From Eledone cirrhosa (taxonomy: Eukaryota), in NCBI GenBank assembly GCA_964016885.1, contig OZ024742.1:301630001-301694000 (forward strand): a stretch of DNA of 64,000 nt. Reading direction: 5' to 3'. The notes beneath the pieces are model-generated. The model was not told where the DNA came from and did not search any database. It worked only from the letters and a program-made list of their open reading frames with translations. Both the position numbers and the translations under genes were made by a program. Positions 1 through 64,000 of this stretch are shown here, piece by piece (the stretch's first letter is position 1; every line of letters starts with the position of its first letter).

Positions 1-3000
1 TCACACATGCTCTAACAGTGAACTTAGCGCTAACATGAAAACTAACACAAACACAAAATCTGAAAACTAACATTAAATAGAAAACTAACCTGAACACTAA
101 CACTAAAACTAACACTAACCTGAACACCAGCAGTAAAACTAACACTACCGTAAACACTAATACAAACACTAACACTGACCTGAGCACTAACACTAAAAGT
201 AACACTAACACTAACCTGAAAACTTACACTAAAACTAACATTAGCCTGAACACTAGCACTAAAACTAACACTACCATAAACAGTAACACAAACACTAACA
301 CTGATCTGAGCACTAACACTAAAAGTAACACAAACACTAATCTGAAAACTGATACTAACCAGAAAACTAAGCTAACATTAACTTCAACACTAAAACAAAC
401 ACTAACGTTAACAGAGATACTAACACAAATATTAACACAAAAACAAACACTAACACAATCTCTAACACTAACCTCAACAGTAACACTAAAACTAACATTA
501 ACTTGAACACTAACTCTAACCTGAAAACTAAGCTAACATTAACCTGAACACTAACATAAACACTAATGCTAACATTAACAGAAATACTAATGCTAACGTT
601 TACGCTAACCTTAACACAAAAACAAGGACTAACGCTAACACAATCACTAACACTAATGCTAACAGAGATATTAACACAAAAACAAATACTAACACTAACA
701 CAATCTCTAACATTAACCTTAACACTAAAACGAACACTAACATTAACTTGAACACTAACACTAACCTGAACACTTACACTAAAACTAACACTAACAGAGA
801 TACTAACACAAATATTAACACAAAAACAAACACTAACACAATCTCTAACACTAAAACTAACATTAACACTAACATAACTTGAACACTAACACTAACCTGA
901 ACACTTACACTAAAACTAACATTAACCTAAACACTAGCACTAAAACTAACACTACCATAAAAACTAACACTAAAAACAACACTAACACTAACTAACCTGA
1001 ACACTAACACGAAAACTGATACTAACCAGAAAACTAAGCTAACATTAACCTCAACACTAAAACAAACACTAACATTAACAGAAAAACAAAGACTAGCACT
1101 AACACTAATGGAAACACTAACACAAACATTAACACACAATAAAACACTAACACTAACCTGAACACTAACACTAAAACTGACATTAACACGAACATTAACC
1201 TGAACACTAACACAAACACTAACACTAACAAAAATGCTAACACTAATACAAAATCAAACACTAACACGAACACTAATGGAAATACTAACACCAACGCTGA
1301 CGAAGATGGCTATGCTGGCACAAACGCTAGCGCAAATGTTGACACAATCGCTTACGCTGACATAAACACTAGCGTGAATACTGATGCAGGTGCAAAGACT
1401 GACGCATACGCTGATGTAAATGCTACACAGACTCTAACGTTGACGTGGACACTGACACAAATGCTCACGCTGATGCAAACACTAAAGCAAATGCAGACAC
1501 TAATGCAAATACAGACGCAAATGTTGATGCAGATGTTAAAGCAAACGCAAATGCTGACGCAAACGATGACAGCAATGCTAATGTGAACCTTAACGCAGAC
1601 CTAAACATTGACGTAGAAGCTAAAGGAAACACTGATGCAAACACTAATGAAAATGCTGACGCAGACGCTAACACACGTTAACACAGATGCTAACGTAAAG
1701 ACTGACGCAGATGCTAATATAAACACTGACGCAGACGCTAACATAAATGCTGACACAGATGCTAACACACATTGACACAGACGCTAACGTAAACGATGAC
1801 ATAGAAGCTAACGTAAACGCTGACACAGACGCAAATGTAAACGCTGACGCTGATGTAGATGTAAATACAGACGCTGACACAGACGCTGACGTAGAAGCTA
1901 ACACAAACGCTGACACAGACACTAATGTAGATGCTGACGTAGAAGCTAACGTAGATGCTGACGTAGAAGCTAATGTAAACACTGACGTCGAAGCTAACAA
2001 AACGCTGACGTAGTTGTTACGTAGAAGCAGGCGTAGAAATTAGCGTTTACCCTTACTGCTGAAGCTGATCTCCAAAACGCAATTACTGATGCGGATTGCT
2101 GAAGCCAAAGCCAAGCTAACGCCGACGCAAAGGTTGAGGCAGTTTTGCCGGCTCTGACGTGTATGCTGACGCTAATGCAAATGCTGATGCGGACGCTAGG
2201 GCTAAGGCTAACGCTGAAGCAAATGCTGAAGTTAACGCTTACATGGGATATGCAGACGTTGCAATGATGCGGACGCCACAGGAAAGGTTGATGGAAACGC
2301 CAATGCTAACGGAAAACGCTGACATAGACGTTACGGAAATGCTGACACAGATGCTAACGTACACACTGACACAGATGCTAACGTAAACACTGACGTTAAC
2401 TGAAACGCTGACACAGACGCAGTCGGAAAAGCTGACGTAGAAGCTAACGGAAATGCTGACAAAGACGTTAAAGGAAACGTTGTCGCAAACGCTAATGTGA
2501 ATGCTGATGCAGATGCTGACGCAATTGCTAACCCCTACACAAATGCTAACACTGACTCAAACACTAATGCAAATGCTGACGTGCACGCTGATGCAAACGC
2601 TTGACACTGAGGGAAATGCTGACACGGACGCTAATGATAATGCTGACGGAGATGTAGGCACTGAAACAAACACTAATGCTAACACTAATGTTGACTCAGA
2701 CGCTAAGGGAAATGCTGACACAATCACTATCACCAGTGCAGACGCTGACGCAAATGCTGACATAGATGCTGACACGCAAACACTAAGGCTAATCCAAACA
2801 CTAACGCAGATGCTAACACCCGTCTACAAAGACACTAACACAAAAGGTTACATAGACGCTTATGCAAATGCTAACGCTGATGCAGACAGTAACGCAAACA
2901 GTAACTGTAAGAGTAACAGTTACAATAACACTAACAGTGACAGTAATGCTAACAGTAACACAGTCACTAACAATAAACTTACCATTAACAGTAAAACTTA

Positions 3001-3035
3001 CCCTAACACTAACCCTAAATCTAACATTAATCCAG
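1..3035. repeat. Degenerate hexamer-periodic array: (AACACT)n grading into (GACGCT/AATGCT)n, with a few AACCCT-like units at the 3' end
   Basis: 6-nt periodicity is visible throughout. The ORF track shows only low-complexity LTLT/ADAN/VLVF translations with repeated frame changes. Confidence 0.9.
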
Positions 3036-3149
3036 AGAAAAAAGTCATTTGCAATCACATTTAAGGTCACTCTTTAAGATATAGAAGATAGGCATTACAT
3101 TTTAATGATTTTAATTTAAAGAGAATCACGCTATACGATGCAACACAAT

Positions 3150-5340
3150 AACAAACGACACCACACTAACCTACACTACACCAAACCAGATTATACCATA
3201 CCTTGGTAAATTTATGATAGGTTTCCATGTTATAACTACACCAAACTAAATCATACCAAACTACACCATAACCAAACCACACCATAACAAACTACACCAT
3301 ACTACATCACACCATGCTATTGAACTAAGTGTGAAAAATTTTCTTCCTGCTTTTTTTGTCTTTTTTGTGTGTGTGCTTACCACCCAATCTGACATTAAAA
3401 GTGTTCGCAATTAACTATTTGTTTGCACATATTATCAATGAAGACTTTGAAACCTGTTGAAAATGACTAGCTTTGTAGAAAAAAGAGGGAGGATGTGGGT
3501 GGAAATACCATTTACAAAGCTAGTCATTTTTTATTGCAGTGGAAGTCATATTTTTTGTTAATATGCTAAAAGCATAGTCCACAGCGAGCTTCTTGGAAGT
3601 TAACACATGCAAAAATGAAGGAAAAATTTTTTTTTAACATAAATCAAAGTGGAAATTTAAATCCTCACTTATAACAAAGCACACCACAGCACATTAATCT
3701 ACCTCAATCCACACCATATACTTCACCATAACCATACTTCACTATATGGTAAATTTATTACAGAACACCTACTCCTACCATTTACATCACATGTGACAAA
3801 TTTGCTGCCTGCTTTTTTTTTTTTTGTGGGTACCACCTCAAACTAACATCAAAGGTGCTTGCAAATGACTATTTTCCCACACATTATCAATGGATATGAC
3901 ATGGGAATCTATCATTTACAATTGGTTTTCATTTCATAACTTCACCAAACCGAACCAAACCACACCATACCAAGTTACACCATACTACATCACACCAAGC
4001 TATTGATCTTGGTGTGAAAAATTTTCTTCCCGTTTCCTTTTTTTTTTTTGTGTGTGTTCTTACCACCCAATCTGACATCAAAGGTGCTGCAATTGACTAA
4101 CTATTTTTCGCACATATCAATAATTATGACATGGAAAACTGTCGAAAATGACTAGCTTTGTAGAAAAAAGAGGGAGGATGTGGGTGGAAATACCATTTAC
4201 AAAGCTAGTCATTTTTTATTGCAGCGGAAGTCATATTTTTTGTTAATATGCTAAAAGCATAGTCCACTGCGAGCATCTTGGAAGTTGATAGCACATGCAT
4301 AAATCAAAGTGGAAATTTAAATCCTCACTTATAACAAAGCACACCACAGCACATTAATCTACCCCAATCCACACCATAAATTCACCATAACCATACTTCA
4401 CTATATGGTAAATTTATTACAAAACACCTACTCTTACCATTTACATCACACCAAGCTATTGATCTTGGTGTGAAACATTTTCTTCCCGTTTCCTTTTTTT
4501 TTTTTTTGTGTGTGTGCTTACCACCCAATCTGACATTAAAGGTGCTCCCAATTGACTATTTTTTTTCCACTTATCAACAATTATGACAGGGAAACCTGTC
4601 GAAAATGACTATCTTTGTAGAAACTTCACCAAACCACACCATACTACATCACACCAAGATATTGATTTTGGTGTGACAAATTTTCATCTGGCATTTTTTA
4701 TTTATTTATTTTTTTTTTTTTATTGTGCTTACCACCCAATTTGACATAAAAGGTGCTCGCAAATTACTATTTTATGCACATATTATCAATGGTTATGACA
4801 TGGAAACCTGATGAAAAGGACTAGCGTTGTAGAAAAAAGAGGGAGGATGTGGGTGGAAATGCCATTTTTATTGCAGCAGAAGTCATATTTTTTGTTAATA
4901 TGCTAAAAGCATAGTCCAAAAGTTGATAGCACATGCAAAAATGAAGGAAAACATTTTTTTTCTAACATAAATCAAAGTGGAAATTTAAATCCTCACTTAT
5001 AACAAAGCACACCACAGCACATTAATCTACCCCAATCCACACCATAAATTCACCATAACCATTCTTCACTATATGGTAAATTTATTACAGAACACCTACT
5101 CCTACCATTTACATCACACCAATGCTCGCAGTTGACTATTTTTTTCACATATTATGAATGAATATAACTTTGAAACCTCTCGTCAATGATTAGCTTTGTA
5201 GCAAAATGAAGGCAGAAATTGGGTGGAAAAACCATTCACAAAGCTAGTCATTTTTAATTGCAGTGGAAATCATATTTGTTATTAATATGCTAAAAAAATA
5301 GTCAAATGCAAGCATTTTGGAGGTCGGATTAGTTGATAGG
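3150..5340. repeat. Complex tandem duplication of a several-hundred-bp unit with CACCA/TACCA pentamers and an 18-bp hairpin
   Basis: The block 'actagctttgtagaaaaaagagggaggatgtgggtggaaat' recurs near 3466, 4151 and 4820, with a variant at 5190. 'aaatcaaagtggaaatttaaatcctcacttataacaaagcacaccacagc' recurs near 3641, 4301 and 4969. Confidence 0.85.
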
Positions 5341-5478
5341 ACATAAAAAAACAAAGGAAAACAAATATTGTCTATATGTTCCTGTGGAAAGTCGGGTCTT
5401 CTGTATTAGTGTGTGACGCCAGAGGTCATGGTCGTGTGTCATTGCCCTTGAGAGGTGCAATTGGGAAAGGTCGGCTTA

Positions 5479-6060
5479 GAAATATTTACTTCTGCGTTCA
5501 CAGATTGATTTTTTTTTAGTTTCAGAAGATCCCATTAAGGGTGAAAGCAGCCGATTCTTTGCTTAAACTTTAATCTGTTATTTTAATAAATATTTGCTCT
5601 ACGGTTCTTATATATTTGATATATATTTATCCTTATCGAGCCCTCTTTGGATGTTAGTCTTCAAATTTATTATTATTACTATTTGGCTCCCTTGATTGAG
5701 TACTCTATTGACTTATATTCATCATGCAGAAACATCTGAATATTTCTACAAAGAACATACCCGTACCAAGCAGGAAGAAATACCTAAAACTACGTCTCCA
5801 CGAACCAAAGTATCGTCTTCCTGTCTTCCTTCGGTTGCAACGTTTTTTGAAATATTTACTTCTGCGTTCACAGATTGATTTTTTTTTTTTTTTTTTTTTT
5901 TAGTTTCAGAAGATCCCATTAAGGGTGAAAGCAGCCAATTCTTTGCTTAAACTTTAATCTGTTATTTTAATAAATATTTGCTCTACGGTTCTTACATAAT
6001 TGATATATATTTATCCCTATCAAGCCCTCTTTGGATTTTAGTCTTCATATGTATTATTAC
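5479..6060. repeat. Two tandem copies (~370 bp apart) of a fragment of the element also at 43247-43340 and 44250-44303
   Basis: 'gaaatatttacttctgcgttcacagattga...tttcagaagatcccattaagggtgaaagcagcc' occurs at 5479 and 5849, and similarly at 43247. Confidence 0.75.
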
Positions 6061-6144
6061 TAATATATATATATATATATATATTGTGTGTGTGTATATA
6101 TTAGTTTATATATGTGTGTATATATATATATATACATACATACA

Positions 6145-6512
6145 TATTGAGAGCATTGGCCTTGCAATCGAAAGGTTGTGAGTTCAATTCTCACACCGGG
6201 TGATGTGTTGTTTCCTTGAGCAAGACACTTTATTTCACATTGCTCCAGTTTACTCAGCTGTAGAAATGAGATGATAGGACTGGAGTCCCTATCATTCCAC
6301 TGCAAAGTGGTCGTGGAGGTGCCACGGCAAAAAAGCACCCAGCCCACACTGTAAAGTGGTCGTGGAGGTGCCACTGGAAAAAAGCACCTAGCACTCACTG
6401 TAAATGAGGTTGGTGTTAGGAAGGGCATCCAGCTGTAGAAATCAAGCCAGAATCAGTTCCCGTCCCACCCTTGCAAGCAGGGAAAAAGTGGACGTAAAAT
6501 GAAATGATGATG
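6145..6512 (+). mobile_element. tRNA-type SINE (family A) with RTE-like 3' tail ending in (TGA)n
   Basis: B-box-like 'gagttcaattctc' and core 'tccttgagcaagacactttatttcacattgctccag'. The tail is shared with the RTE at 9345-9600. Near-identical copies occur elsewhere in the window. Confidence 0.8.
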
Positions 6513-6513
6513 A

Positions 6514-6845
6514 ATACTCCCAGCTGTGGTCACCCTATAGTTTCAAACTAACCATGGAGCTTGAATCAATCCAATGAAGCTACACCAAGGAGGTTGCCAC
6601 GATGAAGGAGATAAACTACTGGGAGAGTCTAAAAGAACTGAAACTCTACTCCTCGGAATGAAGACGGGAGAGATATGCAATGATATACATATGGAAAATC
6701 TTGGGGGACTAAGACCAAACTTTCGCATTGAGAACTGGACCAATTCTCGAACAGGACGTCACTGTGTGGTACCAAAGGTCCCGTCTTCCACATCTAGAAT
6801 CAGGAGCAGCTATTCCAATAGCCTGGGGTTCAAAGGCCCTCAACT
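6514..6845 (+). mobile_element. CR1/L2-group LINE RT C-terminal fragment (degenerate)
   Basis: Frameshifted peptide pieces PQLWSP..LESIQ..RRERYAMIYIWKIL..RTGRHCVVP..SLGFKGPQL resemble CR1/L2-group ORF2 C-termini. Confidence 0.55.
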
Positions 6846-6917
6846 TGGTTTTCAAAATTTAAATTTGTGTTTCCTCTTCATCAATGCTTCAAGCAAGCTA
6901 TAAAACTCTGTTATATT

Positions 6918-7280
6918 TCATCATCATCATTTTATGTCCGTTCTTCTACGCTAGCATGGGTTGTCCTGTTGTGGGCAGTGTCCGGTCGGCTGACCTTGTC
7001 TTGCTCATACGGGAACTGATTCTGGCTGGATGTCCTTCCTAACACCAATCTCATTTACAGTGAGTGCTGGGTTTTTTTGGGTTTTTTTCGTTGCACTTCC
7101 ACGACCACTTTGCAGTGGAATGACCCCAGTCCTATCATCTCATTTCTACAGCTGAGTAAACTGGAGCAATGTGAAATAAAGTGTCTTGCTCAAGGAAACA
7201 ACACATCACCCGGTCCAAGAATTAAACTCACAACCTTTCAATTGCAAGGCCAATGCTCTAACCACTGAGCCATGTGCCTT
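6918..7280 (-). mobile_element. SINE family A copy
   Basis: Reverse complement of 6145-6512, with a (CAT)n tail at 6918. Confidence 0.8.
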
Positions 7281-7299
7281 CTATTGTTGACAATGTTAG

Positions 7300-8250
7300 G
7301 TCAGGTGACCATGTCTTGCTCATAAAGAACTGATTTTGGCTTGGTTTCTACAGCTGGATGCCCTTCCTAATGCCAACCGCTCATTTACAGTGAGTACTGG
7401 GTGTCTTTTGTTGTGATTCCTCCACGACTACTTTACAGTGTGGACTGGGTGTTTTTTACCGTGTCACCATCACGACCACTTTACAGTGTTTCGGCCTGTT
7501 CTCATGAAAGATATATTGGCAGGTGGGATGGAGTGGTGTATACTGTATGTATGTTTCAGCCTTGGCCCGGGCCCGAGGGAAGTTGGGGTTTCTGTATTAC
7601 CTTATAAGGCCAGAGCTCTTGGTCCTGTGTCATTGCCTTTCAGAGGTGCAATTGGGCAAGGTCAGCTTTTATCACTTCATCTCAAGTCTTTCTGGGACTT
7701 TATGTAGCTGTCATCCTTCATACGAATCACATGTCCATACCAACATAATCTCCTCTCCTGCACAACATTTGATTCCTCTTATGCCTAGTTTCTCTTTCAG
7801 TTTGTTTATGCTTTGCTGTTCGCGTATATTACTATTACACATCCATTGGAGTATACAAGCTTCATTCCTTTCTAATCTACGCAAGTCTTCTATACACAGC
7901 GCCCAGCTCTCACTACCATGCAACATTGCCGTTCATATGCACACATCATACAGTCTACCTTTTATTCTGAGGGAAAAACCTTGTGGCAGTAGCTCCCTCA
8001 ACTTCTTCCATCCCGTTCTTTCAGAACACCCCCCCCCCCTCTGCTGCTAATTAGGTATTGTTTTTACCAAGTCCACCCAGACTTTGATGTCACTTGTTTT
8101 CTGCTTACTGTCCTGGTGCAACTGCTACATGTAAAGCCTACATTCTTAACTAAACTTCCTGAGATCCCACTACATCTCTTGTGCACCCATAGTTTGCATA
8201 TGGGGCAGAGGATGGAGTTTCTACCTACACCTCTCCTACATAATGAGCAC
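7300..8250 (-). mobile_element. Degenerate 5'-truncated RTE LINE (3' part of RT, PHD-like insert, 3'UTR)
   Basis: Peptides MLHGSESWAL..LRRLERNEACILQWMC and CSLCRRGVGRNSILCPICKLWVHKRCSG are paralogous to the element at 9345-11727. Confidence 0.85.
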
Positions 8251-8291
8251 ACACACACACATATATACACACACTCACATATACATATATA

Positions 8292-9330
8292 CTAGCCGAA
8301 TTACCAGCGCATTGCTGTGTTTCACACATTTCACACATTTTTTTTGTAAGAAAATGATGATTGATTTTAAATCAGTGATATAATTTATGGAGAAAAACTC
8401 AATATTACTCAATGTAAAATATAATGCATGAAAAATTGGAAAACATCATTTTTTGTAATATATCAAATCAAAATCGCATTATTAACGGTGAATTGGCAGT
8501 ATCGGTAGAGGGCATGGACACCATGCTTTCTAGCATAGTTATGTCCCTTTACGATCTGAGTTCAAATCCCGCCGAGGTTGACTTTGCCTTTCATCCTTAC
8601 GGGGTCGATAAAATAAAGTACCAGTAATGCACTGGGTAATTGCTGGCCTTGTGCCTAAAGTAGAAACAATTATTAAATCTTATTCTTATTTTGTTTCTTG
8701 TAAATAATTTTTTTCAAAATATCAATTGAAAACTTTTGTGAATAGGCATCATATCTGGTCATTTACCTATGGTTTAAGTTTCATATAAATCGAAAGGGAA
8801 AAGTTTTCAGTGGGGGGGTTTGTACCCCTGTGGACCCTAATAAGGGGTTTAACCACCATTAAGGTGTCTTATAGTATTGAAATTTTGTGAATAGGCATCA
8901 TATCTCTCCATTTATCTATGGTTTAAATTGCATATAAATCAAACCGAAACAATTTTCAGCGGGGATTTTGTGCCCCCTGCTGATCCCTAATCGGGGGTTT
9001 AACCCCCATTAGGGTATTGTAATTTTATTGAAATTTGCTGAAATGATGTGAATAGGCATCATATCTTGTCATTTACCTATGGTTTAAATTTCATATAAAT
9101 CGAAGGTAAAGTTTAAGCGGCGGTTTTGTGCCCCCGATGAACCCTTTGATTAAAATGAAATATACTTATACAAGTACCCTGGGCAATGTAGTTTCAAAAT
9201 ATATATGGTTATGGGGGTCTATCTCCAAAACCATAGGAGGAGTTCGTAAAATCTTGTTCCATTTATTGGCCAAACTTTTCACTATAGGGTGTTTAACCCC
9301 ATTAGGATGTCTTAATATTATTGAAATTTA
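8292..9330 (-). mobile_element. Non-autonomous Helitron-like element with internal ~140-bp tandem repeats, interrupted by a SINE
   Basis: The minus-strand end reads '...gcaatgcgctggtaattcggCTAG|t'. Three repeats of 'tgtgaataggcatcatatct..catttacctatggtttaa'. A homologous copy lies in the opposite orientation at 23885-24405. Confidence 0.45.
8485..8675 (+). mobile_element. tRNA-type SINE (family B)
   Basis: A-box-like 'tggcagtatcggtag', B-box 'gagttcaaatccc' and tail 'ttgtgcctaaagtagaaacaattatt'. Many copies occur in the window. Confidence 0.8.
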
Positions 9331-9344
9331 CACACACACACACA

Positions 9345-11724
9345 CACCATCCTCCTCCTCCTCACCGTTTTACGTCCGTTCTTCCACGCTAGCATGGGTT
9401 AGACGGGTTGTCCTGTTGTGGGCAGTGTCTGGTCGGCTGACCATCCCTTGCTCATACAGGAACTGATTTGGCTTGATTTCTACAGCTGGATGCCCTTCCT
9501 AACACCAACCTCATTTACAGTGAGTGGTGGGTGCTTTATCCGTGGCGCCTACACGTCCACTTTACAGTGTGGGCTGGGTGCTTTTTTGCCGTGGCACCTC
9601 CACGACCACCTTGCAGTGGGAGGGTGTGGGGGCATATTGTCTATATGCTTCAGCTTGTACCCATGGGAGGTCGGGTACTCTGTATTACTGCGTGACGCCA
9701 GAGGTCACGGTCGTGTGTCATTGCCTTGGAGAGGTGTAATTGGGTAAGGTCGGCTTTTTTCACCTCATCCCAGGTCATCTTGGATCTCCCCACTCCGCGG
9801 TTTCCATCGACTTCTAGTGCTCTGCACCTTTTTATGCAGCTGTCATCCTTCATACGCATCACATGTCCATACCAACGCAACCACCTCTCCTGCACACAGC
9901 ATTTGATTCCTCTTATGCTCAGTCTCTCTCTCAATTCATTTATGCTTTGTCGGTCGCGTATATTACTATTACACATCCATCGGAGCATGCAGGCTTCATT
10001 TCTCTCTAATCTACGTAAGTCTTCCACCTTCAGTGCCCAGGTCTCACTACCATGTAACATTGCTGTTCGGATACACGCATCATACAGTCTGCCTTTCATT
10101 TTGAGGGAGAAGCCTTTTGCAGCTAGCAGTGGCAGTAGTTCCCTGAACTTCTTCCATCCTGTTCTTACCCTAGTTATTGTACTTTCTGAACACCCATCTC
10201 CGCTGTTAATTCGGTCACCTAGGTAGCAGAAGCTGTCTACTGTCTCTACAGAGCCCTCCCAGAGATTGGTGGTACTTGCTTGCTGTCCCAGTACAGCTGC
10301 TGCATGTGAAGCCTACATTCTTAATTAAGCTTCCTGAGATCCCGCTACATCTCTTGTGTACCCATGTTTGCATTTGGGGCAGAGAATGGAGTTCCTACCT
10401 ACACCTTTCCTACATACTGAGCAAGGCCATTTCCCTGAGGGGATCTGGGTTCTGTTTTCTCGTCTACTTACAAGGACCTTAGTCTTTGTCATGTTGACTT
10501 TGAGACCCTTTCTTTCTAGTCCCTGCTTCCAAGTTTGGAATTTCTTCTCTAGTTCTACCATAGATTCAGCTATAAGTGCGAGGTCATCAGCATACAGGAG
10601 TTCCCATGGGCATCCGGTCTTAAACTCCTCCGTTATTGCCTGCAGGACTATGATGAACAGGAGAGGGCTAAGAACAGAGCCCTAGTGGACACCAACCTGT
10701 ACGCTAAATTCCTTGCTATACTCATTGCTAATCCTAACTTTGCTGACTACTCCCCTATACATGGCTTGTACAGCTTTCACAAGCCATTCATCTACTCCTA
10801 GTTTTCTAAGAGCCCACCAGATTACAGCACGTGGAACTCTAACAAAGGCTTTCTCGAGATCAACGAATGCCAGGTAGAGTGGCTTACTTTTAGCTAGGTA
10901 CTTTTCCTGTAACTGCCTCACAAGAAAGAGCGCATCAGTGGTGCCTCTTCCTGGTACAAACCCAAATTGCATCTCATCTAGTTTCACCCGGTCCCTAATC
11001 AACTGTGCTATAACTTTTTCTGTTACTTTCATGACCTGGTCCATCAGCTTTATACCTCTATAGTTTCCTCTATCGAGTGCATCACCTTTACTTTTGTAGC
11101 AGTTGACAATGATGCTACTGCACCAATCTTTTGGTATGACACCTTCTAGTATTACCTGGTTAACAATACGTGTGGTTATAGTGTGACCTACAGACCCAGA
11201 TGCCTTCAGCATCTCGGCAGCTATACCCGATGGACCGGTTGCCTTCCCCATCTTCATATCTTTGATTGCCTTACTTACTACGCTGCTGCTGACTTGAACT
11301 GCTGGCCCCTCTATAGGGTCTACTTGGGGTAGGGTCTCTTCTTCCCATGCATTCTCCTCATTTAGTAATCTATCATAATGACTCTTCCATGCATCTTTCT
11401 TCTCAGCACTTGTGAGGGCAAGCTCACCTTTATCATTCCGGGTACACTTCTCTCCAATGACATCACAATTCTCTCTGACACACTGCCTCGCAATCTTGAA
11501 CACCTCCTGTTTCTGGTCCTCTCGTTGCAAAACATGCTTGAATTTTCTATCCTCTGCTTCCCTCCTAGCTAAGTATACTTGTCGCCTAGCTTCCCTCTTG
11601 GTCTCTATGTAATGTAGCTTGCTCCCCCCGTTCTTCCATTCTTTCCATGTCTGTCTCTTGGCCTTAACTGCCTCATCTACCTTATTGTTCCACCACCAAG
11701 TCACTCTCCTCCTGCTTGTGGTCT

Positions 11725-11727
<3 letters not shown>
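9345..11727 (-). mobile_element. RTE-clade LINE, 5'-truncated, RT region with stops/frameshifts and a PHD-like zinc-finger insert
   Basis: RT motifs KATGPSGI, YRGIKLM, QFGF, FVDLEKAF and YADDL; MLHGSETW..LRWYGHVMR; 3'UTR at 9345-9650. Confidence 0.92.
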
Positions 11728-11776
<49 letters not shown>

Positions 11777-12019
11777 TATTTATATCTTTTAGCAGAACAT
11801 TTTAATATTGCCACTCAATGAAAACCCTTTGTTTGGAATAAATGAATCTTGAAAATTAGGAGTGCCTGTCAGTGTGTATGTGTTTATCTACTTAGTATCA
11901 ATTTACTACCCTCCGCTACCACCAGAAAATGTATAAATACCACCATATTACATTGACAGTCGGCTTTTCTGATGATTTTCTCCGAATCAAACAGTTATAG
12001 TCCTGTTGAAGCCATTTCT

Positions 12020-12309
12020 TTCTATGTCCCCGCGCATGTACATACACATGCACCCATGTATATACACATATACATATACATACATATGTACATGTGTATA
12101 TACATATTTACACACTTTTGGATGGCCGTTGACTCTTATGAGATCTTCCGCCCTTTGTCAGGTTTTGTTTTTTGCCCTGCAGGGTGTCCAAAATCACCCT
12201 CCTCACCAAGTAAACTTGGTGGGGTTGCCGGTTTAGTCACCGACGACCCGACCATGCGACAGGTTGTACTGGGTTACATGTTACCAGTAGCACTCAAGAG
12301 TGACCCGAC
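12020..12309 (-). mobile_element. 5' module of (CATA)n-associated RTE family (copy A)
   Basis: About 200 bp nearly identical to 13853-14003 and 19830-20017, abutting CATA repeats. Confidence 0.75.
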
Positions 12310-12317
12310 ATACATAC

Positions 12318-14003
12318 ATGATGGCTGCAAACTCGTGTTCAAGTATTGCCATCGCCCGATAAAATGTTCAAAAATGTGAAGCACAAATGTGACTCTTTAA
12401 ACCAGCCAAATACTTGCACCCTCTGGCACACACATGGCAACTTTAGGCTCCCCCGAAACCTTCCATTGCTTTGTTCTGGCTGTATGTTCACATGTATCTT
12501 TTAAGACCTCTCATGCTTGTACATTTCTTACACCTTTTCAGATCATAATCTACATGAGGTCTACTGATATGACTTTGTTCATGTCTAATCAAACCAGCTT
12601 TGCTGAGGCAGACTTGACCACAGTGCTGGCAAACCAGATGATGTGCAACAGCAGGCAGTTCAGAACAGTCTCAATCCTCACCTTCCTTTTCAGTGTTAGG
12701 TGATCTCTCCGACGAGTTTCAAAGTGTTCACCACCTGACTTGATCAAACGTCTCCACTTCACACGCTCGTCAGCCATTTTCTCCCATTCGTCAGATGAAA
12801 TTCCAGCACAAGCCAAGGTGCCCCTGATACAGTCCTGGTACCGCCTTTTTGGTTTATGTGGTGGTCGCCTTCCTTCACACAGTTCTCCATAGAGAAGTTG
12901 CTTTGGAATACGATCATCAGACATCTGGACCACGTGACTGCACCACCTCAACCGATACCGAAAGATTATGCTCTCTATAGTCACGCACCTGCTCCGTTCT
13001 AGAACTTCCAAATCACTGGCAAACATTTTCCACCACACCCCAAGTAACTTATGAAGAGATTGTTGGTGAAATCTCTCCAGATCCTTGAGGTGCTTTCTGT
13101 ATGTGACCCACGTTTCACAAACATAAAGTAAAGAGGAGACGACACAAGTCAGATACACTTTCACCTTGGTTTCGATAGTGATACCTCGTCTGGACCATAA
13201 ACGTTGATGCAGCCGTCCAAAAGCATCACTGGCTTTCTTGATTCTTAAGGATATTTCATTATCATGTGTGCATGAAGTGTTCAACGTACTACCAAGGTAA
13301 ACAAACTTGTCAGCAACTGTTAGCCTCTTTCCGTACACATACACACTTGGTGCAGTGTACTCGTTTCCAGGTACTGGCTGATACATCACAACAGTCTTTT
13401 CCAAGCTTATTGTGACACCCAAAGTGCTGCAAGCTGCAGAAAAAGAGTTCATAATATGCTGCATGTCACTTTGTGAGTGTGCAAAAAGATCGCAGTCGTC
13501 TGCATACAAAAACTCGGATTATAGATGTTAAAACCTTTGTACTTGTACCAAAGCGCCTGGTGTTGAACAACCTTCCTGAAGTGCGATACCTGATGTAAAC
13601 CCCATGAGAACAATATTTGAATGCCATGAGAAACACTATCGTAAAATATAAGGAAAACAGAGTTGGAGCCGGAATGTCCCCCTGCTTCACTCCATTTTCA
13701 ACTGATATTGGTTCAGAGATGCTACCACCAAAACTGACCAAAGCCTTCATGTCATCATGGAAAAGATGCAGAATCTTCTACCCTACCTTGGATTTTTTTC
13801 CCACAATGCAGTTCGATTGACAGTGTCAAAGGCCTTTGTCAAGTCAACAAAGACAGGTTTTGTTTTTAGTCCTGCAGGATGTCCAAAGTCACCCTCCTCA
13901 CCAAGAAACCTTGGTAGGATTGCCAGTTTAGTCGCCAACAACCCGACCATAATACAGGTTGTACTGGGATACATGTTACCAGTAGCACCAACTGGTGACC
14001 TGA
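12318..14003 (-). mobile_element. Internally deleted RTE (BovB-like) LINE: 5' module fused to RT, 3' end 'gcagccatcat' + (TGTA)n
   Basis: Motifs FVDLTKAFDTVNR, GVKQGDIPAPTLF, YADD, FVYLGS, LLYVCETW and RIPKQLLYGEL. Flanked on both sides by CATA microsatellite. Confidence 0.9.
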
Positions 14004-14664
14004 CATATATACATGTATACATACATCCATACATACATGTATACACACATCCATCCATACATGTATACATACATACATACAATGGTTAAAGTGTTTGACT
14101 GACGACCATAAGTTCATGGGTTCATATTTGGGACTGGGTAGTTATTGAATTAACCTGATATCAATGTTTATTATACAGCACACTTCCTCTTTGGTATAAT
14201 ATGACACAGTAATATCTAACATAGTACCCATCTAATCTGTTATAATATGATTTACCTTTCCTCTGTGAAGGCACAAGCCTTAGGGGTTACGGTACTGGAC
14301 TAACCATTATAAAGTCATGGGCTCGTTTCTTCGATCCTGCAGCATGTTGCGTCCTTCAGTAAAATACTTTAGTTTGTGTAGCATCTTCTACCAGGACTTG
14401 CGGCAGACAGATAATATCAGTAATGGAAAAAACCTTGTTTCTTTAGTATGACCTGGAAATCAGTTCCACTCTATTTATCTTCTTTATTAAAGGCAATCAA
14501 ATTATTTTTTGTTTTATTCTTTTTCTTATTTTTCCATGTTTGTTAAATAAATTCCAAAAAAATCGAACTAAATTGAAATTTTGTAATAAAATTTCCATAA
14601 AAGTTAATGTTTACAATACAATAAAATGTATTGAAGTCGACGAAATGTGGACCTTCATTTTTGA

Positions 14665-14920
14665 AAGATGGATAATGCTATAATTGTACCACAATATTGC
14701 ACCACTTTGTGCAAAAGTGGGCAGCCGAATTTAGGAAAGGATAGGGATTCTTGAAGATGACCCAATATCTGGACGTCCTACAACTGCCACTACCGAGGAA
14801 AACATTGATCTCAGTACTGCAACACCGATGGAAGAAGTGTGTGGAACGCAAGGGAGACGATGTTGAAAAATATACCTCATTTGGTCATATTCCATGAGAG
14901 TATCTTTGTCAACCCTCGTA
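14665..14920 (+). mobile_element. Internally deleted mariner remnant
   Basis: Peptides VQKWAAEFRKG..LEDDPISGRPTTATTEENID and RWKKCVERKGDDVEK. It ends 'ccctcgTA', like a mariner TIR. Confidence 0.7.
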
Positions 14921-15772
14921 TCTATGCGCAATATACGTAAAAATACAGTTCATGGTATTAGCTGTCAGAAGTGAAAGTAGGGGAAGGTTGATGAATGACG
15001 TCACATATTTTCATAGTTATGGTTATCAATATAAAAAAACAAGTCATTTTCACCAACAGTGGAGTTAACTTAAATGAAAATATGGGTGGCCCTTAAAAGG
15101 GCCAAATTATGGTTATCAAATTTTTTTCACCAACCCTATATATTTATGAAGAAATGTTTAGAAAACAAATTATTCTCACCAACCTTATTCAAAAGCATGG
15201 ATACAGTGCCCATGGAGACAAGCGACAGTCCCCATGGAGACAATCACCACCAACACCACGTGTAAATAAATAAACTTTAATCTTCACTTTGTGATAATAC
15301 ACGCATCTGCAAGTTGAAAAATGAGTTCTATAATATATCCAAGTGTTAAGGGAATTAACTATTGCGATCTTTCCATCGCTACCGCTACTACAGCAGATAC
15401 CGTCAATTGGTTGAAAATTCAAGGACTTCTGAATACACAAAAGGTCTGCCCTTCATGTGGTCAGCGTATGTTGGAAGTAGCGAAACAAAATGTGTCAGAT
15501 GGGATTATCTGGTTATGTAAAAGACCATGTAGAAAACAGGTTTCTATTAGAAAATAGCAATTTGAAGTGTGAACAAATAGTTGATATATTATATTTTTGG
15601 GCAAAAGAAGATTTCCGAGGAATGTCGTATCGCGAATGTGGCCGTAGCAGATTGGCGAAATTTTTGCCGTGATGTATGTGCAGAGTACTATGTGGCACAA
15701 AACATTAAGCTTGGCGGGCCAAACCGAATTGTCGAGATTGATAAATGCGCATTCGTGAGAAGGAAATACCAT

Positions 15773-16342
15773 TGTAGTGACCTACATTCCGCGGGCTCAC
15801 ATACATTCTCTGTGCGTGATTTGGCTCAGTTCAGCCAATCAGCACCAGTGGAAGAGGATGTATCCCTACGCGCCCTGAGGAAGAAATTCCCCGCGAAGAT
15901 TTGAAGAATCTCTCTCTTGTACCAGGAATTTCGAACCAGCAACACGCATAATGTAACGGTGAGATTTTGCACCCTAGCCTTGCCGGCTTTCCGGCGCAAT
16001 GGCACATTCCCTTTTGTAACCTCTTTTTATGTGTAACTTCAACCATATAAGTTAACAAACATTGTTTGTGCTACATCAAAAATAAACATACATTTCATCT
16101 CTATTTTCTGCTGTTGAAATCATTATTATGTTACTCGTGTCTCAATAACATCTGTAAACCATGCTGCTGGAATTGGTGACCTGACGAAAGGAATATTGTA
16201 AATACAAAGATGGTAAATAGATCGAGGGACCTTCCCTCACGTCTATGTCGACAAGACAATCCAATGAGGATACCATCATTTTACCACACTGTGACCACTG
16301 GACACTGTCAACTAACGACCTTCATTCATTCTACCCTGTTAA
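15773..16342 (+). repeat. 5' LTR (570 bp, TG...AA)
   Basis: Near-identical to 18011-18595; contains AATAAA at 16081. Confidence 0.9.
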
Positions 16343-18010
16343 AGTGGTGACCGACGTAAGAATTTAACGCAGCCCTTCTTTTTCATTCAGTTGAACTTTT
16401 ATTGCCACGTTGCCAACCTTTTCGCAACTTGCGAAAATACAATATATTCCTTTCAAAGTTTTTTTTTTTAAATTAGCAGTATTTCAAAAACTTTTCGCCA
16501 CGAGGAAATTTCAAGATGGCTACCGACAAGTCCTGGCTACACTCGACAACAACAACGACAGCAGCAGCAGCGGCAGCGACAGCATTGTTTAACCACTGAC
16601 CAACGACAGGGAATGGTGAGATGGCAGCTTCATAGTCTTACCGACGCAAACCACCACACATCGGAAATTTCAAAACGGCTTGTAACTTTACCGACGCAAC
16701 CACCATACCTTCTGTCTCGTTACCACAGGGACTCGAGAAATTGAGACAGTAGTTTTCTCACCATTATGGCGTCAGACGTGGCTGCCATGTTTGGTGACTG
16801 CTACTCTACAGAAGATTCTTTGACTTTGCTTTAACAATAAGCAACACAACCTTATGCCACACAAGGTGGCAGGACGGTAAAATGGCCACGAAAACTCACA
16901 AAAACACCATACATCTAACCCCTAATAGCATTAACAAACTTCTTTTTCGGTTTTCAGATAGAACTAGTGTCAGAAAGTCTGTACACTGGTGATGTGTGAA
17001 CTATTTGACTTTGAAAAGCTTTTAACTTATTGAGCAATTTCTCTGCTCCCCTAGATTGACTTTGAATTATCAGTTTGTTACATTCACATATTTCTTTGTA
17101 GAATGCATTTGCTTGTTTTGTGCTCTTTTGCTATTTGCTTGTTCGTGGTTTTTGTTCATTCACATGCTTTGCTGTTTTACATGCCTGCATATGCACACAT
17201 TTTTTTTGTCACACACCAACATGTTGTTCTTGGTATATGTTCTTCAAACGTAATATTCTGCGAGTCCCTTTTCACCTGGTTGAGGTGCTGTCACATGCTA
17301 ACAGCTCATTGAGCTTAATCCACTGGATTCAAACAGGCACCGCAACACGAGAATACTAATTGCAAGCTGAACTCAAACAGTTTTGCATCTCGTTGCACAC
17401 TGATCGTCCATGACGGCCTTCGTCTTGCTGTTTTTGCCCGACTCGCTGGGAAAACAGCAAATAGAACTGGACTTGTCAGCATTTCGGCCACTTCTGTGGA
17501 TTCGCCCGAATTATGGAATTTACACTGCAACCCACCTACAGATTAAACTTGCTTTTTTTTCTTTTCAAAGCAACCAGCCATTTTTTCCTGGCTCCCTAGC
17601 ACATTCGGCAATACATCTGGGAGGCCAACATTTTCTCGCCTACCCATCATCTTCTTGCCAGCACTGGTAAACTACCATAATAGCTTCGTCCACAGCTACT
17701 GGTACAGCACTTACCATTAACATTAAATGCAAGAACAGCAACTTCGCCCATGTCAGACTTTATCCGTTTTTGTTAGACCTTTACTGGTCACGTATAAACA
17801 ACAAAACAGCTGGTCATTTGACACAGCGGCTCAACACGGCCCGTTGCGCCTCATTTTTTTTCTTGCATGCAGCCTTCTGCTCAATTATTTTTTTCACTGA
17901 TGTGCTCTTTCAGCATTTGTTCTTGCTGATTCAATAGTCTGTATCGACTTCCTTGTGGGTCCTTGGCTTCTTCGTTTACGATTTTCGGCTAAAAATCTGC
18001 TCGGAGATAT

Positions 18011-18595
18011 TGTAGTGACCTACATTCCGCAGGCTCACATACATTCTCTGTGCGTGATTTGGCTCAGTTCAGCCAATCAGCGCCAGTGGAAGAGGATGTA
18101 TCCCTACGCGCCCTGAGGAAGAAATTCCCCGCGAAGATTTGAAGAATCTCTCTCTTGTACCGGGAACTTCGAACCAGCAACACGCATAATGTAACGGTGA
18201 GATTTTGCACCCTAGCCTTGCCGGCTTTCCGGCGCAATGGCACATTCCCTTTTGTAACCTCTTTTTATGTGTAACTTCAACCATATAAGTTAACAAATAT
18301 TGTTTGTGCTACATCAAAAATAAACATACATTTCATCTCTATTTTCTGCTGTTGAAATCATTATTATATTACTCATGTCTCAATAACATCTGTAATCCAT
18401 GCTGCTGGAATTAGCGACCTGACGAAAGGAATATTGTAAATACAAAGATGGTAAATAGATCGAGGGACCTTCCCTCGCGTCTATGTCAACAAGACAATCC
18501 AACGAGGATACCATCATTTTACCACACTGTGACCACTGGCCACAGCTACACTGGACACTGTCAACTAACGACCTTCATTCATTCTACCCTGTTAA
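18011..18595 (+). repeat. 3' LTR (585 bp; extra 15-bp 'ccacagctacactgg')
   Basis: Near-identical to 15773-16342; followed by the TSD. Confidence 0.9.
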
Positions 18596-19427
18596 ACCAT
18601 CGTGGCCATTCTGTGAAAACACAGTGGGTTTTTGGTGCTTTGGAAAGAAGTACCAGAAGATGTATTTTAATAGCAGTAGAAGGCAGGACAGGACAGCGGA
18701 GACACTTTTAACCATTATACAGGATCGTATATTGCCAGGGACAACCATAATATCTGATCTATGGCGTTCCTATAATACGATCGATCAGCTAGGCTATCAA
18801 CATTTGATGGTGAACCATTCGATCAATTTTGTTGATCCAGTAACATTTGCCACAACGAATCACATAGAATGCTTGTGGAAACACGTAAAAATAGGAATAA
18901 AAGGGAAAACGGGACAGCCAGAAATTTGCTTCAAACCCATCTCATTGAATTCATGTGGCGGTATGAATTTAATGGAGAAATTTTCCAAAAGTTATTAGAA
19001 CATATCCTTCATCTGATTCCATGCATTTGAATAAGGTTGGTGAAAAAAATGTTTCTAAACATGCTTTTGAATAAGGTTGGTGAATAATGAATAAATCAAA
19101 TTTATTTGATAACCATGACTTGTTTTCTAATTAACTTAAATTTGTTTTCTAATTTGGCCCTTTTAAGGGCCACCTATATTTTCATTTAAGTAACTCCACT
19201 TACATCGATATGCTTTATAACCATGACTTGTTTTCTAATTTGGCCCTTTTAAGTCTTCCCTCTCACTCCAAAAAACGCGTGAAAGCTCCACTTACGCGTG
19301 GTAGTAATACGGAAATAAACGATGTTTGACAAGTGACGTCACCTTCGAGTTTTTCCTGTGTTAGAAAACAAATCTCTATTGGTGAAAAATTTATAAAATA
19401 TTAAAACCAGAAGCATGTACATACATA

Positions 19428-19523
19428 CATGATGGCTGCCTCCTCATTATCGAGTATGGTCATTGCACAATATAACATTGTTAATAATTATCAATTAATG
19501 CTATCATGCAATGCCTGTGCGTG

Positions 19524-19559
<36 letters not shown>

Positions 19560-20017
19560 TGAGGAAAGACTGTTCACTGAGCAACAGTAGCTATAACCCG
19601 AAAAGAAGAAAAGATCAACATCATCGGTAACTACTGAGCCACAGGTTTTATGTCAGAGTTATCCCAGTTTCCTAAGCTGCCTTTTCCTAGAAGAATGCCC
19701 TGACAAAGGCTAGGGGTCCTTCACTCCCAAAGGTTTAACTGCGCGATTGGGTACCCAGCCCAATTATTTCTATGTCCCCGTGCATATACATACACATGCA
19801 TACATACATACATGTATATACATATTTACACATTTTTGGATGGCCGATGAGTTCTTCCACCCTTTGTCAGGTTTTGTTTTTTGTCCTACAGGTTGTCCAA
19901 AATCAACCTTCTCACCAAGTAAACTTGGTGGGGTTGCCGGTTTAGTCGCCGACGACCCGACTTTGCGACAGGTGGTACTGGGTTACATGTTACCAGTAGC
20001 ACTCAAAAGTGACCCAA
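19428..20017 (-). mobile_element. Short non-autonomous RTE derivative (5' module + 3' end, no RT)
   Basis: Starts with the conserved 5' module and ends in 'gcagccatcat'+(TGTA)n, like 12318. No RT coding sequence lies between. Confidence 0.7.
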
Positions 20018-20126
20018 TACATACATACTTACCCATACATATATACATACATACATTCACACACACCAACATACACACACACACATATACATACATACAT
20101 ACATACATACATACATACATACAAAC

Positions 20127-21890
20127 ATTTGTGGACGATCTGAAACTCTATGCCAAGAACATGGATGGGATGAAGAAAAATCTTGACCTGGTTACAACGT
20201 TCTCAAAGGGTATAGGAATGGAGTTTGGCCAAGATAAATGCTCATACATGACTGTAAAGTGGGGGAAAACAACAACCCAATCTAGCAACGTTGTCATCAA
20301 TGGTCTAACTGTTTCACTGATATCTGATGGGGACTGCTACAGATACCTGGGGATAGATGAGAACATATGTTATAATGGTATCTGTAATAAAGAACGCGTA
20401 ACCAGGGAACACTACACCCGATTAAGAAAGATCTGGTCATCGGAACTCTCTGCGCAAAACAAAACAGTGGCTCACAATGTGTTTGCTGTGCCTGTCCTAA
20501 CACCAACGTATTGGACAATAGGCGAAATCCGAGCAGTTGATGTTGGAACTCGAAAAATACCGAACAACACCGGAAACTTCCACATCAACAGTGACATAGA
20601 CCGCCTTTACTTGAAACGTAAGCAGGGAGGCAGAGGCCTAACATCAGTCCAGACAACATTTGAATGTCGCATCTTATCTCTCCGACAACATCTACGAACC
20701 TCGAAGCGTAGGAGCCTGTTTCTAGAGCAAGTCTATCTGCATGAAACAGATAAGATCATGAGAGTTGGGAAGGAACTCCTGAGTGATATTCCCTGTGTGA
20801 TAATCAAAAACTCACACCCAGGGATGTCGCTCAGCAGTATCGCAGTGAATCCATGGATGAAAAACTGCATGCCTATCAGCAAAAAATCATGCATGGATAT
20901 GTTGGCCAGGAAGCTCCAGAGTGAGAGTAATATAGATAAGGAAAGTAGTCTATCTTGGACCAACAACCGCTATATTGGCTCCCACTTTGAAGGATACGCT
21001 TTTGCAATCCAAGAACAGGAGATTAGCACGAAATACCTGATTCACAAAAGAGATAGGGATGTAGGCAAAAAACCTAGATGTGATAACAAGTGCAAACTCT
21101 GCAGAACTAACATCGAGGATATCACCCGTGTCATCAGCAGCTGTCCAAAGATGTCATCGCGGTACTATCTACCCATGAGGCATGATGTAGTGGCCAAAAC
21201 ACTGTACAATGCAGTTCGTAAAAAAAGATAGCCCCGATAATAAACACATTAAAAGCTACAACAATGTGGAAGACATCCATGTACATAATATGAAAGAGTA
21301 CTGGTGGAATATTCCAGTAAAAACCCCAATAAAATGCAGGCATAACAGACTAGATATTATGATATGGGACAGGGAGAAGAAAACATACACAGTAGTGGAA
21401 ATTAGCTGCCCAGCAGATGCCAATATAATATCAAAGATTAGTGAAAAGGAGAATATTTATGCAGAACTGATGAGAAATCTGCAGATACTCCACCCTGATT
21501 ACACCTTCAGATTTATGCCTGTGGTTATTGTGGCACTGGGGTATGTTAGTAACTGCCTCAATACAAATCTTGAGAAGCTAGGCTTCACAGGAACAGAAAG
21601 AACACAACTAGTTAGGAAACTACAAGTACAATCCATTAATGGAACAGTAAAAATATGTAAAACATTCCAAACATTTTGCATCTAATAACTGCATATACAC
21701 ATGTACACAAACAACTCAAAACATCCACATCCACACATAAAATAACATACATATCTACACATGCATACATACATATCTACCTAGTTGATGTTGTGTAAAT
21801 TCCAATGAGAGAGTCTTGTGTCTATGTTAGAAACCGACTCTCTCTCTCTCTATTGGTAAAACTTTGTGAAATTATAAAACCAGAAGAACA
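20127..21890 (+). mobile_element. 5'-truncated R4/Dong-like non-LTR retrotransposon (RT + CCHC + restriction-like endonuclease) in (CATA)n
   Basis: FVDDLKLY, YRYLG, RLYL..GGRGL, CKLC..C zinc knuckle, RHD, and endonuclease-like motif NRLDIMIWD..VVEISCP..K. Frameshift near 21225. A 3'UTR hairpin is followed by (CATA)n. Confidence 0.88.
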
Positions 21891-22204
21891 TACATACATA
21901 CATACATACATACATACAACCCAGAACCACATAAATATTCATTATTGTTACCAGTAATGCACTGGGTAATTGCTGGCCTTGTGCCTAAAGTAGAAACAAT
22001 TATTGTTAAGAAGCGGTAAAAAATGTCAATAAACTTACATAAATTTGAGAGTTAATAAAGTCCACGTTTGCTGTCAGACTTAGTAATAACAATGACAGAA
22101 CAGACAGAGAGAGAGAGATACATCCATTGATCGAAGTGGTAGGCTTGGGAACTAAAATCTCAAAATATCTATACAACATTCCTCAGTCTGCTTTAGATAT
22201 ACAG

Positions 22205-22328
22205 TATATACATATGTGTGTGCATTGATGTGTTTAAATATGTGTATGTATTTATCTACACGTTTTGAAACATATGTATATGTGTATGTATGTAAGTGTA
22301 TATGTGTATGTATGTGTGTGTCTATCTG

Positions 22329-22373
<45 letters not shown>

Positions 22374-22750
22374 ATCTGTGTTTGTCTCTGTGTGTTTAAA
22401 TATGTGTATGTATTTATCTATGTTTCTATATAGATGTATGTGCATGTATGCAAGTGTATGTGTGTGTGTCTATCTGTATCTCTCTCTATATATATATGTG
22501 TGTGTGTATGTATTTATCTATGTCTATACATGTGTATGTGCATGTATGTAAGAGGGCATGTGTGAGTATATATGTGTCTATTTATTTGTCTATTTCTATA
22601 TATATATATATATATATGTGTGTGTCTGTGTATTTATCTATATGTTTATATGTGCATGCATGTAAGTTTATTTATCTGGCTATCTATCACTCTCTCTATA
22701 TATATGTCTGTCTGTGTGTGTATATATATATATATATGTGGGTGTATATG
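22205..22750. repeat. Compound (TA/TG/TC)n microsatellite tract
   Basis: Direct inspection. Confidence 0.9.
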
Positions 22751-22956
22751 CTCCTTTAGGAATCCCTTTCATGGTAAGTGATACTGTGACATCCACAGTG
22801 AAAGTTAATCAACCAAAACACTGCCACAAATGAGAAGCAATCCACAGCTACCTGGTAGCTGTGGATTATATGCATATATATCCGGGAGCTTCCAACAGAA
22901 ATGGTCGCATTCTTTAAGGGTATGTCAATATTTATTTATAAAACTGATCTATATTA

Positions 22957-23021
22957 TATTTTATCTGATGAAAGCACACCATAATTTAACTTGGTGTCCT
23001 TGAAATATGTATAATGAAATA
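22957..23021 (+). ncRNA. Minimal type I hammerhead ribozyme motif (Penelope-like element end)
   Basis: TATTTTAT-CTGATGA-stem II(aagcacacca/tggtgtcctt)-GAAA-tatgta-TA-ATGAAATA, with the same spacing as 43597-43661. Confidence 0.65.
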
Positions 23022-23884
23022 AATATGGTTTTATAAATATAGTTCCCATTTGTTAATATATCGTATATGTATATATATATATTTACTTATATAAATACGG
23101 AAAATTGACGTAGTGGGGATATTAATATATATGTGTGTGTATATATATATATATATATTTGTATGTATATATATGTGTGTGTGCGTATATATATATATAT
23201 ACACACTATAAATTTGCAGTGTAGGTGTGACAACAAAAAGCTCCCAGTACACACTATAAATGTGGTTGGCGTTAGGAAGGGCACCCAGCCGTAGAAACCA
23301 AGCTAGAACCAGTACTGTATGAGCAAGGCACGATCACCTTATCTAACTTGCCTCACAACAGGACAACTTGTCTAACCCATGATAGCAGTGTAGAGAAATG
23401 GACATCAAACAGTGATGATGATGATATATGTGTTTTATGTGTATATATATATAGCAGTATTGATAATAGTAGTGTTTATTAAGTTGTTTCAATAGACTGG
23501 ATGTTCTGATACACAACGCTGACAATCCTACCTACACTACCTACAAACTACCATGATGACACTATCTACAACAACAATGACGCTACTATGAACAACAACC
23601 ACAATTACTAACTAACATTAACAAAACCACCACAGCCCCCACCATGTAAGATGATATCCTGTGCATGTGACATACAAGAACCACTTCTTTGCTTCACTGC
23701 TTTTCTGTAACATAACATCTCTACATTGTTTTCTTAACTTAAATTTTATCTAATTGTTTCTGTTTTCTCAGTAGTGTTTGAGTGTATACTGACACAAACA
23801 CATGTACTGGGCTATACATCATATATATATATATATACTGGACTATCTCATACATATGTACATTATATACCTACATACACATGT

Positions 23885-24405
23885 ATATATATATAAAGTT
23901 GTAGTTCCTGTTTGGTTGTTTGTTTGTTCATGAACTCCTATGGTTTTGGAGATAGACGCCCCCCCCCCCCCCTCGTAACCATATATATTCTGAAACTACA
24001 TTGCCCAGAGTACTTGGATAACTATATTTCATTTTAATCAAAGAGTTCCTTGGGGCCAAACCCCCGCTGAAAATGTTTTCCCTTCGATTTATATGAAATT
24101 TAAACCATAGGTATGACAAGATATGATGCCTATTCACAAAAGTTTTGAATTGATATTTTGAAAAAAATTATTTACAAGAAACAAAATAAGAATAAGATTT
24201 AATAATGTCTAACCCATGCTAGCGTGGAAGATGGACGTTAAACGAAGATGATGATGATGATGATGATGATGAATGTAATTTTGATTTGATATATTACAAA
24301 AAATAATGTTTTCCAATTTTTCATGCATTACATTGAGTAATATTGAAATGCAGAGTTTTTCTCCATAAATTATATCACTGATTTAAAATCAATAATTTTC
24401 TTACC
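23885..24405 (+). mobile_element. Helitron-like element fragment (same family as 8292-9330)
   Basis: Long reverse-complement matches to 8345-8470, 8672-8800 and 9130-9245. Confidence 0.5.
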
Positions 24406-25099
24406 ATGTCTCACTCATATAGGACTATCTGGCAGGTTTTTTTATGGCTATACATATATATATGGAGAATAGGATGACTGTGTAGTTGCTAGTTAAGGTA
24501 CGCTTAAAAATAAGAATAAGAAGAAGAAAGCAAAAATGGGGGGGGGGGGGGCTCGTCAGTTGTCTACTGAGGGTCCGAGACCCCAGTAGACAACCGACAT
24601 ACATATACACATGTATGATGGCTGCAACTCAATTTCTAGTAAAGCCATCACTTGATAGTTAAGCATGGGTATGACGGACGTGGCTTTTTAGTCCTGTTAG
24701 GGACTTGCCCATGGCCAGCAATACCATGCATTGCAAAAAAACGTCACATACCAAGTGATAACTGTGCTTGAAGCTTTTTCAATTGAGGAAAGTACATAGA
24801 GATTCTCTGTCATTTCTGATGAATGCTCCAGTTGATTCAATCAATGGAACTGCCAGCTCGTGAAATCCCCGTCTAATTGGCTGAGTATTCCACAGACACT
24901 CACACCCTTAACGTAGTCCTCAGGTAGATTCAGCATGACCCAATGTGTAACAAGGCTGGGACCTTGAATTACAGGTAGTTTAATTTTGCCAGCTGAGCGC
25001 TTGCACTGCCTGTTCTGGGAATCAAACTTGCAACTCTATGATCCCGAGTCAAAACATCCTAACCACTAAACCACACACTTCATGCTTATATACAGTTGT

Positions 25100-26130
25100 A
25101 TGAGGGTGGGCTAAAATGTTCATAGCCTGACTATAAAGGAGTGATGCTAGTGCTGAGAAATCTTGCATGCATTGATTTTAACTCTTGTTAATAACTGCAT
25201 TGTTTCTTTCTAGATAAACTGACAACTGACTGTTCAAAGACTTCAAAAGTAACTAGTAGCAACTTCTCTTGAAAATGGATAAAATTTAGCATCGTGGTGT
25301 CATCAAGTACCTGCAGAAAAAGAGTTTAGCCCCCAAGGACATTCATGCTGACATGGTTGCTACATTAGGTGATACTCCAGCTTTATCATCAGTGCAAAAA
25401 TATACAGCTGAATTTAGAAGCAAGGAGAGTCTTGAAGATAAACCAAGGTCTGGACATCCTGCAACTGTCATCACCAAGGAAAACATTGATTGTCTTCACC
25501 ATATGGTGATGGATGACAGTGATTGACTATAAATCAAATAGCCAATGCCATTAGCATATCCTGTAAGAGACTTGATAATATTCTGCACAATGAACTTGGC
25601 ATGACAAAGGTTTCTGCTTGGTGAGAGCCACCTATCAAAAGCACACCAAGCTGATCACATCATGGAAAATTTGACATTGTTTGAGGAAAATCAAGCAGGT
25701 TTCCTTTGAGACAGAGACAAAGACACAATCCATGCAGTGGAAACAATTCCTCAGCTGCTCCAAAGAAGGCCAAGTTTGTTTCATCTGCAGGGAAAGTGAT
25801 GGCCTGTTTTGGGTGATCAAAAGGCATTATGTCTATTGATTATCTTCAAAAGGGACACACCATCAATAGAGAGTACTATACCAACTAAGGCTATCAAGAC
25901 CAAACTCCCAGGAATACTGATGAAAGGGGTTTTGTTTTATAAGAACAATGTTTCAAGACAAGTCCTTTGTTTCAATGGCTGCTGTGCATAACTGGCTTTG
26001 AACTGATTGACTACCCTCCCTGTTCACATGATTTGACCCATCTGTTCCATAACATGAAAAACCACTTAGCTGGGAACTAGTATTGCAGTGATGACGTCAC
26101 ATCTGCTGTTGACTTTTTTTTACCAACAGG
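25100..26130 (+). mobile_element. Degenerate mariner transposon
   Basis: HRGVIKYLQKKSLAPKDIHADMVATLG..SVQKY..EF..SLEDKPRSGHP..TKENID, with later catalytic-domain remnants and many stops/indels. Confidence 0.8.
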
Positions 26131-26793
26131 ATCCATTATCATCATCACCATCATCGTTTTAATATCCACTTTTCCTGCTGGCAAGGGTTGGACAGATTTA
26201 CATAGACCAAGTCAGTACTGAAGCAGTGGTACAAAGCTGAACTGCATCTCATCAAAGTTAACTTGATCCTTGATCAGTTGTGCTATAACTCTTTCCATAA
26301 CTTTCATGACCTTGTCCATCAACTTAATGCCTCCAAATGTGTGGTCCACCATTCCAGATATATATATATATACACATATATACACATACAAAAATACACA
26401 ATACAAAAACAAATTTGTATTCAGAAGTACACATCGTGCAACCACATATTTATTTCACAACTACACGCACATATATATATACACACACTTACCTGGAATT
26501 ATTGTTGTTTGACAGCTGTGTATGTGTGTAAATTCTCACCAGGTTTTCTACACCAAAATAGAATACATTAACTAACAAAATTTCAGTCAACTAACTCATT
26601 GTTTTTAAAGTATTTTAATTCTGTAATGGAACGATTATATCCAACAGGTGTTAGGTAAAGTAATGAATTAAAAGATTCTCATTAACTTTTAGCAAGACTA
26701 TTCTTTTCTATATCGTGAAATGCCACAAAGTTTCTATATAGTTAGTAAAAATGATGCACTCAACCTGATGAAGGACACTCTATAGTTGTTTAA

Positions 26794-26989
26794 CCCTTAA
26801 GCATTTACATTACTATTATATTTTCATAGTAAATGCTTTATCTCACATAATTTACAAGATTCTGATGATGTTATAATTAACTTTGAGAACAATACCTCAA
26901 CGTCAGTATGAATGGCCAGTTATGGGTGATTTGAACAGAATGAAGTGAGAGAATTCTGGCTAGATATAGTTCGTTTAAATTCTAAAGGG
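26794..26989. mobile_element. piggyBac-like MITE (TTAA|CCC...GGG|TTAA)
   Basis: TTAA at 26790 and 26990 flanks ccctt...aaggg ends. A related copy lies at ~38180-38370. Confidence 0.6.
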
Positions 26990-28092
26990 TTAACCTGCAA
27001 GAAATATCAACCAAATTGTTTTCAAAATCTTGAAAAAACAAAGACATGTTGAATAATGTAATCTTATTTCATTGTCTATTTTTCTTTTACACTCTGTAAG
27101 GTGGTTGGTGATATGTAGGGCATCAAGAATTGAGAGGACTCTTCAGTTCTGTAAAGAGTACAGCAACCTCAAGGGTTGGTGACATGATAAAACATACCCA
27201 ATACACACTGTTGTGTGGAAATGTGAGAGCTCAGTAGCACTGATTATGTACTGACATTATCTGTGACAACCCATCACCCTTGTAAACAGGGAAAATGGAT
27301 GCTGAATAATGAGGATGATTACTGTTTAATCAGAGAGAGAAGGGAGTGAGATTGTAGGAGGGAAGGGTGTGCTCATGTCCCTTTTCAGTGCTTCCTCTAA
27401 GACGGTGGGAGGAAGGAAGAAAAGTATTCTCAAAGTGGACTCTACTAATGACTCTGCAAGTTTACTTTCAGAATAAATGATGGTGCAATCACTGATGGAG
27501 TGTTTTTTATCACAGGTCTGTTCAGAGCTGACTTTGGGTTAATTAAGGTAGGTGTTATGATATGTATATATGGCTAAATCAAGCAAAGAAGAGAGTCTGT
27601 GATTCATAACATATCAATAGTATTGCATTGTCTGCAGTCAATACCTTTACTTTTATGTGGCTGCATACACCTAGCTTAAAATAGCCACCTCAAGCTAACA
27701 AATGAGCTTTATGTAATTGCTTGGCTTGCTAGAAATAGCAACTAAATCTGCTTTAAATAAAGACACACTGGGCAATGTTGTCTCTAATATATATATATAC
27801 AAAACGTTTCAGGAACATCTTTAATGATGAGTTTTCTGGAATAGGGCTGATCCTGAGTTAAACATCATCATTGGTGATAGGTCTGCTGGGACAGGGTTGA
27901 CCTTGTGTTAAACATCAACATTAAAATCTTGACAATGTTGTTTAACCCGCTAGAAACAGCAGCCATATCTCCCTTAAATCGCACCTTATCTTAAAAAGGA
28001 AGAACACATTGGCTAATGTACTTCTAGATACATCATGCCTGAAACTAAGACCAGATTGTTATGCTTGGATTGGTCATCTTTTAAATATAAAA

Positions 28093-28470
28093 TCATCATC
28101 ATTTTACATCCGCTTTTCCCTGCTTACAAGGGTGGGACGGGAACTGATTCTGGCTTGATTTCTACAGCTGGATGCCCTTCCTAACACCCTCATTTACAGT
28201 GAGTGCTGGGTGCTTTTTTGCCGTGATGCCTACACGTCCACTTTACAGTATGGGCCAAGTGCTTTTTTGCCGTGGCACCTCCACAACCACTTTGCAGTGG
28301 AATGATAGGGACCCCAGTCCCTATCATCTCATTTCTACAGCTGAGTAAACTGGAGCAATGTGAAATAAAGTGTCTTGCTCAAGGAAACAACACATCACCC
28401 GGTCTGAGAATTGAACTCACAACCTTTCGAATGCAAGGTCAATGCTCTAACTACTAAGCCATGTGCCTTG
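28093..28470 (-). mobile_element. SINE family A copy
   Basis: Near-identical to 43800-44138 and to the reverse complement of 6145-6512. Confidence 0.8.
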
Positions 28471-28689
28471 ATAAAATACAAAAAATAATTCTATTTTAAC
28501 AATAATAACCATAAGTTATTTTGAATTTGAAATGTGAGTGTCCTGATGTAAATTACCATAATAATAGTCGATCACAATAAATAATAGTTGAGAAAATTTA
28601 ATAAAATACCCCTGGATATGGCAAAAGTGCAGAGGCCTTTACAGGGAATTGAACCTTGTTTCTCTTGGATGACTCACTATCTACTTCAT

Positions 28690-28960
28690 ACAGCTGTCCA
28701 AGTTGAAATACAATCGGGTGGTGGTTTTCTTCAGATGATTTAAGATGAACACTACAAACTACAACTGGCAGGAAACCCAGGGGCAGACCCCAAGCAAGAT
28801 GGTTGGATAACATATCCATAAGTTTGGCTAGTCTCGTTTGAGAATCCAGCCGGATTAATTGGAGACAGTTGCTTCTGACAGGACCTACTGGGAGGAGTGC
28901 TTGAGGACTGTGTCCCCATAACCCTCTCAGGAATAAGTGGGCAAGGAGAATGAAGAAGCA
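28690..28960 (+). mobile_element. Short LINE 3'-end fragment family (also ~30625-30815, 34375-34470 minus, 58900-59070)
   Basis: Shared 'gcagacccc.agcaagatggttggataa..tccat.ag.ttggct.gtctcg' and a GAA-rich tail; encodes an RTE-like GRPRARWLDNI peptide. Confidence 0.6.
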
Positions 28961-29059
28961 AGACTACAAACTATTTAATTCAACAGCAATAATTTTCTGC
29001 TTAGAGATGAAATGAGCCACTAAAATTATGTCATTTTTAATGAAAGAGACTCTAACAGT

Positions 29060-29350
29060 ACAGGCTTCAATTCTACATCTGATAGCTTAGTAGCCATGAC
29101 TAACTGACAATGTACACTTAAATTCCACATATGATAGCTCAATCAATCACCAAGACCGATTGAGACTGTTAGCTTTAATTCAACATCTGGTAGCTCATTC
29201 ACCATGACTGACGCTGTTAGCTTCAATTCTACATCTGGTAGCTCAATTACCAAGACTAACTGACACAAAGCTTCAATTCTACATCTGATAGCTCAATCAG
29301 CAAGACTAACTAACACAAAGCTTCAATACTACATCTGATAACTCAATTAC
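29060..29350. repeat. Degenerate ~48-bp minisatellite
   Basis: Repeated 'gcttcaattctacatctgatagctcaat'. Confidence 0.75.
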
Positions 29351-30907
29351 TTTTATTCTTTAAACCTTTCATTACCAACCCACCTAAAACTGCCCTTGAT
29401 CCTTTTATGCAAAACTATCTAAAGTGTTCATCATCAGCATATTAAAACCTTCGATCAAAATTTTATATAAGAAATTTTAAAGTTATTTATGTTATGCTCC
29501 AAACATCAGTTTAACAAGGAGAAAGTTGTGTTTCATTAGAAATAAAGAAAGAAAAGAGTTAATTGGTAATTGAGGATGTAGTTAAACTGGAACACCACAA
29601 CCTTCAGTTTAGACTGAAGTTATATGAGATCACAGCCTTTAAAGATCTGTTTAGTTAATGTCAACCTCAGTATTTAATATCCTACTCATTTTATCGATCT
29701 TTTTTATTCAATAGCTGAACTCACAGAGTTACGTCCCTTTAACAGAGTTATCTCCTTTGGATTTTTTGATGTAAATATTTCAAGACTTCTGATTTATATT
29801 AGTAAGAAATTAAGACTTCCGTCGGTTTCGACGATGAGCGTTCCAGTTGTTCAATTAACAGAACAGCTTGTTCATGAAATTAGTGTGTATCTATAACGTA
29901 ATCCGCCACGAGAATTACGTGATACAGTGTGTAACAAGGCTGGCCCTTTGAATTACAGGTACAACTCCTTTTTGCCATCTGAGTGAACTGGAGCAAAGTG
30001 AAATAAAGTGTCTTGCTCAAGGACACAATACGCCACTGGGAATCAAACTCGCAACCTTACACTCGTGAGCCAAATACCATAACCTCCAAGGTATCAAAAG
30101 ATACACACACACACACGTGCAAGCATGACATTCTTCCAAACAATTTTCAACTCCTAATTTATGTCATAAGCTATTTGTTAAGCCAAGACAATGGTAAAAA
30201 ACAATTACACAATTTACTATGAAGTGGATTGAATTTGGAACTCTGTGTGAGAGTGTGTGTGTGTGTGTGAGTGAGTATATGTCTTTTTATTGCTCGTAAA
30301 ACCTTGTGTTGAGAAACTTAATAGCAATAAAGTAAAATCAGCTGAGAAAATATATGTAAATAAATGTATTTACTTTATATCACATTTGTTTACTCAAATA
30401 ATTATATGTACACACGTGTATGTAAGTACATGTGTATATAGGTATGTATACCTGAGTACTTACACCAGTAGATTCACACTATGTTCTTATACAGATAACG
30501 TATGTGTGTGTGTTTCTTTATAATTTTATTTGCTTTGGTATGAAAAATATATATAAAAAATAGGGAATTTGCCAGAAAGTGTGTGGAGAAATATGATAGA
30601 CATTTTGTGGTATATCATTATTGTAACCAACTGGCAGGAGACTCAGAGGTAGACCCCGAGCAAGATGGTTGGATAACAACATCCATGAGCTTAGCTGGTC
30701 TCGCTTGGGGATCCAGCTGAATAAGTTGGAGATGGTTGCTTCTGACAGGACCCGCTGGAAGGAGTGTTTGAACACTGCCTCCATGCTCCTCTCAGGAATA
30801 AGTGGGCGAAGAAGATGTTCAATAGACAAAATATAGTTCCTGCCATGTGTTTAGTTCTTCAATTATATGGTGAGTTGAAAATTATTTAAACAAGTGGGTG
30901 GTACCAT

Positions 30908-31079
30908 TCAGTCATCAAATTCTTCTATAACAATTTCTTCAGTATCTGACGTCACAACATTATCTGGTGTGATTGATAATTGACTGTTACTCAGACTCGA
31001 TTCTTTGGAGTCCGAAGAATTTAATAAACTTTTTATACAAGATACTTCACTTTCTTCTAATCTTTCTAAATGTGACAAT
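30908..31079 (-). CDS. RAD17: RAD17 last coding exon (..SNSQL..EEIVIEEFDD*)
   Basis: Acidic C-terminal IxIE(E/D)(F/Y) tail and an SQ motif; stop TGA at 30908-30910. Confidence 0.9.
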
Positions 31080-34000
31080 CTGAAAATAATAAGAATTTCC
31101 ATGTTAATTATAAAAAAGAAAAGTTTAAAAAATCTTTTAGCTTATTATTTAAGAGTTAGTTAAAAGGAAGGGCAGTGCCCATGACCCTGGTCAAAGTTTC
31201 TAAAACTAGAGGGAAGGAGTGGGGAAAGTACACTCAAGTCAGAGATTTGGCCTAAATGTTTTTAACAAAAGCATATTACACTAAAGCTACCCAAGGACCA
31301 GGTAGCAGATTAAGTCTACCACCCAAGGGCTAGGTTGTGTTAAACTCGGCAACAGATTAAGTCTACCACCCAAGAGCCAGGTGGTGGTGTTAAACTGGGC
31401 AATGGATTAAGTCTACCACCCAACGGTGGTGGCGTTAAACTGGTGCTATTAGTCCATTGACATAAACTAATCCACTGACAGACTGGTCACTTTATTTATT
31501 GAAGCCAGATGGATGAAAGGCAAAGTTGACACAAAAGAATTTTAGGAGGAGGAAGAAAGTTGAAGTAAACTTACCTTGATTGTAACTTTGGAAATGTACA
31601 AATGTCATTTACAAATGATATTTGTCCTGGAAATAGTAAATAAGACAACATTAATGACAGAACACAGTCATTGGAAAGAGAAAAAGAGAGAGTATGTGTG
31701 TGGTGTGATTGTGTAAGAGAGTGGTGTGTATGTGTATATGTAAGAGTGTGTACATTTGTGTATAATAATGAATAAATTATTGTGTACAGTGCTGAGGTGC
31801 ACTACAACTCATCAAAGGTGCATCTATAGTACATAGAATAATGTACAAATGTCAGGAAAGTGAACAATGTAGGAGTCATGATATACACACAGACACATGC
31901 ATGTGTGTGTGGAGGGGGAATATCAGGTGTAGTGTTGGTGAATTGCAGGAAGCATGGAAGTTTTGAAGGATCCAGTGTCCCAACAGCTAACAACTCATGC
32001 AGGTAGGTTGTTCAGCAACTCTGAGCATGAAAAGATATTTCTGAAAGTCATGGGAGCTGTGCTGTTTTCTGATTTTGTAAGCATGTCCATGGGTGTTAGA
32101 CACATGGAATTCAAAAAGGTGCTCACGGTTGTTGTTGGCAAGATGGTTAATAATTTTGTGGGTGTCTACCAAGTCAGTTGTCAGACGTTGTATGTGTGTG
32201 TGTGTGTATGCAAGAGTGTGGTGTGTGTGTGTAAGAGTGTGTTGTGCGTGTGTAAGTGTGGTGTGTGTGTGCATTGTACTGCTGCTGCTGTTGTTGTTAG
32301 CATCACAGTATTTCACAGTGGATTTCAAGGGTCCACAGAGTTTACTGGGATTTCATAGCTTTTAATAGAATTTAATGTGTTGGTGTCACTACAACTACAC
32401 CCAGCACGTGATAGGAAGGGTATCCTGCTGTAGAAACTCCACCAAAATAGGGTCAAAAGAACACCTCAGTTGTGTCAAAGACATGATAACCTCTTTAGTG
32501 CTGGTGATAAATGCACCTAGTGTACACTGTAAAGTGGTTGGTGATAGGAAGAGCATCCAGTTGTAGAAAACCTGCTATAGAAAGAAGGAGGACTCTTCAG
32601 TTGTGTCAAAAACATGACAACCTCCTTATGCATGCACCCAGTGCACTCTGAAGAGTGCAAGAATATATGCAACCAAGAAGTGGGCTCCCAGCCTTTTTAG
32701 GAGATTATTAGTTCCAATTCAGTACTGACTTGGATCTGTAATGACCCATCTAACCCTTGCTAGCAGGGGAAACAGATGTTGAATAATAATTGTTTCTACT
32801 TTAGGCACAAGGCCAGCAATTACCCAGTGTATTACTGGTACTTTATTTTATCGACCCCGTAAGGATGAAAGGCAAAATCAACCTCGGCGGGATTTGAACT
32901 CAGATGGTAAAGGGACGTAATTATGCTGGAAAGCATAGCGTCCGACCCTCTACCGATACTGCCAATTCACTGATGTTGAATAATAATGATGATGATACAG
33001 ATAAAGAGAAGTCTTTAGTCTTTTCAAAGACATGACAACCTCCCTAATGCTGGAGCCATGATAAAATGCACACAGTACACCTTGTAAAGTGATTGGTGTT
33101 ATAACAGACATGCAGTCATAGAAACTCTGTCAACATTAGAAGATAGAAACACAACAGGGTTCCCAAACACATCTAGGAGAGCAGTAACACCAAATAAGAA
33201 CTGACTTGAGCTGTAACAACCCATTCAACCAAGACCAGCATGGCAAATGGATGTAAAATGATATATGAGGGGCTTCCTCACAACTTCCCTCTACCAAATC
33301 TTCTCACAAGACATTGGATGGCTTGGGGCTATGATAGAAGGCACCTGTACAAGATGTCGCACCAAGACATTGGTTGGCCTGAGGCTATAGAAGATACCTG
33401 TCCAAGATGCCACACCAAGACATTGGTTGACCTGAGGCTGTAGAAGATACCTGTCCAAGGTGAAATGCAGTGGGATTGAACCTAAAATGATGAGGTGGAA
33501 GAATAAGAAAGAGTTTCTTACGAGGTGAATGCATTACAATATTGGTTAACTTCAGATAGGGAATAATTTCTGTGAGTAAGACTTCATTAGAAACACCACG
33601 AATAGGAACTGAAATAAATAGATAAAGAGTCAGACAGGTTTTAGAGTAGAAAATATTAAAAAGTTATTAATTTTTTTTTTACAACAGTGAGTGGGATGGA
33701 ATGGTCCTCCATCAGTTTCGATGATGAGTGTTCCAATTGTTTAAACAATAATTGTTTCTACTTTTGGCACAAGGCCAGCAATTACCCAGTACATTACTGG
33801 TACTTTATTTTATCGACCCTGTAAGGATGAAAGGCAAAGTTAACCTCGGCGGGATTTGAACTCAGACCGTAAAGAGACGTAACTATGCTTAATCAATAAT
33901 AGATACCAGACCACAGTCCACCTAGCTGTTAGTGATAGGTACGAGGGCAATCCCAAAAGTAAGGTCTCCTTCCGATATTGCAACTTTTCCTTTAAAATCC

Positions 34001-37000
34001 TGTGGATGGTGCTTTGGGAAACCTCAGGAACCAAAATGCAGAGAGCATCCAGAGTGATCCGCCGATCTTTACGCATGTTTTCCTCGGAAGAATACCTTAC
34101 TTTTGGGATTGCCCTCGTATATAATAACTGCACGAAATTCGCACTTGGCGGTAGCGTTCAACAGGAGCTCCATTCTGAACGGCTGCCAAGCCAAGATTGA
34201 GCATCCCAGCGAAGCGCGCGCATGCTTGTTTGGGAGTGAAGGAAGCACCAATCACAACAGTGTTGCCAACAGCTGTACGAACAGTTCCTCTGCGTCCCCA
34301 TCGCTTTGGAGACCTTACTTTTGGGATTACCCTCGTACAATATCAATAGCATTGATGATAAGGTATTTAATTCTTCTTCTTTGCCCACTTATTCCTGAGA
34401 GGATCACAGGGGCAGAGTTCTCAAACACTCCTAGCGGGTGCTGTCAGAAGCAACTGTCTCCAACTGATCCACATAGATTATAGTATTCCAATGCAGAATT
34501 TGTAATGCAAAATGAACTCTAAATATTTACTTCTTTTAAATCAACAGATCTGTGGATAAAGAAGTGAGAAATTAGTGTTTATGCCCTATTCAAGAGCATC
34601 AATGACATTGCAACTGCCTTTAACCAAAACCAGTCTGCTAACTTGCCACACTGAACGCCTTCCTCCAGAACACACATATTTCATAGAATATTGATTTCTT
34701 TTGACTGTAAAGTGCCAAATTTGTTTCTGGGAAGAACATTTTGTCAATTGATATATATATGATGTGTTTTTATTTTCTTAGATATATGTATCATAATTAA
34801 GAGAATCAACTCCACTGCTTTATTTAATGTTAAACTAGACAAAGCAAAACAAAAATACTAGAAGGTACTTAATCCAGTGATTTAGTATTCATATCAAGTT
34901 AATAGCTGATATTCATAAAATATTTTATTGAAGTTAAAAAGAAGTTTAATATTCATTACTTACAACTAAATATATCTTTGCTTGTTTGGGACCGGTCTCT
35001 CAACTAAAACACAGAAAAATGTATATTTTAAAAAAAATGAAAATGATAATTTAAAAATATGAAATATTTAATCATTTGATCATAATTAAATTCTTTTTTA
35101 AATCAAAAGGGTTTTCTTTTTTGAAAATTACATCAACTGAAACTAGAATAAAATATGAATAGGGTCTTAAAGCAAGAATCAGTTGACTTACTAAGCAAAT
35201 CAAAGAATAATGTAACTTACATTGCTTGACAAATTTTAATATCTCAGTATTTCTGTACAATTGTTTGTTAATATAAAAAAATTTTTTTAACTTTTTCTTG
35301 ACATTTATTGAGCTGTAAAGCCAATATATCGGCCTCAATAACAGTGACTCTTTCACTCCTTCCTACATCCTGGATGCTCCAGTGAAGGTAAGGATCACTA
35401 TCTGTATCCATATCCAAATGAAATAAAAGTCCAAAATACTAGGAGTTATTGGGATTCAAGGGAGCTGGGCCACTGACAATGATGTTCTTGTCATTGTTAG
35501 CAGCTTGCCTTTCTGACATTTCAGACAATGCCCATGAGGGTGCTTAGTTATTCTAGCCTTTTAGCCTCGTTATCACCAACAGTAATGCTGCAAGTGTATT
35601 AGGGTGTGCCTAAAAAATTATCAGAGGGAAACTCCAGAACTGCTTGATGTAGCATGTCTTCTACTTCTATATCCAACCACTTTACAGAGTGTACCAGCTC
35701 CATATTATCATGTCATCAACACTTGAGAAGCTGTGCTCTCAACACAACTGAAGAGTCCTCTTAACCCTTTGTTTGGCATGGGTTCTACAGATGGATATGG
35801 GTTTAAATCAACTGTAGTACTCACCTTTCTTCTAACTGAATACATCTCTGGTTTGTGTAAAGGCCTGAACACCATTCGGGTATCTGAATCTTTATCAAAC
35901 GCGTTGCTATGCATCAGACCTCTGGTTGATATAGATACAGCATAGTCCTGTAAGATGTTTCTGCTCTGAAATACCACAGAAATTTGTTGGTTTTTAAGTA
36001 CAGAGAGAAAATGGTTAAGGATCATGAAAATATATAAAATCAATAAACAAATTTATAAACTTTTATCCCTTAACATCATTTAATGATTTATCAGAAAATG
36101 TCTAAAACAGTTTTGTTAATTCTAGTGTTTATACTATCTCTACTAGTGGACAGATCATTGCAAAAAATTTGCAGTAAACTGAAATAAAGACTTTAATATT
36201 TAATACAATGCAGTTATAGTGTTGTTTTGCACTATTTAAGAATACCTTGCTAAAGTAGTTTAATGTGGTACAGGATGATAAAAGTTAAGTAAAACTCACC
36301 AATGTAAAAGATTTACAAATAACAGTCTTACAAATTTGGCAGTGGTATTGAGTACATTAAACAACATTTACTGAAATATGCTAATTAGCATTAAGACTGA
36401 ACACAGTATTTTAACAAGTAAGTTAATAACTAAACATACAGAAGATCTAGGTCTGACTTTACCAACAAACAAGCTGTTAGTGTCAAGTTTAGTTGTTTTA
36501 ACTAGTTTATACACTAACCAAATTTGAATTTAGATCAAGTAATAATCCCATCATGTGTAGTTAACCTCCCAAACCAGTCTGCTTAATCAACAGTGATTCT
36601 TTAACATCATCATCATCATCATTTAAAGTCCATTTTCCACACTAGCAACTAGAAACTAACTACAAAGGTGGTACCACAACAGCAGGATGGAGGGGAGTAG
36701 AGGAGCTTTTGTAGTGTGGACCCAGGTAAACTAGATGGACAGTATAGGGAAATTGATGATGATAATGATTGAGTTTTGAGAATTTAAAAAAAGAAATCAG
36801 CCCACTCTGTAAAATGGCAGTGCTGGTGCCACAATAAAAAGCACCCAGTACATTCTGTAAAATGACAATGCTGGTGCCATAATAAAAAAAAACACCCAGT
36901 ACACTCTGTATGGTGGTAATGCTGGTGCCATGATAAAATAAAATGACCCAATCTACTCTGTCACAGTTAACTGAACTTCAATATATAAATTATAGCCAGT

Positions 37001-40000
37001 TATACAACAAAATTTCTCTGCTGGATATGAACTTACAACTCATAAACTACCAGACCAAACTCTTCCTCAGCTCCCATTTCACACACATTGCAATCAGAGG
37101 GAAGACTAATTAACTAAATAAAGATTAAAATAATAATAATGAAAATTATTGTGTACAGTGCTCAGGTGCACTACAATTCATCAAAGATATAGTACATAGA
37201 ATATGTACAAATGGAAGGAAAGTGAACAGTGTATGAATTGTGATATACATACAGACATGCGATTGATAGGAGATACAAAGAAACAGACAAAATATGTACA
37301 GACCATACATACACCACATCCAGGTGGAAGACTGAGAAACTAAAATAATGGAGATTGGTAAGAGATAAAAAGAAACAAACAAAATACGTACAGACCAATC
37401 TATTGTAAAAATGTCAGCATCACTTAGATATTCACTTGCTCGTTCAATGTCCTCAATATTGTGGAAAAAATTGATGTAATTCTGTTGGAGGAATGTGGAG
37501 AACAGCTCTGCTGACAAATGGGATTTATCAACTACTTCCTGTAAAACAACAGAACATACAAGATTATTTTTATTCACAGTTTTATAAATAACATTACAAA
37601 TATGTTTTTAAAATATACATAAATTTTAGGAAAATATATTTTCAAGATAGCTATAATAATATATTTTTTATTATAGCTATCTTGAAAATATATTTTTCTA
37701 AAATTTATGTATATAGTTAAAGCATATTTGTAATATTATTTACAAACAAGATAAAACTGACAATCCATTAAGCTTGTAGTGGATGTGTTTAAGAAAAAAA
37801 CTTAAATGTGAGGAAAATCAGAAGGTAAAAAACAAAAGAAAAAACAACAGTTTGTTCAATAACAAGCAAGGAAAACTGTTTACAAATTATAGTCTTTTCC
37901 CCACTTCCTCTGCCAACTGCTACAGATCTTCCTCTTGCATTAACATTCAGTGTCTGAACTCAGAACACAACGTATCTCACCTACATATGTTCCCCCACAT
38001 TCTACTGAGTGCTCTGGGTGCATTTTATCCTGGCAAACTCTCAGATCAGCCAAGGGCCTGTATCTTGCTTACAGATATTCCCGCTCTCTACCAAGGGCAT
38101 TTATATTAGCACTGGCACTAGCGAGATCGACATGTCTTTGCAGAGTTCTCTCTATCCTTTCTATGTTAGTAGAATTGATTTAACCCTTTAGTATTTACAT
38201 TATTCTATATTTACTATTGTAGTTTTTTGGTAAACACTTTATTTCAAATAATTATCTCACATAATATTGAATCTGAGATTTTGATATTTATTTTGAGAAC
38301 AATACCTTAACATCAGTTTGAATAGAAAGAGGCGAGAGAATTCTGGCCAGATACAGCCAGTTTAAACGCTTCACTTTAAAGTATGTGCTAAGTCTATTAA
38401 TAACAATATGATGAATTAGCTAGGACTAAACAACAACTACTGAGCATTTAAAATACTCTGGTATAAAACCTGAGTCAAACAGATAGAAACAAAATAGAAC
38501 AGAGTAATACACTAACTTCAGGAACTTCAATTAATGGTAGCCTCTCATGATGGACTAAATGAGCAGGTAGCCGAGACTGGTTCTGTGAAGGATCTGTTTC
38601 ACCTGGAATAGCAGAAAATAGGACAATAGATATATAGAGAGCTCTATTTCACCTGGAATAGCAGAAGACAGGACAATAGATATATGGAGTTTTATAGATT
38701 GACAGCACCATCATACCACAACACCATCCCAACACAGTACCCTCCCACCACCATACCATACATAGATTGACAGTATCATGCCACCGTCCCAACATAATAC
38801 TACAACACCATCCAACCATCCCAACACAATACCACAATACCATCCCACCATACCACAATACCATACATAGATTGACAGTACCATCCCACTATCCCAACAC
38901 TACCACAATATCCCACAACAATACCATTCCACTATACCAACCCACCACAATACCATCCAGTTAATCCAAGGTAAGAGAAATAGATGTAAAAACAATGGAA
39001 GAGATAAAAACAACTTATACTTACGTTTACAATAAAGTATTTTTCCTAAAGCACGGAAGAGAAATAAGGACCCATCTTTGCCACCAATACATGGCATAGA
39101 CTGACCCTCACCGGAGGAAGAATCGGTACTTGTGGTGGCTTTCTGTTTCAAGTGGGAAGTTGATTTTGACTTGTGCTTTCGTTTCTGGGAGAATGTACCA
39201 ACAAGATCGGAAGTGTCTGAGATTGAAGAAGGATGATATTAAATATATTTATGTTCTCATAACAAAACAACAACAACAACAACACAAACCAATATATTGA
39301 AATGTGATGTCAAATAGAAAATTAGCAACTTCATGAATGCAAGGCATGCAATATATCATCATCAGGTCGAGCTTGCTCGGCTTTCTACGACACGTTTCCT
39401 CCATCCATCTCTGCCTCTCATAGCATTTGCCAATTCTTTCGCAGTTGTCCAGTATCGTCCTCAAGTTGCTTGACGTATGTCTTCTTGGGACGACCAGTGT
39501 TTCTTGCACCATGAGATGGACTCCATAACACATCACCTGCTATTTCTTCCTTGCTGCGCCAACAGTGGCCAGCAAATCTGAGTCTCTGTCCACGTATTGA
39601 CCTGCTGATAGTTGGTATATTGCCATAGAGATCCATATTTGTTGGGTGTTCCCTCCAAGACACGTTTAAAGCAGCACGGAGCATACGTGTGTATGCCCCG
39701 TCTAGCTTTTTCTCCAGTTTCGACGTTAGCGTCCAAGTGATAGAGCCATAAACAAGCACAGATTCCACAGCAGCTCTGAAGAAATTCCTTTTCAGTTAGG
39801 CCGGCAGGTTTGATTTCCATATTTTTTCCATTGCATTCAATGCTCCCCAGGCTTTTCCCAGTCTGATGTTAACATCATGTTCTGTGGAGGCGATATAGCT
39901 ACCCAGGTATTTGAAGTCGTCAACTTGCTTGATTATATCGCCGTTTAAACTTTGTATACCAACTGAGGAGTCTTGGTTCAGATAAATATATTCTGTTTTG

Positions 40001-43000
40001 CCTGCGTTGACAGAGTCCGATTTCCTTTGCAACTGATTCGATGCTGTGAAGTAGTGATATTGCATCCTTAAGGTAGTCAGCGAGGACCGCTAAATCATCC
40101 ACATAGTCAGCATCAGTGATTTTCTGAGCTGCATGGCGTCTACACTTTCGCTTTGTGAGAGTGAAACCAAGCTCTAAGTTTTCGTCCAGGGCTTTTCTCA
40201 ATACATAGTCGAGGCAGATGATAAAAATATATGGTGCAAGAGTATGCCCTTGGAGTACTCCTGCAATGATGTCAAAAAAGTTGGTATCTCCATCAGGTGA
40301 GCACACCATTGCGCGGGTGTTTTTATATAACATCATGATGGCATTTACTGTCTCCTTTGGCAAGCCATAGGCTAGAAGTATCTCTCTCATCCTCCCACGA
40401 TGGATGGAATTGAATGCTTTTGAAAAGTCAATAAACAGGAGAGTTGCTGGGAGGTTTTTGGTTTTTTACGCATTCCAAGATACGCCGAATAGTAAGTATT
40501 TGCCCTGATGTTGATCTGTTGGTGCGGAAGCCATTTTGGTTTTTTCTCAGCAAGGGGTCAATGACAGGTCTTATTCTGTCAAGCAACATGAGATTGTATA
40601 TCTCTGCGGCAATTGCCATTAGTGTTACGCCACGGTAGTTTTTAGCCATTCCAAGATCGCCCTTTTTGGGAAAAGGGAGTATACATCCCTCAGTCCATTT
40701 GTCTATGGGGTCTTGATTATAGACACCATTAAACAACTCTAGTAGGATTGGGTGAAATTCAGGTACCTTCCACACTTCAGCTGGGATCTCGTCGAGTCCG
40801 CACGCTTTTCCGTTACCAATACTTTTCACTGCTTTCTGTAGTTCCTCCATAGTGAAAGGACCTTTCTGTATTTGGTGTTCCTCTGTAAAAACGGGTATTA
40901 TTTCTTCTTCGATGATCTGTGGTGCTTTGCCAAGTAGGTTCTGAAAATGTTGTTGCCACAGTTTTAAACGTTCGTCTTGGCTGGAGGCTTTCAGTTTGGC
41001 TCTGTCACTACTTTTTCTGCCACTAATTTCATTGACAGTTTTCCAGACTTCAGCAGACCTCTTATTGCTGACAGTACTCGAGATATGATTAATCTTTCTC
41101 TGCATGTATTCGGCTTGCTCAATTTCATACTCACTTTTCAGTGTTGTACAAGTAGCATTGAAGTTACTAATGTTTTCTGGAGATCGTTGAGTGTCTTTCA
41201 ATTCTGCAGCTTTTCGCAACTCTTTGCGCTTTTGGCGTATCCTCTCTGTTTCCCAGAGTTTTCGTTTTTTAACCTTGGGTTTTAATATATACTTAAAATA
41301 TATAATAATCCTCACTGCCACCATCATAATTTAACAACCATTTAATAGCAATGGTTGGATGGGTGTGTTTTATCATGCACTAGCACTGCCAAACAAAAGA
41401 ATGGGAAGACTCTTCAGCTATACTGAGGACATAAGTTATCTAGTGTTGGCGTCATGATAAAATACACACAGTAGGGCGCAAGATCTCATGCCAGGCCCCT
41501 CTGAATATCAGAGATTCCACTTGAATACTGACCAATCTGTGACATGTCCAAACATTGCTAGCAGGAAAAAATGGCATTAAACCATGATGATGATTGTATT
41601 AGTGTTGTTGGAGTGCTGCTAACACCTTGTCAGAGTCTACTGTATAGGACCCAGCTAGTAAGAGGTATGGTAAATCTGGAGATCTTTGGTTAACACCTTT
41701 GTAATTGACTCACTACCTGCTTGCTTTGGGTTTACCTCAACAAAGCTAACCTAGGACTACCTACTAACACATTGAAATAACTACAAAAATTACAAAATGT
41801 GAATTTAACAAACCTTTTAAACAAGAAAACTGCAATGTATTGACAGCTCCTCTAATATCACCATTGCTGGACAGAGCTATAGATTCCAGAATAGTTTTAG
41901 ATGGCATCTTTACCTTACTAGAACTCTACAAAACAATATTACACAATTAAAATCATATATATCTATCTATATATATTGTGTGCAAAGCAGCCAAAGTATA
42001 TGATAAAGATATATCTGTATATATATATATATATAGAATGATAGATATATATAGAATAGAAGCACACACGACTGCATAAATGTGTATATAAATTTACACA
42101 TTTTTAGCATATAGACATGTAAACATACCAATATATATATATATATTCCTCTGTATATTGAAACAGTGAATAGAAAAGTGATGAAGAAAAGAGAAGTGAG
42201 GTGAAAGGAAATTAGAAGAGAGAATATGATGGGATAAATGTTAATATTATATTAAGTTCACTCTGTCAAAACATTCAATCATATTACCCACAATCAAAAT
42301 CTTAGTGAGGACTTAATGAGGGAGAGCAGTGCTCACGACACTTCCATGATTGATAAGTTATCCTCATCCTGGAAACCAGGTTCAAATACTTACAATAGAG
42401 TGGTAAACTAAAACAAAATTCTTAAGTATATGTTTAGTATGAAGTGTGTAATATAATTTAAAAAAACAAAAAAAAAGTTGACTGACCTTTGAAGATTCTT
42501 TTAAAGCTATTTTAGTAAGTACTTTGGTAAGAATGGTAAGTGCTACAGGGTTGAAACTGAAATAACAAGAACCCAAATTTATTTTGATCATTCAATGACA
42601 AGTTATTTAGGTCACTGTGGGATCCTATACCTTTCCACATATAAAGTCAGAAAATAGCACAGCTCCGATGACTTTCAGAAACATTTTTCACACTCAGAGT
42701 TGCTGAAGCATGGAACAAACTACCTGCATTGGTTGTTAGCTGTCGAGACACTGCATTCTTTAAAACCTCCATGTTTCCTGAACACTATACCTGATATCCC
42801 CCTCCATACACACGCACACATGTATATCATGACTCATACATTGTTAATTCATTTTCCTGACATTTGTACATTATTCTATGTACTATACATGCACCTTTGA
42901 TGAGTTGTAGTGCACATGAGCATTGTACACAATTTCATTATTATTATCTGTCTGACTCCCTAAAACTCGAGAACCACCCAACCGACTTTTTTCAAACTTT

Positions 43001-45483
43001 ACATATGTAATACTTATGGTCCTGTGAGTGTTTTGAGCAAAGAATATTTCAAATTTTCAATGTCCTAGGGACCGCATTACGTGATTCAGCGATCCCTCTC
43101 TATAATTCTTAGTCTTTCTTTTTAGATAGATACATAGATATAACGTTGCGCCCTTACAATATCTGTCTGGCTGTCTGCATTACGACATTATGACGCTATA
43201 TATGTGTGGGTGTGTGGGTGTATATATATAGTGTGTAACGTTTTTCGAAATATTTGCTTCTTGGTTTTTTTAGTTTCAGAAGATCCCGTTAAGGGTGAAA
43301 GCAGCGATTCTTCGCTTAAACTTTAAACTGTTATTTTAATATATATATATATACAATGATATTAAATAAATGGTAACTATATTTATAAAACTATATTTAT
43401 TTTATTATATATATTTCAAGGGTAACCAAGATAACATTGGTATGCTTTCATCAGATAAAATACAAGGTTTATTTTATAAATAGAGACATACCCATGAAAA
43501 CCATACCTTATCGGTTGGAAATTCACTGGATAGTGAATTTCCAACCGATAAGGTATGATTTTCATGGGTATGTCTCTATTTATAAAACAAACTTTGTATT
43601 TTATCTGATGAAAGCATACCAATGTTATCTTGGTTACCCTTGAAATATATATAATAAAATAAATTTAGTTTTATAAATATAGTTTCCATTTATTTAATAT
43701 CATTGAATATTTACTCCAGTAAACTGTTGAGTGCTCTAAATCAGTTATAAACATTTATATTTGTCGGACTTCCAACAAATTAAATACCACTTTTACTTAT
43801 CATCATCATCATCATTTTACGTCCACTTTCCCCTGCTTGCAAGGGTGGGACGGGAACTGATTCTGGCTTGATTTCTACAGCTGGATGCCCTTCCTAACAC
43901 CAACCTCATTTACAGTGAGTGCTGGGTGGTTTTTGCCGTAGCACATACACGACCACTTTTGCAGTGGAATGATAGGGACCCCAGTCCCTATCATCTCATT
44001 TCTACAGCTGAGTAAACTGGAGCAATGTGAAATAAAGTGTCTTGCTCAAGGAAACAACACATAACCCGGTCTGAGAATTGAACTCCCAACCTTTCGATTG
44101 CAAGGCCAATGCTCTAACCACTAAGCCATGTGCCTCCTCATATATATATATATATATTTCGTTTCTGTATATATATATATAATTATATATTCGTGTACAG
44201 ATATTTTTGCATACACAATAACAAAATATAAACAAACGGATTTATTTCACGAGGATCGATAAGGATAAATAGATATCAAATATATAAGAACCCTAGAGCA
44301 AATCCTGAGCAACGGCGGGCCATTCTGCTAGTTATTATTATATCCCTAATTCCGAGGTCGATAAAATAAAGTACCAGTAACGTACTGGGTAATTGCTGGC
44401 CTTGTGCCAAAAGTAGAAACAATTATTATATCCCTAATTCTTCTCATCTACAATTGTTTCTACATTTTGGCACAAGGCCAGCAATTATCCCAGTGCATTA
44501 CTGGTGCTTTATTTTATCGACCCCGTAAGGATGAAAGGCAAAGTTAACCTCGGCGGGATTTGAACTCAGATCATAAAGGGCCGTAACTCTATCCTGCAAA
44601 GCATGGCGTCTGATCTTCTATAATATCCCTCACCCTTCCCATCTGTAACATCCCTAAACCTTCTCATCCACAATATCCTAAAACCTCCCCTTGTATAATA
44701 TCCTTAAACCGTCTCATCTATATCCCTAAACCTTCCCTTGTATAATATCCTTAAATCTTCCCAAGGCTGACCTAGGGCTAAACAACAAAGCATTAGCAAG
44801 CAGTGTTGCTTAATTTTGTCATTTTATCTTCTGAAAAGAATTCCTCAGATTTTGTCCTGGAGAATCTAAAGAAAACTTACTTTATATAACTCATTCCAAT
44901 ACTGTGTTGGATCATAGAGGAAGTGAAGAAAGCTTACCTTATATGGCTCATTCCAATATTGTGTTGGAAGTCACTGGGAAACAAAAGTCTTTCATTGTGG
45001 CTACCACTTGAAGAATCACTTATTACAAACACCAGTGGGTTCAACCCTGTAGACATATATTTTCTGTAAAAACAAATTAAAAATAAATAGAAATTATATA
45101 TAAATATATGTGGGTTTGATAGATTGAAAATATTTTCCATGACATTTTTATAAAAAAACTATTATTCATATATATGTATGTACACATTTATTTGTATATA
45201 TAACATCAGATAGAATGCTTTGGTGTATTCATTCCAACTCTCTGCCCTCTAAGTTCAACTTTCATCCTTTCAAGGTCAATAAAAAAAAGTAGCAGTCTAG
45301 TATTAGGGTCGATTCTTCCGCTATATCTCTCACCCTCTCTCCTTCTCTGGAAGAAATCTGCTGTGTCCAAACCTAGAGAGGAAATGGGCTCTGCCAGATT
45401 TTAAAATGCTCAAGAAACACTATGTTAATGCCCTTACAACTCCACCAGGAATTACAGGTCCATACATTCATTCATACATATAT

Positions 45484-45523
<40 letters not shown>

Positions 45524-48500
45524 CATCAAACAAACCTATATTACTGGTACTAAGATGGGAAACAGTTATGGAGGAGGCTGGAAAACCAGTAATATATTGC
45601 TTTCAATACTACCAACTATGCTGTAAAGATATCTGGCTTGGTATCAATGTTATATATAAATATTATCCTCATATGATGGTGGTAGCAGGCAAAGAAAGGG
45701 GAGGAGTAAGTATCTGATTTAAAATAGGCACACTGTAGACCTGCATATTGTAGGGAACGACTAAAAAGATTTGTCAAGAAGGACATCCAGCTGTACAACA
45801 TTGTCTCAAAAAGTTTCATCCAACCTATGCCAGCAGCATGGAAAAGTTAACATAATGATGATGATAATTATAATTATTATTATTATTATTAGCGTGGAGT
45901 TATGGCCCTTTATGTTCTGAGTTCATATCCTATTGAGGTTAGCTTTGCCTTTCAAACCCTTACATGGTCGATAAAATAAAGTACCAGTAATGCACTGGGG
46001 TCGATTTAATCAACTTTTGCCTCTCCCCAAATTGCTGGACTTTTATTATTGTGGATTGGCAGTATCGGTAGAGGGTCGGACGCCATGCTTTGCAGCAAAG
46101 ATTCACGGCCCTTTATGGTCTGAGTTCAAATCCCGCCAACGTTAACTTTGCCTTTCATCCTTACAGGATCGATAAAATAAAGTACCAGTAATGCACTGGG
46201 TAATTGCTGGCCTTGTGCCAAAAGTAGAAACAATTATTATTATTATTATCATTAATGATTGGCTGAATCAAAATTGTGTCAAAAGTGCCCTGTAGACTTG
46301 GCTTACCAGGTGCTTATATTTTCATTACGAGCATTTGTCTCAAAGTAAAACAAAAAAAAAACACACACACACTAAGTCGATTTTATGGGCAATAGTTTAA
46401 GATCGCTTGAATGGTGAATACTTACTGGATAATAGAATGAAAACTAGCAGGATCCTGGAAAAATATATTTGGATAATCCTGAAAAACCAAAGTTAATGAC
46501 AATAAATCTTACCATGAAGTTCATTACATTTTATAAGTTTAATTCTCCACTCAAAACAGGGTTTTGCATGATGAAAACAAATATAGAGTCATTTCTCTAT
46601 CTATAGCCATGGCTGTGTTTAACCATGTCTGTGCCTATAGCTATGTCAGCATCTATAGCTATATATGTTCCTATAGCTATGTCAGTTCCTATAGTTATGC
46701 CAGTGCCTATAGCCATGTCTGGGCCCATAGCCGTGTCTGTATCTATAGCCATGTCTGTGCCTATAGCTATGTCAGTTTCTATAGCTATATATGTTCCTAT
46801 AACTATGCCAGTGCCTATAGCCATGTCTGTGCCTATAGCCATGTCTGTGCCTATAACTATGCCAGTGCCTATAGCCATGTCTGTGCCTATAGCCATATCT
46901 GTGCCTATAGCCATGTCTGTGCCTATAGCCATGTCTGCACCAATAGCTACATCAGTGTCTATAGCTATGCCTGTGTCTGTAGTTATAGCTGTACCTATCA
47001 CTGTATCTGTAGAGTCAAATATATTATTATAAAAGAGTGTTGGCTATGACCTTAAGATTTGCTAGTCTCAAGGCTTGTTCAAATGTTAAAATGATAATGA
47101 TGATCCAATATTGAGTCCTCACATCAGTAAATACTTATTACTCATCATTTATCAACCCCATATTTAACCCTCTTATGAGCATATTTCTAATAAAATACAC
47201 TATTTCAATTAATGAAGAATTTTTAAGGTTTTACTAAAATTATCTGACAAGGTTTTTCCTGGTTGTCCTCTACTACAGCTTCACCCACTATTCAACATCT
47301 ATATGCATCACATGTCCATACTAACACAGTCTTCTCTCCTGCACACTAGATATGATTCTTCTTATATTCAATTTTTCTCTCAGTTCATCAATACCCTGTT
47401 GTTCATGCATATTAACATTACATATCCAAAAAAGCATGCTTACTTCATTTCTCTCCAGCCTCTGCCCATGTCTCACTACCATGTAACATTTCACTTCTCA
47501 CACAGGCATCATATAATCCTTCACTCAGAACAACCCTTCAGTTTTCAACAGAGGTAGCAGCTATGTCTATAAATTGCTAATAATCTCAGGATACAAACCT
47601 CAACAAGGATAATCTTTCTTTGAAACTGTTCACAACCAAGAAGGTCCAACCGTTTGTATTTGCTAGCTCGCAAAAGGAAATCTTTGAAAAGATTGATCTG
47701 TGATTCATAGTTAGAACCCTCCATACTGGAATAATCTGGAAAGAAATGTCAAATATATTTATTTCAAATGTTGTTTTCAAAAGAAATTAAATATTATACA
47801 GAAATGGGAAATTTCAGAATGAAATTTTAATGATAAAATTCAGGTTTTTATAATTCAAAAAGTTTGGGCAAAACTTGAAAATTGAAATTGAACTTTGATT
47901 TGAATTTTTTTCTATTTTTTCTTACAATCAAGTTTGAATTTAAATTTCAGGTTTTAAAATCTCTACTTAAATTTCTCTTTCCAACAAAATAATTTTATTT
48001 ATTTTTCAGTTCTAACCATTTTGGAACTTGATATTGTAGAAACTGAAGATTAAATTATTGGGCAGCAACTCTGAATAAAAACTGACTTAGACCACATTGT
48101 ACATACGTCCCCCCACACTACCAAGTTCATTGAGTGCTTTTTATCATGACACCAGTACTAGGAAAGTTGTTATGTCTGACATAAATGCAGAGTCTTTTCA
48201 CTCACTTGTTTGACAAGTTTTCTACAGCTGGATGCCCTTCTTATCACTAACAATTTTACAGAAATCCTCACAATTATATTGTAAATACTCCATAAATTAA
48301 CCATTTACAAACTCTACCTACATGCTGTACTCCATCAATCAACTCTTCACAAATTCTACTAACCAGCTGTATTCCCTGTATTGGAGAAAGTTTCAAAGGT
48401 AGAAGTGAGAGGGTTAGTCCATTCTTCAACATCACATTTGTACTTATTTGCAAGGACTTTAAGAGTTGTTGTCTTCCCAACACCAGAAGGTCCAGTCAGT

Positions 48501-51500
48501 AAAATCACAGGGGCTGGCTACAACAGAAGAAACATAATGAAAGTTCAATATTTTAACCCTTTTGAAATACACTATTTACACATCCAAACATCATCATCGC
48601 CATCATTACTGTTTTAGGCCCGTTTCCAATGCTGTTCTCAGACCAGTAGGTCATATGGCCACACCATGCTCATGCATTCTTGTTTGGCATAGTTTTAACA
48701 ACTGGATGCCCTTCCTAATTCCAACCACTTTACAGTGCAGGTTGAGTGCATTTTATCATGGCAAATGCACTACCACTTTACAGGGTGGGCTGGGTGTTTT
48801 ATAATGGCACCAGTACTACCACTTTACATAATGGGCAGGGTGTGTTCCACTGTAGCATTAGTACTAGGGCAATCATTATATCCTCAACCAGGTAGAGAGA
48901 GACAGTGATGGGAATGACTAACAATTGAGAGTGGGGATAGATCCACAGAATTAGTGGATACACACCAGGCCAGGTAACCCTTTTTATATGTGTGTGGGCA
49001 ACATCATCATTTAAATGGCAAGGATGTGGACAGAGGTAAGACCACGAGGCAGGGAAAGGGAAGAGAGTAAGGAGGCATATTGGTTGTAGGGGGGATCTAA
49101 ATGTTGATATAACTCAGCCTCAACAATATGATCCTCCTCATGCACATTTCATCCTGATCTGTAGTATGACAAACCTCCAGTGTCATCTTCGTGAGGTCCA
49201 ACTTTAAAAGGTCAGCTTTCACCAGATTGTCCAATGTTTTCCTAGTTCCCTTGACTTTCATTGCACTCAAGGCCCAAGTCTCGCTTCCATGCAGCAATGC
49301 AGTTCACACACAGGTATTATACAAACTGCCTTTCACTCTGAAATAGAACCCCTTTGTAACCAGCAGAGGTCATAATGTTTTCAGTTTTCTGTGGTATATA
49401 GCTGCAGAATGTTAGTATATTTAGTATTCTGTCATATAAAGTATTCTGTGGTATAAAGCTGTAGAACTTTTTCCAACTGGTTCTTTTTCCGGTTAATGTA
49501 TTTTCAAAATATCCACTAAGCAGCAGAAGCAAAAAAAACATTTCAAAGACATAACTAAATCATAAAGATTAGAAATAAATAGTAGAATGTATATAAAAAC
49601 AAAAACTACCTTCTGGCAAGTTAGATTATTCTTCAACCAGGTTTCCAATTCTTGAACTTTTCTTTTGTGAACAGCAAGTTCGTCCTAAAATCACAAAACC
49701 AAATTGAAGAATATCAGTTTTGCTTTCCATCACCTTCCATTTGAAAAAGTATAAACATTTATTAACAATAACAGTATGTGTGTTAGACCTCTGTCGGCTC
49801 TGAAGATAAATGTCTCAGTTGCTTCATTAATGGAATAGCCAGCCCTTGAAAGTAACATGCAAGTGACTGAGCATTCTACTGACGAGTCCCTTAACATGGT
49901 TCTCAGGAAGACTCAGTGTGACCATGGTATGTAAATTTTTGCCAACTGAGTGGACTAGAGCAAACTAAAGTAAAGTGCCTTGCTCAAGGACAATGTGCTG
50001 TCAGGAGTCAAACTCACAACCTTACAATCATGATCCAGACAACTTAACCACTAAACCAAGGTAAAAGGTTGGCAGGATCCTTCAGTCATGACCTGGAAAT
50101 TTCTCTAGTCCTGGTGCCATGAAAAATGCACCAATTACACTCTCACAGAAACCATAAGGAACTTATGAACCAAACAATGGGGGGGTCACTAGTGTCAGAC
50201 CGCACAAACCTGTCCAACCCATGCCAGCATGTCTAACAGACATAAAATGACGCCGATATCTTTTCTACTGCTAACTACTAAACAATGAAGTGATGAGTGG
50301 TAATACCTGTTATGTGTTAGTCAAATAATCTAGAGCAAGAAGTGCCTTGTCAAGACATTAGACATATTTTTTATTGATTGTATCCCAAGTTCAAGTATCG
50401 TCTTGAGAAATATTTCTGACCAAATGATGTTCTCTTTCTTCGACTCAGTCGAAGAACATTTTACAACCGCCAGCTCCCTCTCCTCCAAACTCACAGACTT
50501 CACTGCGTTTTGTTCAGTCAAGTTAGAGAGTGAGTTATGTCCCTTGCTCAGAGTCGTCGTACAATAACTGTAAACATCATTTAACGTTCAGTTTTTTCTG
50601 CTAGGAATGTTTGAATGGGTCGTCACAGACGAGTCAGTATTTAATCAGAGCTACTGACCTCTCAGATGGGCCAGGAGCCACATCTTGTACACAAGCATTT
50701 TTACCTTCTACAGAGTATACTGGTTGCAGTTTATTGTGGCACAAGTACTAGGGCAGTTGACATGTGTTTGACACAACTGAAGAGTCCTCTCAAACCTTAG
50801 TTTGGCAATTTTTCTATGACTGGATGCCATTTCTATCACCAACCTCTTTCCAGAGTATACTGGGTGTATTTTATCATGCTAAGATTTGAAATCATGACCA
50901 TGTGTTTAGTATAAAACCATAACCACATAAACACTGTTCTCTAGAGCTTCACACCACAGAGCATTAAATACATTAAACACACCACAGAGCATTAAATACA
51001 TTAAACACACCACAGAGCATTAAATACATTAAACACACCACAGATCATTAAATACATTAAAATTCAGCAGCAGCTTTATAACACAGAACACTAGATATAT
51101 TAACATTCTGCCAATTTCAGGCAAGTACGTTAGATTTAAAGGTGTTTCCTGATACATACATAAAATCCTGGCAGGATTTCAACTAAAAACTGCAAGATAG
51201 TAAAACACTCATCTGTTATTATACTAGGAAATGTATGGGAAATCTTCCTTAATTAATTACTGGTACAGAGCCAACAAACCTCATTAAGCTGAGAAACAAG
51301 ATGAGGTGAACATACCACAGAAGAGAAATATCCCTTCACTAATTACTGGTACAGGGACAACAAACCTCATTAAGCTGAGAAACAAGAAATAACAGAAGCT
51401 GAACATACCACAGAGGAAGGGAAATGTTTATCCACCCAAAGATTTTCAAGTGCATTTTCTTCGGGACTTATTCCAGAACCTTTACAATTTCTGTTTCTGG

Positions 51501-52185
51501 ATGGCGTACTTTTGGATTTGTTACCAAAAGCACAATTTAAATTTCTTTTAAATGTTTTAGTTTCCGATATATTCTGTGTCCCACATTGCCCACTGCCACT
51601 GTCAAATGCAGAGGACACCCACTGAACAGTTTTCTGAAATTTAAAAAAAAAATAATTCATGTCATCATCATCATCATCGTTAACGTCCATCTTCCACACT
51701 TGCATGGGTTACCATATTTAAAAATAATTACAGGTTAGTGTCAGGAAGGACACCCTGTCACCCAGTTGTAAAATACAGCATCAATAAACCTCTAGCAAAC
51801 TGAGTAACCATGTAGACACACTGATGATGTCATGAAATGAAGAGGATAACATCTCATGCCAACATAAGACATTAAAATGATAACAATGACAATGGCTTTA
51901 TATAAAATAATTACATACAATTCTTTACACTAAACAGACCAGATACATTCAATATTCATTACTCCACTGTTATCATCATTATAACTATGGTATGGGTTCA
52001 CAGGTCTGCAACTCATCATTATCTATCCTTGTCTTACTAGAAATTGTTCATTACAAACCATGCAAGCAAGTTTATTGCAACAAAACTAAGAAATTTACCT
52101 TTTTTCCTGAGTCAGGATTTGTTACTTTATTTTGGATGGAAGACAAACTTTCAAGCAGAGTACATTGGATAGTGTTTCTCTTCAT
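30908..52185 (-). CDS. RAD17: Cell-cycle checkpoint clamp loader RAD17; 17 coding exons, ~651 aa
   Basis: Exons (minus order): 52099-52185, 51409-51633, 49610-49684, 48364-48517, 47599-47735, 46426-46478, 44938-45063, 42487-42556, 41814-41925, 39025-39216, 38517-38602, 37392-37538, 35825-35965, 34964-35003, 33522-33608, 31575-31626, 30908-31079. All are GT-AG and phase-consistent, totalling 1956 nt. Motifs: LWVDKH, ELAVHKRKV, Walker A GPSGVGKT, KYxxL, IILVED, GDIRGAVNTLQF, GGKDGSLFLFRALGKILYCKR, FRPLHKP, acidic tail IVIEEFDD. Confidence 0.96.
31285..31445. repeat. Short degenerate minisatellite (~40-50 bp unit)
   Basis: 'gattaagtctaccacccaa' occurs three times. Confidence 0.75.
31575..31626 (-). 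CDS. RAD17: RAD17 coding exon 16 (QISFVNDICTFP)
   Basis: Matches QISFIQDI; GT-AG. Confidence 0.9.
31775..32190 (-). mobile_element. CR1-like LINE 3' end (related tails at ~37145-37260, 42630-42945, 63720-63750)
   Basis: RLTTDLVDTHKII..NTHGHAYKIRK..FMLRVAE; shared tail 'ttgtagtgcacctgagcactgtacacaataat'. Confidence 0.75.
32785..32972 (-). mobile_element. SINE family B copy (others at 33746-33890 -, 44451-44615 -, 45890-46245 +, 59755-59877 +)
   Basis: Reverse complement of 8485-8675. Confidence 0.8.
33522..33608 (-). CDS. RAD17: RAD17 coding exon 15 (PIRGVSNEVLLTEIIPYL..)
   Basis: Matches LQTQLLPYL; GT-AG; phase 1-1. Confidence 0.88.
33942..34335 (-). mobile_element. Mariner-derived miniature element with three TIR copies
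   Basis: TA|cgagggcaatcccaaaagtaaggtctcc at 33942; inverted copies end at 34117 and 34335, each followed by TA. Transposase scraps MELLLNATAKCEFRAVI and DRRITLDAL..STIHRILKEKLQYRK. Confidence 0.8.
34964..35003 (-). CDS. RAD17: RAD17 coding exon 14 (40 nt, LRDRSQTSKDIFS)
   Basis: ttttag acceptor and gtaagt donor; phase 0->1 bridges exons 13 and 15 exactly. Confidence 0.8.
35825..35965 (-). CDS. RAD17: RAD17 coding exon 13 (TRGLMHSN..FRPLHKP)
   Basis: Matches TRGVMHSN..FRPLHKP; GT-AG. Confidence 0.95.
37392..37538 (-). CDS. RAD17: RAD17 coding exon 12 (EVVDKSHL..QNYINFF..RASEYLSDAD)
   Basis: Matches HQNYIDFF..RASEFLSFAD; GT-AG. Confidence 0.95.
37580..37747. repeat. AT-rich palindrome, ~80-bp arms, ~8-nt loop
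   Basis: 'aaaatatattttcaagatagctataataa' mirrors 'ttattatagctatcttgaaaatatatttt', and the symmetry extends outward. Confidence 0.85.
38517..38602 (-). CDS. RAD17: RAD17 coding exon 11 (SRLPAHLVHHERLPLIEVPE)
   Basis: Matches RLPSHL..ER..LLVEPE; GT-AG. Confidence 0.93.
38700..38960. repeat. Low-complexity CACCA/TACCA/CATCC repeat
   Basis: Direct inspection. Confidence 0.75.
39025..39216 (-). CDS. RAD17: RAD17 coding exon 10 (..IGGKDGSLFLFRALGKILYCK)
   Basis: Near-identical signature to vertebrate RAD17; GT-AG. Confidence 0.96.
39355..41282 (-). mobile_element. 5'-truncated RTE-group LINE in a RAD17 intron
   Basis: KACGLDEIP, PKKGDL..NYRGVTL, QNGFR, DFSKAF, GVLQGHTLAP, YVDDL, FKYLGS and LRFAGHCWR; (GAT)n tail; several frameshifts. 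Confidence 0.9.
41814..41925 (-). CDS. RAD17: RAD17 coding exon 9 (GDIRGAVNTLQF)
   Basis: RFC-family GDIR motif; GT-AG. Confidence 0.95.
42487..42556 (-). CDS. RAD17: RAD17 coding exon 8 (FNPVALTILTKVL..)
   Basis: Matches SFNPVAPT; GT-AG. Confidence 0.95.
43398..43462 (-). ncRNA. Minimal type I hammerhead ribozyme motif (mirror copy, sense to RAD17 pre-mRNA)
   Basis: Reverse complement of 43597-43661. Confidence 0.7.
43597..43661 (+). ncRNA. Minimal type I hammerhead ribozyme motif
   Basis: Stem I TATTTTAT/ATAAAATA, core CTGATGA (43605-43611), stem II aag..ccaa/ttgg..ctt, GAAA (43642-45), palindromic mini stem III tatata, predicted cleavage after AUA at 43653. Confidence 0.7.
43800..44138 (-). 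mobile_element. SINE family A, apparently full length
   Basis: Head 'gaggaggcacatggcttagtggttagagc' (A-box) and 'gagttcaattc' (B-box), with an RTE-like tail and (GAT)n. Confidence 0.85.
44938..45063 (-). CDS. RAD17: RAD17 coding exon 7 (KYMSTGLNPLVFVISDS..RLLFP)
   Basis: Matches PLIFIISDS..RLLFP; GT-AG; phase 2-2. Confidence 0.95.
46426..46478 (-). CDS. RAD17: RAD17 coding exon 6 (DYPNIFFQDPASFHSII)
   Basis: Matches DLPNQFYRD..LHEVL; GT-AG. Confidence 0.92.
46602..46995. repeat. 18-bp minisatellite (gtgcctatagccatgtct), ~20+ units, in a RAD17 intron
   Basis: Direct inspection; gives stop-free 6-aa repeats in several frames. Confidence 0.92.
47599..47735 (-). CDS. RAD17: RAD17 coding exon 5 (YESQINLFKDFLLRASKYKRL..KIILVE)
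   Basis: KYxxL motif and Walker-B region; GT-AG. Confidence 0.95.
48364..48517 (-). CDS. RAD17: RAD17 coding exon 4 (Walker A GPSGVGKT)
   Basis: ILLTGPSGVGKTTTLKVL..EEWTNP; GT-AG. Confidence 0.95.
49610..49684 (-). CDS. RAD17: RAD17 coding exon 3 (DELAVHKRKVQELETWL..)
   Basis: Matches RAD17 ELAVHKKKIEEVETWL; GT-AG. Confidence 0.95.
50950..51061. repeat. 28-bp tandem repeat x4
   Basis: The unit 'acaccacagagcattaaatacattaaac' is repeated. Confidence 0.9.
51409..51633 (-). CDS. RAD17: RAD17 coding exon 2 (KTVQWVSSAF..LWVDKHFPSSV)
   Basis: tttcag acceptor, gtatgt donor; WVDK motif. Confidence 0.9.
52099..52185 (-). CDS. RAD17: RAD17 coding exon 1 (MKRNTIQCTLL..PDSGKK)
   Basis: Acceptor at 52208 (5'UTR part to 52207), ATG at 52185, donor gtaaat, phase 0. 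The sequence is poorly conserved, so confidence is lower. Confidence 0.7.
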
Positions 52186-54156
52186 GTCAACTACTTATCT
52201 CATAATTCTGAAAATAGTATAAGAAATTGATCAGGAGGATCATTTATGGTTGTTATAATACCTAGTATGGGTCACACCACAATGTTATGTTGTCTAGTAT
52301 GTTAAAAAAAGTCTAAAGTCTGTCTTGAGCCCTAAGGCTCATCATGCCAGTACTTATCTAGGTTTCTGTGGTGTGAAGCAACAGAGTACAAGACTTCCCC
52401 CTGAACAAGATGCCAATCCATCGCAGGGTTAACTACCCCAGCTATTGCTGGTATTCATTTTGTGCTGAGTATACTGGAGCAATGTAAAAATGAAATGTTT
52501 TGCTCAAGAACACAACACACAACCCAGCACAGGAATCGAACCCACGATATTATAATCATAAGTCCAAAACCCTTACCGCAAGACCATATGCCTCCACTGT
52601 TCAGTATGGGTCACACCCTATAGTTGACCAGTATGGGTGCATGATTACAACCTGACTCTCAAGTGTTTTTGAAATTTAAATTTAAAAAAAGAAATTCGTT
52701 ATTTAACTCTTTTCATACCAAACCATCTGAAACCACCCTGGGTTCTGTGACAGAACATTTTCTTTTAAAGCATTTATATTTATCTAAAAACCTCCCATCA
52801 TAATTTAATGCAAGAACCTTTGTTAAGTTATGTTCCAAACACCAGATTAATTATGAGAAAATTGGCTAAATTGTAGAATGCAAACAACAATAGGGAATAT
52901 TTATTCTTAAAAGTGGTAACTTTGATAGGTTTCGGCCAGTATTGATCCAGGCCATGTCTAACGTAATAGCACCACGCGTGGTAAATGTGAAAAGACAGTT
53001 AAGAATAGTATTTAGTTTTAAGATGTATAAATATATATAAATATACATGCGTGTGTATGTATACCCATTTGAATATACTGTACATGTATGAGTACAGGTG
53101 TGTTAACACCTGTAGTATATGTATCGCATGCTCTTGCACATAGGTATTCCTAGCTTTGAAGAATCTAAAATGAAAGAACTTTCGATAGACATCTTGAAAA
53201 TTTTATGTTGTTAGAATTATGAAGAATATTTTGTTTTTGTTCTCAATATAATATCGCTAGGAGGTATTGTGGTGTGTAAGAGAGTGTATTGTATGTGTGG
53301 TGCTTGCAATACATTTCTGGTGAAAAGAGAACAGACAGCTGCAAGTGACGGAACTTTGATCCGACAACCGAAATATAAATAGATTATTTTTTCCCCTATT
53401 AAATACTAAATTAACACAGTCAATTATTAAAATGAAGTACATTAAAATAATATCTATAATAAACAAACATATATTTGGAAAAAGTAATTAATATATATTT
53501 TCGGAATGCATTAAATATAAATTTCAAAATATATATACAACTTATATATATTTAAGAATTAAAACATTTAAAATATATATTATAGACTCCAATTCTACAT
53601 TTCCAATGGGAGGGGAATTGTTTTGTTTCGTTCTTATTCAAAATATATTTCATTTCAAAACTGACAGATTTGAATTTCTATACATCGTAATAACCTAAAA
53701 ACTAATTTGGTAGCAAAAGGTTTCCAAAAAATAATTTGGACGAGATTTCTTATTTATAAATTGTAATATAATAAACATGTTATAAATATATACTTACTAT
53801 ACTAAATATATTAAATAAATGAAGTTATCTGCGAAAATGTAACGCGTTTATTAGGAGAGAATCTGTTGTAAGTGAGAGGTCAAGGAAGAGGAAGTGACCT
53901 TTACATGTTACCGGAAATTGAAGAAATGAAACTAAAAGTTTGATAAACAGAAAGAACAACAGCGACTAATGTGGGTTAGTCTAAACACGAGACATCTGAA
54001 AAACGAAATTCAATTCTTAGGTATAGTCATATTAAAATGAAACGGATAGTATATTGATATATTTCCAAAATTGCTGATTGAACACATACATACTTTTTCT
54101 CCGAAAAAAAAATGTCCGTTTCTTCCTACTCTCACTCTTCTCTATTTTTCTATTTC

Positions 54157-54195
54157 CTCTTTTGATGAAGGACTGGCGTCTGAAACGTTAAGGAT
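54157..54195 (+). ncRNA. Degenerate Penelope-type hammerhead-like motif
   Basis: cctctt-TTGATGA-aggactggcgtct-GAAA-cgt-TA-agga. The core C is mutated and stem I is weak. Confidence 0.3.
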
Positions 54196-55365
54196 CTTTT
54201 TCTACTATATCAAGCGTTAAACTAATATATATCTTCGGTAAATTTATAGAAAAGCACCCGCTAGTAGGGAAAGCGGACATTAAAACGACAATGATGATGA
54301 TGTTAAACAGAAAAAATGAAACGAAATTTCATTTCTCACTCTTAGTACGGCTGTTACTTAAATATAAGTATGTACACGTACATACATATATGTATACAGA
54401 CGTACAGTAGTATGTATATATATATACATACATGCACATATATATATGTACGTATGGATTCACCGAACATTTATTATAATGCTCGGTGTGTTTGTAAACA
54501 AACATCCCGTATTAAGCCGTAGTGTCCAGCAACCATCGTTGCTCGTTTGTTCAACACTGACAAAGGAACGCTGTACTAGTTTCAAGCTTATTAGCTATCG
54601 TCAGCAACGTATACCTTCCTGCCAGATTGTTGAACCTATATACTTACCTTATGCATATTAACGGCTGAGAAGCCCAATTTGCATATCGAGTGGGTTAATT
54701 GGCCGGGTGCACCGAGTGTGCAACAACCTCTCTAGTGTTGATGCCATGAAAAATCACAGCTAGTACACACTGTAAAGTAGCTGGTGATAGGATAGGCATT
54801 CAACCTCAGAAAACCAGCCATACAAAGGATGAAGCAAACTCTTCAGTTGTGTCAAAGCCATGACAACATCCCTAGCGCTGGTTCACTGTATAGAGTGCAG
54901 GATTGTATATAAGTGAGCTGCAGCCTCTAGTCCATCTGAGAAAACAATATCTCTGACTAACAACTGTCATGGTGTGTGACTCTCCATTTAATCCTTGCTA
55001 GATCCAATGAAGCTGCTACTTCATACATTTATTAGAATTTGTTTGTTTATAGTTCCATATTTACATTGAAAAATCTGAACATTTTGTCTTGCAATAAAAA
55101 AATAACACAGAGACAAACACACAAATATGTATACAAAAACAGATGCACAAACACTGAGCAGATATATCGTTATCAAAACACACACACATTTAAACACAAA
55201 TGATGTGTTAATTAATTGGGAAAGGATGATGAAAGAGAATGGAAAAGATAGGAAAGAGGGAGAGTTCTAAGGTATACGAGTGTATGTATATGTGTTTATA
55301 TTTATACACACACACATGCACACATTATATATATATATATATAATATTGTATATATATAATATCG

Positions 55366-55407
<42 letters not shown>

Positions 55408-55566
55408 AAGTCTGCGGTGCTGAGACCAAGGAGACCACTAATTATGGGAGTACTCAATGCATGGGGGGATGCAGTGTAGGTATAGAGATAGGTAAAATCC
55501 TGACTGTGTCACGGATAGGTAAAATCCGTGTCACAGTCAGGATTTTACCCCCCTCTCTCTCTCTCC

Positions 55567-55597
<31 letters not shown>

Positions 55598-55729
55598 GTA
55601 GAATAATCGAGTATCGAGAAATCGGCGCATGAGTTCACGATAAACAAAATTCGACATGAGTGGCAGAGGGCTCAATAATTCAGATAAATCAGAGCTATAA
55701 CTATCGTTAAAATACCAACACTCTCTCTT

Positions 55730-56905
55730 TCCGGGAAATGGCCATGCTCAGTGTGTAGGAAAGGCGTAGGTAGAAACTCCATTTTATGTCCCAAATGCAA
55801 AGTATGGGTGCATAAAAGATGTAGTGGGATCACAGGTAGATCATAGATTTTAAGAACATAGATTTTACATGTGGCCGGTGCTCTGGTGCAATAAGTAGCA
55901 GCAAGTGCCCACAAAATACTAACTCTTTCAATTGCGCAGAGGGTTCTATAGAAATAGTGGACAGCTTCCGTTACCTGGGTGACAAAATCAGCAGTGGGGG
56001 AGGGTGCTCTGAAAGTACAGTAGCTAGAGTCAGAACTGGATGGAAAAAGTTCAGAGAGCTATACTACTATTAGCCGCTAAAGGGTTCTCCCTAAAAATGA
56101 AAGGCAGGTTGTATGATGCCTGCATACGAACAGCAATGTTGCATGGCAGTGAGACCTGGGCATTGTGTGCAAAGGATATACGCAGACTGGAGAGGAACGA
56201 AGCTTGCATGCTCCGCTGGATGTGTAATAGTAATATACGTGAACGGCAAAGCATAAACGAACTAAGGGAAAAATTAGAAATAAGAGGGATCAGATGTTGT
56301 TTACTTGAGAGAAGGCTACGTTGGTATGGTCACGTGATGCGCATGAAAGACGACAGCTGTATAGCAAAGTGCAGGGCAATAAAGATAGACGGTAGCCACG
56401 GAGTAGGCAGACCCAGAAAAACCTGGGACGACCTGATAAATTCCGACCTCAGACATTTACACCTCTCCAAGACAATGTCACTGGACCGAGATCTTTGGCG
56501 GTACTCAGTAATAGATTGCCTAAATACAAAGTAAACCTACTACAGTCAGTAGGCATCTCTAACAAAATACGCCCCCGTCACACCACCCCCACATCATCCA
56601 CACCGCCCCTTTCAATGTAAAGTTACGTTGGTGCCACAACATCCAGGCCGAAACAAATGCGATCGTGTAGGTGTCACAACAAAAAAACACACAGTCCACG
56701 CTGTAATGTGGCCGTGTAGGCAACACAGTAAAAACCTCCCAGTCCCACACTGTAAATGTGGTTGGTGTTAGGAAGGGCATCCAGCTGTAGAAAACCCGCC
56801 AGACAGTCCTATGCGAGCAAGACAACCACTCTTGCCTCAAGTGGGAAAACTCCCGTCCAAACCCATGCAAGCGTGGTACATGGACGTTAAACGATGATGA
56901 TGATA
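55730..56905 (+). mobile_element. 5'-truncated RTE LINE (PHD-like insert, RT C-terminus, 3'UTR, (GAT)n)
   Basis: KWPCSVCRKGVGRNSILCPKCKVWVHKRC, FRYLGD, MLHGSETW and RLRWYGHVMR; paralog of 9345-10460. Confidence 0.9.
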
Positions 56906-56906
56906 T

Positions 56907-57460
56907 ACCAAATCAACAAATGCCAGGTAGAGTGATTTACTTTTAGCTAAGTGCTTCTCCTGTAGTTGCTTCACAATGAAGAAGCTGTCAATGGTACTTT
57001 CAGCTGGTCTATCAAATTGATGCTTCTATAGTTTTCTATATCTAGTGCGTCTCCTTTACCCTTGTAGTAATTGACAATGATGCTGCTATACCAATCATTT
57101 GGTATGCAACCAATAATTATTACATGGTTTATAATACAAGTGGTTAAGGTGTGATCCACTGTCCCAGATGCTTTCAACATCTCAGCAACAAATCCTAATG
57201 GACCTGCTGCTTTTCCTGTCTTCATATCCTTAATTATCTTATTTACTATACTGCTGCTAACATGTATGGCTGGACCCTCTCTTGGGTTTACTTCAGGTAG
57301 ACCCTCTTGCTCCCATGGTTTCTACTCATTCAGTAATCTTTCATAATGGCTCTTCAATGCTTTCTTTTCAGCGTCCATGAGGGCAAGCGTGCTTTTATCA
57401 TCTCAGACATACTTCTCTCCAACAACATCACAGTTTTTGCCTGACACACTGCCTCACAAT
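56907..57460 (-). mobile_element. RTE RT N-terminal fragment
   Basis: MKTGKAAGP..AEMLKASG..YKGKGDALD..NYRSINL..LAFVDL; paralog of 10860-11490. Confidence 0.8.
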
Positions 57461-57699
57461 CCTTTGATCATAGTTCTGCTGAATCAGGACTAACATGAGA
57501 GGGGAGGGGGTTAACACAGGAATGCCTTTGTTCATAGGTGTGGATCATGACTGACCTGTGACTATCTTTTAACACATCAATTATTGATTTCTTTATTCTT
57601 CAATTTATTTTTCACATGTCACAAAGTAGGAGGGAAAGTGTAATCAACTGAATCGACCCTGTTTGCAATTGTCATTTATTTATAGCTACCTTAAAGGGA

Positions 57700-58390
57700 T
57701 GAGTTAGGCAGCAAATGGACAGCCTGACTATTGGCATGTGTCCCTTCCACAAAAAGCAAAAGACAAAACACTCCAGCGCAGTCAAACGTGGACCAGGACA
57801 AGGCACAAGAGTCAGTTGGTAGTAGATGACAGACACAATGTTCATGTTCGCCACCTCTGCCTGATTTTTTATGAATAGCTTTCTTTGTGGATGAGAGTGG
57901 CCACCCTGTTTGTTACCTCATCACAGTTTTTGTCCATTTGGAGGTTTGGACCAAACCAAACCCCAAGCAATTTAACTTGTCTAACTGTCCAGTGCCTATC
58001 CTGTTGGATGGCATGGACTTGCTCCTCCAGGTGCCAAGCCACAAGCCAACCAACTTTTCCTGGTTCATTTTTGCTCCTGTCATCACTTCATATTCTCTGA
58101 GAATGGTGCCAATCAACTCAATATGTTTGCTACTCAACACCAGTATGGTCACTAACACCTTGGCCAAAATTTTAAGTTCTGTATTTAGCAATGTTATGGT
58201 GCTCCTTTCTCAGGAACACCACCGCTAATCAGCTCATGGAACTAGGAATTCTCCTGTTCTGTTGCTAGTTGGCATAGATGTCTGTTAAGATGTAGCTGAA
58301 CAAGTTTGGCATGCTTATATAAAGATCGTAGGGCAGACCATCCAAACCAGGCAATTTACCCCTCGTACAGCTAGCCATTGTGACCAATAT
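57700..58390 (-). mobile_element. Highly degenerate Tx1/L1-like LINE fragment
   Basis: GKLPGLDGLPYDLY, LLNTELKILAKVL, YE..TGAKMN.EK. Confidence 0.6.
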
Positions 58391-61005
58391 TTCATAGACA
58401 TAAACCCCCATCTCCCCGAAATGTTTGGGCAATGAAGCCTTATCACAGGCCTCTAAAGATAGTCTTAAATTAACCAGACTTACAAGTTTCTGAAAGCTGA
58501 GGTTGTCAAAACATTGCAGAGATGACATATATAAGTAAATATATATGTGTTTGGGTTTGTTTGTGGTTTTTAAGTAATTAATTCGGTTGAGAGAGGGAGA
58601 GAGAGGAGTTGTTGCTATGAGCAATGTCGTTTTCAGTAAAGAATCTTAAGAGACCAACTCAACTAGTGACAACCACAAGATGTTACCAAATACTAGAAAC
58701 CACTTTACCATCTTCGTCATTCACTACTACCAACAGCAATTATTGATTCAGGTCCATTTCTAGATTTACCCTCTACACTCCAAAATAATTAAAGAATAAA
58801 TATAAAATATAAAATAAAAAGATTAAAATATACAGCGATAAAATTAAACATGTGACTTCAGGAAGGAATCACTGGACAGATTTTATGGGCAAAACCAACT
58901 AGCAAGAGACCCAGGGGTAGACCCCGAGCAAGATGATTGGATAATATCCATGAGCTTGGCTGGTCATGCTTGGTAATACAGCCAGATCAGTTGGAGCTGG
59001 TTGCTTCTGACAGGACCTGTTAGAAGACTCAGCCCCCACGACCCTCCCAGGAAGAAGAAGAAGAAGAAGACTTCAAATCACACCTATGTCAGCTTTGACT
59101 TTCATCTTCCCAAGGGCAATAAAAAATAAAGCCCCATGGAAATACTAGGGAGAGCTTCCCCCCTCCATATTAACAAGCATACAAATAAAAACGATTTATA
59201 TTTTTATAAAAAGAGACCCTATCCCTTAAAATAGAAGACATGCACAATGAATCACATGTTAAAACAAGGGCCGCTAGAGTTTCTCACTAATAATTTTTTT
59301 GTGGTAACCCAAAAGTGCCGTTGGTGATAACGAGGCTAAAACACTGGAATAACCAAGCACCATCACCTGGAGCATCAACCTGATACGTCGGTAAGGCGAG
59401 CCATCAACAATGACAATAACCTCGTCGTCAGCGGCCCAGTTCTTTCGAATTCTACAGGCTGCAAAGGATAAAAAAAAATAAAAATAATAATAGTTTTCCG
59501 ATAATTGCTAATATCCGAAGCCTATGATGTATCCTAGAATAAACCCGTTATTATTTTATTAAGTTTTTGAAACGAAAATTAAAAATAACCTTTAATAATA
59601 TTTACAATAAAACATTTTATTTATTAAGCAAGAAAAATAACAATGGTTATTAAGTAACTTAAATTGTTTAAAGCTACAATTATTATAAAGAGAGTAAAGC
59701 ATTTGTTAAATTACACACTACGATCTCCGAAAAAAACAAACTATAATGTCTTTATTTCTGAGTTCCAATCCCGCCGAGGTTAACTTTGCCTTTCATCCTT
59801 ACGGCGTCGATAAAATAAAGTACCAGTAATGCACTGGGTAATTGCTGGCCTTGTGCCAAAAAGTAGAAATGATTATTCTAAATCGGAAAAATTCGATTTA
59901 GTTAACAGTCCTTGTTTATTGTGACAGTTCGTTTTTAACGGAAAGACTAAATCTCGTGATTGTCACACGCTGAACTTGATTCGTTAAAAACATCCTTCTA
60001 TAAACGACATCTCTCTTAATAATTATTATCTGTTTTAATTAAATTAATTGTTCAAACACTACACACAAATACATCTGCGTCTTTTTACTTATATTTAATT
60101 AAATTATTGTGTATGTGCATTCTCATACCTAGGTATGCATGTTTTGTGTGAACCTATTTAACATTTCTTTTCGTTTATATATATATATATACAAATACAA
60201 ATATATATATATATATATACAAATACAAATATATATATATTTATATATATATATACACACACACACCTTTATTAAATTAGAACAATAAAGGGGAAAAAAA
60301 CCAAAGCAAAAAAATACATTTCTCTAAAAGAAAATACGAGAAATATACAGATCTTAATTTTGTGTATATTTTTCAAAATTATATGTATGACCTAACTGAA
60401 TGTCCATACAGCATAAAGAGATAAATATCATTAATTGATAAATAACTAATTGTGTGTATTTGTTTCTGTGTATGCTGATGTATAAGAAATAATTATTTCG
60501 TTTCGTAATTTTTGTATCTACTTTAATAAGCAAAACTGGAATGGAGAATGGAAGGAATAAAATATCCGGCTATTTCTCGACGGTTTTTCGTACTAGACTG
60601 TTTAGATATGTTGTATATTTAATTATATACTGTATAAATATATATATTTACAGTCACTTCGTTCCGTCAATCCAATCCAGTTTATTACAAAAGCCACCGT
60701 CTGCTTTCCCTTTGTGATTGCTGGTGTGAGTGAGTGCGTGCGTGTGTGTGTCAATTAAGTAGTGTTCAGATTTCAACACTACAAACGGTGCTAGTTGCCC
60801 TTTCTCGCATCTATGTGTATGTCAGAGAGTGGTTTCTTCTTCACAACCGCTCTCAGAAATTGTAGCTAATGTTTATATTACTATCGAAGTATCCAAGTTA
60901 TACTTCTTGTTAACATTACGACAAAAGGAAAATTAACAGCAGCAACAGAAGAAGAAGTATTGTAGTTGAATTACAAGGAAAAAAAGTCTTACGTACTGCG
61001 GCGCC

Positions 61006-61032
61006 ATGGTTGAATCATTGCTGGGACAATGA
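61006..61032 (+). promoter_or_regulatory. 8-codon uORF (MVESLLGQ*) whose stop overlaps the ATG4 start codon (caATGA)
   Basis: gcgccATGG Kozak context at 61006. TGA at 61030-61032 overlaps the ATG at 61029-61031. Confidence 0.6.
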
Positions 61033-63081
61033 CAGATAACAATGCTGCTTTATCCTCTTCACGAAGCGCAGCAAGAACACTAACAGCCGCCACTGGCACT
61101 ACGGTTGTAGTTGGTAACACTACTGCAACTATTTGCACTGTTGGTAATACTAGACTCGGGACGTCTGGACCTTGTTCACCCTTAACACATTTATCGTCTT
61201 CGCCTTTACCTTCACCTACATTTACGAGGCAGAAGGCCACTAAAGAAGGTGCTGGTTGTGGCGTTTACAATACAGATCACTATCGAGAACAACCGCAACA
61301 GCTGCAGAAGAAGAAAAAGAAACAGATGCAAACTCCAGCGCCTGAGCAAGATGTCTCACTACACAATCACATTCCCCGTCATCGTTCCCAATATCATCAG
61401 CATCACCATTCCTCGTCACCTGTTCCCAAGGAAGCGACGGATGCCTCGTCTACTATTGACTGTGTCTCCTGCTGCCCTGCACAGAGTAAAAAATATCTTG
61501 CTAGAATGTCGCCTCATCACTGTCAGCAAGGCAAAACCCATCATGGCTCTAGTGTGACCGATACGGATGAAATACCTCAACTAGTTCGAAATCCGCTTTC
61601 GTGTGATTCTCCGACCTCATCTGTGGAGATTTCTCCAAGACATACCCCTTCTTCGACTAAACGTATTCTTCCATCAGTTCCATCCTCACCACACCAACAC
61701 CGCTCCCATCGTCACCGATCGAACAGTGGACAAAGTAGTCGATCCTCTTCATCATCCCCATCTCGTCATAATACAGCTGTTTCAGCCAGTCCTCCCTCTG
61801 ACAGCGCTATTGACATTACTAAAGGAAGTCACAAGAAAATTCTGCCACCATCTCCCATAGTCATTGATTCACATGTTCGAAGTGCTAGGAAAAAAATGGA
61901 TGGTGGTGGTGGTGGTGGTGGTGGCAGTGTAATGTCTGCGCCGATATTTCCCAACCCAGCCCCTTTTATCCCCGAACGTTCTATTTCATGTCCATCTCCA
62001 TCATCAAGTGGACCTGGTAGCCCGGCCCGTGCTTCACCAGCATCACCGTATTTGGATAGCAGAAGGAAAGATGATATTGTGCTCCCTCCAACCAGGTCGA
62101 CAGCTGCTGCTCGGGCCCGTTCTAATAAGCAATCGTATACTGTCACAACATCATTATCATCATCACCTACAACAACTACAACAGCTACAGCCATCACTAC
62201 AGCCAATGCTACAGTTACAACTACCAAAAGCACCAACTACAAAAATGTCGCTGAAACTGAAAAACACAGATCTTATTTACCGTCGGATCAAAAAACCAAT
62301 GATTTATCTTCCTATAGTCGTGGGAACATATCATCTAGTAGTGGCTCGGTTGCCGGAGACGGCTTTCCTAAACCATCTGTAGATATGAAACACAAGTCCT
62401 CCTCAAATGATAAACACAACTTAGCTAATATTGATTCTAATTTTATTCAGAACTTTTATAAAACCAACCAAAAACTTGTCCAGTTAAGGGATTCTCAACC
62501 CTCATATAGGATTTCCAGTAAAAACAGAGTTGGACACGAGATCAATGCTGCTATTCGAAGTGGTTATAACACTAGCCCTAGTCTTAGAAGTACATACACA
62601 AGTAGCAATAGAAAAAACACAGGTTATAGTCACACTCTCGGTAGTAACACTGGCTATACTGATTACAAAGGTAGCTACAGTACTTTTAGTAAAGATAGTG
62701 GATATGGTAGCGCCGGGAACACGAGCGATTATGGAAGTTATTCAAGTAAATCCAGTGGTCATCATAGAGGAAAAGTTAAAAGCCATGACAAAAAAATGAA
62801 AGGTTCTTGTGAAGAAGTGTACTGTGTGGAAGAAAAACCGAATCGTCCTTCTTCCAAAGAACACGTTTATTATACAGCTGACCGCCCGAGTCGTAGTAAA
62901 ATAACCACAAGTAGTGGGAGCAGCCACCGTGCTAGTAGTGTACCTGCCAGACGTTCTATGTCAGTTAGTGAATTTGCCAGTACTTCAATTGATCCTTTGC
63001 CTGGTAATGGTCAAACTGATGGCGAAAATCTTGAAAAAGTTAAATCAAAACTCATGTCAATGTGGAACAATGTAAAGTATG
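61029..63081 (+). CDS. ATG4D: First coding exon of an ATG4C/D-type cysteine protease (C54), with a long Ser-rich disordered N-terminus; the gene continues beyond the window
   Basis: 2053-nt uninterrupted frame ending LEKVKSKLMSMWNNVKYG|gtaagt, matching the ATG4C/D signature (K.K.K....WNN[VM]KY[GS]W). An in-frame stop lies upstream at 61011. The C versus D assignment is uncertain. Confidence 0.8.
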
Positions 63082-64000
63082 GTAAGTCGATTTTTATCCC
63101 AACTTGTTACTGAAACTTTTAATGTTATTCAACAATCTCTGCTGTATTTTAACATCTGTTTATAGGGTAGTGGACACAGCATGTGAGAATGGTTTAGAAG
63201 TTCGCCTCACAATCATTAGGTCTCGGGTGTGATCCTACTGCTTGATATTTTGGGCAAGTGTCATTTACTATGGCCCTATGAGTGAAAGTGGGTAGACAGA
63301 AACTGTGGAAGCCTGTCGAATGGACTACCTGTATTTCAATTGACCACCCTTGTCACACAGTGTCACGCTGAATCTCCCTCAAAATGACGTTATTGGTACA
63401 CGTTTCTATGGATTACTCAGCCACATGTTAATTCCACGAGCAGGCTGTTCTGTTGATCAAACAACTGGAGCATTCATTGTCGAAACCGAAGGGGATTCAT
63501 CTCATTCATATGGCAATATATTGACCAGAAAAAATAAACGGAATATAGAAATGTTTGGTTAATGGTCAGTTTTATTCAGGTAAACAACGATCACCCCGCC
63601 CCTCTATTTCTCTCCACCTGAAAACATATATTCTTAACATAAAACAGTGAATGTGTTATTTCAAAGGTCTCCATATACGATACAGTAATATATATATATA
63701 TGTATGTATGTATGTGTGTAGTGCACCTGAGCACTGTACACAATAATTTCCATTATCATATATATTGATATATATAAATGAAATACTGGATTTAATGAAC
63801 CTCATTCACTCACAAATAACCGATATTGTACTATGTTTAGAGAGACACGGATGCTAAATATTTACAAACTTGAGTTACTATAAGTTAAATCTCCGTCACC
63901 CACACAATACAATTTTCAACAGTTCCCCTCTTATTACTCTTGTGTATATTTTATACTTGTAGCCTTACTATATATAACAAGTTTAAGAACTTACTATATA

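Follow-up and report, generated by a model that had tools for sequence, protein, structure and literature searches.

A hammerhead-bearing palindrome in a RAD17 intron of Eledone cirrhosa, probably a head-to-head insertion of a Hydra-clade Penelope-like element

An intron of RAD17 in the octopod Eledone cirrhosa holds a long palindrome with a minimal hammerhead motif on each strand. This raises the question of whether the host gene keeps the palindrome as a switch for a ribozyme, or whether a transposable element left it there in the course of its own copying. The window analysed here is the whole stretch of 64,000 nucleotides from contig OZ024742.1 (positions 301,630,001 to 301,694,000), and all coordinates are positions within it; copies of the same family were followed through the genome, which is ~3.0 Gb in size. 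Our results indicate that the palindrome is likely a by-product of element copying rather than a RAD17 switch. We are fairly confident of a reading in which a single head-to-head insertion placed two short pseudo-LTR (pLTR) copies of a Hydra-clade Penelope-like element (PLE) in a (TA)n tract of the intron, an event that was likely twin-primed and is likely neutral.

The palindrome and its parent element

RAD17 lies on the minus strand, where tblastn with queries P0003 and P0002 matched 16 exon pieces running from 52185 to 30911. An exon peptide matches RAD17-like proteins, at 81% in Octopus sinensis and at 77% in Argonauta. Together with the GT-AG splice sites at 42557-44937, these pieces confirm the location in a RAD17 intron that had been proposed from the letters alone. 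The features on which the argument turns are the following.

42557..44937, minus strand: RAD17 intron carrying the insertion, with GT-AG ends read between the flanking exons 44938-45063 and 42487-42556
43338..43353, no strand: (TA)n target microsatellite at the left end of the insertion
43354..43535, minus strand: left copy, a short pLTR of a Hydra-clade PLE (arm comparison, unit mapping, class A)
43398..43462, minus strand: second hammerhead motif, in RAD17 pre-mRNA sense (descriptor; predicted cut after 43406)
43528..43535, no strand: junction, made up of the 4-nt loop GGAT and the AGTG common to both copies
43532..43797, plus strand: right copy, a pLTR from unit position 9 to end site B, tail included
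43597..43661, plus strand: minimal type I hammerhead motif (descriptor; covariation over 11 family representatives)
43706..43797, plus strand: tail of 92 nt that runs from end site A to end site B and is confined to the right arm
22957..23021, plus strand: solo hammerhead motif of a related PLE family, core at +22965, outside the RAD17 coding span

Of the 174 positions in the two arms (43354-43527 and 43532-43705), which are reverse complements of each other, 5 are mismatched, and the repeat search lengthens the arms to 182 nt at 96% identity. Arm comparison therefore upheld the 174-bp arms and 4-nt loop of the original prediction. Two of its details had to be corrected: the antisense arm, taken to be perfect, is a 97% match to the ribozyme arm, and the limit at 43705 was wrong, given that the right arm carries on as element sequence to 43797 and the whole insertion covers 43354-43797. 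The left copy corresponds to unit positions 1-190 of the pLTR in locus L064; one of its limits is the inferred 5' end of the RNA (ACTATCC, ~43534), and the other is end site A, where it adjoins (TA)n. The right copy is 94-97% identical, over 269 nt compared, to the pLTRs of L034, L037 and L064, and its tail is found in full elements as 5' UTR sequence, stopping ~60 nt ahead of the ORF. At the junction, AGTG is part of the CACT/AGTG microhomology of the element's own 5' end. The right end of the insertion passes into TAT(CAT)n, and most sister ends have a flank similar to the (TA)n of the RAD17 insertion.

Judged by its sequence, each palindrome arm is a pLTR of a Hydra-clade PLE, the family being new and both the clade and the arrangement already known. 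The Penelope-like origin first suspected was borne out by linkage to open reading frames, the arms corresponding to the pLTRs of an element with a reverse transcriptase (RT) and, at the C-terminal end, a GIY-YIG endonuclease. In L034, the order is a 649-aa ORF, interrupted by one stop close to its end, an AT-rich 3' UTR of ~1.1 kb and then the palindrome-arm repeat at 96%. L064 is a partial tandem that consists of the end of a truncated copy, a pLTR (94%), the ORF and a pLTR, while in L057 an inverted pLTR adjoins the 5' pLTR; measured from pLTR to pLTR, the unit is 3.8 kb long in L064, where a SINE is inserted, and 4.3 kb in L057. The open frame of the related copy L056 is 743 aa long and contains RIRWR (R for the K of RWK-like), SDKT, YRDD, CNCRNKSNC (CxCX5C linker), VVY..YVG with a single Cys between (no CCHH), CDLC-IEE and CRH, which are the Hydra-clade features given in section 11 of PMC8557442. 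Pfam returned no RT or GIY-YIG match for the PLE ORFs, and the PLE call therefore rests on the motifs and on likeness to Hydra proteins; the clade was assigned from the motifs and by comparison by eye with Hydra-1_Obim. A homolog search with the PLE ORFs brought up 38 proteins, most of them unnamed, with identities of 30-41%. The frames of L052 and L053, 699 and 689 aa long, contain no stop and are 92-93% identical to the L034 protein, which suggests recent activity of the family.

Several other repeats were seen in the window. A high-copy repeat with deep read coverage lies immediately left of the insertion (43250-43337) and also occurs after a PLE end in locus L138. On the right, a SINE-like repeat occupies 43800-44140; it has (TCA)n as its head and resembles a tRNA at its end, for which Rfam gave a sub-threshold tRNA match of 23.4 bits at 44073-44128. 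Two copies of another repeat family make up a further short inverted repeat at 44382-44496, with weak miRNA-hairpin Rfam matches below threshold, and that family recurs at 45958-45999 and 46069-46240. RAD17 introns also hold a broken LINE reverse transcriptase remnant at 39249-41330 on the minus strand (RVT_1 E 3.9e-05, below the cut-off) and an 18-bp minisatellite at 46543-47056 in which several frames are open. At 19714-21685 on the plus strand there is a broken LINE with an RT (RVT_1 E 3.8e-04) and a C-terminal region, which we take to resemble that of R4/Dong restriction-like endonucleases. A 182-aa ORF in L038 was considered as the parent element of the palindrome and dropped, since it resembles this LINE and is merely a neighbour. 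Elsewhere, positions 1-3100 are taken up by a long tandem array of degenerate hexamer type, in which AT and GC skew are strong, and 61014-63113 on the plus strand is a Ser/Pro/Thr-rich open frame of 699 aa with no Pfam match, likely a large exon of a neighbouring gene.

The hammerhead motif and its predicted folding

A descriptor scan of the whole window found the motif at +43605 and -43454, with an identical core in both arms, in agreement with the expectation of one minimal type I core per strand. In the plus-strand motif, stem I pairs 43597-43604 with 43654-43661 (8 bp), CUGAUGA occupies 43605-43611, stem II is a 30-nt region at 43612-43641 and GAAA lies at 43642-43645, followed by UAUAUA; the palindromic AUAUAUAU is at 43645-43652, the cleavage triplet is AUA, and the cut is predicted after 43653. 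The CUGANGA and GAAA boxes, the UH site and stems I and II are thus all present. The self-complementary substitute for stem III also held good, both in this motif and across related families, in which the palindromes are AUGCGCAU and AUACGUAU; RYRY at this position is retained in 78,893 of 80,357 motifs genome-wide. The canonical G10.1-C11.1 pair is absent from the RAD17 motif, which has A-U at a position that is still purine-pyrimidine despite the lack of G-C, and the 11 representatives have A-U in six cases, G-U in three, G-C in one and no pair in one.

Rfam did not recognise the motif: no hammerhead family was among the 17 matches with E<=10 in 42000-45000, and these were only weak miRNA-hairpin ones below the gathering scores. 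The ribozyme call therefore stands on the descriptor and on covariation. The covariation set was drawn from 102 distinct motif strings and comprised 10 of 11 cluster representatives plus the window arm, one internally deleted variant being excluded; the structure for these 11 representatives was drawn by hand by the analyst. Pairing was found in 96.8% of 187 cells, and seven pairs changed on both sides, all five counted ones being in stem II. The score was attained by none of 500 shuffles, and slid controls were 38-62% paired. Such covariation across families argues that the hammerhead motif is kept by selection within the transposon. The solo motif at 22957-23021, which ends in (TA)n, has compensatory changes in stem II with respect to the palindrome motif.

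The lone motif is predicted to be a poor folder, with a stem I pairing probability of 0.04-0.06 and a dimer helix of -3.2 kcal/mol, and activity of the hammerhead is predicted to depend on a dimer or on the protein of the element. On the RAD17 strand, a 480-nt region is predicted to form a single hairpin of -272 kcal/mol in which the probability of stem I is 0.000. In read-through transcripts of either strand, the ribozyme would by this model be locked in the 174-bp hairpin. Such sequestration would follow from the head-to-head geometry, and selection by the host is not needed to explain it.

Sister copies and the origin of the head-to-head pair

A DNA search with the arm gave 855 candidates, 40 of which were scored. 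That the motif belongs to a dispersed family was confirmed by a genome-wide copy count, in which a 23-mer over the core had 2,951 exact matches and its reversed control none. For related motifs, the total from the program count is 78,893, with no match genome-wide for reversed-pattern controls. Sampling found five motifs in 40 evenly spaced 10-kb stretches (400 kb), which corresponds to ~37,000 (95% range 12,000-87,000), and the first 100 motif matches cover 9.9 Mb of one contig, which corresponds to ~30,000 genome-wide. Tens of thousands is the safe count, the total being uncertain; uneven density, for example in tandem retrozyme-like arrays, or a counting effect could explain the gap between the program count and sampling.

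These first 100 motifs make 99 adjacent pairs. Within 6 kb, 27 of the pairs have the head-to-head orientation, three are tail to tail and seven are on the same strand; 14 head-to-head pairs lie within 400 bp. Head-to-head pairs are the usual insertion form, and the RAD17 locus itself is ordinary. Forty-one palindrome loci match its centre exactly, of which 16 have the identical loop and junction. Their state of preservation varies: the core motif is present in both arms at 17 loci, in one arm at 14 and in neither at 10, so that at least one arm is without it in 24 of the 41, and an arm is incomplete (<85%) in 19. Long head-to-head insertions of the same family were also found (L031:6804-9022, L033:7008-9076 and L036:7394-8997), with arms of 0.7-1.1 kb that include the 3' UTR, and the palindrome form is therefore not confined to the short pLTR.

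At their outer ends the copies stop at either of two fixed 3' sites, A (unit position ~182, the end of the left arm at RAD17) and B (~274, the end of the tail). The 41 centre-matched loci comprise 30 A/B, two A/A, one B/B and eight unclassifiable pairs. Another 23 loci begin at ACTATCC; three are solo and 20 have an adjacent inverted partner, all 13 classifiable pairs among the latter being A/B and seven having an unclassifiable arm. Overall, 43 of the 46 pairs that could be classified combine one short and one tailed end, where independent choice would give 50% at most (p=2e-10), and nine pairs from other families, read by eye, are all A/B too.

At the inner end, ACTATCC is a 5' hotspot at which 24 of 100 listed copies start, against one of 100 at a control site 32 nt upstream (counted by eye). 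It lies ~128 nt upstream of the ribozyme cut, and the templates are therefore not ribozyme products. In nine of 23 loci the base before ACTATCC is a G (p=0.004 relative to 15%), as would be expected of a copied cap; this is a weak sign, as the partner arm may have templated several of these G bases. Rare variants tend to be common to the arms of one pair, with a mean of 0.84 in 25 pairs compared with 0.034 in random pairs, in a set of 87 arms enriched for copies close to the query. The idea that ADAR marks had been copied into insertions was dropped, since A>G is not in excess among the rare changes of the 87 arms (23 A>G, 30 T>C, 37 T>A).

We propose the following sequence of events. The element's protein would cut both strands of the target, and reverse transcription would be primed at site B by one target 3' end and at site A by the other. 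The template would be an RNA that has not been cleaved, is likely capped and has its start within the pLTR. The two cDNAs would extend to the RNA 5' end and be joined there through the CACT/AGTG microhomology, which would give the 4-nt loop, and priming at A and B would leave the tail on a single arm. For a full palindrome to form, the B-primed cDNA would have to pass site A, by strand displacement or on a second RNA. In its general form, which we regard as evenly poised, the proposal is that a dimeric RT-endonuclease primes each cut target end at A or B, two fixed internal positions of an uncleaved RNA, and that the cDNAs become linked in head-to-head orientation close to the 5' end of the RNA. 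This would replace fold-back and antisense self-priming as the explanation. As a side effect, thousands of hairpins of 170 bp and more, with a ribozyme motif on each strand, would be produced, and these could supply much intronic dsRNA in a lineage rich in editing.

The main rival of twin priming is that the first cDNA folds at CACT-loop-AGTG and primes its own second strand, or that an antisense RNA primes itself (PMC3846280), with deletion, loop flips and conversion acting afterwards. The commonest junction, at 16 of the 41 loci, is indeed exactly the element's own 4-bp hairpin; the rare variants common to both arms fit such a route, and the frequent partial loss of an arm (19 of 41) fits it if decay is added. 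In its simple form, however, fold-back predicts a loop on the B arm only, as the short arm is unable to template the tail, whereas the 13 A/B loci with a 4-nt loop carry it on the A arm in seven cases, RAD17 included, and on the B arm in six. With 0-1 unpaired bases, 11 of the 41 centres are too tight for a snap-back primer, and six of the 20 inverted partners consist only of sequence downstream of site A, that is, of the tail. Arm instability could account for the tail-only partners and the tight centres as later deletions, and later recombination or conversion between arms could be the source of the flipped loops and the common variants. Taken together, the A/B pairing, the loop on either arm and the tail-only partners favour twin priming, and we consider fold-back rather unlikely. 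The long inverted arms, TA flanks and many copies also recall a foldback DNA transposon or MITE that moves as a unit and is bounded by long terminal inverted repeats; the outer ends are nevertheless asymmetric (A versus B), the centres are variable (17 loop forms in 41 loci) and the arm appears as the terminal repeat of an RT-encoding element, which makes this explanation hardly tenable.

The original prediction had seen in the antisense arm a possible built-in off-switch, with the dsRNA as a likely ADAR or Dicer substrate. As a device selected by the host, this would mean that RAD17 keeps the antisense arm so that the ribozyme is silenced, or makes use of the dsRNA through ADAR or Dicer. The structural part of the prediction stands, given that the antisense arm comes first in the pre-mRNA and the ribozyme is sequestered in the predicted hairpin of -272 kcal/mol. 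Both cores are intact at RAD17, as they are in 17 of 41 sisters, and young repeats have been described as the main A-to-I targets in most metazoans (10.1101/2020.01.19.911685). A function of the RAD17 locus is opposed by the 14 comparable short pairs within 9.9 Mb, by sisters that often lose part of an arm or a core, and by the five sites at which the arms differ. Moreover, a lone motif without stem III and with so weak a predicted dimer helix would likely have little activity to silence. A single Schistosoma minimal hammerhead was reported not to cleave in vitro (PMC4209133), and the PAc ribozyme needed protein (PMC11167929); by analogy and from the folding model, the lone motif is likely inactive. 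A switch selected by the host is accordingly very unlikely in our judgement, and the insertion is likely neutral, as judged from its sister copies. An assembly fold-back artefact seems scarcely credible. While no contig or read of the sequencing runs examined spans the whole locus, the arms have five specific differences and a one-sided tail, the identical junction recurs at 16 loci spread over different contigs, 43509-43546 is matched exactly by short contigs of runs X1 and X3 (38 nt, less than the length required of a bridging match; depth 158 and 150; possibly the assembly's own sample), and sample S2 has a 132-nt contig with two arms head to head. Reads matching the locus come mostly from sister copies, and the A>G differences among them are family variants in DNA.

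Comparison with known systems

The formation of tandem and inverted PLE ends is named as unresolved in section 15 of PMC8557442. A young and abundant octopod family gives junction rules that can be counted, namely the combination of A and B ends, a loop on either arm, tail-only partners and one 5' hotspot. Although the RAD17 locus is ordinary, the family is useful as a large natural record of the PLE insertion step. No paper listed by the literature searches proposes twin priming for Penelope-like elements in its title or abstract, a scope that does not extend to subscription papers such as the PLE reviews of 2005-2006. With tens of thousands of minimal hammerheads, many of them paired in inverted orientation, an octopod would have a large class of RNA that is not annotated; in the main text of the O. 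vulgaris repeat annotation (PMC13282606), the words 'ribozyme' and 'Hydra' are both absent.

Hydra-1_Obim of Octopus bimaculoides is a Hydra-clade PLE (PMC8557442, File S1), and its protein is, by eye, clearly like that of L056. Its hammerhead (File S2) differs from that of the family in the RAD17 intron, which has a shorter palindrome (8 nt) and A-U at 10.1-11.1. According to PMC8557442, the Hydra clade is generally <3 kb, a general trait and no strict criterion, compared with ~3.8-4.3 kb for the present family; the tail is 30-40 nt there and 92 nt here; and the clade has few families, whereas this octopod genome has tens of thousands of motifs. The (TA)n target, a trait of the clade, is seen in the RAD17 insertion and in sister copies. 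Other traits of PLE pLTRs also occur here, such as a partial tandem (L064), an inverted 5'-truncated copy (L057) and an optional tail at one end (43 of 46 pairs); inverted 5'-truncated copies with a tail at one end have already been described for PLEs (PMC8557442).

The minimal hammerheads of metazoan PLEs described in PMC4209133 have, as here, no stable stem III, a palindromic 15.2-16.2 region and a long stem II. Compared with those motifs, the present one has an AU-rich stem I of 8 bp and no bulged base between 9 and 10.1 in the covarying pairing. Dual minimal hammerheads on opposite strands, 100-700 bp apart, are reported in the same paper, most motifs being scattered truncated copies. The present motif count is higher than the 4,000-9,000 given there for coelacanth and Xenopus, but the descriptors differ and the figures are not directly comparable.

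Head-to-head pLTRs with palindromic junctions are in print for the Penelope elements of Adineta vaga (PMC3846280; also PMC2377424). These elements and the Poseidon element PAc (PMC3846280, PMC11167929) have, like the present family, a tail on one arm and an initiator-like TCACT. In vitro, the protein of a Poseidon PLE cuts and extends both strands, with two internal start sites that bound the tail, an uncleaved RNA and a predicted dimer (PMC11167929); the passages on that protein considered here do not deal with inverted pairs. In PMC3846280, the junction is attributed to self-priming on an antisense template. The A/B rule, the symmetry of the loop and the tail-only partners of the present family point instead to both target ends. 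In the twin priming of LINE-1, both target 3' ends prime on the element RNA and the cDNAs are joined by microhomology, which results in a 5' inversion. The present family differs in that its start sites are fixed and internal, and in that the region upstream of site A is often contained in both arms, so that a palindrome is obtained and not a simple inversion.
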